Below are positions 1 to 64,000 of a stretch of 64,000 nucleotides of DNA, one piece after another. The stretch is taken from contig JAYPQH010000033.1 in NCBI GenBank assembly GCA_038131935.1, positions 15,693 through 79,692 of the forward strand. The letters are read 5' to 3'. The position numbers and the translations under genes are program-made. Below the pieces are notes generated by a model, which saw only the letters and a list, made by a program, of their open reading frames with translations, had not been told where the DNA came from and ran no database searches. Numbering within the stretch: the stretch's first letter is position 1; each line of letters begins with the position of its first letter. The DNA is from Alphaproteobacteria bacterium. GTDB lineage: Bacteria > Pseudomonadota > Alphaproteobacteria > UBA8317.

Positions 1-632
1 CCATCTTTATATTTGCCCAATCTTGGTCCTAGAATAATGGCGCCAGCGAGTGCTGCAAAACCACCTGTTGCATGGACGATGGTTGATCCCGCAAAGTCAG
101 AAAATCCCATCTCGCTTAAATAGCCACCACCCCAGGTCCAGGAACCTTGGATGGGATAAATGATTCCTGTGAGAACTGCAGTGAAAATAAGAAATGGCCA
201 AATTTTGATGCGCTCAGCAAGGGTACCTGAAACAATAGATGCAGTGGTTGCGCAGAACACCATCTGGAAGAACCAATCTGACGCAGATGAATAATCACCG
301 TCAGCTGTTGCAGGATCACCGGGGGTAAAAAACATCGCTGTTCCTATGTAACCACCATCAACCCCAGCATACATTAAGTTGTATCCTACCAGCAGATACA
401 TAATGCCTGCGATCGAGTAGAGTGCGACGTTTTTTGTACATTGCATGGCCACATTTTTTGAGCGTACGAGTCCTGCTTCGAGCATGGCAAAACCGGCTGC
501 CATCCACATGACGAGGAAACCACCTAATAAGAAAAGTAAAGAGTTGAAGATATAGGCGGTTGAGTCTGTTTCTGCGGCCAATGCTGGGCTAGCAAGCATG
601 ACCAAAGTAGGTATAAGAAATCTCTTGTTCAT
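1..632 (-). CDS. amtB: Ammonium transporter (5' part; runs off the window start)
   Basis: Hand translation from ATG at 632: MNKRFLIPTLVMLASPALA...GFAMLEAGLVRSKN...FFQMVFCATTASIVSGTLAER...WTWGGG...DFAGSTIVH, the Amt family motifs; lies directly downstream of glnK; GGAG SD upstream. Confidence 0.96.
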   Translation of the reverse strand, partial: MNKRFLIPTLVMLASPALAAETDSTAYIFNSLLFLLGGFLVMWMAAGFAMLEAGLVRSKNVAMQCTKNVALYSIAGIMYLLVGYNLMYAGVDGGYIGTAMFFTPGDPATADGDYSSASDWFFQMVFCATTASIVSGTLAERIKIWPFLIFTAVLTGIIYPIQGSWTWGGGYLSEMGFSDFAGSTIVHATGGFAALAGAIILGPRLGKYKD

Positions 633-658
633 AATATTCTCCAAATAGATTTGGTTGG

Positions 659-997
659 TCACAGGGCTTCATCAGAGCTTTCGCCTGTTCGCACGCGAAC
701 AGCTTGCTCTAGGGGCACCACGAAAATTTTTCCGTCACCAATTTGCCCCGTGTGAGCGGTGTCCTTGATGACATTGACAACATCATCGGTTCGCTCATCA
801 GAAACGGCGACTTCAAGCTTTATCTTCGGCAGAAAGGTGACGTCATATTCAGCACCGCGATAAATCTCGGTATGACCACGTTGGCGCCCATAACCGCGAA
901 CTTCTGTAACAGTCATTCCTTCCACACCAATGCTGGTGAGGGCTTCTCTCAGCTCAGCCAGTTTAAAAGGCTTAACAATGCTAATAATAAGTTTCAT
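659..997 (-). CDS. glnK: PII nitrogen regulatory protein
   Basis: 112 aa; KPFKL, GYGRQRG, T-loop EIYRGAEY, TGQIGDGKIFV; upstream of amtB. Confidence 0.97.
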   Translation of the reverse strand: MKLIISIVKPFKLAELREALTSIGVEGMTVTEVRGYGRQRGHTEIYRGAEYDVTFLPKIKLEVAVSDERTDDVVNVIKDTAHTGQIGDGKIFVVPLEQAVRVRTGESSDEAL

Positions 998-1172
998 GGC
1001 AAATCCTTACATGAGTTTCGATACCTAAATATGGAAATTCATGTTATGAATATTATAAAAATGTTTATAAACAATAATTTTAATTAAATTTTTACCTAAA
1101 AATTATTGGAAATTATAGACATTCTGCCTAAATCTGCGTCATGCCCATGCGCTAGCGGAACGAAAGTGTACA

Positions 1173-2249
1173 ATGTTTCATCACTCTGATCAGATTATAC
1201 ATGAATGGCGTATGGGACGTGCTGTCAAATTATACAGCAGCAATGGTCAAACCTACGAATTGTTGGCCACAGAATTTGTTGATCCCACAAATTATCATGG
1301 ATTAATCCAAAGCCCATGGTCACTTGTGATAACCCAACATCGTGCTGAAGCTCTTCATGCGTCAGTGCACCATGTTGGTTTAGGGTTATACCGACCACCA
1401 CAGCGCCACCATGATTTGCTTAAAATTATCGATCCAACTTCGTACATGCATGCAATGTTGTCTGAACCATTGGTATCGCAGCGTGACCTCAAAGAGCCAG
1501 AAGAGCTCAGGTCAACATTACAAATGCTTTTGAAGGAAGATATATTGCCTTCATTGCTAATCCGTACCACGGAAGAAAGGGAAGATTTTTTATGGAAAAA
1601 TCTAGATGGATTGCAAAAGCAGCGACTATTACAGCGTAAATATTCTGCAAAGTTACCGCTTCACAATGCACATGAGAGTCGTATTCATATTCTTCAAGAA
1701 TCCCCTGGCACGCGTCGTCATGTTTTGCTTGAAATTCACGCCCACCAGCAGCCCTCTTCTTTAACACCTTTGGTGAGGGTCCATTCAGAATGTCTCACAG
1801 GGGATGTTTTTGGATCCTTAAAATGTGACTGTGGCCCACAATTACGCGCTGCCATAGATGCAATCATTGATCATGGGTACGGCTATATTTTCTATATGCG
1901 TGATGAAGGTCGTAACATTGGCATCACCAACAAAATTCGTGCATACCGGCTTCAAGATGAGGGACATGACACCTACAAAGCAAACCGATTGGTGGGCGCG
2001 GATGAAGATCTACGGGATTACAAGGGTGTTGGACACTTCATCCAAGAGCAGTTGGGGCTCAACCAAATCCAATTGTTGACGAGCAATGCAGAAAAGTCTG
2101 CCCAACTATCCGTGCCTGGTTTACATGTGGAACAGGTGCATCATGCAGTAGGCTTGAATCCTTTTAATGAAAACTATTTAAAAGATAAGGATGCTCGTAA
2201 TCTGCAATATGCCTTGGACCGGATACAAAATGATGACCAAAATCAATAA
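1173..2249 (+). CDS. ribA: GTP cyclohydrolase II with divergent N-terminal region
   Basis: RVHSECLTGD, SLKCDCG (Zn ligands), EGRNIG, NKIRAY, DLRDY motifs in the C-terminal half. Confidence 0.9.
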   Translation: MFHHSDQIIHEWRMGRAVKLYSSNGQTYELLATEFVDPTNYHGLIQSPWSLVITQHRAEALHASVHHVGLGLYRPPQRHHDLLKIIDPTSYMHAMLSEPLVSQRDLKEPEELRSTLQMLLKEDILPSLLIRTTEEREDFLWKNLDGLQKQRLLQRKYSAKLPLHNAHESRIHILQESPGTRRHVLLEIHAHQQPSSLTPLVRVHSECLTGDVFGSLKCDCGPQLRAAIDAIIDHGYGYIFYMRDEGRNIGITNKIRAYRLQDEGHDTYKANRLVGADEDLRDYKGVGHFIQEQLGLNQIQLLTSNAEKSAQLSVPGLHVEQVHHAVGLNPFNENYLKDKDARNLQYALDRIQNDDQNQ

Positions 2250-3468
2250 AGATAATGATGTGATCATCATGGGTGGTGGTATGGTAGGTTTAACCCTTGC
2301 CATTGCCCTGTCACAATTGGGGCTGAGGGTAACAATTGTAGACAAAAAAACGATATCGATGCGTTTAGAACAGCAATATGATGGTCGTGCTTCTGCCATA
2401 GCGTTTGCAACAGCCCGCATGCTTGATGCTTTGGGTGTATGGAAGGATTGTGACCCCTACGCCGTACCAATTGAAGACATTTTGATCACCGATGGACATT
2501 CTCGGGGAAAAACGTCAAATCATTATTTGCATTTTGATCATCAAGACATTGGTAATACGCCTCTAGGCTACATGTTAGAGAATAGACATTTGCGTCATGT
2601 TTTGATCGAGCATGCAACCCAACAAAATGTTCAATTTATGGTTAATTCGGCACAAGACTTAGAGCCTCAGCAGGGCATGGTTACGATGCAGGACGGTCAA
2701 GTTTTCCAAGCACCTATTATCATCGCGGCTGATGGTAGAGGATCTTGGGTAAGAAGAAAGTCAGGTATCAAAATTGATAGCTACTCCTACGCCCAACATG
2801 CATTGGTGTTTACGGTTCATTTGGCCAATGGTCATGATAAGGTTGCCCATGAACATTTTCTTGAAGAAGGGCCTTTGGCTGTTCTACCCCTGCCAAATAA
2901 CCTCGCGAATATTGTTTGGACATGTAAAGCGCAGCGAGCTCAGGATTTGGAAGAGCTAGGTCCAGATGTTATACAAGAAGAACTTATGGATATCCTTGGC
3001 TCAACATTTGGTGATGTAACACTGAAGTCAGCAGTTTGGAGATATCCCCTGTCGGTGCATTTGGCCCGAAAATTTGGAGCAGGAAAAGTTGTTTTGGTAG
3101 GTGATGCTGCCCATGGTATTCATCCTATCGCTGGACAAGGGTTAAACCTAGGTCTGCGGGACGTTGCGACTATTGCACAGCTTGTCCAAGAACAACGACA
3201 AACAGGCATGCTTCTTAGTGGTCAAATTCTATGCCCGAAATATGAACGTTGGCGTAGACAAGACTGTATGATCCTGGCCACTGTGACTCATGGCATAAAT
3301 GCATTATTTTCAAATGATATAGCTCCGGTTCGTCGGGCTCGTGATGTAGGCCTCATGGCCGTAGGAAAATTACCACCACTTAAAAATTTCTTTATGAGGC
3401 ATGCTGGTGGCGATGTTGGTGATCTACCTCCTCTCATGCGGGGAGAAAAGCTTCGCACCATGAGTTAG
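2230..3468 (+). CDS. UbiH/UbiL/UbiF-family FAD-dependent ubiquinone biosynthesis hydroxylase
   Basis: GGGMVG Rossmann motif, DGRASAI, AADG, GDAAHGIHPIAGQGLNLGLRD; start moved to ATG 2230. Confidence 0.9.
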   Translation: MMTKINKDNDVIIMGGGMVGLTLAIALSQLGLRVTIVDKKTISMRLEQQYDGRASAIAFATARMLDALGVWKDCDPYAVPIEDILITDGHSRGKTSNHYLHFDHQDIGNTPLGYMLENRHLRHVLIEHATQQNVQFMVNSAQDLEPQQGMVTMQDGQVFQAPIIIAADGRGSWVRRKSGIKIDSYSYAQHALVFTVHLANGHDKVAHEHFLEEGPLAVLPLPNNLANIVWTCKAQRAQDLEELGPDVIQEELMDILGSTFGDVTLKSAVWRYPLSVHLARKFGAGKVVLVGDAAHGIHPIAGQGLNLGLRDVATIAQLVQEQRQTGMLLSGQILCPKYERWRRQDCMILATVTHGINALFSNDIAPVRRARDVGLMAVGKLPPLKNFFMRHAGGDVGDLPPLMRGEKLRTMS

Positions 3469-4267
3469 GGTCCAAGGATTTTTTTTCTTATCCAATCTGT
3501 AAACGCTTCCATGGCGATAACGATAACAAAAATTGCCAAGATGATGGCTGAGGCTTGCTTATATTGGAAAAGGTCGAATGCGGTTTTAAGTTCCTGACCT
3601 ATACCACCCGCGCCAACCAATCCTAATACAACAGATGACCTAATAGCACGCTCCAAGGCATACAATGATGTGTTAATCATTGAAGGAAGTGCATCGGGGA
3701 TAACTGCGGCACTAAGCATATTCCAATGATTCCCACCAATGGTTTGAATAGCGTCTCGTGCATCCCGATCCGTATCCTCCATGGCTTCAGCAAAAAAGCG
3801 ACCACAAAACCCTAACGTGTCCACCACAATGGTCATCGTACCCGCTACTGCACCCAAACCAACGGTGGACACGAAAATCAATGCCCAAACCAGATCAGGA
3901 ATGGTACGGCATAAAGAGACAAAACCTTTTACCAACCAGCGCAAGGATCCTATGGGAGATAAGCCTTGAGATGATAGCCAGCCAATGGGAAAACTTATGA
4001 GAATGCCCAATGTTGTGCCAGCTAGCGCTATCTGCATGGTTTCAACAAGCGTCCAAACCATTCTCATCAAAAACTCAGGATCACTGCTAGGAGGTAACAT
4101 TCTTCCCAATAAATTTACACGCGTGGCCCACCTTCCATCAGCCTTTGAGGTGATGGTGCTACGTCTCCAATTGACGCCAAGATGAGCGCTACAGCCGTAA
4201 TAAGTAAGGTAAAACTTAAAGCGCTCATTTGGGGTGTGCGATGGGGTAATTTCGTTTGTTTGGTCAT
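3465..4267 (-). CDS. phnE: Phosphonate ABC transporter permease (frameshift near 4115 in this assembly)
   Basis: RTIPDLVWALIFV, GRFFAEAME, RSSVVLGLVGAGGIG. True start is ATG 4267 (ATGA overlap with the phnC stop), reading MTKQTKLP...PSPQRLMEGGPR before shifting into NLLGRMLPP. Confidence 0.88.
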
Positions 4268-5016
4268 ATATACAATGTCCTTGAAATTGCATCATCAAAA
4301 TCTGTGGCACTGCCAAACCAATGAATTTTATGATTTTTCAATGCAACGATTTCGTCAGCGTAGGTCCTTGCATGATTGATATTATGAGTTGTGAATAATA
4401 ATGTTGTGCCTCTTTTTTGTACCAGTTGAGAAAACAGTGACATGATCTCTTCACCCGCGGTGGGGTCGAGACTGGCTGCAGGTTCGTCAGCTATAAGCAA
4501 CTGCGGAGAACGTACCATTGCACGTGCAATGGCTACACGTTGAGCCTGTCCCCCGGATAATTGATTAACTTTGGAGAGGATATGGTTCGACAGACCCAAT
4601 TCCACCAGCATTTGCCAAGCTGCAACGCGCCATGCTTCAGGAGCCAAGGAATGTGAAACAGCACGCCAAGATCCTGGTGCGCCCATGAAACCATGAACAA
4701 CGTTGCTTAATGCGCTCGTACGAGGAACCAATGAATGGTTCTGAAATACAAAACCAATTTTTTGTCTGAGTTCTTTGATAGCATGTTTTGAAGACGGCTC
4801 AGTAATATTCGTACCTAGGGTAACAACAGTACCAGAATTTGGGCGTGTCAGACCAACTATGGTTTTTAGTAATGTGGATTTGCCAGCGCCATTGGGTCCT
4901 AACAACGCGACACGCCTACCATTGGTTAGTGATAGGTTTATATCGTTCAAAACGGTGCTGGTTCCAAAAACCTTTGAGACCCGAGATAAATACACTGCAT
5001 TAGCAGTATTATCCAT
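4264..5016 (-). CDS. phnC: Phosphonate ABC transporter ATP-binding protein
   Basis: Walker A GPNGAGKS, LSGGQAQRVAIARA, ADEPAASLDP; GGAGG SD just before ATG 5016. Confidence 0.92.
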   Translation of the reverse strand: MDNTANAVYLSRVSKVFGTSTVLNDINLSLTNGRRVALLGPNGAGKSTLLKTIVGLTRPNSGTVVTLGTNITEPSSKHAIKELRQKIGFVFQNHSLVPRTSALSNVVHGFMGAPGSWRAVSHSLAPEAWRVAAWQMLVELGLSNHILSKVNQLSGGQAQRVAIARAMVRSPQLLIADEPAASLDPTAGEEIMSLFSQLVQKRGTTLLFTTHNINHARTYADEIVALKNHKIHWFGSATDFDDAISRTLYI

Positions 5017-5039
5017 GGGTCCTCCGTGCGGACCCATGG
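5013..5039 (-). promoter_or_regulatory. Hairpin covering the phnC RBS and start codon
   Basis: Perfect 10-bp inverted repeat CCATGGGTCC-N7-GGACCCATGG; on the mRNA the GGAGG spans the loop/3' arm and the AUG lies in the 3' arm. Confidence 0.6.
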
Positions 5040-5062
5040 TATTGGTTTCAAAATTTTGCACG

Positions 5063-5929
5063 TTAACCAACAAAATCTTTTAATGTATCGATACCAATTG
5101 TTTTGTACATTTTGCGTACATAGTCGTAATCACTGTCTAAAACATTCTTGAGAAAAAACCCGCCACGATATTTTTGATTATCGTCGCCTTTCAGAATGGC
5201 TTTCATAATGTCAGCTCCTTGTTCAACGAAGGCCCGACGCACCTTAGCAACGATATCAGAACTCAAGTCTTGACGTGCAACAAGAATGTCATTTGGTAGG
5301 TCACGTCCTCGTGCGATAACGCTGAAAGACTGTTCAGGAAACGCCTTGCGTATTTTTTGCAAATGGCCAAAATTCATTCCAACAGCCGCAACATCACCAC
5401 GGATCATAGCTTCAACAGCTACGTTACGTTTGATAATTTTGGCGTTATAGTCTCTGTTCATGTTTAACCCAAGGTCAGCGAGGGCTTGCGCAGGGCCAAG
5501 ATGTTGTGAAGTTGAACCCACAGATCCAAATGTCACAATCTTACCACGAAGATCCTCAACTTGTTTAATGGGACCATCTGACAAGGCTACAATTTGCGCG
5601 AAATAGTCTGGTCTTTGCCAAGCAACAACAATTTTAGGGTTCGCGAGTTCTTTCATCACAACATACTCAGCCGGTCCTGTGAGAACAAATTCGACCTGTT
5701 TTGCATTCAAGGCTTCTACAGCTGCAGTTCTTGAGCTTACTGGAAACAATTCCACATCTAACCCTGTAGCCTCTTCAAGGGCTTCGGCAAAAGGCGCGAA
5801 CTCTTGCTGTAATTGTTCCATGCCTTCTATGTCGGTTACGGCAAACCGAACTTTGTCGTCAGCTTGCGCCATGGTCGCAAATCCAAAAATGGCTGAAATA
5901 AGAAGAAATTTCGAAAATACGTTGTGCAT
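5063..5929 (-). CDS. phnD: Phosphate/phosphite/phosphonate ABC transporter substrate-binding protein
   Basis: Signal peptide ending AQA, GPAEYV, GSVGSTSQHLGP, LPND, DSDYD; GGAG SD; first gene of the phnDCE operon. Confidence 0.9.
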   Translation of the reverse strand: MHNVFSKFLLISAIFGFATMAQADDKVRFAVTDIEGMEQLQQEFAPFAEALEEATGLDVELFPVSSRTAAVEALNAKQVEFVLTGPAEYVVMKELANPKIVVAWQRPDYFAQIVALSDGPIKQVEDLRGKIVTFGSVGSTSQHLGPAQALADLGLNMNRDYNAKIIKRNVAVEAMIRGDVAAVGMNFGHLQKIRKAFPEQSFSVIARGRDLPNDILVARQDLSSDIVAKVRRAFVEQGADIMKAILKGDDNQKYRGGFFLKNVLDSDYDYVRKMYKTIGIDTLKDFVG

Positions 5930-5975
5930 AATTATCTCCATAAGTTACACTAACTATCGAAGATACTTCAATTAT

Positions 5976-5993
5976 TTTTCAGTTTTATGACAT
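5976..5993 (-). promoter_or_regulatory. Putative Pho box upstream of phnD
   Basis: Minus strand reads ATGTCATAAAACTGAAAA versus consensus CTGTCATAAAACTGTCAT (14/18), about 47 nt upstream of the phnD start. Confidence 0.6.
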
Positions 5994-6006
5994 AGGAATA
6001 TTTTTT

Positions 6007-7160
6007 ATGGGTGATGTTTTATGTTTGAGAGGAGGAAAGGTTCTGCGCTCCAATTCTCTCCAAGAGCAAGATTTATTTATTGATCGAGATATTATTTCTG
6101 ACAGCTCGAAAAAATACACACGCGCAGTTGATGTAACATCTTGTCATGTTTTGCCTGGCATTATTGATGTCCATGGTGATGGATTTGAACATGTATTGAT
6201 GCCGAGAGCTGGTGTTCATATGGATAAAAACCATGGTTTGATAGAAGTTGATAAGCAACTTATATCCAACGGTATCACCACTGCATATCATGGTGTGACA
6301 GTTTCATATGAACCAGGTCAACGTAGCTTGGCAGAAGCATTAGATTTTGTATCAGCCCTAGATCTGATGCGTGATCGTTTGGCTGCCCGTCATCTATTAC
6401 ATCTCAGGGCTGAAACCTTTGCTTTTGAGCATTTTGAAGCCATTTTTGAACGACTAAAAACGCAACCCTCTCCATTGCTAGCTTTTAATGATCATCTCAC
6501 CAATTTAATGGAGGGAGGTCATATGATGAAAAAGCTCGGAAAGATGACGGCACGTAGCGGGTTAGATGAGGTTAGCTATAAAAAGTTAATCAATGGTTTG
6601 TGGGCAAAAAGGGATCTTGTGGATAAGTATGTTGCCGAGCTTGCAAATCTTAGTCGATCGCTAGGTATTAAGATGTTTGCTCATGATGAAATAACAATTC
6701 AGCAGCGACAACAACATCGTGATTTGGGTATCTTTGTATCAGAATTTCCCATGACAGAAGACGTGGCGCAAAATGCTATTGATCACTGCGAACATACGGT
6801 TATGGGCGCGCCCAACCTATTGCGTGGTAAGAGCCATAATGGGGCTATTTCTGCACGTGACATGGTACGTCAAAAACGTTGCACCATTATTGCATCAGAC
6901 TATTATTATCCAGCGCCATTACGCAGTATATATTTGATGGACCAATTGGGCATCATGCCTTTAGAACAAGGATGGAGTCTTGTGTCTCAAAATCCTGCGG
7001 AAGCGTCTGGATTGGCTGATTTAGGGCAGCTTGAACCAGGTTTTTGGTTGATATATTGGTGGTGGAACCAAGAGATGAAGGTCCACAGTTGCGTTATGTA
7101 TTCCGAAATGGTCAATTGGTATACCAAGCTCCATCTCATAACTTTTTTGGTTTAGCATGA
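6007..7160 (+). CDS. phnM: PhnM-family amidohydrolase (alpha-D-ribose 1-methylphosphonate 5-triphosphate diphosphatase-like); frameshift at T-run 7041-7045
   Basis: LPGIIDVHGDGFE, GITTAYH, FNDH, AHD, SEFP, GAPNLLRG, ASDYY. The alternative frame after 7045 gives VDILVV...VFRNGQLVY and ends in an ATGA overlap with the next gene. Confidence 0.85.
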
Positions 7161-8287
7161 CACAGAGTCCCTATTTCACCCCTCTCATGAACTCTTTGCC
7201 ATCCACGGTTCCATTTGTTGGGCCCGAGGCTTTAGAGCGTCTGTATGGTCAACCTTTTCAGGCACGAATTGGTGCTAATGAGAGTGTTTTTGGACCCTCT
7301 CCTCGCGCAATTGAGGCGATGCAGAAAGAGGCCACTGAGGTATTCAATTATGCAGACCCAGAAAATTACGAACTGCAAACCAAGCTCGCTTTGTTTCATG
7401 GGATTGCTTTCGATCAGGTGATGGTTGGAGAGGGTATAGACGGTTTATTTGGTATTTTGGCCCGCCTTACTTGTTCCCCTGATACAAAAGTCGTGACGTC
7501 GCTAGGAGCCTACCCAACATTTATTTTTCAAGTGGCCAATACTGGTGCTTCTGTCATACGTGTTCCCTATAAACAGGATCATGAGGATCTGCAGGGACTT
7601 CTTGATGCTGTAAAGCAAAACAATGCACGATTATGTTATCTGGCAAATCCCGACAACCCAATGGGAACATGGCATAAATCTAGTGCGATATTGGATATGC
7701 TTCAAAACCTTCCGGAAACATGTCTTCTCATTTTGGATGAGGCATACTGTGAATTTGCACCTGAAGAGGCAAAAATTGCTGAAGATTTTTGTCATCCACA
7801 ATTGTTGCGCTTTCGTACCTTTTCAAAAGCCCATGGAATGGCGGGTCTTCGTGTAGGTTATGTATTTGGATATGAAAACCTGACCATGGCTTTCAACAAG
7901 GTAAGAAATCATTTCGGTTTAAACCGCATGGCACAGATAGCAGCAATGGCATCACTTTCTGATCATGAACATCAAAGATATGTGCGCAACAATGTTGAAC
8001 ATTCAAAACAAGTTATTGCCCAAATTGCGTTAGAACAAAATTGCCAGGCTTTGCCTTCGGCAACAAATTTTGTGGCGATTGATTTGGGAGAGGATGGCGC
8101 TTTGTCTCGGGCAATGGTCGAAGCGTTGGGTCGTAGAGGTATCTTTGTTCGTATGCCTGGGGTAGCTCCATTGGATCGTTGTATAAGGGTTACTGCCGGT
8201 CGACAGGGTGACATGGACATATTGCGTGAGCATTTTGGCCCAGCATTGGCTGAAGCAAAAATGAGTACAAAAGGTCAGACAACATGA
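7157..8287 (+). CDS. HisC-like PLP-dependent aminotransferase (class I/II)
   Basis: PFVGPE, GANES, NPDNPMG, DEAY, RTFSKAHGMAGLRVG (PLP lysine). Confidence 0.9.
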   Translation: MTQSPYFTPLMNSLPSTVPFVGPEALERLYGQPFQARIGANESVFGPSPRAIEAMQKEATEVFNYADPENYELQTKLALFHGIAFDQVMVGEGIDGLFGILARLTCSPDTKVVTSLGAYPTFIFQVANTGASVIRVPYKQDHEDLQGLLDAVKQNNARLCYLANPDNPMGTWHKSSAILDMLQNLPETCLLILDEAYCEFAPEEAKIAEDFCHPQLLRFRTFSKAHGMAGLRVGYVFGYENLTMAFNKVRNHFGLNRMAQIAAMASLSDHEHQRYVRNNVEHSKQVIAQIALEQNCQALPSATNFVAIDLGEDGALSRAMVEALGRRGIFVRMPGVAPLDRCIRVTAGRQGDMDILREHFGPALAEAKMSTKGQTT

Positions 8288-9069
8288 AGTTGGTAAGCTG
8301 GAATATTAATGGAATCCGACCTCGCTTAAGCCACTTACATGATTTGATCCAAGCTTTTGACCCCGATGTGATCGCGTTACAAGAAACCAAAGTACAGGAT
8401 CAACAATTTCCGCAACAAGATATTAAAGAATGGGGCTATCATTTTCAAACTATTAGGGGTCAAAAGTCTTATAATGGTGTCGCTATCCTATCACGTTTGC
8501 CATGTGAAAATTCTTATCATTTAAACTTTCATGAAGAAGATGGGGCACGCCATGTCATGGCAAGACATGCAGGCATCAATATTCATAATTTCTATGTCCC
8601 AGCAGGTGGTGATATTCCTGACCCTGAGCAAAATCAAAAATTTGCCCATAAGCTTCGTTTTCTCGATTCCATGACTGCATATGCATCAGAGGGACATTTT
8701 TCAAAATGCAGTATCTTGGTAGGCGATCTCAATATAGCGCCATCTGTTTATGATGTGTGGTCGCATAAGCAACTTGAGAATGTGGTAAGTCATACAGATA
8801 TCGAGAGAAACGCACTTTGCAATTTGCTGCAAACATCAACGATGCTTGATGTGGTAAGATATTGTTATCCAGAACCGGAGATGTTGTTTAGTTGGTGGTC
8901 GTATAGGTCTCCAGATTTTCGTAAAAACAATCGAGGACGACGGCTTGACCATATTTGGATAAGTCCTGATCTCAAAGATAACATTGTTTCTATTTCACTT
9001 ATTGATAGTTTTCGTGAAAAAATTAAACCCTCAGACCATATCCCTATATTACTGGAACTGCGAGACTAG
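8284..9069 (+). CDS. xth: Exodeoxyribonuclease III / AP endonuclease
   Basis: SWNINGIR, LQETK, YNGVAILS, GDLNIA, FSWWSYR, RLDHIW, SDHIP. Confidence 0.95.
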   Translation: MKLVSWNINGIRPRLSHLHDLIQAFDPDVIALQETKVQDQQFPQQDIKEWGYHFQTIRGQKSYNGVAILSRLPCENSYHLNFHEEDGARHVMARHAGINIHNFYVPAGGDIPDPEQNQKFAHKLRFLDSMTAYASEGHFSKCSILVGDLNIAPSVYDVWSHKQLENVVSHTDIERNALCNLLQTSTMLDVVRYCYPEPEMLFSWWSYRSPDFRKNNRGRRLDHIWISPDLKDNIVSISLIDSFREKIKPSDHIPILLELRD

Positions 9070-9182
9070 TTTGGTTCTTGCCCCAGCGCTAATGAATAGG
9101 ACCAATTAAAAGCCTTAATTGAGCAAATACGAATTTATCAGAAACACGCCGAACAACACTGTCCAAGCGGATGTCTAGATTA

Positions 9183-9395
9183 TCAAAGTTTTCGTGCCTC
9201 TTCAGGTAGCATAATCGGAATACCATCGCGTATAGGGTACGCAAGTTTTGCAGCATGGCATATAAGCTCTTCGGCTTCCTTATCTAAGACAAGAGAACCA
9301 TGAGTGACTGGGCACACAAGTATTTCCAACAACTTTGGGTCAATAATATTTTGCGCTGTATCAGGTTCTTGTTTTTGTTCGTTCTCAGTCATCAT
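9183..9395 (-). CDS. Trm112-family (UPF0434) protein
   Basis: [10 protein letters not shown]...[13 protein letters not shown]; usual position after LON-N and cnoX. Confidence 0.9.
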
Positions 9396-9426
9396 TATTC
9401 CAGACTTTATCCTGCTATGGTGGTTA

Positions 9427-10083
9427 TCAGTTGATGGTTCCATCACCCATTTCGGTATTTACCGACATTTCTAGTATGGCCATAAGCACATTTGCGCGGG
9501 TCGGCAAATCAATAGCTTGTAACAGAGCTTGTTTTTCCTCTGAACGAAATGGACATACAATGGACAACATATTGATGAAATCTTCATCATGGGCCGTGCG
9601 CAGCCCGCTCCAATCGGCTTCAATATTTTTAAGGACGAAATACCGCTCCAAGAGACTTGTAATGGTACTTCGATTTTCCAGTGGTGCAGATTTTTCACTG
9701 ATAAAGTCATGAGCATAGGTGTCAAACCGAGCATGGACTTGCCGATAGGAAGTTGTAGGGTTGAGTTCATCGACAATATCAAATCTCGATATACCAGTCA
9801 GTGTAATGAGGTAACGTTTATCTTCTGTTTCTGACCAACTTGTTATTCTGCCTAAACAACCAACTTCAAAAACAGACGGTTTATTATTGCTTTCGAATCC
9901 ATCAGGTTGAACCATACCAATAAACCGATGACTAGATAAAGCATCATTAATCATGTCGATATACCGAGGTTCAAATATATTTAAAGGAAGCTTGCAACGC
10001 GGTAACAATGTTGCACCACTAAGTGGAAATATAGGGATAGTGATGGGCAGATTTTTAGGTGATGTGAACTCCTGGGTAAACAT
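9427..10083 (-). CDS. LON peptidase substrate-binding (N-terminal) domain protein
   Basis: [31 protein letters not shown]. Confidence 0.92.
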
Positions 10084-10113
10084 ATGCCTCTTAAGCCCCC
10101 TTTTGTCAGTGCT

Positions 10114-11022
10114 TCAGGAAAATAGGATAGCTGATAATTTAGAGCGCCCCTTTAACATGACAGGGTCTTTACTACCCAATGCGTCAAAAATTTCTACCAA
10201 CCTTTTGCGGGCACCATCTTCTTTCCAAGTGCGGTCTTTCCGAACAATGGTAAGAAGATGGTCGATGGCATCCTCATTTCGACCAAGTCCAGAAAGTGCT
10301 GTTGCCAGATCAAAACGGGCTTGGTGGTCATCTGGGTTTTCGGAAACAGATTGCTCAAGTGCTGAAAGTTGTCCACCCATAGCCTCAGCTTCCTTTGCCA
10401 ATTTTAAATGACCCGCTGCGGTTTGGAGTGCAGGATGTTGCGCGAGCTCATCCTCTATTGTGGTAAGAATACCCTCGGCCTGATCAAAGTCCTTAAGTTT
10501 TATCAGTGCGCGTACATAACCACCTAATGCCTCAGGTTGGTCATTGTCTGTGCTCAATATTTGTGAAAATAATTCTGCGGATTGAGATGGATTTTCCGTC
10601 AGCAAGGCTTCAGCTTCTTGCATAATGCTTTCGATATCCATTTCACCGGGTACAGTAACGCCTTTGGTTAATTTGTCGATAAAACCCTTGATTTGGCTAT
10701 CTGGCAATGCACCCATAAATCCATCAACAGGCTGACCATTATGAAAGGCGTAGACCGTAGGAATGGATTGAATACGTAATTGTTGAGCCAGCATTTGGTT
10801 TTCATCAACATTAATTTTCACCATTCGAACCTTACCCCCTGCGGCTTGAACCGCTTTTTCTAAGGCTGGGCCTAGCTGTTTGCATGGTCCGCACCAGGGC
10901 GCCCAGAAGTCAACGATGACGGGAACGTTTTGGGAGGCCAGAATGACATCCTCTTGAAACCGCTCCTGGCTAGATTCAGTGATAAGCGGCTGCGGTGAAG
11001 TGTTATCTTTGCTGTCAAACAT
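10114..11022 (-). CDS. cnoX: Chaperedoxin (thioredoxin + TPR; YbbN/CnoX)
   Basis: DFWAPWCGPC thioredoxin domain followed by helical TPR region ending GRSKLSAILFS; start at ATG 11022 after GAGGGG. Confidence 0.9.
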   Translation of the reverse strand: MFDSKDNTSPQPLITESSQERFQEDVILASQNVPVIVDFWAPWCGPCKQLGPALEKAVQAAGGKVRMVKINVDENQMLAQQLRIQSIPTVYAFHNGQPVDGFMGALPDSQIKGFIDKLTKGVTVPGEMDIESIMQEAEALLTENPSQSAELFSQILSTDNDQPEALGGYVRALIKLKDFDQAEGILTTIEDELAQHPALQTAAGHLKLAKEAEAMGGQLSALEQSVSENPDDHQARFDLATALSGLGRNEDAIDHLLTIVRKDRTWKEDGARKRLVEIFDALGSKDPVMLKGRSKLSAILFS

Positions 11023-11155
11023 GTCTGTGCCCCTCGTTGTAATGGCAAATTCTGAAAGAAGTGAGTCAGTATTACTTATATGTGTATCTCTTTCATCAAA
11101 CGCCAGGGCTTGCCAAGGTCTTGCTTTTGCGTCATATGACAATCCACGCTAATGA

Positions 11156-11230
11156 GCGGGCGTAGCTCAGGGGTAGAGCATCACCTTGCCAAGGTGAGGG
11201 TCGTGAGTTCGAATCTCATCGCCCGCTCCA
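11156..11230 (+). tRNA. tRNA-Gly (GCC)
   Basis: GCGGGCG/CGCCCGC acceptor stem, D-arm GCTCAGGGGTAGAGC, anticodon arm CACCT-TGCCA-AGGTG, T-loop GTTCGAATC, encoded CCA. Confidence 0.97.
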
Positions 11231-11500
11231 GTTAATTCTCAGACAATGTAAATTCAGACAGTTTATATATTGCCTGTTATAGAGCGTCTGACCAACGCGT
11301 GTCGTACCAGGCATGGTCTGCTTTGTGTATTTCATTTGTTTCACGGCTGCTCTTATGGGCGAACTTTTTTACATAGAACTTGCGGATTATGGCTGCATCA
11401 GGTTTTGTGTAGAGGCATGGATTGTGGACTTTACATTAAAAGACCATCCATGTGGTCGCTGCATGAAACACAAACCATTCAAAATATGTGAGGTTGACAG

Positions 11501-12349
11501 GTGCCAGAGCTACCGGAGGTAGAAACAGTTCGTCGTGGACTACAATCCTATATTCTTGGCTGCAGACTGACAGCAGTTAAAATGAATAGGCGTGATCTTC
11601 GCTTTACAATCAATCCAGATCTTCGTCATTTAGGCCAAAAAAATGCACTGGTCACAGATGTTCAAAGAAGGGGCAAATATCTCATCATTTATCTTGAGAA
11701 CCAGCCCACCATTCTTATTCATTTGGGCATGTCTGGTCGTTTAATTATTGGTGAAACCGACATAACGGACGGTCGTCTGTATCATGAACAACGTCTTTAT
11801 CAACAACATGATCATATCATATTTCAATTTGATCGAGGTCAGGTCATTTTTAATGACCCAAGACGGTTTGGTCATGTCGATATGTTGCACAAGGATGGCA
11901 CGCACAGATTGTTAGATAAGCTCGGTCCAGATCCTATTATTGATACCATTGGTTCTGGACAGGTACGCATGATGTTTGGTTCTGGTCGTAGTGCTATAAA
12001 GCAGCGGCTTTTGGATCAAACTGTGCTTGCGGGTGTTGGAAATATCTATGCGTGTGAATCTTTGTTTCAAGCAGGCATTCACCCGTTACGTCAGGTTGGA
12101 CGTTTGTCTGACCAACGTTTGATAAAGCTCATGGATGCAGTTAGAAACGTGTTGGCACGTGCTATTGAAGCTGGTGGCTCGTCACTGCGAGACTACAGAA
12201 CGCTCTCGGGTGCGCCCGGTTACTTCCAACATCAGTTCAAGGTGTATGACCAAAAGGGTAGGTTTTGCACTGTTTGTCATGATGGCATTATCCGCCGCAT
12301 CGTTCAAAATGGTCGTTCAACTTTCTATTGTCCTAAATGTCAGCGATGA
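11501..12349 (+). CDS. mutM: Formamidopyrimidine-DNA glycosylase
   Basis: PELPEVET, RRGKY, HLGMSG, GVGNIYA, C-terminal Zn finger CTVC...CPKCQ. Confidence 0.97.
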   Translation: MPELPEVETVRRGLQSYILGCRLTAVKMNRRDLRFTINPDLRHLGQKNALVTDVQRRGKYLIIYLENQPTILIHLGMSGRLIIGETDITDGRLYHEQRLYQQHDHIIFQFDRGQVIFNDPRRFGHVDMLHKDGTHRLLDKLGPDPIIDTIGSGQVRMMFGSGRSAIKQRLLDQTVLAGVGNIYACESLFQAGIHPLRQVGRLSDQRLIKLMDAVRNVLARAIEAGGSSLRDYRTLSGAPGYFQHQFKVYDQKGRFCTVCHDGIIRRIVQNGRSTFYCPKCQR

Positions 12350-12523
12350 TTCCTTCATCTTATCGGTTCACCCGTCATTGACCAAGCTGCAGAAAACCGG
12401 TATTGACCCACCTTTATCGAAACGCCCTTTAGGTCGTTATGGTTTTAAATGATATCTTCGCAAAATGTTGCTTTGAAAAAAATGGCACTGAATGCGGGGT
12501 ATCGTTGGTTTGGAGATTAAAAT

Positions 12524-12790
12524 ATGGCTAATAGCCCACAGGCGCGAAAAAGAATCCGTCAAACGGCGCGTAGAACAGAGGTCAACACAGCTCGAAGAAG
12601 CCGTATCCGTACATATGTAAAGAAAGTGGAGATGGCGATCCAAGCTGGGCAAGTAGCCGAGGCAAAGGAAGCTTTCGTCGCTGCACAGCCAGAAATCATG
12701 AGAGGTGTTACAAAAGGTCTCATTCATCGGAATACTGCTAGTAGAAAAGTTTCTCGACTTAATAGTCGCATCAAGGCGATGAGTCTGTAG
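12524..12790 (+). CDS. rpsT: 30S ribosomal protein S20
   Basis: [13 protein letters not shown]...[12 protein letters not shown]; GGAG SD. Confidence 0.97.
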
Positions 12791-12818
12791 CCTATATTGA
12801 ACATACAAAATTTTATTT

Positions 12819-12860
12819 AAAGGGACTTATAAGTTATAAGTCCCTTTTTCTTTTTGTTTT
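12819..12860 (+). terminator. Rho-independent terminator after rpsT
   Basis: 13-bp stem AAAGGGACTTATA/TATAAGTCCCTTT followed by a long T-rich tail. Confidence 0.8.
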
Positions 12861-13054
12861 TCAATTTTCTAATCAATGTCAACGGTGAAAAGAGCAAGAA
12901 AATTTCTAGGTTTGACGTTGCATAATACGGCTTTGAAGGTTAACCATGCACGGATGTTGGCGAAAATAAAAAACGTTTGAGGACCCTAACACAAGGTTGA
13001 TTACGTTGGTTTTTAGTGTAGCCTTGTAAGATGTTTTTTGGCTTAGGAAGTGAC

Positions 13055-14437
13055 ATGGCTGGCTTGAACGCTCATGATGAAGTATGGACATTTGTGCAAG
13101 AACGTATGCGTCGCCAATTTGGTGATGCCACTTATGCATCATGGGTGCAGCCGTTAAAACTTACTGAAGTGCGTGAAGGTGCTGCTGTGCTCATCGCACC
13201 AACGGCTTTCATGCGTGATCGGATAAAAGATAGGTTCAAGCAGGCGCTTGAGGAAGCTTTCCAAACTATTCAACCCGCTATTGTGAAGGTCGAGATTGGG
13301 CATAAGGAAGCTGTAGAAAACGAGTCTTCTAAGCAGCAGGATAAGCAGCCAGCGAGGACTCCTGCTAAGCCATCTCCATCATACGAAATGATAGAGACAG
13401 AAACGGCTGTATTTGATCGGCGTTTTACATTTGAAAATTTTGTCACGGGTAAATCCAACCAGCTTGCGTTTGCTGCAGCAAGGCGTGTTGCTGCGGAAGT
13501 TGAGGTGCAATTTAACCCTCTATTTTTGTATGGTGGTGTGGGACTTGGCAAAACCCATCTCATGCACGCTATTGCATGGGAAATAAAACAGAAAACACCT
13601 GAACGTAGTGTGATGTATTGTTCAGCTGAACAGTTTATGTACAAATTTATATCTGCATTGCGCCATCGTAGCACCATAGATTTTAAAAATCTTTTCCGAT
13701 CTGTAGATGTGCTCATGATTGACGACGTACAATTCATAAGTGGAAAAGATTCAACGCAAGAAGAATTTTTTCATACCTTTAACGAATTAATAGACAATTC
13801 AAAGCAAATCATTATTTCTGCTGACCGCTCTCCGACTGATTTAGAGGGCATGGAAGAACGTATCAAATCTCGTCTTGGTTGGGGATTGGTCGCTGACATA
13901 CATCCTACTGACTACGAATTGAGACTCGGTATTCTGCAAACAAAAGCTGAAATGGTTCATCACCAACATGGATTTCAGATTTCTGAACGCGTTTTAGAAT
14001 TTTTGGCCCATCGTATCACATCAAATGTGCGGGAGCTTGAAGGTGCTCTTACACGTTTATGTGCTTTTTCTACCTTGGTTCATCGTCCCATTGATATGGA
14101 CATGGCCGAAGATGTTCTACGTGACCTCCTGCGCGCAAGTAGCAGACGCACAACTGTGGATGAAATTCAACGCAAAGTTGCCGAGCATTTCAATTTGAAG
14201 ATGTCTGATATGCATTCTGCTCGCCGTACGGCATCAATTGCTCGGCCAAGACAAATCGCAATGTATCTGTGTAAAATTCTCACCCAACGATCACTGCCTG
14301 ACATAGGTAAAAAATTTGGTGGGCGCGATCACACGACCGTTATTCACGCGGTCCGTCGTGTTGAACAACTTATGAACGAAGATCATAATATTCGCGAGGA
14401 TGTGCAATTGTTGCGTCGTGCTCTGGAGTCGTCCTGA
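13055..14437 (+). CDS. dnaA: Chromosomal replication initiator
   Basis: FTFENFV, NPLFLYGGVGLGKTHL, DDVQF, TQEEFFHTFN, NVRELEG, RPRQIAMYL, GGRDHTTV; start is either 13031 or 13055. Confidence 0.98.
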   Translation: MAGLNAHDEVWTFVQERMRRQFGDATYASWVQPLKLTEVREGAAVLIAPTAFMRDRIKDRFKQALEEAFQTIQPAIVKVEIGHKEAVENESSKQQDKQPARTPAKPSPSYEMIETETAVFDRRFTFENFVTGKSNQLAFAAARRVAAEVEVQFNPLFLYGGVGLGKTHLMHAIAWEIKQKTPERSVMYCSAEQFMYKFISALRHRSTIDFKNLFRSVDVLMIDDVQFISGKDSTQEEFFHTFNELIDNSKQIIISADRSPTDLEGMEERIKSRLGWGLVADIHPTDYELRLGILQTKAEMVHHQHGFQISERVLEFLAHRITSNVRELEGALTRLCAFSTLVHRPIDMDMAEDVLRDLLRASSRRTTVDEIQRKVAEHFNLKMSDMHSARRTASIARPRQIAMYLCKILTQRSLPDIGKKFGGRDHTTVIHAVRRVEQLMNEDHNIREDVQLLRRALESS

Positions 14438-14509
14438 AGGGCTTTGATTACGTCGCGTTCAATGCTATGAATAAAGGCCTTGTTCACAACAGACATTGGA
14501 ACGGCCACC

Positions 14510-15631
14510 ATGAAGCTATCCATTGACAGACACCATCTTCTTAAAGCCTTAGGGCATGTCCAGAGTATTGTAGAAAGACGCACAACCATACCTGTTCTTG
14601 CCAACGTTCTCATGGAAGCAAGAGATGGGTTTTTGACATTCTCAGCAACAGATCTTGACATTGAAATTCAAGAGCGGGTTGTCGCGAAGGTTATACAACC
14701 TGGTGCGACCACTGCTCCAGCGCATTTACTATTTGATATTGTGCGTAAACTTTCTGATGGTGTTGATGTGGAGCTTGATCATGATGCTGGTGCGGAGCGC
14801 TTGCATATTCGTTCAGGCCGTTCACGCTTTTCACTGGCATGTTTGGCTCGGGATGAATTTCCTAGCCTTTCAGATGGCGCGTTTCCTTGCCAGTTCCGCC
14901 TAGAAACGGCAGTTATGAAGAAAATGATTGATAAGACAAGGTTTGCCATTTCAACGGAAGAAACAAGATATTACCTAAACGGTATCTATCTACATATTCG
15001 TGAGGTTGATGGATTATCATATTTGAGTGCTGTGGCAACGGATGGACACCGTCTTGCTCTTGCCAGTGATGAAGCACCTCAAGGGTCCTCTTCCATGACA
15101 GGGTCTATTTTGCCCCGTAAGGCCGTAGGCGAATTGAGAAAACTTCTTGAAGATACAGAACAAGACTTTATGGACGTTTCTGTATCTGAGAGCCGTATCA
15201 GATTCGTTTTTGATGATGTGAAACTCTCAACAAAACTCATAGATGGAACATTTCCTGATTATGAGCGTGTAATCCCGGGTGACAATGATCGTGTGCTTAC
15301 TATTGATCCTGTGCATTTCTCCAAGGCTGTGGATCGTGTTGCGACGGTGTCTTTCGAAAAAACCCGCGCTGTAAAATTATCTTTAGGATCAAAGCGTTTG
15401 GAGTTGTCTGTCACAAGTCCTGATTCAGGCTCCGCTGTGGAAGAGCTAGAAGTCGATTATGATGCTGGTGATTTGGAAATTGGGTTTAATGCACGCTATC
15501 TACTCGATATAAACGCACAACTTGACAAACAAGAGGCACGATTTGAGTTCAAAGATTCTGCATCGCCCACGGTCATACGCTCAGGTGATGATGATGGTCT
15601 TCTTTTTGTCTTGATGCCAATGCGGGTTTGA
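14510..15631 (+). CDS. dnaN: DNA polymerase III beta clamp
   Basis: ATDLD, EETRYYLNG, ATDGHRL, GTFPDY, IGFNARY, LMPMRV. Confidence 0.98.
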   Translation: MKLSIDRHHLLKALGHVQSIVERRTTIPVLANVLMEARDGFLTFSATDLDIEIQERVVAKVIQPGATTAPAHLLFDIVRKLSDGVDVELDHDAGAERLHIRSGRSRFSLACLARDEFPSLSDGAFPCQFRLETAVMKKMIDKTRFAISTEETRYYLNGIYLHIREVDGLSYLSAVATDGHRLALASDEAPQGSSSMTGSILPRKAVGELRKLLEDTEQDFMDVSVSESRIRFVFDDVKLSTKLIDGTFPDYERVIPGDNDRVLTIDPVHFSKAVDRVATVSFEKTRAVKLSLGSKRLELSVTSPDSGSAVEELEVDYDAGDLEIGFNARYLLDINAQLDKQEARFEFKDSASPTVIRSGDDDGLLFVLMPMRV

Positions 15632-15644
15632 GGAAACCCTGCGA

Positions 15645-16748
15645 TTGGCACTTCAAAAACTGACGTTACGAAATTTTAGGAACCATGCATACACAGAGTT
15701 GTTGCTTGCTGGTCGGAACCTTGTTTTGTTCGGTGCTAATGGATCAGGAAAAACAAACGTCTTAGATGCAGTATCTCTTCTATCCCCAGGACGAGGAATG
15801 CGACGCTCACCTTATGTTGATATGCTCAGAAAGGGTCATGAACATGAAGGCTGGGGTGTGGAAGCATGCTTCACGGGGCATGTGGATGAAGGCATAACAA
15901 TGGTTACCGGCGTAAGAGCGGACCAACCGTCAAAGCGATTGGCAAGATTGAATGGTTCAGATGTTGCGTTAAATACATTTGCCGAAGTTTGCGGGCTAAC
16001 ATGGCTAACACCTCGCCATGACCGGTTGTTTTTGGAGTCAGCTGCTGAGCGAAGGCGCTTTCTAGATCGTCTTGTTCTGTCTGTTTTTCCTCAGCATGGT
16101 CGACTTACTAATCTCTTCGAACGACATATGCGCGAGCGTGTCAAAATATTAGAAATGGGGGACGATGAAATTTGGCTGACAGCGGTGGAAGAAAAACTTG
16201 CGGATGCTGCATGGCAATTGAGCCAAAATAGACAGTCTTGGGTGTACCAAATTGCTAGAGAGTTGATCGAACCAGAATATGGATTTCCAGGTTGTGACGT
16301 TGCATTGATACAGCCTTTTGGTCCCCTCATCACCCAAATCGATAGTAAGTCTCACTATATTGAGTTGCTTAAACAAAGAAGAAATGCTGATAAAGCTGCT
16401 GGCAGGCTATTGATTGGGCCACATCGTGCAGACTTGGCGGGTTGGTATCGTGAAAAGCTAATGCCAGCAGCACAATGTTCAACAGGCGAGCAAAAAGCCC
16501 TACTTGTGAGTATCTTAATTGCTCATATCAAACTTTTAAGGTCCCGTGATGAATATTTGCCAATTCTGGTTTTGCTAGATGAAATTGGTGCACATTTTGA
16601 TCCATCTCGCAGAAAAGCTTTGGCATCAGTACTTCTTAAACTCCGGGCACAGGCTTTTCTCACGGGAACAGAAGAGCATCTGTTTTCTGATTTTGGCAGT
16701 GATACGTTATTTGTGCGTTTGGAGGATGGTAAGGCATATGAATGCTAG
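15645..16748 (+). CDS. recF: DNA replication/repair protein RecF
   Basis: NFRNH, GANGSGKTN, ERRRFLD, GPHRAD, STGEQK, LLDE; between dnaN and gyrB. Confidence 0.95.
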   Translation: MALQKLTLRNFRNHAYTELLLAGRNLVLFGANGSGKTNVLDAVSLLSPGRGMRRSPYVDMLRKGHEHEGWGVEACFTGHVDEGITMVTGVRADQPSKRLARLNGSDVALNTFAEVCGLTWLTPRHDRLFLESAAERRRFLDRLVLSVFPQHGRLTNLFERHMRERVKILEMGDDEIWLTAVEEKLADAAWQLSQNRQSWVYQIARELIEPEYGFPGCDVALIQPFGPLITQIDSKSHYIELLKQRRNADKAAGRLLIGPHRADLAGWYREKLMPAAQCSTGEQKALLVSILIAHIKLLRSRDEYLPILVLLDEIGAHFDPSRRKALASVLLKLRAQAFLTGTEEHLFSDFGSDTLFVRLEDGKAYEC

Positions 16749-16820
16749 CCTTCTAGACCTCAGCGTGAGGTCTGATATGATGTTAAAAGAAATGCACCTA
16801 GGTGATTTGGATAGGAATGA

Positions 16821-19220
<2,400 letters not shown>

Positions 19221-19297
19221 TTTCTTGACTATGTGTTTGTTGCTGGCAACATCATTGTTAACCAACAACGCATTGAGAAATCAAAGGAAGGTGAACA

Positions 19298-19783
19298 ATG
19301 AAGTTCTGGAGTGATGATATTAAACCTAATGAAGTGATGAGCATGGATCATGTTCTGTCAGCGGATTATGGCTTTGGTTGCGAGGGAGGTAACATCTCCC
19401 CATCATTATCTTGGTCAGATCTTCCCGCAGATGCCACCCATGTGACGGTGCTCTGTTTTGATCCTGATGCACCGACAGGAAGTGGTTTTTGGCATTGGTT
19501 GGTCGCAAATATACCTGTTCAACATCATGGTCTTGAACGGCATGCTTCGGGTGAAGGTAAAATTCCTGAAGGTGCCATGGAAACACGAACAGACTTTGGA
19601 AAACCAGGATGGGGAGGTCCTTGTCCGCCCGAAGGTGACAAACCTCATGCTTATGTTTTTACATTGCATGCTCATAAAGGCACTATCCAGGTTTATGAAG
19701 ATATACCCGCTGCACAAGTTGGGTTTCAGCTACATTTTGCTAGCATAGCAGAAACAAGCTTCACAGGTTTTTTTGGTCGTTAA
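19298..19783 (+). CDS. YbhB/YbcL family (PEBP/Raf kinase inhibitor-like) protein
   Basis: GGNISP, DPDAPTGSGFWHW, GGPCPP. Confidence 0.9.
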   Translation: MKFWSDDIKPNEVMSMDHVLSADYGFGCEGGNISPSLSWSDLPADATHVTVLCFDPDAPTGSGFWHWLVANIPVQHHGLERHASGEGKIPEGAMETRTDFGKPGWGGPCPPEGDKPHAYVFTLHAHKGTIQVYEDIPAAQVGFQLHFASIAETSFTGFFGR

Positions 19784-22700
19784 TTAAGCGGCATTCTTCT
19801 CTTGGCTGGCTTGATAAAATTTGTTCAAGGCAGCCTCGAGTTCCTTTTCTGCTCGAGCCATATTTTCGCACTTTACAGGACCAAATCCCTTTATGGTGGC
19901 AAATGCGTCAAGAATAGCATCTACATGCTGAATTGTGCGTTCATCAATTTGATCTGATATATCATGTAATATGGTGACAAAACGTTCCCGCCATTCATTT
20001 TCTGATTGCCTCTCTTGTGTCCAAGAGAACGGATTAAAAGGTGTGAACCGTAAAAATTTACATTTGGCTAAAAATTTCATGGGCGTCAAAATCCAAGAGC
20101 CGAATTTTCGTTTTTTGGGTCTTCCCGTAAGCTTATCGATACCTGGGAGAAATGGTGGGGCTAGGTATAAGGAAAAAGATCCCTGGTGCTTGAATTCCCG
20201 GTCAAGTTTTTCTTGAAAGTCCACAGATGTGTAAAGCCTAGAGATTTCAAATTCATCTTTGATAGCAAATAGGCGGAAGCCAACATCCAAAGCTTTTGAA
20301 TAGAGCCGTTTGTCTTGGTCGCTTACCGTTGAAACAGATCCCTCAAATGCGGTCATGATGGCTTCAAATCGTGATGCATAAGCATCATTATGGTAATCCT
20401 TTAATTTGGCTTTATAATCACCAAGGTCATTTTTATGTTCTGTTATTGGCTCTTTCAACGTGAACCCATTGACCACAGCTGCACCAAGTTGGAAGGCTTT
20501 TTGATTGTTTTCAACCTGGACACCATTCAAAGATATGGCTTCCATCAGTGCATCATAGGACAAAGGCAAGAGACCTCTTTGCCATGAGTTTCCCAGCATA
20601 ATCATGTTGGCATACATACTATCTCCAAAGCCCGCACGAGAAATGGACTCCGCATCTATGGACACCAAGCTTTGGACTTTTGTCTTTAAAAATTCCAACC
20701 GATCTGGTGAGGATTTAAGGCCTTTGTTACCCTTGGATATAATAAATTCTTTGGTAGGTATAACAGACGTATTGGCAACCATACTGGTTCTTTGATTGTT
20801 GAGTGTTTTGAGCATGTCAGCTGATGTTGCGGTGACAAGGTCACAAGCGATAAACGCGTCTGCTGAGCCTGGGATAATGCGCCCGGTGTGAACAGCTTGG
20901 TCTTGAGAGAATTTGATAGCTGCAGTCACAGCGCCGCCTTTTTGTGCCAAGCCACTGATATCAGCACTGGCAACATTCAAGCCATCTAAATGAGCTGCTG
21001 TAGAACAGATCGCAGAGATCGTCATGATACCGGTTCCCCCAACACCAGTCATCACCATGTTAAAGAAAGGCTGGTTCTCCCAAACAGGTTGTTTTGGAGG
21101 GGTTATGAATGTTGTTAGGCTTTGAAGATCCACTTTTTTGGGGGGCTGTATTGAACCCCCCTCTATCTCCACGAAGGATGGGCAAAAGCCCTTTAAACAA
21201 GACATATCTGTGTTACAATTGGTCTGATTAATTTGTCGTTTGCGACCCAATTCTGTTTCTAAAGGTTCTATAGCGATACAATTTGATTGAATGGAACAGT
21301 CTCCACATCCCTCGCAAACGGCATCATAGATAAATAGCTTTTTGGTATCAGCAGGCCGCTTTCCTCGCTTGATTTGACGTCGCTTTTCCGTGGCGCAGAC
21401 TTGTTCATGAATAAGCACCGATACACCAGGTAATGTCGTCATCTTCTCTTGAACAGATAAGATTTCATCACGATGATAAACGGCTATACCTAAACCGTTG
21501 TGAATTTCGGGGCGATCACTGGTCACAAAAATATGCTGCACCCCTTCAGCCCGGACTTGAGCTACGATGCTTGAAACCGTTTGTTGGCCATCTACAGACT
21601 GCCCACCTGTCATGGCCACAGCATCATTGAAAAGGATCTTGAAGCCTATTGTTTCACCACTTGCTACGGCTTGTCTTATGGCTAATGTTTGTGAGTGGAA
21701 GTAGGTTCCGTCACCAACATTTGCCCATGCATATCCCGGTTCCCTGAACGGAGCGGCACCAATAATCGTCATACCTTCCCCACCCATATGGGTATAACCT
21801 TCTGTTGACTTTCCTTCTTGCAGCTGAACCATCGCGTGGCATCCGATACCAGCGCCAACACGTGCATTGGGAAGAACGCGTGTACCTGTATTATGAGGGC
21901 AGCCAGAACAAAAAATGTGGCACACGTTCAGAAAAACACCTTTGCCTCAATTTTTTTGATCTAATGGTGCCAAAAATTGTTGCAACCTCTTAACAAGTTC
22001 ATTGTCAGCTCCAATCGTCAGAAGCTTTAACAGCGCGCGCGCGCAATCTTTTGATTCTAACGTAACAACTTCTGATAAAAGTGGTTGGCCTTGCGCATCA
22101 GTTTTACCCCAAATCATAGGCCTTTGGGGATGGTGGTAGAGAATGTCTCGAATTTGTGGTTCTAAAAACCGCCTTTTGGGATCTAATACGAGAATAGAAT
22201 GCTTCGTCGTGGCAAATTCCGTAAGACCTTGTGGTTCTAATGGCCATGTAACACCAACTTTGTAAACAGCCAGGGAAGCTTCTTGAAGTATGTCTTCATC
22301 AATACCCAATTCGGCAAATAGATCATAAATTAATCCCATGCCATGTCCTGAGGTAATGATACCAAATTTAGCTTGGGTAGGGCCAAGCACTTGTTTGTTG
22401 AGCTGGTTATGCCGAATGTAGGATAGTGCTGCAGGTAGCCGGATTTCACGAAGTGTTTGTTCTACAACCACCCTATCTTGTAGGCGCGGTACAAAACGTC
22501 CTCCATGGGTACTGTACCCTGGTGCCGTCTCGGGTATGAGGAATTCTTGAGTGGATGGTAGGTAAATCCCTGATCCATCCATCAATTCTGGGGTTACCGT
22601 CATTGCAGTCCATACACCGGCAAAACGTGACATGGCCCATCCATGTAAGCCCATATCTATGATATCTTGTACATGCATCGGGCTGAAAACAGGCATCTCA

Positions 22701-23200
22701 AGATCGGCAAAACTAACATCGGTTTGGGATGCAATTGTGGATGATTTGGCAACAGGGTCATCCCCACCTATGGCCAAAACGCCTCCCCATGGATCTGTCC
22801 CATAAATGTTTGCATGTCGAATGGGATCGCCTGAACGATCAATGCCGGGCGCTTTGGCGTAGAAAAGACCAAAAACACCGTCAAAGAGTTTGCTACTATC
22901 GCGATGGATTTGCTGGGTACCCCATACCATGGTAGCGCCGAGATCTTCATTTACTGCAGGACGAAAAACAATATCATGGGCGTCGAGTAAGGCTTTTGCA
23001 CGTGTCATTTGCATATCAACACCGCCAACAGGGCTTCCACGATAGCCCGTAACAAATCCAGCAGTATGTCGATCAGCAGCTTTATCTCGGCGTGCTTGCT
23101 CCAACACAAGACGCACAAGGGCTTGGGTTCCTGTCATCAAGGAAGGGCCGTCATGCTCATGATATTTATCATCTAACGAAAAATTTGGTCTCAGCCCCAT
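19784..23200 (-). CDS. Single-chain indolepyruvate:ferredoxin oxidoreductase family protein (split by homopolymer indels at ~21910-21960)
   Basis: N part GYRGSP, NEDL; C part FCSGCPHN, GIGCH, GDGTY, NDAVAMTGGQ, CEGCGDC...CLKGFCPS, GVGGTG, GLAQKGG; the two ORFs are collinear halves of one family architecture. Confidence 0.88.
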
Positions 23201-23278
23201 GTAGAACCTCCCTTCCCGCGTTACCGTCTATCCTTAGCAGCTTCAATCATGACAGACAATTTAAACAGCATTGGCGTT

Positions 23279-24310
23279 TCACCATTTCTGATCATTCTGT
23301 CCTAATAACCAGCGTTGGGTAAGATAGCCTGACAGCAGCATGGTTATGGTTGCAAGTAATGACCAAGGGGAAAGAGTCCCCATCCCTGTGATCGCCTGAC
23401 CCGTGGTACAGCCAAGCGCCAAAACCCCACCTATCCCCATCAAAACAGAACCTAAGAAATAACGCACGTGATCCTTGGTATGCGCAAAGCTTTGCCAGGT
23501 GAATGTTTTCCCTAGGACGGCTGATCCAAAAGCACCAAGCATGGTTCCCCCAACCAATGCGGTCGCAAAGGTGGGTGCAACGCCACTAGCCAACATAATA
23601 TACACCAAACCCTCGGCTGTAGGGACAACGAAGGAAAAAGATGCTGGCGGCATAGGGTCAAAATCATCTGCACCAAAATGAAGTGTTAGCCACCAAGATA
23701 CAACAACAAGAACACCCACGATCAAGCCACCAAATGTCAGTGCTGACCACCTCATTTTTATTGCAAGGATCACAATTAAAAGACCTAAGATGATGGAAAC
23801 CACCAATTGAAATGCTTCAGGTAGCAGATTGATGAGGCTTTCTTGTGGAAAAGATATAGGCATAAAAGACTGGAACCATAGTCGTGGAACAGCCAATATT
23901 CCTTTGAATGTTGCATAAGATGATAGACCGATAATCAACACACCAAACAATGCACGTAAATTACCGGTAGCTGCCAGTACGAGAAGGCGGGCAGGACACC
24001 CACGCGTTAGCATCATACCTACCCCAAATATGGTTGCCCCAAATAAAAGCGAAATGATCCCAAATTGCTCTGGAACGTAATTGGTTTGCGTCAGCAAAAG
24101 CATTTCGGTCTGAACCAGCCATTGGGTTCCTATGATAGCAATTCCAAGAGCGGCAAGCCAGCCTGTGAATGATGAAAAACCTTTACCAATGGCTAGGTCA
24201 TAAACCCCTCTGCGGACACAAAACTGTGTACGTTGCGCAACAGATCCATAGACAATGCCCAAACCTAATCCGATCAATACCATGATGGTGCGAACTTCTA
24301 ATGATTCCAA
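23279..24310 (-). CDS. YeeE/YedE (TsuA-like) sulfur-compound transporter
   Basis: Polytopic membrane protein with the three conserved Cys motifs FCVR, RGCP, LGCTTG. Confidence 0.88.
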   Translation of the reverse strand: MESLEVRTIMVLIGLGLGIVYGSVAQRTQFCVRRGVYDLAIGKGFSSFTGWLAALGIAIIGTQWLVQTEMLLLTQTNYVPEQFGIISLLFGATIFGVGMMLTRGCPARLLVLAATGNLRALFGVLIIGLSSYATFKGILAVPRLWFQSFMPISFPQESLINLLPEAFQLVVSIILGLLIVILAIKMRWSALTFGGLIVGVLVVVSWWLTLHFGADDFDPMPPASFSFVVPTAEGLVYIMLASGVAPTFATALVGGTMLGAFGSAVLGKTFTWQSFAHTKDHVRYFLGSVLMGIGGVLALGCTTGQAITGMGTLSPWSLLATITMLLSGYLTQRWLLGQNDQKW

Positions 24311-24441
24311 AGTTGATTTCCTTCTGCCCCATTTAAATTCAAGCCAAAAAACTTTTTGGCCAAAATGCTGTCACGACCTGCAAGAACGCTCACATTAGTG
24401 ATATGTATATCCTTCTTTGATCATATTATGAGCGGTTTGTC

Positions 24442-25056
24442 TTGATATTTGAAGTTGTTGACAGCGTAGGTTTGGCGGTTGCCACACTAATTTTCGTGCT
24501 CTCACCAGGTGCAGGGGTATTGGCTTTGTTGGCTGTGGGGCTCCGACAGGGCTGGCAAGCCGCGATCACCCTAGCGACCGGTCTTATTGTCGCAGATATG
24601 TTTTATCTGTTGCTCGCTCTTTTTGGCTTGGGGTTGGTGGGAAATTATCTACCGTCTATTTTGCAAACAGCGCGTATTGTTGGAGCTCTTTATCTTGTCT
24701 ATCTGGGTATCATGACCTGTCGTGCAGCTCCTCCGACACAGATTGATCAAGCGCAGAAACGAAGCCATCTTGTGCTATTTGCTGCAGGTTTTGGTATTTC
24801 TATAACAAATCCCAAGGTTGTACTTTTTTATCTTGGCTTTTTGCCAGCATTCGTGGATTTGGAGAGGGTCTCAATTTCTGTAGCTGCTTGGGTCGTGTTT
24901 GTGGTGGTAAGTATGTTGTATGTGGGATGTTGGTTCTATGCTTTGGCCTGCCATCATGCCCGAACGATATTACTCGATCCGCGCAGAGGACAAATGGTAC
25001 AATATATTTCTGGCCTTTTGATGATGTTGGCAGCCTGTTGGATTATTTTTGTATGA
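24442..25056 (+). CDS. LysE/RhtB family exporter
   Basis: SPG, GALYLVYLG, NPKVVLFY; ~200 aa hydrophobic. Confidence 0.9.
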   Translation: MIFEVVDSVGLAVATLIFVLSPGAGVLALLAVGLRQGWQAAITLATGLIVADMFYLLLALFGLGLVGNYLPSILQTARIVGALYLVYLGIMTCRAAPPTQIDQAQKRSHLVLFAAGFGISITNPKVVLFYLGFLPAFVDLERVSISVAAWVVFVVVSMLYVGCWFYALACHHARTILLDPRRGQMVQYISGLLMMLAACWIIFV

Positions 25057-27062
25057 CAAAATCATCAGCCAGCAACAAAAAGACCGCAAAAAAAACAAAA
25101 AATATGGCTAGTCCTCGTCCCAAACGTCTTGCCTCTGCTTCCAAGGCTACGAAGAAAAATGTGCAAACCCCACGCAAAAGTTCGTTTGTGATGCGCATGA
25201 CCAAATGGCTTGTGGTCTTATGCATATGGATGATGGTGGCCTTCTCAGCTGTGATTTCATATTATGCAGTAACGCTTCCTGATACTGATAAGCTTACAGA
25301 CCCTAGGGCATATGGATCTGTGAGGATTTTGGATAGGTACGGAAATTTTTTGGCGGAACGTGGCCAAAAACATGAAGGAGTTGTGTCATGGGATGCGGTC
25401 CCAGCCCATCTTGTTGAGGCCATTCTGGCAACAGAGGACCGTCATTTTTATTATCACCTTGGCTTCGATCCTATTGGTATTGCACGGGCTATGTATACGA
25501 ACTTGTCTGCAGGTACCGTGGTGCAAGGAGGCTCTACGTTAACACAACAACTTGCCAAAGACCTCTTTTTCTCCTCAGAAAAAAGCATCGAGCGGAAGGT
25601 CAAAGAAATTTTGTTGGCGGTATGGTTAGAGTTCCGTTTCACCAAGCAAGAATTGCTAACTTTTTATCTCAATCGGGTTTATTTGGGCGGTGGTACGTAT
25701 GGATTTCCTGCGGCAGCACGCTTCTACTTTGACAAAGATGTGAAGGAACTCTCACTTGGTGAGTCAGCACTTCTTGCGGGCTTACTGAAGGCTCCTTCAA
25801 GGCTCTCACCCTTTGCCAACCTGGAGGCATCCTACAAGCGTATGGCTTTGGTTCTCCTTCGGATGGTTGAGGTGGGTTACATCACCATGTCTGAGCGCGA
25901 CAAGGTGATCTCACAACCACCGCGTCCACGTCACGTGATCGCTGATGGTTCAAGTTATTTCGTTGACAATGTTCTCGACGAGTTAACCCAGATTTCTCAT
26001 GATGTACGTGATGATATTGTTGTTCAAACCAGTTATGATCCCTTGCTGCAATCTCTGGCGAACGATGTCGTTACAAAAAAGTTAAAGACGGCAGATGACC
26101 CCAAATTGCAAGCAGCCGTGCTGATTATGGATACGGATGGAGGTATCCGTGCCATGATAGGAGGAAGATCATATGCTGAGAGCACGTTCAACCGTGCAAC
26201 ACAGGCAAAAAGACAGCCGGGATCTGCTTTTAAAGCGGTTGTCTACTCCAAAGCGTTACAAGCTGGCATGACACCGTCGACCATGGTGCGTGACACCGAA
26301 CAGTCATTTTCTGGTTACCGTCCCAAAAATTATAACAATAGGTACTTAGGGTCGGTAACCCTTCAACAGGCTTTGTCGCAATCCTCAAATGTTGTGGCGG
26401 TCAGTTTGGCAAAAAAAATAGGAATAAATAGGGTTATCGATCATGCAAAGCAAATGGGTATAGCCAGCCCCCTGCAACAAAATCTTTCAACAGCCTTAGG
26501 CAGTTCTGAGGTCACCTTGCTGGAGTTGGTTAATAGTTATGCCCTCTTTCCACGTGGGGGAATTGTATCACAACCCTATTCGATTAAGGATGTTCGTTTG
26601 CGCGACAACAGCCCAATTTTTCGTCGTCAAAAACGAACAGCCCATGTGTTGTTGACCGAACGTGAAGCGCGCATGATGAATAGTATGTTGCGTCACGTCA
26701 TTAAAGATGGAACGGGTAAAGCGGCATATGTAGATGATCTTGATTTGGCAGGAAAAACTGGAACAACCTCAGGTTATCGCGATGCCTGGTTTGTGGGCTA
26801 TTCAAGTGCTCTTGTCACAGGTATTTGGGTTGGTCATGATGATGCCACACCCACTCGTGCCGTGACAGGTGGAAAACTACCAGCAGAAATTTTCAAGGAT
26901 ATCATGGTTCCCGCTAGCCACCTTCAAGTGTCAAAGCCCCTGCCTTTATGGTCAAAGTCTTCAACAGAGGGGTCACGTTCTGTTCATTCGGAACGAATTG
27001 AGCAAAATGCTAGTGATGATATGAGTTTAGGCGATCTTATTCGTCGTATATTTGGTGACTAA
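25053..27062 (+). CDS. Class A penicillin-binding protein (PBP1A family)
   Basis: Transglycosylase EDRHFY, GGSTLTQQLAK, RKVKE; transpeptidase SAFK, SSN, KTGT; start ATG 25053 overlaps the lysE stop. Confidence 0.93.
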   Translation: MTKSSASNKKTAKKTKNMASPRPKRLASASKATKKNVQTPRKSSFVMRMTKWLVVLCIWMMVAFSAVISYYAVTLPDTDKLTDPRAYGSVRILDRYGNFLAERGQKHEGVVSWDAVPAHLVEAILATEDRHFYYHLGFDPIGIARAMYTNLSAGTVVQGGSTLTQQLAKDLFFSSEKSIERKVKEILLAVWLEFRFTKQELLTFYLNRVYLGGGTYGFPAAARFYFDKDVKELSLGESALLAGLLKAPSRLSPFANLEASYKRMALVLLRMVEVGYITMSERDKVISQPPRPRHVIADGSSYFVDNVLDELTQISHDVRDDIVVQTSYDPLLQSLANDVVTKKLKTADDPKLQAAVLIMDTDGGIRAMIGGRSYAESTFNRATQAKRQPGSAFKAVVYSKALQAGMTPSTMVRDTEQSFSGYRPKNYNNRYLGSVTLQQALSQSSNVVAVSLAKKIGINRVIDHAKQMGIASPLQQNLSTALGSSEVTLLELVNSYALFPRGGIVSQPYSIKDVRLRDNSPIFRRQKRTAHVLLTEREARMMNSMLRHVIKDGTGKAAYVDDLDLAGKTGTTSGYRDAWFVGYSSALVTGIWVGHDDATPTRAVTGGKLPAEIFKDIMVPASHLQVSKPLPLWSKSSTEGSRSVHSERIEQNASDDMSLGDLIRRIFGD

Positions 27063-27747
27063 CAGCTCTTACGGCTTGATCTGAAAAATCTACCGCCATC
27101 CACTTCGTTGCGTTTTCTCGCAATATCTCACGGTGATGGCGATAATCAGGGTCAAATTGCTTTACCAACGCCCAAAAATCAGGGCTATGGTTCATATGTT
27201 TAAGGTGGCATAACTCATGTATCATCACATAGTCGCGAATTATTCTTGGCATCATGATCAGACGAAAAGAGAGTGAAATATTACCCTTTATGCTGCATGA
27301 TCCCCATCGTGACTTTGTGTCTTTAATTCTGACGCCATTTGGTTTCATACCCATTTTCAAGCCCAGTTCACACAACCGTTCATTTAATGTTTTATGGGCC
27401 ATGTCTTTGAGATGGTTTAGCACAGATGTGCCTGGACGCGAAAATGGAATTTTTATTTTTTGGTGCTCTACATCCAGAGAAATTTTTGGATGTTGATGCA
27501 AAAAGCTTTTAAAAAAAACACCATCTAGTGGAAGCCAAGCTGCACCTAAGGTGGGAAGCGAGGCTTCTCGTCTCGCCATTTTTTCTTCTATCCAGTCTGC
27601 ATGTCCAGCAAGGAATTCTTGTAGTTGTGTTTGTTTTGCACGAGGATGATGGCGAAGTGTAAAAGTTCCTGTCCGCGTATCAAAACGCAGTGAAAAGCCG
27701 CGGGTTTTGTGGTGTGGTATAATGTCGATACGAAGCTTTCTTTCCAT
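27037..27747 (-). CDS. YgjP/SprT-like (M48-related) zinc metallohydrolase
   Basis: KSRWGSCS, YVMIHELCHLKHMNHSPDFW. Confidence 0.9.
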   Translation of the reverse strand: MERKLRIDIIPHHKTRGFSLRFDTRTGTFTLRHHPRAKQTQLQEFLAGHADWIEEKMARREASLPTLGAAWLPLDGVFFKSFLHQHPKISLDVEHQKIKIPFSRPGTSVLNHLKDMAHKTLNERLCELGLKMGMKPNGVRIKDTKSRWGSCSIKGNISLSFRLIMMPRIIRDYVMIHELCHLKHMNHSPDFWALVKQFDPDYRHHREILRENATKWMAVDFSDQAVRAVSHQIYDE

Positions 27748-27922
27748 GCATGAACCTCTTTATGACGAGACGAGCTTAATGTTCGCCGTTCATCACAAGA
27801 TATTACGTGAGACAAACATGTTGTTGAATATAGTGATTGTTTCTGAAAGCCACTCGCATCATAAATAGATGCAAGCTGACCACCATGATTGTCTTTTCCT
27901 TTTCAGGCTTAATCACCAGCAC

Positions 27923-29161
27923 TCATAAGGCGGTTGCATGTGTCCGCATAAATGTTTTCATGATGGGCTGAATTTCCGTGCGGAACCTGCGACCATTAAA
28001 AACGCCATAATGTCCAACATGCTTTTGCAAATGATCCAAACGGCGGTCTGTGGGTATATTGATACAAATGTCATGGGCTGCTTTTGTCTGACCTATCCCT
28101 GAGATATCGTCATTTTCACCTTCGACGGTTAATAATGCGGTCCGTGTGATGGACGCAGGCTCAACATGTCTTCCAAAAACCTCCATGGTACCCTGTGGTA
28201 GCTCAAAATCCTGAAATACCCTTTTAATGGTATCCAGGTAAAATTTAGCATCGAGATCCATGACAGAATTGTACTCATCATAAAATTGACGATGTTTTTC
28301 AGTGGAATCACCGTCTCCACGCACAAGATTTTGGAACATTGCCATATGCTTGCCGAAATGATGATCCATATTCATTGCCATGAAACCAGTGAGTTGCAAA
28401 AATCCTGGATAGACAGCACGCATGAAACCGGGATGCGGATATGGTACACGGCTAATCATGTTGCGCTCAAACCAATCCAAACTGCGCTCTGTGGCCAGTT
28501 TATTGGGTACTGTTGGACTTTTGCGTGGGTCCACTGGTCCCCCCATGATCGTCATGGTGGCTGGTACCAATGGATCATTATCCTGATGCATGAGACTGAC
28601 AGCAGCAACAACAGCCGGGCCAGGTTGGCAAACAGCAATGACATGAACGTTAGGACCCAGATGTTTGATCATGCTGATAACGTTGTGGACATAGTGATCA
28701 AATCCGAAAATGCCATCTGTGAGCGGCACCATGCGCGCATCGCGCCAGTCAGAAATGTAAACGTCATGTTCGGGTAGCATCGCTGCAACAGTTCCACGTA
28801 AAAGGGTCGCAAAATGTCCTGACATTGGCGCGATCAACAACACCTTGGGATCATCTCGATGCTCAGTCATCCCTGGATCCCGTTGAAAATGTATGAGATC
28901 CACAAAAGTTTCCTGCATGACAACCTTGGGTGTTACTTGTGTTTCAACATCGTCAATAAGGGTCGAATGGATCTGCCAATCAGGTTTGCCATAGCGACGG
29001 GTATTGGCTTCAAACATTTCTAAAGCTGCCGCAGATGCTTTTCCCGCGAGTGTAAGCTTGAGTGGGTTAAGCGGATTTTGCAACATCTGCAAACTTGTCT
29101 TTGCCGCAGTGCGCATGGGGGAAATAGCGGCATGTGTTAATTCATAAGCGTGATACAGCAA
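27923..29161 (-). CDS. phaZ: Intracellular polyhydroxyalkanoate depolymerase
   Basis: APMSGHFATLLR, AVCQP (Cys nucleophile), YPGFLQL, VEGENDDISG, GHYGVF. Confidence 0.93.
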   Translation of the reverse strand: MLYHAYELTHAAISPMRTAAKTSLQMLQNPLNPLKLTLAGKASAAALEMFEANTRRYGKPDWQIHSTLIDDVETQVTPKVVMQETFVDLIHFQRDPGMTEHRDDPKVLLIAPMSGHFATLLRGTVAAMLPEHDVYISDWRDARMVPLTDGIFGFDHYVHNVISMIKHLGPNVHVIAVCQPGPAVVAAVSLMHQDNDPLVPATMTIMGGPVDPRKSPTVPNKLATERSLDWFERNMISRVPYPHPGFMRAVYPGFLQLTGFMAMNMDHHFGKHMAMFQNLVRGDGDSTEKHRQFYDEYNSVMDLDAKFYLDTIKRVFQDFELPQGTMEVFGRHVEPASITRTALLTVEGENDDISGIGQTKAAHDICINIPTDRRLDHLQKHVGHYGVFNGRRFRTEIQPIMKTFMRTHATAL

Positions 29162-29255
29162 TGTGTTTGGCCTCCAAACAAGATGGGCGCATGGATAAAG
29201 TGGAGCTTAGTAAAGCGGAAATGTCGCACCCTCACAAGCTGTAACATTCTCACCC

Positions 29256-29861
29256 TTATGATGAAAAGCTTTTTTTGATGCGCTGCAACATAAGTTCAAA
29301 GTCCGTTTGTGGGCTGAAGTGGGCAAGGTACTCACCGTTTTTATCCATCAGGTAAACAAATGCCGAGTGATCTATAAGATATCCAGCATTACTGCCTGGG
29401 TCCTCAGCCTTGCTGTAAAACACACGAAAAGATGAAGCAGCATCCTTGATATTTTCAGGGGTACCCGTAAGACCTATGATGGCTGGATGGAAGGATTTAA
29501 GGTAAGACTGCATGGCCTGGGGCGTATCTCGGTCTGGGTCAACAGAGATTAAGATCGGATGAATTTTGTCAGCATCACGTCCTAATGCATCCAGCAATTG
29601 CCCTATTCTCATGAGCTCTGTGGGACAAACATCTGGACAATATGTAAAGCCAAAATAAACCAACATGGGTTTGCCATGGAAATCTTTTTGGGTAACCTTT
29701 TCACCCTCGACATTGACGAGATTGAATGATGCTGTGATGAGAGCTCGTCCTTGGTTTCCATCTTTTTGACCAGACAGGAAATTCGATATCATGGGCGTGG
29801 AAAACCATGCGAGGATACCTACCAATATAACCAGCGGGAGCAACAATCTCATGCGTGACAT
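29256..29861 (-). CDS. senC: SCO1/SenC copper chaperone
   Basis: N-terminal membrane anchor, FGFTYCPDVCP, DPDRD, DHS; divergent from regB. Confidence 0.9.
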   Translation of the reverse strand: MSRMRLLLPLVILVGILAWFSTPMISNFLSGQKDGNQGRALITASFNLVNVEGEKVTQKDFHGKPMLVYFGFTYCPDVCPTELMRIGQLLDALGRDADKIHPILISVDPDRDTPQAMQSYLKSFHPAIIGLTGTPENIKDAASSFRVFYSKAEDPGSNAGYLIDHSAFVYLMDKNGEYLAHFSPQTDFELMLQRIKKSFSS

Positions 29862-29960
29862 TAAAGAAATCCCCAAAACAGAAAAAAATAGCTTGATGAT
29901 TTTGTACTATGACACAGCTTATAGTCATAGCAATCGGCAGTTTGAAGGGTACTGTACATA

Positions 29961-31241
29961 ATGCAGGAAGTTTCCCGAGGGGCAATTGTCGATGCCATTG
30001 TGGGTTTTAGGTGGGTAATGCTCCTGGGCCAGGCCATGGCTATAGCAACAGGTGCGCTTGCCTTAGCTGAGCAAGATAACTTTGCAACTCTTTTGACTGT
30101 GCTACTTATTGGCCATCTGCCCACTTACTCGCTTGCTCTTTACCCAAGATGGTTTGTTCCATCCAACTGGCGGCTAGAACTGCTTTTTATTTATGATCTC
30201 ATTCATAACGGTTTGATTATTTGGCTGGCGGGGGGAATTTTTAACCCCTTTCTTCTATTGATGATTGTACCTGTCACATCGGCAGCTATTGTCTGCAGAC
30301 TTGGGTCTACATTTCGGTTGATGGGTTTTGCCGTTTTTTTGATCATCATTATTGGTATCGATAGTTACCACCGTTTGGCGAATAATTTTCAGAGTGATGT
30401 GCTTCTGACCTATATAAGCATGACGGGGATGGCATTCATTCTTGCCATATGTTTTGCGAGCATCATTGCCTTCCGATTGACCCGAGAGGGTAAACGTTTA
30501 GAGACGGCAGCTGGCCTTTTACGTTCAATGCTTGAACGCGAGCGTGGGGTCAGTGCTTTGGGAGCGCATGCAGCTGCAACTGCCCATGAACTTGGCTCTC
30601 CACTGTCAACGATTGCAATTATTGCGAGTGAACTGACGAAGGATAAAAGGTTGCCAGACGATGTTGTTAATGACCTTACGGAGCTCCGTGATCAGACAAG
30701 ACGATGTCGTGAGATATTGAGCGATTTGGCGCGTCGTGGGGAGGTACCAGATCAACAAGAATGTGAGTGGTTGCCTCTCAATGTTACAATAGATCGCGCG
30801 CTGCATCGTATCACGGACAGCGATAAAAAATGGTTGCGGGTGCAATATATGGAGAATGGGCGGCAGGTTGACCCAAGAATAGACCATGCTCCCTTCCTAC
30901 CAGATTTGCCGGGCATAACACTGGCTTTTAAATCCCTGATAGAGAATGCTCTACGGTTTGGTCGTAACCGAGTCGACATTGTATGTTCTTGGTGTGATGA
31001 TGAAGTTTCAATTGCCATTAGAGATGATGGGCCAGGCTTTGCGCGAGATGTTATTGAACGGCTTGGCGAACCTTTTGTCAAAGATCAATGGTCCAACGGT
31101 TTGGGTCTAGGTGTGTTTACAGCCCAAGCTCTGCTCACACGCTCTGGTGCAAAAATTTCGTTCCATAACCGTTCTGATCCAGGTGGTGCAGAGGTTTTTA
31201 TCATGTGGGATCGCGGCGCAATGACGCAGTTAATGGCCTAA
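29961..31241 (+). CDS. regB: RegB/PrrB/ActS redox-sensing histidine kinase
   Basis: Quinone-binding GGIFNPF, H-box AHELGSPL, redox Cys in RCREIL, DDGPG, GLGLG. Confidence 0.9.
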   Translation: MQEVSRGAIVDAIVGFRWVMLLGQAMAIATGALALAEQDNFATLLTVLLIGHLPTYSLALYPRWFVPSNWRLELLFIYDLIHNGLIIWLAGGIFNPFLLLMIVPVTSAAIVCRLGSTFRLMGFAVFLIIIIGIDSYHRLANNFQSDVLLTYISMTGMAFILAICFASIIAFRLTREGKRLETAAGLLRSMLERERGVSALGAHAAATAHELGSPLSTIAIIASELTKDKRLPDDVVNDLTELRDQTRRCREILSDLARRGEVPDQQECEWLPLNVTIDRALHRITDSDKKWLRVQYMENGRQVDPRIDHAPFLPDLPGITLAFKSLIENALRFGRNRVDIVCSWCDDEVSIAIRDDGPGFARDVIERLGEPFVKDQWSNGLGLGVFTAQALLTRSGAKISFHNRSDPGGAEVFIMWDRGAMTQLMA

Positions 31242-31312
31242 ATTGGTAAAATCGCTTGCTTTTAAGCAGCTTCGAACGATCTTTTAGGTGAGGTGATAGA
31301 TAGGAGTATCAT

Positions 31313-31864
31313 ATGGGCATACAACTCAAGGCGCCTAATCAAGATAATGTTGTCGTTGTTGTTGATGACGAAATATCTTTTGCTAACCGTATGGGTCGCG
31401 CTCTTGAGCGTATTGGATTTCAAGTTGAAGTTGCTGGAAATACCCAAGATGCACGGGGCATAATTGAGAGCAAAACACCCAAATATGCTGTGTTTGACAT
31501 GCGGCTTCCTGATGGAAATGGATTAGACTTGGTGAAGCAGCTGAATGAGCGAAGGCCAGATGCATCTATTGTTGTATTAACGGGCTTTGGTAATCTGACA
31601 ACAGCTGTAACATCCGTTAAATTGGGAGCTAAAGATTATCTTGCCAAACCATCTGATGCTGATGATGTTGCGCGGGTATTACTTAGCCAAACCGATGAGC
31701 TCCCAGAGCCACCTGAACAACCAATGTCTGCCGATCGTGTTCGTTGGGAACATATTCAGAGGGTTTTTGAGCAATGTAACCGAAACGTGTCTGAAACAGC
31801 ACGACGGTTAGCCATGCACCGTCGTACCTTACAGCGGATATTGGCGAAGAGAAGTCCACGTTAA
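31313..31864 (+). CDS. regA: RegA/PrrA/ActR response regulator
   Basis: Receiver domain plus the diagnostic C-terminus PMSADRVRWEHIQRVFEQCNRNVSETARRLAMHRRTLQRILAKRSPR. Confidence 0.96.
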   Translation: MGIQLKAPNQDNVVVVVDDEISFANRMGRALERIGFQVEVAGNTQDARGIIESKTPKYAVFDMRLPDGNGLDLVKQLNERRPDASIVVLTGFGNLTTAVTSVKLGAKDYLAKPSDADDVARVLLSQTDELPEPPEQPMSADRVRWEHIQRVFEQCNRNVSETARRLAMHRRTLQRILAKRSPR

Positions 31865-31872
31865 GCACAACA

Positions 31873-33036
31873 CTATTTTTCGTGGCCAATCGCTAACGAT
31901 TCTAAAAGAACAGGTATGTTTTTCTTCACCTGGAAAAAACCCTTTTTACAATAGGGCCAAACCAACTGGTCATATACCCTCGCGGGTTGTAGGAAATTGG
32001 TTTGTTCAGACTGTATCTCAGAATTCATCTTATCAAAAAATGTCCCAACGGGGCCTACAAATGGACGTGGAATAATCCAAGGTTTTGGTGCACCAATAAG
32101 ATGTTCCAAAAGTTCAGATGGGGCTATAACCTCGCCACCTTTTTCTGAAGCCATGTCTTGGCTAGATTGTTGCGCAAAATCGAGAACTTTATGCGACATA
32201 TGCTGGGCACGATGGGCGGCAAGGCTGACAACAAAAGTTCTCGCTGGTTGGCACAAATTCTGCCAATATTGATCACCGTCGAAATCATCGTCATGAAGAA
32301 TTAATGTACCACCAGGACGAATGGTTTCATGGGATTCCAACAAGGGGTTTATTGCAGGTGGATGTGGTAGCGTTTGAAGTGGCTCGGCGACTTCATTAAG
32401 AAGATGACCAGGGTCATGCCGACCGTCTGTGTACCGCAAAATATTATCCCGTCGGGCTACATAATTTTTGCCAATGGTGTGCAATCCTCCTACCCAACGC
32501 CAAGATAAGGTATTGGATGCGGTGTCGCCATCTAAAAGATTTTCCATGAATAATCGCGCACCTAATTGCCATGGAAGGCCCAATGTGAATATCCAAATGC
32601 TCGCAAACCACATACGTGCGTGATTATGAAGATATCCAGTATCACGAAGTTCTTGGAGCCAATAACGCATACAATCTGGTCCAAGCTTTTTCTCATTCAG
32701 ATCAAGTAAAGCAAAGATATCACCTTGTTGTTTCGCCAAGTAAGTTGTGAGGTCATGCCAAACCCAAGGTCTATGTTCTAACCAACCTCGAAAATAGCCA
32801 CGCCAAAATACTTCTTGAATAAACTTTTCTGCCTGGGCGTCTGTATGATGATGCAGGATTTCTGAGAGAACTTCTGTTTCTGTAACAATTCTGCCCCGAA
32901 GATAAGGTGAAAGTTGGGAGACATAATGATGCTGCTCTGGGCCAAAATCAAAATTTCTTTTTTGTTCGTAAGAAAGCCCTGCCCTTGGTGCAAATGATTT
33001 CAAATGGTTAAGGGCATTTGTACGAACGGTTGCCAT
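31873..33036 (-). CDS. Photolyase/cryptochrome FAD-binding-domain protein (short type)
   Basis: SQLSPYL, QEVFWR, GYLHNHARMWFAS, LLDGDTASNTLSWRW; lacks the usual N-terminal antenna domain. Confidence 0.85.
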   Translation of the reverse strand: MATVRTNALNHLKSFAPRAGLSYEQKRNFDFGPEQHHYVSQLSPYLRGRIVTETEVLSEILHHHTDAQAEKFIQEVFWRGYFRGWLEHRPWVWHDLTTYLAKQQGDIFALLDLNEKKLGPDCMRYWLQELRDTGYLHNHARMWFASIWIFTLGLPWQLGARLFMENLLDGDTASNTLSWRWVGGLHTIGKNYVARRDNILRYTDGRHDPGHLLNEVAEPLQTLPHPPAINPLLESHETIRPGGTLILHDDDFDGDQYWQNLCQPARTFVVSLAAHRAQHMSHKVLDFAQQSSQDMASEKGGEVIAPSELLEHLIGAPKPWIIPRPFVGPVGTFFDKMNSEIQSEQTNFLQPARVYDQLVWPYCKKGFFQVKKNIPVLLESLAIGHEK

Positions 33037-33111
33037 GATCTCTCTCCTTATGGATTTGATCACAATTAATTCCGTTTACCAATAAAACCAGCATATTGCG
33101 TATTTTAATTT

Positions 33112-34176
33112 TTATTTCATGTCAGGGATAAAAAACTTTGCCTCTAAAATTTTACGAGCCGTTCGTAGCAAATTGGCGCGTCGGACAACCAAACCTTGAT
33201 CATCTTCCTCACAATGAACCTCAATTCCAATTTTGCCAGCTGGATGATGGATTTCTACCTGATGGTGGCCTGCGTTCCATGGATATGTACAAGCCACGGT
33301 TCCTTCCGTTGTCATCGCTGTTGCCACACCCACAGCACCGGTAATGGCATGCGATGTATGGCATTTATGGGGTGTAAAATAACGAGACTGAATATGATGA
33401 ACATCATCAAGATGCGAGACCAACACAGGTTTAGGTATCACCAGATGGGTAACGTCACCAAGACCCATCCGCTTGCCAGCTTCAAGACGAATTTTTTCGC
33501 GTAAGCTCACAAATTGCTCATGGTTATCAAGTTCATGGGGCTTTTCATTTCCCAAAAAACCAAGTTGATCCGCCCGCATCATCACCAAAGGCATAGCAGC
33601 ATCTATACATGTCACATCTATACCCTGGATCACTTCTTGTCTGTGTCCCGTTGGAAACAAATGCCCCGTGACCCCACCAAAAGCATCGTGAAAGCTCAAT
33701 CTAATAGGAGATGCGGGATTTTTTACACCATCAATATGGGTTAGACCGTCATAAACTGGAACGCCTTTGGGGGTTTGAATGGTTGCATCTATGCGGCTTT
33801 TTGTATTGACATTGTGAATGCGCACAACTGTTTCACAATCTGTTGCAGGAACAAGTCCTTGTTCGATGGCAAAGGGACCAACGCCGCTTAACATGTTACC
33901 ACAATTGGGTTTGCTGTCAGCAATCGCTTTTGTTGGATCTATTTGGACAAATAAGTAATCAACATCGCAGTCTCCTCTCGTTGAAGGTGAGACAATAGCC
34001 ACTTTACTGGTAAGCGTTGTACCACCGCCTACACCTTCCAGCTGAAGAGGATCATGTGAACCTATGGCGTGAATGAGAATATGATCCCTTTGATCTTGAT
34101 CAATGGGAAGATCTCTACCTAAAAAAAACAGCCCTCGTGATGTTCCCGCGCGCATCATGGTTGCATTTATGGTCAT
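33112..34176 (-). CDS. PrpF/GalD family isomerase (4-oxalomesaconate tautomerase-like)
   Basis: MRAGTSRG, LTSKVAIV, PNCGNM, HAITGA, RTARK; GAGGTGG SD before ATG 34176. Confidence 0.88.
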   Translation of the reverse strand: MTINATMMRAGTSRGLFFLGRDLPIDQDQRDHILIHAIGSHDPLQLEGVGGGTTLTSKVAIVSPSTRGDCDVDYLFVQIDPTKAIADSKPNCGNMLSGVGPFAIEQGLVPATDCETVVRIHNVNTKSRIDATIQTPKGVPVYDGLTHIDGVKNPASPIRLSFHDAFGGVTGHLFPTGHRQEVIQGIDVTCIDAAMPLVMMRADQLGFLGNEKPHELDNHEQFVSLREKIRLEAGKRMGLGDVTHLVIPKPVLVSHLDDVHHIQSRYFTPHKCHTSHAITGAVGVATAMTTEGTVACTYPWNAGHHQVEIHHPAGKIGIEVHCEEDDQGLVVRRANLLRTARKILEAKFFIPDMK

Positions 34177-34398
34177 CTTTTCCACCTCTTGATCCATCTA
34201 TCTCATGTTCAGCCATAACTTCGGAAAGCTGTCAAATGATGCTCAAAGAATTTTTTGCTTAAACGAGAAGAAATCAAATTTTTTCAAAAGATATTGTAAT
34301 ATGATGATTTCCATGGAGTTCGAGCGTTTTTTCCCCCGACGAATATGTGAAAGAAAATAGCGTTGCCAATCAATGAATGGTGATGTCATAAAGTCGCT

Positions 34399-35112
34399 AT
34401 GGAACAGGTTATTCTTCTTGCCGTATTTTCATCAATTACCTCCCTGGTCACTGCAGTAGCTGGGCTGGGAGGGGGTGTTCTCCTGTTGGCATTAATGGCA
34501 CAGCTGTTGAACCCTATGTTGTTGATACCTTTGCACGGAATTGCACAGTTTTTTTCTAACTTTAACCGTGGTCTGGTGCATCGCCATCAACTCCAATGGC
34601 GTTATCTCATACCTTTTATGGTAGGCTCAGCAGCAGGTGCGTTCGCCTTTTTGCCTCTTGTGGTCATGGTAGATGATCGCTGGGGTGGGCTTGCCTTGGG
34701 GATATTTATCCTCATTGCAACATGGCGTCCCCATTGGTTGAAATTGCAAAAAATGCCCGCCCTCATCGGGGGAGCTATTACAAGTGGCTTAGGTGTTTTG
34801 TTCGGTGCTTCTGGTCCTTTGGCCATGTCTGCACACCCAAAGGAGACTTGGAACAAATTACAAATTGTTGGTAACCACGGGGCAGCAATGGCGTTCCAAC
34901 ATGGCATTAAAGTGGTGGCTTACATGGTTGGAGGGGTTCAATTATGGGGCTATATCCCTGAGATCATCGCTTTGTTTGTGGGGGCTTGGCTGGGAACATG
35001 GGTGGGCACGTTGGTGCTTCACAAATTGACAGATGACCGATTTAAAACCTTACTAAATATCGTACTAACGGTTCTTGCTCTGCGTTTGGTTATTATCCAT
35101 TTGTTTCCGTAA
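34399..35112 (+). CDS. TauE/SafE family (sulfite exporter-like) membrane protein
   Basis: GLGGG, PLHG...SN, GASGP; about 8 hydrophobic segments. Confidence 0.82.
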   Translation: MEQVILLAVFSSITSLVTAVAGLGGGVLLLALMAQLLNPMLLIPLHGIAQFFSNFNRGLVHRHQLQWRYLIPFMVGSAAGAFAFLPLVVMVDDRWGGLALGIFILIATWRPHWLKLQKMPALIGGAITSGLGVLFGASGPLAMSAHPKETWNKLQIVGNHGAAMAFQHGIKVVAYMVGGVQLWGYIPEIIALFVGAWLGTWVGTLVLHKLTDDRFKTLLNIVLTVLALRLVIIHLFP

Positions 35113-35158
35113 ATGAGGTTAAGACTTCAGACATGACCGAACATAAACCCAATAGGGC

Positions 35159-35380
35159 TCAGTTGTCGCTGCGTTGGATACGGCTACAGATAATACGGGA
35201 AATGGGAAGCATCATTACAGCCGTTAAGCCACCGGATGACATAGCAAGAAGCCAGTGAATTAAGAATGCATAGCCAAAATGCATGTTTGCTGTTGTTTCC
35301 ATCGCGATGGTGATGCCACCTGCCGCAGCACAGGTTGTTGTCAATCCCATGCAGAGGCCCCGAACCATGGTGGGGCTCAT
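35159..35380 (-). CDS. Small two-TM membrane protein, DUF2798-like
   Basis: Strong GGAGG SD, two hydrophobic segments, F..W pattern and basic C-tail; follows the aldolase on the same strand. Confidence 0.55.
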   Translation of the reverse strand: MSPTMVRGLCMGLTTTCAAAGGITIAMETTANMHFGYAFLIHWLLAMSSGGLTAVMMLPISRIICSRIQRSDN

Positions 35381-35445
35381 AAGTCTACCTCCAGTCTTCC
35401 TTCATATGAAGACTAGCATAAAAATCCATCATTTGTCCTGCGACT

Positions 35446-36114
35446 TTAAGGGGATGAGGCGCCATGTCTCGTTTGCTGACCATAATGACCAAATTTGTCT
35501 AATACTTCTGACATTTGTTTTTGTGTGAGAAGAGGAACATTTTTGTGTAATGAACGCAGCTGAAAATAACATTGAGCAAGTTCTTCGATCAATTCTGCAC
35601 GCTCGTAGGCCAATTGAGGACTTTGCGCACATGCAATCACTCCATGATGTTGCATGAGGCAACCATGATATTCTTGTCCAATTGTTTCGATAATGTGATT
35701 GGCCAATTCCTCTGTTCCAAATAATGCATAGGGTGCACAAGGAATCTTATCACCTCCTAAGGCTGCTACCATATAGTGAAATGCTGGTATGGGTAGACTG
35801 GCACAAGCTAAGCTGGTTGCATAAGAGGAATGTGTATGCACAATACATTGAACATCTGAACGGGCTGCATACAAGCGAAGATGAAAAAGCCATTCTGATG
35901 ATGGAAGCCAGGATGTATCTGCCACCTGGCCATCTTGTTGGACTTTGACAATCTTAGAGGCGTTCAGCTCGGACGCTGCAACGCCTGTTGGGGTTATATA
36001 CATACCATCAGTGGTTCTTATTGAAATATTTCCAGAACGACCTGCGCTCAGACCCTCTCGGGACATTCTCTGAGCTAGTTCGATAACTTGTTTCACTGCC
36101 TGCGAAATCGCCAT
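35446..36114 (-). CDS. Class II aldolase/adducin family (FucA-like)
   Basis: SGNISIR, TPTG, PSSEWLFH, HTHS, QHHG Zn ligands. Confidence 0.92.
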   Translation of the reverse strand: MAISQAVKQVIELAQRMSREGLSAGRSGNISIRTTDGMYITPTGVAASELNASKIVKVQQDGQVADTSWLPSSEWLFHLRLYAARSDVQCIVHTHSSYATSLACASLPIPAFHYMVAALGGDKIPCAPYALFGTEELANHIIETIGQEYHGCLMQHHGVIACAQSPQLAYERAELIEELAQCYFQLRSLHKNVPLLTQKQMSEVLDKFGHYGQQTRHGASSP

Positions 36115-36207
36115 CCGTGTACACCCCTCAAAACCATCTTTTTTATCCTTACAATTTGCTCTACACCAGAGAACGTCACATGAACATATTCTGGAGAGGA
36201 TGAAGTT

Positions 36208-37053
36208 ATGAAATTAGGACGACTGGGCCCTATCGGTCAGGAAAAACCAGCAATTATGGATGCAGAAGGTAATTGGCGGGACTTATCGAGCCATATTTCT
36301 GATATCACACCAGCAACATTAGCCGATGGAGCTCTGGAAAAAATCAGATCTCTTAACCTAGAGGAATTACCGTTAGCAGATCAAAATCAACGCGTGGGTG
36401 CATGTGTAGGTGATATCCATAATTTTATTTGTATTGGTCTGAATTACGCACAACATGCCGCAGAAACAGGTGCAGATATCCCAAAAGAGCCTATCGTGTT
36501 CAACAAAACAACATCTGCCGTTTGCGGTCCTAATGATCATATTATCATTCCAAGAAATTCGATCCATACGGATTGGGAGACAGAATTAGGGGTGGTTATT
36601 GGTAAGAGAGCCCATTATGTCTCTGAAGAGGATGCCCTGGACTATGTGGCTGGTTATTGTGTCATCAATGATGTTTCGGAACGCACCTTCCAAAAAGACC
36701 GTGGTGGTCAGTGGACAAAGGGTAAGTCATCTGAAAACTTTGGCCCAACAGGGCCTTGGCTGGTAACAGCTGACGAAGTGTCTGATCCACAAAACCTAAA
36801 TCTCTGGTTGAAGGTTAATGGCCAAATGATGCAGAACAATTCAACATCAGATATGATTTTCAATCTTCGACAAATTATCGCTCACCTGACCGAATTTATG
36901 GTTCTTAGCCCAGGCGATGTGATTGCAACGGGAACACCAGAGGGCGTTGGTTCTGGCATGAATCCACCAGTATACCTCAAGCCAGGTGATGTCGTTGAGT
37001 TAGGCGTTGAAGGTCTAGGTGTACAGCGCCAAGAAGTGGTTGCTGCATCTTAA
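36208..37053 (+). CDS. Fumarylacetoacetate hydrolase family protein
   Basis: CIGLNY, DWETEL, NDVSER, WTKGK, PGDVIATGTP. Confidence 0.93.
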   Translation: MKLGRLGPIGQEKPAIMDAEGNWRDLSSHISDITPATLADGALEKIRSLNLEELPLADQNQRVGACVGDIHNFICIGLNYAQHAAETGADIPKEPIVFNKTTSAVCGPNDHIIIPRNSIHTDWETELGVVIGKRAHYVSEEDALDYVAGYCVINDVSERTFQKDRGGQWTKGKSSENFGPTGPWLVTADEVSDPQNLNLWLKVNGQMMQNNSTSDMIFNLRQIIAHLTEFMVLSPGDVIATGTPEGVGSGMNPPVYLKPGDVVELGVEGLGVQRQEVVAAS

Positions 37054-37081
37054 GTTTCCACTGATTTTTTTACGACTCCTG

Positions 37082-37113
37082 AGCCCCCTGATATCATGTC
37101 GGGGGGCTTTTTT
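37082..37113 (+). terminator. Rho-independent terminator after the FAH gene
   Basis: AGCCCCCTGATA-TCA-TGTCGGGGGGCT then TTTTT; a second hairpin ATGCCCT..AGGGCAT follows. Confidence 0.8.
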
Positions 37114-37177
37114 GATGCCCTTTTCAAGAGGGCATGTGATAGGTCATGATGGGTATGTCATAGTGATGGGGGAAAAT

Positions 37178-38626
37178 ATGTTATCTGTTCAAGAGCTCAA
37201 AAAAGAAGCCAACTTTATTGCTGGTTCCTGGATAAATGCTGACAATGGTGAAGTTCTTGAGGTCACCAATAAGGCAACAGGTGATGTGATTGGCACCATT
37301 CCAAAAGTAGGGGCCCTTGAAACACGTCGTGCAATCGATGCTGCGCACAGCGCTTTCTCGACTTTTTCAAAATTGACTGCAGCAGAGCGTGCTGAGATGC
37401 TCCATAAGATGGCCTCACTCGTCCGCGAAAATGCTGACGATTTGGCCCATTTGCTTACCCTTGAACAAGGAAAACCTTTGGCCGAAGCAAAAGGGGAAGT
37501 CATGATTGGTGCTGCGTATATTCAATGGTATGCTGAAGAAGCACGCAGACTTTATGGAGAAATGATCCCATCGCCTTGGTCTGACAGACGTATTCTTGTC
37601 GCGCGCGAGCCTGTTGGTGTGTTTGCGGCGATTACACCATGGAATTTCCCATTTTCGATGATTGCAAGAAAAATGGGTGCAGGTTTGGCTGTGGGTTGTA
37701 CTTGTGTCATCAAGCCATCTGAATTTACCCCATATACAGGCCTTGTTTGGGGCGTTTTGGCAAAAGAGGCGGGAATCCCTGATGGTGTGGTTAATATTGT
37801 TACGGGGGATCCCGCTGCCATTGGTGAGGAAATGACGTCCCATCCGGATGTTCGTAAAATCACATTCACGGGATCAACAAGGGTTGGAAAAATGCTGGCA
37901 GAGCGTGCTGGTAAGGCGATGAAAAGATATTCCATGGAATTGGGTGGTAACGCCCCTTTCTTGGTATTTGATGATGCTGATCTTGATGCCGCTGTTGAAG
38001 GCGCTTTGGCAGCGAAATACCGTAACGCCGGACAAACCTGTGTCTGTACAAATAGATTTTACATACAGGCTGGCATTTATGATGAATTTGCAGAGCGTTT
38101 AGCGGCGAAAGTAGCGCAGTTAAAAGTTGCGGATGGTTTCACCCCGGGAGCTGCTCAGGGACCGCTTATCAATCAAAACGCTTTAGCAAAGGTTGAAGCG
38201 CATGTTGCTGATGCGTTGAAAAAAGGTGGGACACTTATGACTGGTGGATCACCACATGAGCTGGGTGGAACGTTCTATCAACCCACGGTGATCCGAGACG
38301 GGCATCAGGAAATGACCATTGCGCATGAAGAAACATTCGGGCCGCTTGCTGTTTTGATAAAATTTGAAACTGAAGAAGAGGTGGTACGCTTTGCCAATAA
38401 TACGGAGTATGGATTGGCGGCCTATTTTTACACCAAAGATCTTGGCAGAACTTTTAGGGTTTCATCGGCTTTAGAATATGGGATGATAGGCGTTAATGCT
38501 GGTATCATCACCACTGAGGTGGCTCCATTTGGTGGTGTGAAAGACTCTGGACAGGGTCGAGAAGGTGCACGCCATGGTCTGGATGACTATGTGAATATAA
38601 AATATCTTAGCATTGCTGGAATTTAA
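37178..38626 (+). CDS. gabD: NAD(P)-dependent succinate-semialdehyde dehydrogenase
   Basis: ITPWNFP, FTGST, MELGGNAP, NAGQTCVC, EETFGP, PFGGVKDSG. Confidence 0.9.
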   Translation: MLSVQELKKEANFIAGSWINADNGEVLEVTNKATGDVIGTIPKVGALETRRAIDAAHSAFSTFSKLTAAERAEMLHKMASLVRENADDLAHLLTLEQGKPLAEAKGEVMIGAAYIQWYAEEARRLYGEMIPSPWSDRRILVAREPVGVFAAITPWNFPFSMIARKMGAGLAVGCTCVIKPSEFTPYTGLVWGVLAKEAGIPDGVVNIVTGDPAAIGEEMTSHPDVRKITFTGSTRVGKMLAERAGKAMKRYSMELGGNAPFLVFDDADLDAAVEGALAAKYRNAGQTCVCTNRFYIQAGIYDEFAERLAAKVAQLKVADGFTPGAAQGPLINQNALAKVEAHVADALKKGGTLMTGGSPHELGGTFYQPTVIRDGHQEMTIAHEETFGPLAVLIKFETEEEVVRFANNTEYGLAAYFYTKDLGRTFRVSSALEYGMIGVNAGIITTEVAPFGGVKDSGQGREGARHGLDDYVNIKYLSIAGI

Positions 38627-38630
38627 AGCC

Positions 38631-39106
38631 ATGGCTTCCTCAGATAAGAAATCATCACGTCCACAACCTCATCCTAGGTCTTATTATCCCTTCATGCTCT
38701 CCATGACGACGCGCTGGAATGACCAAGATATTTATGGCCATATGAACAATATGATTTATGGTGAGATGTTTGACACGGTGGTAAACCGTTTGCTGATTGA
38801 TGGGGGTGTTCTGGACTTTAAGACATCCCCACGAATTGGCCTCGTGGTGTCAAGTTCTTATCAATTTTTTGAAGGTGTGAATTATCCTGAAACCTTGATG
38901 TAGGTGTAGGCATTCACCATATGGGAACGTCCTCTGTTGGCTATAGCTTTGCTTTGTTTCGTGCACAAGCAAGCCATGCGGCTGCACAGGGGCAATACAC
39001 ACATGTGTTTGTGGAACGAGCAACGCATAAACCTACTCCTATTTGGCCTGAGTTAAAATCACTTTTGGTTTCAAATTGGATACAAGATGGATCCCAATGC
39101 CCATGA
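38631..39106 (+). CDS. Acyl-CoA thioesterase, 4HBT/hotdog family (frameshift near 38893)
   Basis: RWNDQDIYGHMNN in the first ORF, GTSSVGY...HVFVER in the second; one indel restores TLDVGVGI. Confidence 0.82.
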
Positions 39107-40716
39107 TGGAACAACAAGAATTTTTAACTTTCGATTATGTTATTGTGGGTGCTGGTTCAGCAGGATGCGTTTTGGCAAACCGTTTGAGTGAAGATCCTGG
39201 ATGTAGGGTTCTGCTACTCGAAGCAGGTGGCAAAGATAATTATCACTGGGTTCATATCCCTGTTGGGTACTTGTATTGCATTGGCAATCCGAGGACAGAT
39301 TGGGGTTTTAAAACAAGTCCTATACCTGGGTTGAATGGTCGCTCGTTGTTATATCCTCGCGGGCGTATTATGGGGGGCTGTTCGTCCATCAATGGCATGT
39401 TGTATTTGCGTGGACAATCAGCAGATTACGATCACTGGCGGCAAATGGGAAATCTTGGCTGGGGATGGGATGATGTGCTGCCATATTTTATGAAGTCAGA
39501 AGATTATGTAGATGGTCCAGATGACCTACATGGTTCTGGTGGGGAATGGCATGTAGATAATCAGCGCCTGAGGTGGGAGGTGCTTGATGATGTTCACAAA
39601 GCATTCGTTGATTATGGTATACCAGCAACTGATGATTTCAATCGTGGTGACAATCATGGTGTTGGATATTTTAAAGTAAACCAGCGTCATGGATTTCGTT
39701 GGAATACCGTAAAAGCTTTTATCAAACCAGCACAAAACCGGCCAAACCTAACTGTGATGACACATGTACAAATTGAAAAATTGTTAATGGATGGGCGGAA
39801 AGTCTGGGGGGTTCAAGGTCAGCAAAAGGGTCAATTGCGTAAATTCAAGGCTGCAAGAGAAGTCATTTTGTCTGCAGGCGCAATCGGATCACCGCATATC
39901 ATGCAACGTTCAGGTATTGGGCCCGCTGAACATCTCAACAATCTTGGTATCGAACCAGTCATCGACCATCCCGATGTTGGTGCCAACTTACAGGATCATT
40001 TACAGATTCGTTGCGCTTACAAAATGAAGGATGCACGTACCTTGAATACCTTGGCCAACAGTTGGTGGGGAAAATTATCCATCGGGATGCAATATGCCTT
40101 GCGCCGCAGGGGGCCTATGTCTATGGCCCCTAGCCAGCTTGGTGCGTTCGCCTATTCGTCGCCAGATTTGGAAACCCCCGATTTGGAGTATCATATCCAA
40201 CCCGTGAGTTTGGATGCATTTGGCGAACCTCCACATCGTTTTCCAGCAATAACCATGAGTGTTTGCAATCTTCGGCCGCAAAGTCGGGGAACTGTATTGA
40301 TACGTTCTTTGGATCCATCAGAGCAGCCAGATATTTCACCAAACTATCTTTCTGACCCTCATGATCGCCTTGTAGCTGCGCGTTCTATTCGATTGACCCG
40401 AGATATCATGAGAGAAAAAGCTCTAGAGAAATATCAACCTGAAGAATTTAAGCCTGGGTATGAATTTGAAACAGATGACGAATTGGCAACAGCTGCTGGG
40501 GAAGTTGGGACCACAATTTTTCATCCTGTTGGGACCGCACGCATGGGGACTGACGATAAAGCCGTTGTAGATCCTCAACTCAAAGTAAGAGGCCTTGATG
40601 GGTTGCGGGTTGTTGATGCCTCGGTGATGCCAACTATTACCTCAGGAAATACAAATTCACCAACAATTATGATTGCCGAAAAAGCTGCAGATATGATCAA
40701 GGCGCAAGCTTTTTGA
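39103..40716 (+). CDS. GMC family oxidoreductase (choline dehydrogenase-like)
   Basis: VGAGSAG, GGCSSING, GANLQDH, FHPVGT, VVDASVMP, GNTNSP. Confidence 0.93.
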   Translation: MMEQQEFLTFDYVIVGAGSAGCVLANRLSEDPGCRVLLLEAGGKDNYHWVHIPVGYLYCIGNPRTDWGFKTSPIPGLNGRSLLYPRGRIMGGCSSINGMLYLRGQSADYDHWRQMGNLGWGWDDVLPYFMKSEDYVDGPDDLHGSGGEWHVDNQRLRWEVLDDVHKAFVDYGIPATDDFNRGDNHGVGYFKVNQRHGFRWNTVKAFIKPAQNRPNLTVMTHVQIEKLLMDGRKVWGVQGQQKGQLRKFKAAREVILSAGAIGSPHIMQRSGIGPAEHLNNLGIEPVIDHPDVGANLQDHLQIRCAYKMKDARTLNTLANSWWGKLSIGMQYALRRRGPMSMAPSQLGAFAYSSPDLETPDLEYHIQPVSLDAFGEPPHRFPAITMSVCNLRPQSRGTVLIRSLDPSEQPDISPNYLSDPHDRLVAARSIRLTRDIMREKALEKYQPEEFKPGYEFETDDELATAAGEVGTTIFHPVGTARMGTDDKAVVDPQLKVRGLDGLRVVDASVMPTITSGNTNSPTIMIAEKAADMIKAQAF

Positions 40717-41600
40717 GCGCAAATTCGACGGCTTCGGCCGCCATTTGGCCACAGAGCATAGTGGTTACGGCGGTTGGCAAGGGTGGCACAATATCTCCAG
40801 TAGACACGGCGAATATGAGATCACCATCATGGGGGGTATGAGATGGGTTTGATGGCGCGAGCCATTCCATCATGGGCCATTATTGCCATTCGTTTTAATT
40901 GTAATTTATCCAATTTGGCATTGGTGATAACGACACCAATCGTGGTCTGTCCACCAGCCAATGACATGCCACCAAGCTTTGTCTCTGAAAGTGATATAAG
41001 ACCCTCTTGGGCAATTCTGCCCACGGGATTTGCGATCATCATGCTTGCCACAACAATATCCTCGCATTGGCGAGAGGCGCAACTTAGGCCTCCACCAACA
41101 GCCGAACCATCGCGTGCACCTGCGCCAGCACCATGTCGAGGCATGGGTTTGGAGGTGCCAAGTTGAGAAATGGCTTCTTGCGCTAAGGTTTCGTAGCAGC
41201 TTTTAAGGGCGAGGTTATTATGTGCAGGCTGAAGGTCATAAATAACAGCACCTGCAACGATGGGTACCACTGGAACATTGGTTTTGATGCGAACCCCTTG
41301 TCCTTGGTTATAAAGATATTCGCTCACCACAGATCCTGCAGCCAAACCGTGGGCCGATCCACCCGTGAAGAACAGTCCGTGGATGTCGTCTACCACATGC
41401 CCAGGCTGCAGCGCATCGATTTCTCGACTCCCAGGTGCGCCACCACGAACATCAACCGAACCCACACAGTTGTCAGGAAAGATTACTATAGATACACCTG
41501 TGTCAGGGCTGTGACGCGCTGCATGTCCTGACAATATGCCAGTTATGTCGTGAATGTCATCGCGATGTCCTGCTTTTGTGCCATGGAAATACGTATTCAC
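40697..41600 (-). CDS. Peptidase S58/DmpA (P1) family protein (frameshift near 40835)
   Basis: VDVRGGAPGSRE, GGSAHGL, GQTTIG, AHDGMARAI; the shifted frame continues HTPHDGDLIFAVSTG to a stop at 40697. Confidence 0.85.
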
Positions 41601-42193
41601 ATTCCAGCCCCATAACGTTTTTCATCCATCACATCACGAACTGGACCTAATGCTTTTGCATAAGCCACAAATAAATTTAATGTATATTCCATGCGGCTTG
41701 GTAGCCATGAAGGTATTTTTTCATGGGGTTGATCCAGTTCAAGATGCTAGACATTTTTGAGGATCAAATGTTCGGGTATCCAATTTAATTTGGTATTTTT
41801 GTATCCGCTCATGCGTAACTCACTTACAGGATACGTACCTCCCGTGCCGGAGGAGATAGAAATGATAAGGCCTGGTTTATGAGCCAACTCTCCATCAGAG
41901 CAGAGCAAAAAAATATTTTTTAAATGAGGCGTCACCATACCATTATATTCTGGTGTGATAAACACAAAGCCTTCCGCTTGTGTGAAGCGACGAGAGACTG
42001 GTGGCCAAATTTCTCCCCAAATTCCTTTGAGGCTTCCTTTATCCTCATCCCAAAACGGTAGATGTGTTTGAGATAAATCAAGGATGTCAGTATCTATCTT
42101 TTTTTGTGCAAGCATTTGTTGCACGATGGCCCCAACCCGTGATGATTGCGCTCTTGTACGATTAGAGCCCGTCACAATCATGATAGGTCCCAT
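41597..42193 (-). CDS. NADPH-dependent FMN reductase family protein (internal in-frame TAG at 41747-41749)
   Basis: GSNR, TPEYNG, LAHKP, GGTYP; the frame stays open 49 codons past the TAG to a TGA overlapping the next GTG start. Confidence 0.82.
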
Positions 42194-42243
42194 GATAATA
42201 TCCTTTCACATATTTGGTAGTGATGTTGACGTCACGGCACCAA

Positions 42244-43242
42244 CTATTCACCGCGAAGCGCATCCTCATACCCGTTTATTAAAAGTTTAACACCCTCTGC
42301 AAAAGGCATGTTGGGCTCCCATCCCAATAATGACTTTGCGAGGGTATTGTCGTAATAAAGATTTTCCCCGGCAGGCAAACGAACACGTCCATCATCTTGA
42401 ACATAGTCGATATCCTGATGAAGGCCAGACACCTGCATAACGGTGTTTATAATGTCAACCAGGCTAAGGCTTTTACCTCCAGAGATGTTGACGGTCATAT
42501 TTTCTTTCTGTTCATCGAAAGCCATACAAATGGCGCGGGCGACATCACCAGCATACACAAAATCTTTGCTCTCACGACCATCACCGAAAATTTGTGGTTT
42601 TAATCCAGATCTCAAACGTTCGTAGGTATCAATGATGTAAAGGGCATTGGCTGCGCGGCGATGTTGGTGCTCACCATACACGGTAGAAAAGCGGAGATTG
42701 GCAAAGGGCAATCCATGTTGTGCGTGGTAAAGTTTACATAATTGTTCGCCTATGAGCTTGCTGGCGCCATAAGCAACAGCGCCGGGTGGTACCTGATGGG
42801 TATTTAGTGGTTTGGTTTCATCAATCGCACCTCCAATACCAAACCCATATGTTGCGCTTGAGGATGCAAAAACAACCTTTTGAACTTGATGCATCACAGC
42901 TGCATTCAAAAAGTTTATATGCCCAGTAATATTAACCTCCAAGCCACTTTGTGGGTTTTCGGACATGCCAAGGCTCATGTAGGCCGCGAGGTTAACGGCA
43001 AGGTCAATGCCTTCCATGGCCTTATTGATTTCAGCGGGTTGCGTGAGGTCTCCAGATAATAAAGTCACATGGGGATGCTCTTTTAAGGCTCCGAGTGAAT
43101 CTTTGCTGTCAAATCGTAGCGGATCAAAAACCAAAATGCGACCAGCATTCTGCTGGACAAGTTTTTTGGTCAAATGTGCACCGACCAGCGAGGCACCACC
43201 TGCAATGAGGATATTCTTGCCAACAATGTAAGGACATTCCAT
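42244..43242 (-). CDS. NAD-dependent epimerase/dehydratase (extended SDR)
   Basis: GGASLVG, ASSSATYG, YGASK, DFVYAGDVA. Confidence 0.9.
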   Translation of the reverse strand: MECPYIVGKNILIAGGASLVGAHLTKKLVQQNAGRILVFDPLRFDSKDSLGALKEHPHVTLLSGDLTQPAEINKAMEGIDLAVNLAAYMSLGMSENPQSGLEVNITGHINFLNAAVMHQVQKVVFASSSATYGFGIGGAIDETKPLNTHQVPPGAVAYGASKLIGEQLCKLYHAQHGLPFANLRFSTVYGEHQHRRAANALYIIDTYERLRSGLKPQIFGDGRESKDFVYAGDVARAICMAFDEQKENMTVNISGGKSLSLVDIINTVMQVSGLHQDIDYVQDDGRVRLPAGENLYYDNTLAKSLLGWEPNMPFAEGVKLLINGYEDALRGE

Positions 43243-43299
43243 AGTTCTTTTCCTTTCCATATATTTGTATCTCTGTATGAAAAAATTGAGGAAATCAGT

Positions 43300-44640
43300 A
43301 TGAATTTATTCTCCATGTTGAACCATCGTGAGGCCGGTGGCCAGCCTATACGTGTTGGTATGATCGGTGCAGGAAAATTTGGTTCCATGTATGCGGCACA
43401 AGCGGTGCGAACACCCGGTATCCATCTCGCGGCTATTGTTGATTTAGATCCATCAAGGGCCAGAGAAAATCTTTCGCGTGTAGGATGGGATGAAAATATA
43501 TTCAGCATGGCTGATTTAGAAACAGCCCTACAAAAGCGTGGTTGTTGGATCACAGACAATGCTGCAAAGGTGATAGAAGACCCAAGGCTTGATGTGATTG
43601 TAGAGTGTACAGGACATCCCTCAGCCGCCATTGAACATTGTTTGATGGCATTTGCAGCCCAAAAGGATATCATCAATGTAACGGTAGAAGCCGACGCGTT
43701 CTGTGGACCTATCTTGGCGCAGAAGGCCCGAGAAGCAGGTGTGATTTACTCATTGGCTTATGGTGATCAGCCAGCATTGGCATGTGAATTGGTCGATTGG
43801 GCACGGACGTCGGGATTCCCTGTTATTGCTGCGGGTCGTGGCCATAAATGGTTGCCCCATTACCGACAATCAACCCCAGAAACGGTTTGGGATCATTGGG
43901 GCTTAACAGCCGAGCAAGCGGCACGGGGTGGTCTCAACCCCAAAATGTTCAATGCTTTTTTGGATGGAAGCAAACCGGCTATTGAGTGTGCCGCTATTGC
44001 CAACGCCACGGGCCTTTATGCACCACAAGATGGCTTATCATATCCACCTGGATCCGCTGATGACATTCCAACATTGATGCGACCAAAAGAATTAGGTGGT
44101 GTGTTGGAGCGAAGAGGCTTGGTTGAATGTGTCTCTTCTATCACGCGAGAAGGTGTGCCAATTGCGAATGATCTTCGAAAAGGGGTTTGGGTCTCGATCG
44201 AGGCAGATACGGATTACATCAAACATTGTTTTGAGGAATATAAGGTGGTTACCGACCCTTCAGGCCGTTTTATGAGCGCACATAAAAAATGGCACCTCAT
44301 CGGTCTCGAATTGGGGGTCTCTGTGGCTTCAGTTGTTTTACGCCGAGAGGCAACAGGAAATGCTGTATGTTTTCATGCAGATGCTGTTGCGCGAACAAAA
44401 CGGCCATTGGCGAAAGGTGAGCTACTAGATGGTGAGGGTGGTACGACTGTTGCTGGCCATCTCATGAATGCCTCAGATTCACTTGCAAGAAATGCCTTAC
44501 CTTTAGGGTTGGCACATGATGTGGTTCTGATACGTAACCTGCCGCAGGACGCAATTGTAACATGGGATGATGTTCAAATTACACATTCAACATCAGCCAT
44601 GAAATTGCGTAGAGAATTGGAAAATTCGTTCAAAGCATAA
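43300..44640 (+). CDS. Homoserine dehydrogenase-like NAD(P)-binding oxidoreductase with C-terminal SAF domain
   Basis: GAGKFG, GDQPA, FLDGSK, ANATG, LDGEGG, LPLGL. Confidence 0.85.
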   Translation: MNLFSMLNHREAGGQPIRVGMIGAGKFGSMYAAQAVRTPGIHLAAIVDLDPSRARENLSRVGWDENIFSMADLETALQKRGCWITDNAAKVIEDPRLDVIVECTGHPSAAIEHCLMAFAAQKDIINVTVEADAFCGPILAQKAREAGVIYSLAYGDQPALACELVDWARTSGFPVIAAGRGHKWLPHYRQSTPETVWDHWGLTAEQAARGGLNPKMFNAFLDGSKPAIECAAIANATGLYAPQDGLSYPPGSADDIPTLMRPKELGGVLERRGLVECVSSITREGVPIANDLRKGVWVSIEADTDYIKHCFEEYKVVTDPSGRFMSAHKKWHLIGLELGVSVASVVLRREATGNAVCFHADAVARTKRPLAKGELLDGEGGTTVAGHLMNASDSLARNALPLGLAHDVVLIRNLPQDAIVTWDDVQITHSTSAMKLRRELENSFKA

Positions 44641-44803
44641 ACTTTTTTGAGAGAGTATAAAAATATATATCTATATATTGTTACTTATATAGAACATTAT
44701 TCCATATTAGGCCGCAAGCATCGTCGTGATCTTGACGCAATCTTGTTTTTATCGCTTTCGATTTACATTGTTCACTTTAGTTTTGAAAAAGGGAGATCAC
44801 GCC

Positions 44804-46096
44804 ATGAGTGCAGCAAAACAGCATCCAGAGACGATCGGGTTACACGCGGGATGGCGTGCTGATCCAACCACGGGTTCAGTAGCAGTGCCCATTCACCAGA
44901 CAACGAGTTATCAGTTTCGTGATACGCAACATGCCCAAAATCTTTTCTCATTGTCAGAATTGGGTAACATATACACCCGAATTATGAATCCAACCAACGA
45001 TGTTCTAGAACAGCGAGTTGCAGCCTTAGAAGGTGGTGTAGCTGCGCTGGCGGTGGCTTCTGGGCAAGCTGCTTCTGCCATGGCTATTCAAAACCTTGCG
45101 AAGGTTGGGGACAATATTGTCAGCTCAACAGATCTTTATGGTGGAACATGGAACTTGTTTGCCAACACATTAAAAGATCAGGGTATCGAAGTCCGGTTTG
45201 TTGACCCAACAGATCCTGAAGCTTTCGAGAAAGCAACAGACGAAAGAACGAGAGCCTATTATGCTGAAACCTTGCCAAACCCGAAGTTGCATGTTTTTCC
45301 AATTGCGGAGGTCGCAGAAATTGGACGTCGCCATGGGATTCCATTGATCATGGACAACACAGCTGCGCCTGTAACATGTCGTCCGTTTGATCATGGTGCT
45401 GCTATCATTGTTTACTCGGCGACCAAATTTATTTCCGGACATGGAACTTCCATTGGTGGTCTTATCGTTGATGGTGGAAATTTTGATTGGGAAGCAGCAG
45501 GTTCAAGGCAGCCAGCATTGAATACCCCTGATCCATCTTACCATGGCGCTGTTTGGACCGAGGCTGTAAAGCCCATGGGTCCGGTTGCTTACATCATCAA
45601 AGCGCGCACAACATTGCTTCGTGACCTTGGTGCTGCGCTTAGTCCATTCAATGCATTCATGGCATTGCAAGGGCTTGAGACATTGGCATTGCGTATGAAA
45701 GCACATAGTGAAAACGCTGCAGCTGTTGCTGCATTCCTTGCAGATCATGCCAAGGTATCTCGCGTGATTTACCCGGGTGTTCAGGATGGATTGTCACGTT
45801 CACGTGCAGATAAATACCTCACCAGAGGTTTTGGTGGTCTTCTAGGGTTTGAGCTTGAAGGTGGTGTTGAAGCTGGCCGCAAGTTCATTGACGCGCTCGA
45901 ATTGTTATACCATGTTGCCAACATAGGCGATGCGCGTTCACTTGCTATTCACCCAGCAAGCACGACGCATTCTCAGCTTAATGAAGACGAGCAACAAAAA
46001 TCAGGTGTGACACCAGGTTATGTGCGGCTTTCAATAGGTATCGAACATATCGATGACATCATTGGGGACCTTAGCCAAGCGCTAGATAAGGCATGA
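44804..46096 (+). CDS. metY: O-acetylhomoserine aminocarboxypropyltransferase (sulfhydrylase)
   Basis: [31 protein letters not shown] (PLP lysine), [16 protein letters not shown]; GGGAG SD. Confidence 0.92.
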
Positions 46097-46170
46097 ACAA
46101 AAAACCCCTCTAGGCAAAATTGCTATAACTGATACAGTTTCACCTCTTGTTAATGGACCAGGAGGTGAAA

Positions 46171-47078
46171 ATGACAACTTATGGGTTTGTAGGTCTCGGA
46201 AACATGGGCGGTCCCATGGCAGAGCATCTTATCGAGGCGGGACTAGATGTCCTCGTTTTCGATGCGTTGGAAGCAAGCATGGAACCGTTCAAAGGACGGG
46301 CCAAAATAGCCACCTCTCTGGAGGAAATGGGTGCGCAGGCGGATGTCGTTTTTTTGTCACTGCCAACACCTCAATTGTTGAAAAAGTCTGCCTTGGGGAA
46401 GGTGGATTTCATCAGGCGAGCCGCACCAAAATCATTTTTGATTTATCAACAACGGGATCAGAAATGGCTGCCTCAATTCAAGAGCAACTCGCGTCTTCAG
46501 ACATTGTCATGATGGATGCTCCTGTATCCGGTGGCACAGGTGGTGCCAAGAAAGGAACTTTGGCGGTCATGATTTCTGGCCCCAAAAAATATTTTGATGA
46601 ACATCATAAAGCATTATCTTGCTTTGGGACTCCATTTTATGTGGGTAATCAACCGGGCCTCGCCCAAACCATGAAGCTTGCGAACAATATTCTTTCAGCT
46701 GCATCCATGGCCGTTACATCTGAGGTTATGGCATTTGGTGTGCGGGCAGGTTTGAACCCTGATGTGATGTTGTCGATTATAAATAGTGGGACGGGTAGGA
46801 ATACCGCAACGGCCGATAAATTTCCAAGGGGTGTGGTCAATCGTTCGTTTGGCTTCGGCTTTGCCGCTGGACTCATGACCAAAGATGCTCGTCTTTTTGG
46901 TGAGGAAGCACGCGCCCAAGAAATGAACCTTCCTGTTGCCGAGGCTGTTATTGCGACCTGGAATCGTATGGTAGACGAAATAGGTGCTGAAGCAGACTTT
47001 ACCCAAGTCGTGCAATTGATGGAGGGTGATTACGATCTTGTGGTTTCTTCTGACAGCAACCCTGTGAAGGAGGATTGA
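46171..47078 (+). CDS. Beta-hydroxyacid dehydrogenase (3-hydroxyisobutyrate/6PGDH-like; frameshift near 46370)
   Basis: GFVGLGNMGGPMA, SLP, then shifted frame DLSTTG, DAPVSGG, KLANN, MTKD; GGAGG SD. Confidence 0.88.
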
Positions 47079-47080
47079 CG

Positions 47081-47881
47081 ATGGCTGGTGACGTCTACGA
47101 AATCTATGCCATCAAATATGGTGATCATCCTGAGCGGAAAGCTCAGGAGAATTTTCTTTTTGGTGACAAAAGCCATGACTTTATGCCCATTGATTACTTC
47201 GTCTGGGTGATCACCAATAATGAGCGCACGATTATGGTTGATACAGGGTTTTCCAAAGAGACAGCGGAACTTAGAGGGCGTAATTTTTTGAGATGCCCAG
47301 CTGAATCTCTCAAATTGATCAATGTAAACCCAGACAGATTAACCGACATTGTCATCACGCACCTACATTATGATCATGCTGGTAATCCTGATTTGTTCCC
47401 TCATGCACGTTATCATATTCAAGACCGGGAAATGTCTTATGCGACTGGTCGTTGCATGTGTCATGCGAGCATGCGCCATGCTTTTGCTGTTGATGATGTT
47501 ACCTCTATGGTTCAAAAGGTGTATGCAGGGCGTGTGCAATTTCACGACGGTACGTCACAGTTGGCACCCGGTATCATGCTTCATCATGTTGGTGGACATA
47601 CCTCTGGTCTACAAGTTTTACGCGTGAACACAAACCGTGGTCAGGTCGTGGTTGCCTCAGATGCAAGCCATATGTACGCCAATATGGAACAAGGCCGCCC
47701 CTTCCCAATTATCTACAATCTTGGTGATATGTTGGAAGGGCATCAAACCTGCTATCGTTTGGCTTCATCATCTGACCATGTCATCCCAGGCCATGACCCA
47801 CTGGTATTAAAGAAATATCCTGCCCCATCGGCGGCACTGGAGGGCATTGTGGCACGTTTGGACGTTTCCCCTACCTCATAG
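47081..47881 (+). CDS. N-acyl homoserine lactonase-like metallo-beta-lactamase fold hydrolase
   Basis: VDTG, THLHYDHAG, GGHT, ASDASH, PGHDP. Confidence 0.85.
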   Translation: MAGDVYEIYAIKYGDHPERKAQENFLFGDKSHDFMPIDYFVWVITNNERTIMVDTGFSKETAELRGRNFLRCPAESLKLINVNPDRLTDIVITHLHYDHAGNPDLFPHARYHIQDREMSYATGRCMCHASMRHAFAVDDVTSMVQKVYAGRVQFHDGTSQLAPGIMLHHVGGHTSGLQVLRVNTNRGQVVVASDASHMYANMEQGRPFPIIYNLGDMLEGHQTCYRLASSSDHVIPGHDPLVLKKYPAPSAALEGIVARLDVSPTS

Positions 47882-47889
47882 CCTGATGT

Positions 47890-49629
47890 CTAATCAGTGA
47901 GAACAAGTCCTTCGCGGCGCATGTCTGTTGCGCCGCGAAGCCCATGATGATCGATAATAATAGCACCAAGGCCTGAATTCATATCCCGTATCGATACAGA
48001 GTGACCGCGCGCTTCTAATCTTGGGCCTAAGAATACATATCCCGAGCCCTTTTCAATTTCTGTTTTGCCATTTCGGTTCACAATATGACCCATGTTCAGA
48101 GCATCGGTAGGTTCTAATCCCCAATCAATCATATTGATCAATGCCAATGTGACATAGCCTATAATCCGTGATCCTCCAGGCGATCCTAAAAGAATATGCG
48201 GTTTTCCATCTTCAAGCGTAATAACAGGTGTCATGGATGAGCGGGGTCTTTTGTAAGGAGCTACCGCATTGGCAATGGGTCTACCATCTCTTTGGGATTG
48301 AAAGCTAAAATCTGTAAGTTGATTGTTTAGCAACATACCACCCACAAAAATCCGTGAACCAAATCCCGTTTCAATTGATGAGGTCATCGACAGCGCATTT
48401 CCATATTGATCATAGATAACCATATGCGTTGTTCCTGGGCGTTCAAAACTATTGTCTTCACCCCATAGGGCAATTTGTTGTGGGGGCTCACCTGGTTTGG
48501 CTTTTCCTATAGATTGAAAGCGTTTCATTTCGTCGGAACGACTTTTGAGATAATTTTTATCCAAAAGACCGCGAATGGGAACAGGGACAAAATCTGCATC
48601 AGCCATATATTTTGCTCTGTCGGCAAAAGCCAAGCGGCTGGCTTCGGTGAGAATATGGAATGCATCTACAGATGGTCCCATTTCTTGCATGTCAAAAGGT
48701 TCAATCATCCCAAGAATTTGTCCCATTGTTAACCCACCACTTGAGGGAGGGCCCATGGAGCACACTTGATGATCACGGTAGAAAAAACAAATTGGATCTC
48801 GCCATTTGGCTTCATATTGCCTCATATCCTCAAACGATAATGTGCCCGGTTGGATGGGATATGTTTGAACTTTTTTAGCAATCTCCCCAGCAAGGGTGCC
48901 TTCGTAAAAATACCTCAACCCATTGAGGCGTAATGTTGCTAATGTCGCGGCATATTCAGGATTTTTAAGTATATGGCCTATGGGCCATGGTTTGCCATGG
49001 GCATCAAAAAAATACTCAGCGGTGCCATCATGATCTAACAGCCCCCAGTAAGGTGTTTTAGAGGTAGCGGATTTTTTAAGTGAATTATGTAGTCTCGGGG
49101 TAACTGCAAAACCATTTTCAGCAAGCTTTTGGGCTGGTTCCAAGAGTTTTGCGACAGGTAATTGACCAAGACGCTGATGTAACTTGTCCAACAGATCTAC
49201 TGTACCCGGGACACCCACAGAACGCCCACCTGGAACGGCTTGTTTCCAGGGTAAAATTTTACCATTTTTGTCAGTAAAAAGAGCATCATCGACAAATCTT
49301 GGCGCGGTCTCTCGCCCATCAAGACTGGTAACCAACCCAGATTGATGGTCGTAAATCATCGCAAAAGATCCACCACCAAGTCCTGAGCTTTGTGGTTCTA
49401 CAAGGCCAAGAACTGTTTGTGCGGCAACAGCTGCATCTGCAACAGTGCCGCCCTCAGCAAGAATCGCGTGCCCAATCTTTGTGGCCAATGGGTGTGCTGT
49501 GGCAATCATAAAATGTTGACCATGAACAGTTGGTGTTCTTTTCACACCAAATCCATGCTCTGGCTGAAGTGGTTGAGCCTGTGCCACGCCCAGCATGAAG
49601 GTTACGACGATAGAGGAGATCCAACCCAT
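47890..49629 (-). CDS. ggt: Gamma-glutamyltransferase
   Basis: Signal peptide, EPQSSGLGGG, DGRETAP, PPSSGG, GTTH autocleavage Thr, LNNQLTDF, RPRSSM, GSPGG. Confidence 0.95.
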   Translation of the reverse strand: MGWISSIVVTFMLGVAQAQPLQPEHGFGVKRTPTVHGQHFMIATAHPLATKIGHAILAEGGTVADAAVAAQTVLGLVEPQSSGLGGGSFAMIYDHQSGLVTSLDGRETAPRFVDDALFTDKNGKILPWKQAVPGGRSVGVPGTVDLLDKLHQRLGQLPVAKLLEPAQKLAENGFAVTPRLHNSLKKSATSKTPYWGLLDHDGTAEYFFDAHGKPWPIGHILKNPEYAATLATLRLNGLRYFYEGTLAGEIAKKVQTYPIQPGTLSFEDMRQYEAKWRDPICFFYRDHQVCSMGPPSSGGLTMGQILGMIEPFDMQEMGPSVDAFHILTEASRLAFADRAKYMADADFVPVPIRGLLDKNYLKSRSDEMKRFQSIGKAKPGEPPQQIALWGEDNSFERPGTTHMVIYDQYGNALSMTSSIETGFGSRIFVGGMLLNNQLTDFSFQSQRDGRPIANAVAPYKRPRSSMTPVITLEDGKPHILLGSPGGSRIIGYVTLALINMIDWGLEPTDALNMGHIVNRNGKTEIEKGSGYVFLGPRLEARGHSVSIRDMNSGLGAIIIDHHGLRGATDMRREGLVLTD

Positions 49630-49632
49630 AGC

Positions 49633-50610
49633 TTAATCAACAGCTTTCATGATGATTTTTCCCATATGTTTGTTGTCTTTCATATGAGCTACAGCTTTTT
49701 TAACGTCCTGCAGGGAAAATACTTGGTCAATAGGTAAATCCAAATCACCTTTGATGACATTTGACCAAAGGTTGGCCTGCATATTCTGAACGATGGTCCC
49801 AATTTCTTCCATGCTTCTTGTCCGAAATGTGACACCAACATAATTGATCCTTCTAAGGGCGTGAAGATCAAAATCAAACTGGTCTAGGCCTCCTCCCAGG
49901 CGCCCCACATTCACAATTGTACCTTGTATCTTCGTGGCCTTGAGGTTGGACCGCGCTTGCACCCCAGAAATCTGATCAATGATCAGGTCAACCCCTTGTT
50001 GTTCAGTCACATTTAAGACTTCTTGAACCCAATTGGGGTCGGATGAATCAATCGCCAAATCAGCGCCATATTGGTGCAATTTTTTCCGTTTTTCGGCTGT
50101 TGTTGATGAGCCTATGACCAACCCAGCTCCCAAAAGCTTCGCAATTTTCATGGCCATGAGCCCAACTGCAGAACTGGCTCCTTGGATCAAAACTGCTGCC
50201 CCGGCTGTCATGCCCCCTACGTCTATGAGGCTGTTATGCATGGTCATCAATGCAATAGGAAAACTTGCTGCGCGCTCAAAATCCATATTGTCTGGAATGA
50301 GCATGACGCGTGCCTGATGGGTGCACATATAATCAGCATAGGCTTGTATACCAGAGGCCATAACGCGGTCTCCAGGACGAAATTGGGTCACTGAAGACCC
50401 CACCGCTTCAACAACACCGGAAGCTTCCATGCCGGGTATGGTCCCTAATCCACCTTGGTTGCCATGCATTTGTCCTGCAACAACGGCAAGGTCAGCGCGA
50501 TTCAGTCCAATAGCATGGTTTCTGATGAGAACTTCATCAGGCCCAGGCTTTGGTCTATCCATCACGTCAACAATAAGGCCATTATTTGACGTTCTTATAG
50601 CTCTTATCAT
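49633..50610 (-). CDS. MDR family NADPH:quinone oxidoreductase-like protein
   Basis: GLNRAD, GMEASG, GASSAVG, HMGKII. Confidence 0.88.
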   Translation of the reverse strand: MIRAIRTSNNGLIVDVMDRPKPGPDEVLIRNHAIGLNRADLAVVAGQMHGNQGGLGTIPGMEASGVVEAVGSSVTQFRPGDRVMASGIQAYADYMCTHQARVMLIPDNMDFERAASFPIALMTMHNSLIDVGGMTAGAAVLIQGASSAVGLMAMKIAKLLGAGLVIGSSTTAEKRKKLHQYGADLAIDSSDPNWVQEVLNVTEQQGVDLIIDQISGVQARSNLKATKIQGTIVNVGRLGGGLDQFDFDLHALRRINYVGVTFRTRSMEEIGTIVQNMQANLWSNVIKGDLDLPIDQVFSLQDVKKAVAHMKDNKHMGKIIMKAVD

Positions 50611-50759
50611 GGTCTTATCTTCCTCCACAGAAATCTAGGCTTGATCGTAAATCAGTAACAAAAATTTTTTAAGTTTTATTTTATTTTGAAGGGATGATGA
50701 TTGTCTTGAGATGTAAGGATGGCTCCTCATGCTATATGTTATCCTATCAAGATCTCCCG

Positions 50760-51584
50760 TTAGGGCAATTTAAAGGTAAGGGAAGCCCAGCGGCTAATCC
50801 AACCAGCGCCTTTCTTGTTTGTTTGGGGGTCAACTGGCTCGAGGACAACAAAATCGACAAGGTAAGTCATATTGTCTCGAGGTTTTAATTTCAGTGTCCC
50901 GGTGTCATCGGTAAAAATGGTAGATAAGGTTACACGCCCAGCCTCATCTTTTTCACGGATATGAACCTGATGGTGAGGCAGTGGCTCGTTACGATAGAGC
51001 ATGATCAAAGGTAGTTCTTCTGACGTGTCCTGTACAAATGGATTTTTTGGGGAAAAAATTTCGACGAGCATACCCAATTTAACGTCTTGTCCTTCTGGCT
51101 TTCCTCTTACGACGAAGCTTTTTGCATGACGGCTGTAAAGTTCATAAAATGACTGATCCGGTAATCCTCGCTTGCGATGTTCGTTTATAAAGGGTTCGAG
51201 ACCTTTTTCACGTAAGAAGGCATAAAATTTTTCCGAAGTTTCATATTTTGTATCAAAAGAATTTGTTTCATGTGCCGCGATCAAAAGGCCTGATGGTGGT
51301 TGAGATAGACGCATGGCAGGGACATCACCTAGACGTCCAGATAGGTTTATAACTTTATCTTTTTCGAGGCTATGACCAGCAACAATAATTTCTGACCTCT
51401 TAATATTTTGAGGGAGATATATTTGAGAGATCCCCTGAAATTCCATTCCAACCTTAAGGTTGATCGCAATATCTGTTCCTTGGGGAGCTGAGAACTTTTG
51501 TGGCTCTAACCAAAATTCATGGGCACCAACTGGTGCATGATAAAAAAGAGTCAGAATAAATGTTAGGGCATGACATATTTTCAT
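50760..51584 (-). CDS. DUF4198-family periplasmic protein (putative Ni/Co uptake component)
   Basis: Signal peptide then HEFWLEP, ELYSRHAKS, TDDTG, C-terminal WASLTF. Confidence 0.82.
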   Translation of the reverse strand: MKICHALTFILTLFYHAPVGAHEFWLEPQKFSAPQGTDIAINLKVGMEFQGISQIYLPQNIKRSEIIVAGHSLEKDKVINLSGRLGDVPAMRLSQPPSGLLIAAHETNSFDTKYETSEKFYAFLREKGLEPFINEHRKRGLPDQSFYELYSRHAKSFVVRGKPEGQDVKLGMLVEIFSPKNPFVQDTSEELPLIMLYRNEPLPHHQVHIREKDEAGRVTLSTIFTDDTGTLKLKPRDNMTYLVDFVVLEPVDPQTNKKGAGWISRWASLTFKLP

Positions 51585-51609
51585 GGTAAAGGCCTGTTTT
51601 ATATGAATG

Positions 51610-51622
51610 GCTATGACATAGC
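51610..51622. promoter_or_regulatory. Palindromic operator candidate between divergent metal-uptake genes
   Basis: GCTATG-A-CATAGC perfect inverted repeat in the 58-bp divergent spacer. Confidence 0.4.
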
Positions 51623-51642
51623 ATAATGGAGGACATAGAGAT

Positions 51643-52818
51643 ATGTATCTGGCTCGAATTCTATTACTTTGTTTTTTCTGTCTTCCTTTTTATGTTCACG
51701 CACATGAGGTAAAACCAGCGGTTGCCGATTTGTTTTTTACAGACAAACAGGTGGAACTAAAAATTACCATGCAGTTGGAAGTTGTCCTGGCAGGGATTGA
51801 TGCTTCTCAATATCAAGATACAAATCTCGCCCCGCAGGCTGATCAATATGACCGTTACAGGCAGATGAGCCCATCATTTTTGGCTCAAAAATTTAAAGAA
51901 AATTGGCAAATTATCGCACCTCAAATACGCTTGTTGGCTGACAATAGGTTACTAGACGTAGGCTTGGTTGACGTGAAGGTTGCGGATGTTTCCAATCGTG
52001 AACTTCCACGCGATGGTGTATTCACGCTTCGTGCAACCGTACCGCAAGAGACCAAATCAGTAACATTTGGATGGGATCAAAGCTTTGGATCCTTGGTCTT
52101 ACGTCAACAGATTGAAGGATCAGATCGTGGCTTCACGGGCTTGCTTCAGCCCGGTGTTATGTCTGAGCCCATAACGCGTTCAGGAAGTCCAGAAAAACCT
52201 TTTGGGGATGTTTTTGTTGAATATATCCCAGTGGGCATTGAACATATTGTTCCACTAGGTTTGGACCATATTATTTTTGTTGTTGGGTTATTTTTCTATG
52301 CCGCAGGTATATGGACACTCATCAAACAGGTATCTATTTTTACACTCGCTCATACATGTACCCTTGCTTTGGCAACCTTAGGTTTTGTGTCTGTTCCAGC
52401 GGCTGTGGTTGAACCTTTAATCGCTGCATCCATAGCCTACATCGCTGTTGAAAATATTGTACAAATGGGATCCCGAAAACTTCGGTATTTTGTTATTTTC
52501 TGTTTTGGTCTTCTGCATGGATTGGGTTTTGCTTCTGTTCTGGGAGAATTCGGCTTACCAGGGGATCAAATGTTGGCAGGCCTTTTAGGCTTCAATGTTG
52601 GGGTGGAACTAGGTCAATTGATCGTGTTGTTACCTTTCGTCCTGGTGCTGGGCATTTGGCCAGTTCGCCAGGCTTGGTACCGCGGTGTTGTTCAGATTCC
52701 TGTCTCCGCATCCATTGGTTGTATAGGGCTTTATTGGGCTCTAGATAGATCAGGTTTAATGCCTGAGTCAGTGGCCACATTCATCGACAGTTCCCTCTTT
52801 ACAATTGGTAATCTCTGA
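51643..52818 (+). CDS. HupE/UreJ family membrane protein with periplasmic N-terminal domain
   Basis: Signal peptide then HE; GIEHI..GLDHI, FTLAHTCTL, FGLLHGLGFA, FNVGVELGQ. Confidence 0.9.
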   Translation: MYLARILLLCFFCLPFYVHAHEVKPAVADLFFTDKQVELKITMQLEVVLAGIDASQYQDTNLAPQADQYDRYRQMSPSFLAQKFKENWQIIAPQIRLLADNRLLDVGLVDVKVADVSNRELPRDGVFTLRATVPQETKSVTFGWDQSFGSLVLRQQIEGSDRGFTGLLQPGVMSEPITRSGSPEKPFGDVFVEYIPVGIEHIVPLGLDHIIFVVGLFFYAAGIWTLIKQVSIFTLAHTCTLALATLGFVSVPAAVVEPLIAASIAYIAVENIVQMGSRKLRYFVIFCFGLLHGLGFASVLGEFGLPGDQMLAGLLGFNVGVELGQLIVLLPFVLVLGIWPVRQAWYRGVVQIPVSASIGCIGLYWALDRSGLMPESVATFIDSSLFTIGNL

Positions 52819-52858
52819 GAAAAACTCTTCAAAAAATTGTTAGAGAGAGGAAGACGCT

Positions 52859-54039
52859 GTGCTGCCACTTAAGTTGGGTTTGTTTATGATGCCTGTGCAT
52901 ATGCCTGAACGCAATCTTCAGGAGGCATTACAAGAAGATCGTGCGCTTGTTCGTCTGGCTGATCAATTGGGCTTTGCAGAAGCTTGGATGGGAGAGCATA
53001 TTTCGTCTGTAGGGGAGCCAGTACCTTCTCCCTTGATTTTTCATGCAAGCATGATCAGTGAGGCGCCCAACATTCGTTTTGGAACAGGCGTGATCAGTTT
53101 ACCCCAGCACCATCCCGTGATGGTCGCTTCTCATGTGGCGCTGTTAGATCAATTGTCAGCTGGTCGCGTTATCATGGGAATTGGTTCTGGTGGATTATCG
53201 AGTGATTGGGAAATTTTTGGTAACCTGATCACGGACGTGGGCGCGCTATGCTAGAGTCCCTGAGTTATCGAAAAAATTTGGTCTACAGACCCACCTTATC
53301 ATCACAATGGAGAACATTGGACGATTGATACAAGCCAGTATCAACTAGAGCGCTTGGGTGTGGGTCATGTCATCAAACCAATACAGAAGCCTTTTCCTCC
53401 TGTTGCGGTCTCCTTGCGTGGACCAAAATCTGGCTTGGCTGTGTTGGCTGGTGAGAGGGGATGGATTCCCATTTCGGGAATTTTATTGATCAAAAAGATG
53501 TAGCTTGCCACTGGCCTCTTTATGAGCAGGGGGCTGCCAAAGTTGGACGGTCCGTAGATCCTTCTTGTTGGCGTGTTGCTCGTTCTATTTGTATCACGGA
53601 TGATACAGATCTTGCCCAAGATTTGATAAATGACCCTTACGGTGTCTTTGCTGACTATTATTTCTATTTGAACACCCATATGAAGTTGGCCATGGGAATT
53701 TTGCCGGAAGATTGGGATGAACATCAAGAAAGATTGGATGCAGTTGAAAAAGCAAAAAGCTTGGTCATCATTGGAACACAAGGCCAAGTGACAGAGCAAT
53801 TGATGGATTTTGTTGACCATGTCGGTAGATTTGGAACGCTTATCATGACCGGGCATGACGTTCACGGGCATGAACAAATGTGGCACAGAAGTATGCATAT
53901 ATTGGCACAAGATATTGCGCCCAAATTAGATCAGCATGAGCGCAATGGTGGGTGCGTGAGTATTCTTCACAAAAATAATATGCTAAAGTCTTTGCGGTTT
54001 CCAAAAGGACGTGCTACGCCAACTCGATATTACGAATAG
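52859..54039 (+). CDS. Luciferase-like (LLM) flavin-dependent monooxygenase (several frameshifts at ~53230-53470)
   Basis: LGLFMMP, EAWMGEH, FGTGV, HHP, LDQLSAGR; downstream fragments KPIQKPFPPV and WRVARSI. Confidence 0.78.
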
Positions 54040-54059
54040 ACACATGATGGGGTTTTCCC

Positions 54060-55351
54060 ATGACCAAAAAAAATTTTTCAATTATCAAGCATATAACCCT
54101 TGCCTTCCTCCTGTTTTATCTACCGCAAATCGCAGCAGCAGATCCTGCCGCTCAGCTTCAATCGTTGATTTTGAACACAGGGGATGTGCAAACTGCAAGA
54201 AATGAATATCTCCTGTCAAAAGTGAACGTGAAGGTGCGTGAAGCTGAAACCATGCCACAGGTATCGGCATATACAAATTCTAATTTATCCATTGCACGCG
54301 AAGTTGACCGTCGAAATGCTGTGAGATTTACTGACGAAGATCTTGATTATTTTGATGTGGTAACATCGGTCGAGCATAATCTTTATGATTTTGGTAAAGC
54401 TGAGAATGAGATTAGTGCCCTATCAAGCAGATCTGATGCTGCAAGATTTATGATTTCTAGAAGCGTTTGAGAGAGTTAGACAGCCTTCTGCAGAAGACTT
54501 ACCGCGGATGTCGAAACAATAGAACGTCAATTCTCAAATTTGGTAACTGAATTATTAGATTTTGAGAAGCGTGCAAATAACCGCTTTCGTTCTGGGGTAG
54601 GTACATTGGCCGAGGCGCGTGAGGTGTCATTATTAATACTCGATGCGCAAAACAATCTTGCTGAAAGTGAAAAAAGACAGGCTGAGTTGTTACAGCGCAT
54701 GAAAGCGCGTTACGGATCTGTACCTGAAAGTCCAGATGCCTCATTTTGCCCCACTTGGTGAAAATTCGATCAGGTTGAGTTGCGCAACACCAAATTCTTT
54801 ACAGGCGTTAATGCGCGCTCAAGAGGGCTTGAGTTTGAAACCAAGGCTTTGGAAGTAAGCCGTATGCCAACTTTTGATCTTGGAGGTCGGTTGACGATTA
54901 TTGATGTAACGCGGGGCTTGAATGAGTATGATATGACAGTGGGTGTAACAGTGCGCATGCCGTTGTATGATGGCGGAGCTAATGCAGCGCGTCAGACAGA
55001 GCTTTCCTACCGTAAGCAGATCGAGGAGCAAAAGAAACGTGCTATCCTGCAGGACAAATCTCAGAAGTTAGAGGTCATTCTCCTGGATCGTACAAGGCTC
55101 CTTGAAAAAATGACCAATGCCAAGACCGACTTAAAACCATCGCAGAAAAATTGCGGGAGCTCGATATTCGGCGTGACGCAACGGGAACTTCAATCAACGA
55201 ATTGGCTGAAACAATTGTGGACCAAGCCAATGCAAAGATTGTGGTGGAAACAAATCCTCTTGAGGTTTTAAAGTTGTTGGTTGCCCAGCATGGCGTCACC
55301 GAAACCCTACTATCGGCACTGAAGATAGCGCCCAATCCTGAAAGATTTTAA
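54060..55351 (+). CDS. TolC-family outer membrane channel of the T1SS (several frameshifts)
   Basis: Signal peptide, NLYDFG, RFRSGVGT, VRMPLYDGG repeat motifs spread across 4 fragments; directly upstream of the ABC and HlyD genes. Confidence 0.75.
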
Positions 55352-55352
55352 T

Positions 55353-57067
55353 ATGACGGAACAATATGCAGCAGGTGCAAAAGAACATTGGTTCTTTGGA
55401 CCTGTTTTTCGTGCCAAACATGAGTTGTTCCAACTCATTCTTGGCTCAGTTTTGATCAATATATTTGCCTTGGTCAGTGCCTTCTACATTATGATCGTCT
55501 ATGATCGCGTCATTCCCAATGAGGCTATTGAAACGCTTTATGCATTAACAATCGGCGTCATGATTGTTGTTGCGTTTGACTTATTGATGAAGGTATTGCG
55601 GGGTTTGTTCACTGATCGCGCAGGTGCGGTGGTTGATGAAGAGGTTGCTGCAACCCTATTTGATCGACTTTCTCGTAATGAAGCGCTTGCCACCCAACAA
55701 ACAGGTAAAACAGCAAGCATTGTCAAAGAATTCGACTTGCTTCGCGATTTCCTAGGATCCGCCACATTCGTGGCGTTTGCAGATCTGCCTTTCGTTATTA
55801 TCTTCCTTTTTGTTTTGTATTCAATTGGCGGTTTGGTGGTGTTGGTACCCACCATCATTGTCGTTACCATTCTTTTGTTGGGGTTGTTGATTCAACCCGT
55901 TTTGCGCCGTCTTACACGCAATGCTGCAGTTGATGGACAATCAAAGCAAGCGGTTTTGGTTGAAGTTCTCTCTGGAATGGAAACACTTAAAACATTACGC
56001 GGCATGGATATTCTTCGCCATCGTTGGATGAACTCTGTTCGTAGCCAAGCAGGCTTCTCAATGAAGTCAAAATTTTGGTCGCAGTTGACATCAAATTTTT
56101 CACAAACAGGGCAGCAATTGTCCCAGGTTGGTATTGTCGTGTTTGGGGTTTTCCTTATCATGGAAGGTTCTTTTGACCATGGGGTCATAATTGCTTGTGT
56201 GATCTTGTCAGGCCGCACGCTCGCACCTCTTGGTCAGATCAGCAATTTGTTGGGGCGTCTCAGCCAAGTTTCACGGCTTACGATAATTTGAACCAACTTA
56301 TGCAGCAGCCCGTCACCGAGGTTGAGCGCTCAGAGTATTTGCGTATTCATGAGGTTGAGGGAAACATCACCTTCAGCAATGCAGGTTTACAGTACCCTAA
56401 GCAGAAAAAACCTTCGGCAGATGATATCTCATTGGCCATTGGTGCTGGAGAAAAAGTTGCAGTCCTTGGAAGAATTGGATCTGGGAAAACAACAATACTT
56501 CGCATGATTGCAGGTTTGGTTCAGCCAACCAGTGGTATGGTACAGGTCGATAGAACTGACGTCTCTCATTTCCATCCTGATGATTTGCGTAAACATGTAT
56601 CTGTGGTCATGCAGCAGCCGCTTATATTTTCAGGTACTTTGCGGCAGAATATAACACTTGGAAACCCAGATGCTACAGATGAAGAAATCATGCATGTCGC
56701 GAGGCTAACAGGTGTGGATGGCTTGGCTTCGATGCTGCCTGATGGCTTTGACACCATGCTGACTGAGCGCGGAATGCAATTGTCTGGTGGCCAGCGTCAA
56801 GCGATCTGTATTGCCAGAGCTCTGGTAAATCCATCCAAAATACTTCTCTTAGATGAACCAACATCAGCCATGGATTCTAATACTGAAATGGCTGTGATGA
56901 AGAATATAATGATTGCGGCCAAAGATAAAACCGTCATTTTGGTAACCCATAGGGGTATTCTTGTTGATCTCGTTGAGCGGGTTGTTGTGATGGACTCTGG
57001 AAAAATTATTGCCGATGGTCCCCGTGAAGAGATCAAGCAGAAACTACGTGGTGGGGGTGCAGCCTGA
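55353..57067 (+). CDS. Type I secretion ABC transporter (permease + ATPase; frameshift near 56268)
   Basis: VYDRVIP, DLPF, GRTLAPL; GRIGSGKT, LSGGQRQ, LDEPTSAMD, VTH. Confidence 0.9.
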
Positions 57068-58329
57068 TGGCACAAAAAAAATCATTTTGGTTTTCAAACA
57101 TCATCTTTTATTTGATAGTCATTTTTTTTGCGGTTGCAGGTTTTTGGGCCTATGTCGCAGAGATCGATCAAGTTGTGCGTGCTGAAGGAGAGGTGGAGCC
57201 GGTTGGTAAGGTGCAGCCCGTTCAGTCTTTATATGGGGGCACTGTTGCAGAGTTAAACGTCGCTGTTGGTGATATGGTTGAGAAGGATCAAGTTGTTATC
57301 AGGCTGGATGAACAAGAGCCTGTCGCAGAATTTGAGCAGAATGAAATTACCTATGTAAGTGCTGCCGCTCGCTACGCGCGTCTTTATGCAGAGGCCAATA
57401 GCCTGTCTTATATTGAGTTTCCTGACGATGTTCCACTGAGTTTACGTTTGTCAGAGCGCGCGGTCTTTTTATCACGACAGAAAACCCTAGAAGGCCGTCG
57501 TCGGGTTCTACAGCAAGAATTGCAAAGTGCCAGAAATGATAAACTTGAAGCCGACAATGCAATAAAAGCGGCACGCAACCGTTTGAAATTGGTTGATGAG
57601 GAATATGATCTTTACGAACCTTTGGTGAAACAAGGTATTGAGCCCCGCGTGAAGCTATTTGATATTGAGACGCGTAAGGTTCAAACCCAGGATGAAATTA
57701 CCCAGCGGCGCATCGAGAGTAATGGTGCTGAAATACGTATTCAAAAGTTTTTGGATGAAATCACACAGCTGGACAATCAGTTTCGATCCGATGCGGGTGA
57801 GCAAATGTATCGCGAAGTGGAAGCGCGTGATAAGGCCGCCTCAGAGCGGATTCGGTTGGCTGAGCGGTTGTCACAAACAGATTTAAAAGCACCGAGTTCA
57901 GGTATTGTGACGTCTGTAGCGGTACCTGGTCCTGGTGCTGTTGTTCGTGGTGGTGACGTCTTGCTTGAGATCGTTCCATCTGCTGATAATTTTACGATCT
58001 TAGCAAGAATTCCGGTTAAAGACATCTCAAAGGTATCTGAGGGTCAAACAGCAAGGGTCTCTTTCTCAGCCTATGATTTTAGTCGCTATGGTGTCATGAT
58101 GGGGCGTTTTAAGCGTATCGCACAGAACACCACAGAGACTGAGCAGGGTGAGCGTTATTATGAAGCATGGGTCGAAACGGAGGGAAAAACCTTCTCAAAA
58201 TCACCAATAGAGCCCCAAATTGTTCCAGGTATGGCCGCCACGGTTGATGCCTTGGGCGAAAAGAGAACTGTGGTCGAGTATATCATGAGCCCATTGAATA
58301 GAATGGCCAGCAAAGCATTAACAGAATAA
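57067..58329 (+). CDS. HlyD-family T1SS membrane fusion protein
   Basis: Single TM, EIDQVVRAEGEV, coiled coil, APSSGIV, AYDFSRYG, PGMAATVD, RTVVEY..SPL. Confidence 0.93.
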   Translation: MAQKKSFWFSNIIFYLIVIFFAVAGFWAYVAEIDQVVRAEGEVEPVGKVQPVQSLYGGTVAELNVAVGDMVEKDQVVIRLDEQEPVAEFEQNEITYVSAAARYARLYAEANSLSYIEFPDDVPLSLRLSERAVFLSRQKTLEGRRRVLQQELQSARNDKLEADNAIKAARNRLKLVDEEYDLYEPLVKQGIEPRVKLFDIETRKVQTQDEITQRRIESNGAEIRIQKFLDEITQLDNQFRSDAGEQMYREVEARDKAASERIRLAERLSQTDLKAPSSGIVTSVAVPGPGAVVRGGDVLLEIVPSADNFTILARIPVKDISKVSEGQTARVSFSAYDFSRYGVMMGRFKRIAQNTTETEQGERYYEAWVETEGKTFSKSPIEPQIVPGMAATVDALGEKRTVVEYIMSPLNRMASKALTE

Positions 58330-58347
58330 TTACCAAGGAGAGTAAAA

Positions 58348-58578
58348 ATGGCAGATACAGTAAGTGAAGGCGTAACAAACACAAACAACAATCAAAATGT
58401 TGTTATTGACGGCGTGACCTATAAACTTGATGACTTAAGCCAGGACGCTCGTGCATTACTCGGGTTCTTGGCGCGCCTAGATCGAGAAATTGCTGAGGCA
58501 CGATTTGCTTTGGATCGCAACATGATGGCGAGACGTGGGGCAACAGAGCAACTTAAAACGCTTCTTCCATCAACCTGA
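58348..58578 (+). CDS. Small protein, DUF6447-like
   Basis: AGGAG SD; VVIDGVTYKLDDLSQDAR followed by an amphipathic helix; last gene of the T1SS operon. Confidence 0.7.
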   Translation: MADTVSEGVTNTNNNQNVVIDGVTYKLDDLSQDARALLGFLARLDREIAEARFALDRNMMARRGATEQLKTLLPST

Positions 58579-58974
58579 TGGCCATCCGATCTAACAGGGC
58601 AGGTGTGCTTGGAATGTCCATGTACGTTAGAGCTCAGACAATCACAAAAGTTGTTTTGTGTTGAAACAACGACAAGGACACTCACCTATCTAGATTGATG
58701 GGTGGGCATGTAACACCAAAAATAATTCTTAAAAATCCCAGATCATAATTGATGTAACATGTGCATCGGTTCAATATTTATCTTGCCAAAAAGAGAGTGT
58801 TCTAGCTCAATTGTCTCATAAATTGTTGAATGTTTTCAAAACATCGAATTTATGAATTTTAAATATACTTGAAGAAATCTTATTTATAGGTTTTTAGCGC
58901 TGCGCTAAAAGTATGAGAGCGATACGTTCACGATTATCGTCTCGTTACTTTCAGAAGATAAAAAAATGACAAAA

Positions 58975-59007
58975 TTTCTATCAAATTGTCATCATAATGT
59001 CATCAAA
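58975..59007 (+). promoter_or_regulatory. Pho box upstream of the giant phosphatase gene
   Basis: 11-bp periodic repeats TTTCTATCAAA-TTGTCATCATA-ATGTCATCAAA matching the CTGTCAT-N4 PhoB consensus, about 55 nt before the start codon. Confidence 0.75.
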
Positions 59008-59061
59008 TCAACCTAAACCATCCTTTGGAATTTTCTTTAAATTATATTTATGAGGATAAAA

Positions 59062-62000
59062 ATGGCTGATAATGATCTTGTAACAATTGGTGAAACAATC
59101 GCCTTGATGCCAGAAGCTAGCACGGCAAATGATCCAAGTGCGTTGCTTGATGGTCAGAGTGGAGATAAGAATTTCCCATTCGCGAGATTTAAACCCTTAG
59201 CCACAGTCGGTGAGGTCGATCCTGTAACAGGAGATGCATTGACTGGTCAGCCAGACGGCAACGCAGCCTTCCTAAAGGATGATGATACAATCACCGTTGT
59301 CTACCAGTCAGAATCATATGGACTTATGAGCACACAAACTTACGGTTGGGAAATGGCCAGCGGTGTAAGTTTCACTGGATCTCATCCATACCATTGATTA
59401 TGATCGCGAGAAGTTTGCAGAATTTTTAGAAACTGGTGATTCAGCTGCTGATATGTTTTTGGAATCAGGTCATCTTTTTGACACAATTTACAACGTATTT
59501 GGCGAGGTTGTGGATGGAAAAAATGATGACGCAACAGATCTCTCTGCAAAATGGGGAAATCAAACTTTACCTACAGGCGAATTGGTGGATTTTGTACAGC
59601 CTTTGACGGAAGGTGATTTCTTCTTCCAGTCATTCTGCAGTGCTTTCTTGGAGACGGCCAATAAATATGGTGACGGGATTGGGTTTGAAGACAATGTTTG
59701 GCTGACGGCTGAAGAGTGGAACATTCGCTATATTTTTCCAGATGGCGTAGCCACATCTAATGAAACAATGGGTTTGGCATCCATAGCTGTGGATGTTGAT
59801 ACAGGCATTGCATATACAGTCCCAGCCTTGGGTCAAACTGGTTATGAGAAATTGTTGCCCATAAATCCAGGCCACCCAGATTACGTTGTTATCGTTCTCG
59901 CAGGCTACAATCACGAACAAGAGCCTGCTCCACTTAAGATTTATGTGGGTGTTAAAGGCAAAGACGCTGATGGCAATGATGTTGACACAACGGGAACAGA
60001 TCGGGATGCATTCTTAGCGCGCAATGGACTCCTACATGGTAAAATCTACGGCATGGCCGTGGCCAATGATGACTATGCTGATCTTGGTATAGATGTTGTT
60101 GATCCAACCGCAAAAATGTTTGATGCTTATATGAAAGATGCAGATGCGGCAACCGAATTTTCTGCCAAATTTGTAGCGACATCATATCAGTGGGAAGGTT
60201 TTGACAAAGCCAGTTGCCGTCAAAGACACAGAGATGATGTTGTGGGATGATGCCGCAGAGCAACCTGTTGATCATACCTTCTTCAATGGAGACACAAAAG
60301 TTGAGCATCCTGCAGTAGACCCAGACATAACAAAGTTCCGTTGGGTCAGAAATATGACTGATGAAGGTGGTCTCATCGGAATTGAATTAACGAATTTGGT
60401 GGCAGAGTTGACGGCTGCCAATGGTGCTTTACCAGATGCTCTTTCTGCTGATGTTACCCGAATAATTGCGGCTATAGATGGAGAGATGTCTTTAGAAACT
60501 GGTGATAAGGGCATTGGGAATGGGCTAGATGGCCTGGACGATGCTGACAACTCCAAAACTGACGCCTCAGAAACAGCAGAAGTCTTTATTCCCACTGGGG
60601 AAGCAAAAATGGTGGCGCCAGATGGATTGATGTGGGTAAAGACCGCAGATGGTGACTTCCTTATCGTAGATGAAGATGCAGGTAACCCTTACGGCGAAAG
60701 AAAATATATCATTGAAATTGACTCAGATACGATGCAACCAGTTGAAACAGAAAACGGTCATGAGGGTTATTTCCTTGCCCAAGCTGGTGGATCTTTAAAT
60801 CCAAGGGGTGATGTTGCATCAATACCGGAGTGCTGCATCGGGTGCTACGTCTGCAGAATTTTCTGGAAGCTGGAACGTATCTGCGCTCGTGGCCAGGAAG
60901 GAGGATGGTTCTTTCTACACCAAAGAGGAACTCACAGGCACGAAGTTGCAAGAAGTGAACGAGTCATTGGCATTGAATGAGTCCACCTTTATTGGTGTAC
61001 TTCAAGAGCGTTCAGAATCTGGTGGCCAGGTGGAAGAAGTGAAGGCTGATAATGGTGGTCAGATCTTCGCGTTTAATGTTGATTTGGGTGGTTACACTGA
61101 ATTGCAGTTGCTTCATGCAACCGACCTTGAAAGTGGTTTTGAACAGTTATCAACTGCAGCAAATATGAAGGTCCTTGCTGACTTCTATTCTAACAGTGAT
61201 ACCTTGTTCATCTCCTCTGGTGATAATTTTATTCCAGGTGCATATTTTAATGCCGGTGGTGATGCCTCAATGGCTGCTATTTATAATCAAGCATTTAACG
61301 ATTTTTATGGGCTTGATGATTCCAGTCAGTATGCAGATTTGCGCGCAGAGGCAGGTTTCGCTGATATTGCGATCATGAACTTGCTTGAAATTGATGCATC
61401 AGTGATCGGTAACCACGAATTTGACGCAGGTGCATCCGTATTTGGCGATATGATTACGCACTATCCACGTGGTGCAGGTCTCGAGAATGACCGTTGGATT
61501 GGGGCACAGTTCCCGTATCTTTCTGCCAACCTTGATTTCTCAAATTCTGGACTCGCCGACTACTACACCGATGATATCCTCGCTGGGTCAGAATTTGAGA
61601 TTACGCCAGAAGAAGCAGCAGCGGTTACGGCGAAGTATCAAGACGGATCAGGTCAAAAGAAGTTGGCGCCTGCAGCAGTGCTTACCACAGACAGTGGAGA
61701 AACTTACGGTGTGATTGGTGTCACAACACCATATCTGGCCTCTATTTCCTCCCCGGGTTTGGTTGAAGTGGTGAATGCTGATGGCACACGCAACGATACC
61801 ATTTACAATTCAGATACTAGAGATGCTGAAATGACTGAGCTTGCAAAGCTGGTGCAGGTTCAAGTTGATCGTCTCGAAGCCTCTGGTGTGAATAAGATTA
61901 TTTTGACATCGCACTTGCAGGATTTTGCTTATGAAAAGCTCCTCGCCACAAAATTGGATGGTGTTGATATTATTATTGCTGGTGGGTCAGATACAATTCT

Positions 62001-64000
62001 TGCCAATGATGCTGATGACCTCCGTGCTGGTGACGTAGCCGTTGATACATACCCTGTTACGAATATTACGGATCTTTCAGGCAACAACACTTACCTCGTT
62101 TCAACGGATGGTCAGTTTAACTATCTTGGTCGTTTGAACGCGACTTTTGATTCCGCCGGTCATGTGGTTTTCGTCGACTATGAAAATTCTGCACCAATTT
62201 CGACAGAAACAGAAAATGTTGCTGCTATCACAGGTCTTAAAGTTGATAGTGATGGTAACATCGATCTTGCTGATGATGGCCTTAATGCTGGAAGCTCTCT
62301 TATCGAGAAGGCTTCAATAATAGAAGATGTTGTGAATGGACTTGAGGCGGTAGCGGCATCAAAGGATTCAAATGTTGTGGGATTGACAGACGTTTATCTA
62401 GAAGGTCGTCGTTCTAAGGTGCGTACCGAAGAAACCAACTTGGGTGATCTTAGCGCAGACTCTCTTTTGCATGCCACACGTCAATTTGACACTGTTTTCG
62501 CGTTCAAAAACGGCGGTGGTATACGTTCTGAAATCGGTGATTCATCAACTGATGAGAATAACATCACCACATTTACAGCACCTCTTGCTAACGAGCAGAC
62601 CGGTCGTGAGGAAGGTGAGGTATCACAACCATTGAAACCTCATTGAAGTTCAACAATGGCGTTACATTGCTTGAGCTTTCTGGCTCGGACCTGAAGGAAA
62701 TCTTGGAGCATGGCGTCAATGGTTTCTTGAATGCTGACTCTCAGCCTGGTCAATTTCCTCAAGTAGGTGGTTTGTATTTCTCGGTGGATATGGATCAGCA
62801 AGCTGGTGACCGGATCACTGAAATTGCGTTGGTTGATGAGGATGGCTTCGTTACCCAGCATATTTACAACAATGGTTCCTTTGTTGGTGATGCGGCAACC
62901 CAAGAATTCCGTGGTGCAAGCCTTAATTTCCTCGTCGAGAATGATGGTGACGGATATCCGTTCAGTACACTTGCGCAGAATGTTGAAGTGATTGATGGAT
63001 TTGGCGAACAAGAAGCGTTCGCCATGCTGATGTCTGATCAGTATCTTGTGGAAGCTTATGATACAGCTGAAACATCAAAGACATATGATACACGTATCCA
63101 ATTCATGGATTCAGAAATCTTCGGGGAAGGTCGTGAAGCACTAGTTTCTCTCATTCCAGAGGCAAGCAGATCAGTAGCTCCTAAGGTTGCATCATCTACG
63201 ACGCTTGGGTCAGTTGCTGACGAAGGTGGAGCAGAAATTGTTTCTGTTGATGGAGCTATCGCTGCGGTAACCAACGGCATTGATAACCGTGTTGAAATTC
63301 TTGATATGGAAGATCCTGAGCATCCTGTTCATCTTGGTGCATTAGATGTACGCGAGATGGCCAGCGATGATATCACACTGGTTGGTGGTATTACCTCTTT
63401 TGATTTGGGAGAAGGCATTACCTCTGTTGCCATTAAAGGTGAAACGGTTGTTGCGTCATACAAAAACGGTGATGTATCTCTCGGTGGCTATGTGGTTACC
63501 TACAAAGTGCCTGGCGGAGATTTAGCCTCTGCAACAGCCATGGTATCTCAAGTTGGTGTCCAACCTGATTGCGTGATCTTAAACGCTGACGGTACATTGG
63601 CCTTTACGGCTGATGAAGGTGAAATCACGATCGTCAACGGCGAATATGTTGATCCACAAGGTTCTATTTCCATCATTGATACGGCAACTGGTGCGGTTAC
63701 AAAGATTGGGTTTGATCATCTTGATGCCGCTACACTGAAAGCAGCCGGCGTTCGCATATCTGATGCCTCTTCATCCGCTGCAGCTGATATTGAGCCAGAA
63801 TATGTGGCGCTTTCTGATGATGAATCCTTGCTATTTGTTACGCTGCAAGAGAACAATGCGGTTGCCAAAATTGATATTAGTGGCATTGTTGCAGGTCAAA
63901 CTGTGAATGCGGCGGACATCATGGAAATTCTGCCACTTGGTTATAAAGATCATAACCTTGCAGATGGCACCAGGAGTTGGATGCGTCAGACAGAGATGGT
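59062..64000 (+). CDS. Giant multidomain phosphatase (atypical alkaline phosphatase-like + 5'-nucleotidase + choice-of-anchor I); frameshifted here and truncated by the window end
   Basis: Collinear fragments joined at ~59385, ~60207, ~60828, ~62630 and ~63975. Domain 1: PDG, QSESY, QSFC, EEW, KVEH, APDGL, DED, EFSG. Domain 2: LLHATDLE, GDNF, GNHEFD, NGGGIR, QFPQVGG. Domain 3: VGVQPD, ADEGE, DPQGSISIID, EPEYV, LQENNA, LPLGYKDH, DASDRDG. Confidence 0.8.

Follow-up and report, generated by a model that had tools for sequence, protein, structure and literature searches.

Psip1 is an alkaline phosphatase family described in 2024 (Torcello-Requena et al., Prochlorococcus MED4 PMM1416; PMC11098088), and the characterised protein, whose phosphatase activity was measured, is Fe/Ca dependent and binds mono- and diesters with very high affinity. 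In the part of the article available, Psip1 is described as a beta-propeller with no Pfam or CDD domain, its relatives are named hemolysin-type calcium-binding proteins, its carriers include alphaproteobacteria such as Roseospira navarrensis, and phytase-like fusions, tandem copies, a phosphate-starvation context and forms lacking a signal peptide are all reported (PMC11098088). The authors leave the export route of the signal-less forms open, and the same part of the text makes no mention of type I secretion (PMC11098088). PhoX, with which Psip1 shares metal-site residues, is exported by Tat according to this source. The N-terminal module of the locus described here is like Psip1 in the features listed, but it heads a chain of three domains in a protein projected to reach about 2150 amino acids, and it lies beside type I secretion genes.

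Other systems resemble further parts of the locus. The atypical alkaline phosphatase PhoAaty, from Synechococcus PCC 7942 and Synechocystis, and the products of the Pho-regulated genes phoA/nucH are very large Pho-regulated extracellular phosphoesterases, as the product of our locus may be, but they are without the Psip1 module, and the accessible text describes no exporter adjoining them (PMC11665274). In Synechocystis 6803, as far as the available text goes, the type I secretion gene slr1651 and the RTX protein sll0721 are induced via PhoB under phosphate deficiency, sll0721 being the most abundant low-phosphate exoprotein, which the authors read as an exotoxin and near which an acyltransferase gene is found (PMC11126600). 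Our locus differs in that its Pho-box-like site precedes the cargo gene only. Serralysins (PrtDEF, AprDEF) and family I.3 lipases have no N-terminal signal, carry a C-terminal beta-roll, use an ABC exporter that lacks a C39 domain and are encoded beside it.

The locus lies at 54060-64000 of a 64,000-nucleotide stretch of alphaproteobacterial DNA, here called the window, where the exporter genes and a giant gene stand in tandem on the same strand. We regard it as fairly probable that it is a phosphate-scavenging unit, composed of a type I secretion system and one very large multi-phosphoesterase cargo with a Pho-box promoter to itself. At low phosphate, PhoB would bind at 58987-59003 and turn the giant gene on. 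The unfolded protein would pass through the ABC/HlyD/TolC channel with its C-terminus leading, an RTX-like C-terminal region, as in the relative P0001, being used for export, and would fold outside the cell on Ca2+ binding, where it could free phosphate from dissolved organic phosphorus of several classes.

Type I secretion genes

The first gene (54060-55351, plus strand, about 430 codons) encodes a probable TolC-like outer-membrane factor with a Sec-type N-terminus. It matches the Pfam family OEP in two pieces with 24.6 and 25.3 bits (cut-off 22) and TIGR01844 with 20.8 bits against a cut-off of 225. A three-frame reading reveals in-frame stops at 54468, 54477 and 54759 and a frameshift near 55106-55271.

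The second gene (55353-57067, plus strand, about 571 codons) encodes an LssB-type type I secretion ABC permease/ATPase and is split by a single frameshift near 56195-56291. The two halves match TIGR03375 (type_I_sec_LssB) with 329.5 bits (profile positions 129-433) and 333.1 bits (433-694 of 696), and neither alone reaches the cut-off of 693.1, the gene being split. Pfam ABC_membrane and ABC_tran match with 70.3 and 109.3 bits. The protein is nearer to the LssB subfamily than to PrtD (329.5 versus 132.9 bits), and the profile search found no C39 or C39-like N-terminal domain in it.

The third gene (57067-58329, plus strand) is intact and encodes a HlyD-family type I secretion adaptor of 420 amino acids, matching TIGR01843 with 287.7 bits (cut-off 208.65). 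One relative, P0271, is 100% identical, the next best are 44-46% identical, and the closest relatives carry the source name "adhesin transport system". Judged by these profile matches, the ABC and HlyD genes, together with the probable outer-membrane factor gene, make up a type I secretion set.

A small open reading frame of 76 amino acids follows at 58348-58578 on the plus strand, with an AGGAG ribosome-binding site upstream. It has no family match in Pfam or NCBIfam. Its ESM Atlas features place it nearest to clusters of DUF6447 (PF20045; score 0.92, 21 of 30 matches), which we take as a lead only. The order of tolC, ABC, hlyD and small open reading frame, proposed in a first-pass annotation made from the sequence alone, was recovered with all its elements on the plus strand.

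Presumed promoter region of the giant gene

An AT-rich intergenic spacer of 483 bp (58579-59061, plus strand; GC 0.39-0.41) separates the small open reading frame from the giant gene and is presumed to hold the promoter of the latter. An inverted-repeat search found a perfect 9+9 palindrome within it at 58892-58910. An exact motif search located a Pho-box-like direct repeat, TGTCAT-N5-TGTCAT (TGTCATCATAATGTCAT), at 58987-59003 on the plus strand, 75 nt 5' of the ATG at 59062. The exact pattern occurs once in the 64 kb and in none of 100 shuffles. The strict 18-nt E. coli Pho-box consensus finds no match with up to 3 mismatches, the core repeat alone fitting, and upstream of the exporter operon a search allowing up to 2 mismatches gave no Pho box.

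Of 75 related loci, 8 likewise have a Pho-box-like site with no more than 2 mismatches in the 400 nt before them, compared with 14 of 1306 control windows (Fisher p = 9e-6), an enrichment overstated by an unknown degree as the controls are mostly coding DNA and the upstream regions AT-rich. The sites at the related loci cluster 146-186 nt before the mature N-terminus, a spacing comparable to that in the window. The Pho-box promoter proposed earlier is thus backed by a site unique in the window, and we infer that the giant gene may be under Pho control through 58987-59003. RegB/RegA-type regulators are a hint, and no more, of an alphaproteobacterial origin.

The giant gene and its domains

The giant gene starts at 59062 on the plus strand and runs off the window end at 64000, giving 1646 codons in the window. 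Four frameshifts interrupt it, near 59385, 60207, 60810-60850 and 62630; once these frame changes are followed, no stop remains. The part of the protein in the window is very acidic (pI 4.05; D+E 17%, K+R 5.3%), and direct reading of its N-terminus, MADNDLVTIGE..., shows neither a hydrophobic core nor a twin arginine. The size, the acidity and the missing Sec or Tat signal claimed for this protein therefore all stand.

In tblastn searches P0122, P0128, P0132 and P0001 are colinear with the gene across its frame changes, each being a single uninterrupted protein. Residues 1-668 of P0122 are colinear over three of the changes and P0001 spans the fourth. Because of this colinearity the pieces are read as fragments of one gene, and the first-pass annotation's concern that they could be truly separate genes is not borne out. 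If the protein continues as P0001 does, its full length is projected at about 2150 amino acids. Profile and relative searches place three phosphoesterase-type domains in the chain, in agreement with the multi-phosphatase character suggested beforehand.

The first domain (59062-61090, plus strand, about 680 amino acids) is a Psip1-like phosphatase module, predicted to be a beta-propeller and without a Pfam family. The family is rare: we found 195 relatives of the module among 1.84 billion representatives and confirmed 169 in a scan of one genome per species (185,579 species), and a plasmid collection gave none. Carriers of the family include Roseospira navarrensis, a Nioella and Cyanobium in the genome scan and Crocosphaera chwakensis in a separate listing of relatives, taxa or genera that are named as psip1 carriers in the available parts of two papers (PMC11098088, PMC12260270). 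The family members bear the source name "hemolysin-type calcium-binding", are fused to phytase-like domains, occur in tandem copies and co-occur with PhoD, GDPD, phytase-like and nuclease domains. The window module keeps all 10 invariant and all 26 near-invariant positions of the family, including an invariant Cys and several invariant acidic residues. On the basis of the published description and the shared taxa, we provisionally assign the module to the Psip1 alkaline phosphatase family.

In a protein language model search the module comes nearest, of the named families, to PhoX (PF05787), whose family set is found in 26 of the 30 clusters closest to the module (best score 0.94). The AlphaFold2 model, calculated for the stand-in P0128 and not for the window sequence, is a beta-propeller (pLDDT 88.4, pTM 0.90), but PhoX is not among its 50 best Foldseek matches in the PDB, which are weak generic propellers only. 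Neither the module sequence nor a 26-member profile matches any PDB entry, PhoX included, and among these 26 members no Pfam or NCBIfam family, Pfam PhoX among them, covers the module. A PhoX-like fold of the module is therefore suggested by the Psip1 paper and the language model search.

The second domain (61096-63170, plus strand) is 5'-nucleotidase-like, with a metallophosphoesterase part followed by 5_nucleotid_C (PF02872), whose two pieces in the window score 27.2 and 43.8 bits, compared with 73.6 bits in P0001. NF006937/NF006935 and 5'-nucleotidases of the PDB (E 1.6e-18) also match the domain; Pfam Metallophos does not at an E value of 0.01. Metallophosphoesterases canonically carry the ligand motifs D-x-H, GNHE and GGH. 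Compared with 2z1a, GNHEFD is kept, D-x-H has become D-L-E, and GGH-S-H has become GG-S-D-T, with the same changes in 118 of 119 relatives (D-x-E) and 97 of 119 (GG-S-D). Because the D-x-H and GGH motifs are changed and Pfam Metallophos does not match, the domain is filed by sequence as a variant subfamily, not as a canonical 5'-nucleotidase/UshA member, and the conservation of the variant ligands argues for a working metal site. When the 5'-nucleotidase piece was compared with species-representative genomes, none of 74 pattern matches was confirmed, and so these representatives include no near relative of the organism.

The third domain (63222-64000, plus strand, cut by the window end) is a choice-of-anchor I domain, a propeller to which the annotation "alkaline phosphatase" is often given, matching PF22494 with 81.0 bits (cut-off 32). 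With NF038117 it scores 132.9 bits and stays below the cut-off of 300, the match being truncated by the window end at profile position 223 of 458; P0001 scores 252.3 bits. Many proteins combining a 5'-nucleotidase with a choice-of-anchor I domain carry the source label "alkaline phosphatase". PhoAaty is a pair of this kind, as we presume from an annotation lead.

C-terminus and probable export route

The end of the protein was approached through P0001 (1467 amino acids), which is 98.9% identical to the last 444 amino acids of the window and continues for about 509 amino acids past its end. The C-terminus of P0001 carries three tandem RTX-like nonapeptides (residues 1225-1251, at the level of a regular expression), and neither PF00353 nor PF08548 matches P0001 at E values up to 10. 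The model of this region is of low confidence (mean pLDDT 56), and its top 38 Foldseek matches are all RTX beta-rolls with TM-scores of 0.2-0.38, including MIS38 lipase (E 3.8e-4), serralysin, PrtC, AprA, AlgE R-modules and CyaA block V. The same C-terminal domain terminates P0122 and P0023. Among 249 module-bearing proteins, a heuristic search assigned a Sec signal alone to 32, RTX repeats alone to 57 and both to none.

The C-terminal check proposed by the first-pass annotation thus gave, through P0001, nonapeptide-like repeats and beta-roll matches, but no PF00353. The best reading is that the giant protein is a type I secretion cargo, an RTX-like end being seen in P0001 alone. Structures of serralysins and family I.3 lipases are the best fold matches of that end. 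The window cargo differs from them in being four to five times larger and in its phosphoesterase domains, the RTX repeats of P0001 are few and degenerate and without PF00353, and the ABC exporter is of LssB and not PrtD type.

Gene lesions

The TolC-like, ABC and giant genes are all not open, an interruption that the first-pass annotation understated. The region 54060-64000 holds about 9 frameshifts or in-frame stops in 9.9 kb, or about 0.9 per kb; the remaining 54 kb of the window has about 3-4, or about 0.1 per kb. Those outside are an in-frame stop in an indolepyruvate oxidoreductase gene, a frameshift in a HIBADH gene and a split luciferase-like gene; dnaA, dnaN, recF, gyrB, a PBP1-type gene and others are uninterrupted. 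A reading of TGA as a sense codon was rejected for the in-frame stops, as TAG also interrupts the TolC-like gene and as TGA and TAA end well-defined genes in the window. An Rfam scan of the window returned one tRNA and nothing else.

The lesions may be either assembly errors or real decay. That the locus is a decaying relic, its exporter and cargo inactivated by small deletions and nonsense changes so that nothing is secreted, is a serious possibility, though one to which we give somewhat less than an even chance, and it would leave the identity of the parts unchanged. It would account for the density of lesions and for their distribution over the TolC-like gene (three stops and one frameshift), the ABC gene (one) and the cargo gene (four); two of them resemble 2-nt and 4-nt deletions outside homopolymers, and stop codons are unusual as long-read errors. 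Decay fits less well with the 36 of 36 conserved positions retained in the module, with the near identity of the final 444 amino acids to the uninterrupted P0001, and with an intact HlyD that is identical to another database entry. Moreover, the broken housekeeping-type genes elsewhere point to an assembly or genome that is lesioned generally, and the uneven identity to P0001 along the gene (91%, then 99%) suggests strain mixing, which would produce more local consensus errors.

Possible linkage of exporter and cargo

The synteny search suggested by the first-pass annotation does not extend the arrangement: tblastn (E 1e-5), queried with HlyD and the membrane part of the ABC protein from the window, found relatives within 10 kb at none of 77 related loci, and the annotated locus on Skermanella plasmid pSR-2 has no exporter adjoining. 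HlyD relatives in the plasmid collection are at most 33% identical. Of the dedicated system that had been claimed, the adjoining secretion set stands, and the dedication is tentative.

These results would be expected if exporter and giant gene were chance neighbours, the exporter serving a different cargo, for instance an adhesin, and the phosphoesterase using a system encoded elsewhere. The spacer with its own promoter, the exporter without a Pho box and the source name of the closest HlyD relatives point the same way. We nevertheless consider this unlikely, as the genes are in tandem on one strand, no other candidate cargo is present in the 10 kb upstream, and the ABC protein has no C39-like domain, a domain that is typical of adhesin exporters. 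In addition, P0277 (a HlyD relative, 46% identical) and P0016 (a giant phosphoesterase, 50%) come from the same source, both listing 32,035 bp as the longest contig. They probably lie on one contig, which would be the sole hint of such linkage elsewhere, and in a lineage only 46-50% identical.

The novelty of the layout, which the first-pass annotation had raised, is smaller than it seemed: multi-domain RTX phosphoesterases are common in databases, and the Synechocystis system, in the part of the publication available, already combines PhoB control with a type I exporter and an RTX protein (PMC11126600).

One cargo gene or two

The cargo could also consist of two genes, one for a Psip1-like protein and another, as in P0001, for a 5'-nucleotidase/choice-of-anchor I protein, their fusion being an artefact of the assembly (a lost stop or an error). 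P0001 starts with MTTLQLL exactly at the 5'-nucleotidase domain, its Psip1-like module being possibly separate or absent, P0016 and P0412 start at the same point, and the linker in the window comprises only about 5 residues. However, P0132 shows the same order of module and 5'-nucleotidase domain with a linker of about 7 residues, and the frame in use over 60799-62646 has no stop between the domains. A module on its own, ending in FNVDL, would lack both an N-terminal signal and an RTX end, and no such full-length member is present among the family sequences read, in which P0128 has a signal, P0130 RTX repeats and P0122 the C-terminal domain. Two separate genes are thus improbable.

It is very improbable that the product is a Ca-binding surface or matrix protein and not mainly a phosphatase: the choice-of-anchor I domain is an MSP130 fold linked to biocalcification, bacterial MSP130 counterparts are, in the available text, choice-of-anchor I proteins with predicted Ca2+ sites (PMC11878542), and the 5'-nucleotidase-like domain is without two canonical histidine ligands, but upstream of the gene lies a Pho-box-like site, members of the module family are found together with PhoD, GDPD, phytase-like and nuclease domains, Psip1 activity has been measured (PMC11098088), and the variant ligands are conserved in nearly all relatives for the first motif and in most for the second.

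Implications for phosphorus acquisition

Extracellular phosphatases control the recycling of dissolved organic phosphorus by marine and freshwater bacteria. A Psip1-type module with an RTX-like end and a neighbouring type I exporter offers a concrete, testable answer to how the signal-less forms may be exported. A broader proposal, which we put forward tentatively and consider rather doubtful as a whole, is that signal-less Psip1-type phosphatases are type I cargo, and that this locus would be the first with Psip1, the newest alkaline phosphatase class, and two further phosphoesterase domains behind their own exporter and a Pho box. One polypeptide would then join two or three of the six alkaline phosphatase classes, and the machine may run on Ca/Fe and be free of zinc, because carboxylates stand in for histidine ligands in the 5'-nucleotidase-like domain. 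This conserved change of metal ligands may bear on how much trace metal phosphorus acquisition costs. Should the lesions be real, the locus would instead document that one lineage has lost its phosphate-scavenging capacity.

As the locus also shows, phosphoesterase domains are shuffled as building blocks: the Psip1-like, 5'-nucleotidase-like, choice-of-anchor I, PhoD, GDPD, phytase-like and nuclease domains are combined in many different arrangements, and metagenome counts of "phoX" or "phoD" gene by gene therefore miss much of the capacity.

Organization of the exporter locus

The TolC-like gene (54060-55351) barely reaches the Pfam OEP family (24.6 and 25.3 bits). The ABC exporter gene (55353-57067) matches TIGR03375 (type_I_sec_LssB) in two pieces with 329.5 and 333.1 bits, which span 129-433 and 433-694 of the 696 profile positions, so that the N-terminal C39-like part of the profile is missing. 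The HlyD adaptor (57067-58329; TIGR01843, 287.7 bits against a cut-off of 208.65) is followed by a 76-codon ORF (58348-58578), an AT-rich spacer of 483 bp, and the big gene, an acidic multi-phosphoesterase gene whose ATG at 59062 lies behind an AGGA site and which runs past the window end. All are present on the plus strand, and family scans and ORF reading confirm the order tolC, ABC, hlyD, small ORF, and large gene given in the first-pass annotation. No Pfam family matches 5 of the 12 scanned pieces; these are the small ORF, one piece of the TolC-like gene, and the initial three of the big gene. Language-model features alone link the small ORF to DUF6447 clusters, several of which are mostly viral, and no mention of DUF6447 was found in the literature searched. 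Directly upstream of the locus (50760-52818) are divergently oriented genes of the DUF4198 and HupE/UreJ types, which may serve in metal uptake.

Domain composition of the big gene

When its frame changes are followed, the window part of the big gene amounts to 1646 codons and encodes a protein with a pI of 4.05, 17% Asp plus Glu, and 5.3% Lys plus Arg. Its N-terminus has neither a hydrophobic core nor a twin arginine, in agreement with the earlier description of a very acidic protein of more than 1600 codons without a Sec or Tat signal.

The N-terminal module of about 680 residues (59062-61090, plus strand) has no Pfam, NCBIfam, or PDB sequence match, and an exhaustive HMMER search returned only 195 relatives at E 0.001 among 1.84 billion representatives. 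Among 20 relatives scanned, 9 carry phosphoesterase or RTX families alongside the module (PhoD, endonuclease/phosphatase, GDPD, phytase-like, choice-of-anchor I, 5_nucleotid_C, or RTX) and 11 are without any family. The relative P0121 has the module as two tandem copies, P0132 has the order of the window, with a linker of about 7 residues between the module and the 5'-nucleotidase domain, and in P0412 the module follows the nucleotidase and precedes the choice-of-anchor I domain.

We provisionally assigned the module to the Psip1 family by its fit to the published description of Psip1 (Prochlorococcus MED4 PMM1416). Psip1 is described as having no conserved domain, with BLAST matches labelled hemolysin-type calcium-binding or hypothetical, with a propeller like that of PhoX, a requirement for Fe and Ca, fusions to phytase-like domains in places, and several copies in some ORFs (Torcello-Requena et al. 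2024, PMC11098088). The profile search matches include a Halothece "Hemolysin-type calcium-binding region" protein and a protein of Crocosphaera chwakensis, which is reported to be the only one of eight Crocosphaera genomes with a psip1 ortholog (PMC12260270). In the language-model search, the nearest named family is PhoX, common to 26 of 30 matches, with a best score of 0.94. The AF2 model of P0128, a stand-in 58-63% identical to the window pieces, is confident (pLDDT 88.4, pTM 0.90) and mostly beta; PhoX is not among its best 50 Foldseek matches, which counts against the Psip1 assignment.

A scan of species-representative genomes gave 210 pattern matches and 169 confirmed module relatives, from which 77 loci were kept; carriers include Roseospira navarrensis DSM 15114, Nioella nitratireducens, and Cyanobium. 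The module occurs widely among abundant marine clades, SAR11 single-cell genomes among them, with loci in Pelagibacteraceae (L008-L015 and L066), SAR116 (L004 and L049-L056), and Verrucomicrobiota (L028, L032, and L040-L046), some proteins of the last group having two tandem copies (P0121 and P0391-P0401).

The second part of the protein (61096-63170) is 5'-nucleotidase-like (PF02872, 27.2 and 43.8 bits; PDB 5'-nucleotidases at E 1.6e-18). It keeps GNHEFD, but its first ligand motif is D-L-E where 5'-nucleotidases have the canonical D-x-H, and GGHSH of the Thermus 5'-nucleotidase aligns with GGSDT. Among the 120 relatives listed (P0001-P0120), 119 bear GNHEFD, and of these 118 have D-x-E and 97 have GG-SD for GGH. 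Judged by these motifs (61096-62628), the domain is a variant form, and the D-x-E/GG-SD subfamily suggests a different metal preference.

The third part is a choice-of-anchor I domain (PF22494, 81 bits). In a search for longer proteins, 8000 candidates were scored and 1476 of them are relatives at E 1e-5; about 32 of the 120 listed have RTX repeats (PF00353) and about 23 have PF18962, the T9SS sorting domain. These mixed ends agree with the name "choice of anchor". The best relative, P0001 (1467 residues), runs 509 residues past the window end and is 91.2% identical over 511 residues and then 98.9% over 444. This uneven identity along 61096-63962, lower in the nucleotidase and higher in the choice-of-anchor I domain, is suggestive of recombination or of mixed strains in the assembly.

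Interrupted reading frames

Three in-frame stops (54468, 54477, and 54759) and a frameshift near 55106-55271 interrupt the TolC-like gene. The ABC gene is frameshifted once and the big gene four times, near 59385, 60207, 60810-60850, and 62630. Residues 1-668 of P0122 are colinear with the big gene across three frame changes, as are P0128, P0130, and P0139, and P0001 bridges the fourth. The pieces thus belong together, which speaks against the possibility, raised in the first-pass annotation, that the fragments are truly separate genes.

Two of the lesions look like 2-nt and 4-nt deletions away from homopolymers, and others lie at short runs. The lesions may be assembly errors or real decay of the locus. 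In favour of decay, stop codons are among them and they are concentrated here, at about 0.9 per kb in 54060-64000 compared with about 0.1 per kb in the remaining window. If there is decay, several features argue against its being old: the module retains 10/10 invariant and 26/26 near-invariant family positions, the last 444 residues in the window are 98.9% identical to the uninterrupted P0001, and the HlyD gene is intact. Lesions also occur outside the locus, at about a tenth of the density, since at 46147-47078 and 52859-54039 a HIBADH-type dehydrogenase gene is frameshifted and a luciferase-like monooxygenase gene is in two or more pieces. An indolepyruvate ferredoxin oxidoreductase family gene (19784-23200, minus strand) has an in-frame stop near 21944-21949, its pieces matching profile positions 15-410 and 440-1164 of 1170. 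Many other genes are whole, including dnaA, dnaN, recF, and gyrB, which stand consecutively at 13031-19220; the window includes the chromosomal origin region.

Proposed export of the phosphoesterase

Sequence comparison indicates that the module family has two alternative export devices, a Sec-type signal or an RTX end. P0128 has a Sec-type signal ahead of the same mature N-terminus, and P0130 and many family members of about 900 residues have RTX ends in place of the signal. By simple heuristics on 249 module-bearing proteins, with three or more motifs counted as RTX, 32 have a signal with fewer than three motifs, 57 have RTX without a signal, none have both, and 160, many of them fragments, have neither. 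The export of signal-less Psip1 forms is left open in the Psip1 paper (PMC11098088).

Within the C-terminal 262 residues of P0001, which close with ...DFVFAAEII, nonapeptide-like repeats occur three times in tandem (residues 1225-1251); this domain is also terminal in P0122 and P0023 and internal in P0016. Modelled with AF2, the domain gives a structure that is poor as a whole (pLDDT 56), with 75-84 over residues 140-240, and the top 38 Foldseek matches are all RTX beta-rolls of type I cargo with TM-scores of 0.2-0.38, including MIS38 lipase (E 3.8e-4), serralysin, PrtC, alkaline protease, AlgE R-modules, and CyaA block V. The repeats and fold matches of this relative suggest the RTX-like C-terminal end anticipated for a type I substrate, but Pfam detects no RTX in P0001.

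No relatives of the window's HlyD or ABC membrane domain were found within 10 kb of the 77 module loci (tblastn, E 1e-5), nor is there an exporter near the annotated choice-of-anchor I gene on Skermanella rosea plasmid pSR-2, whose 2021-residue protein starts with the nucleotidase-like domain. About 100 nt upstream of that gene (L078, 13840-13900), CTGTCAC-ATTA-CTGAAAT forms half a Pho box. The sole, indirect sign of linkage elsewhere is that a HlyD relative (P0277, 46% identical) and a 2563-residue phosphoesterase (P0016, 50% identical) come from the same source, and that each entry gives 32,035 bp as the length of the longest contig. The type I export reading is partly supported: it holds for the identities of the parts and, by proxy of P0001, for the cargo features, while a "dedicated" exporter and function in this strain would go beyond these results.

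Proposed phosphate control

The proposed Pho-box promoter corresponds to TGTCATCATAATGTCAT at 58987-59003, the sole exact TGTCAT-N5-TGTCAT in the 64 kb, with no match in 100 shuffles. One mismatch permitted, the window has 2 matches versus 0.74 expected, and the strict 18-nt E. coli Pho-box consensus has none there with up to 3 mismatches. No Pho-box-like site (<=2 mismatches) precedes the exporter operon. The spacer upstream of the Pho box also holds a perfect 9+9 palindrome, TTTTAGCGC-T-GCGCTAAAA (58892-58910), and a second, 9-nt inverted repeat (58816-58855), both of which may be operator sites.

Pho-box-like sites (<=2 mismatches, <=400 nt upstream) occur in 8 of 75 module loci versus 14 of 1306 control windows (p = 9e-6), an enrichment somewhat overstated because the control windows are mostly coding DNA, and they cluster 146-186 nt ahead of the mature N-terminus. 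From these sites, Pho control seems general across the module family.

A second phosphorus-acquisition locus lies about 50 kb away (3465-7155), with phosphonate ABC transporter genes (permease, ATPase, and PhnD-type binding protein, minus strand) adjoined by a PhnM-like gene (NF011987, 350.7 bits). At 29961-31864 stands a two-component pair of the RegB/RegA (ActS/ActR) type (297.7 and 274.5 bits), a hint of alphaproteobacterial origin.

Relation to known systems

Psip1 is the most recent of the six classes of alkaline phosphatase set out in a review (PMC11665274), and in Synechocystis a type I secretion gene is reported to be under PhoB, with an RTX protein dominating the low-phosphate exoproteome (PMC11126600). 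Because such phosphatases and PhoB-controlled type I/RTX systems are already published, the parts are of known kinds; no report joining Psip1 with type I secretion was found in the literature searched. What looks new is the combination, in which a Psip1-like module is fused to a nucleotidase of variant type and to a choice-of-anchor I domain, behind its own exporter and a Pho box.
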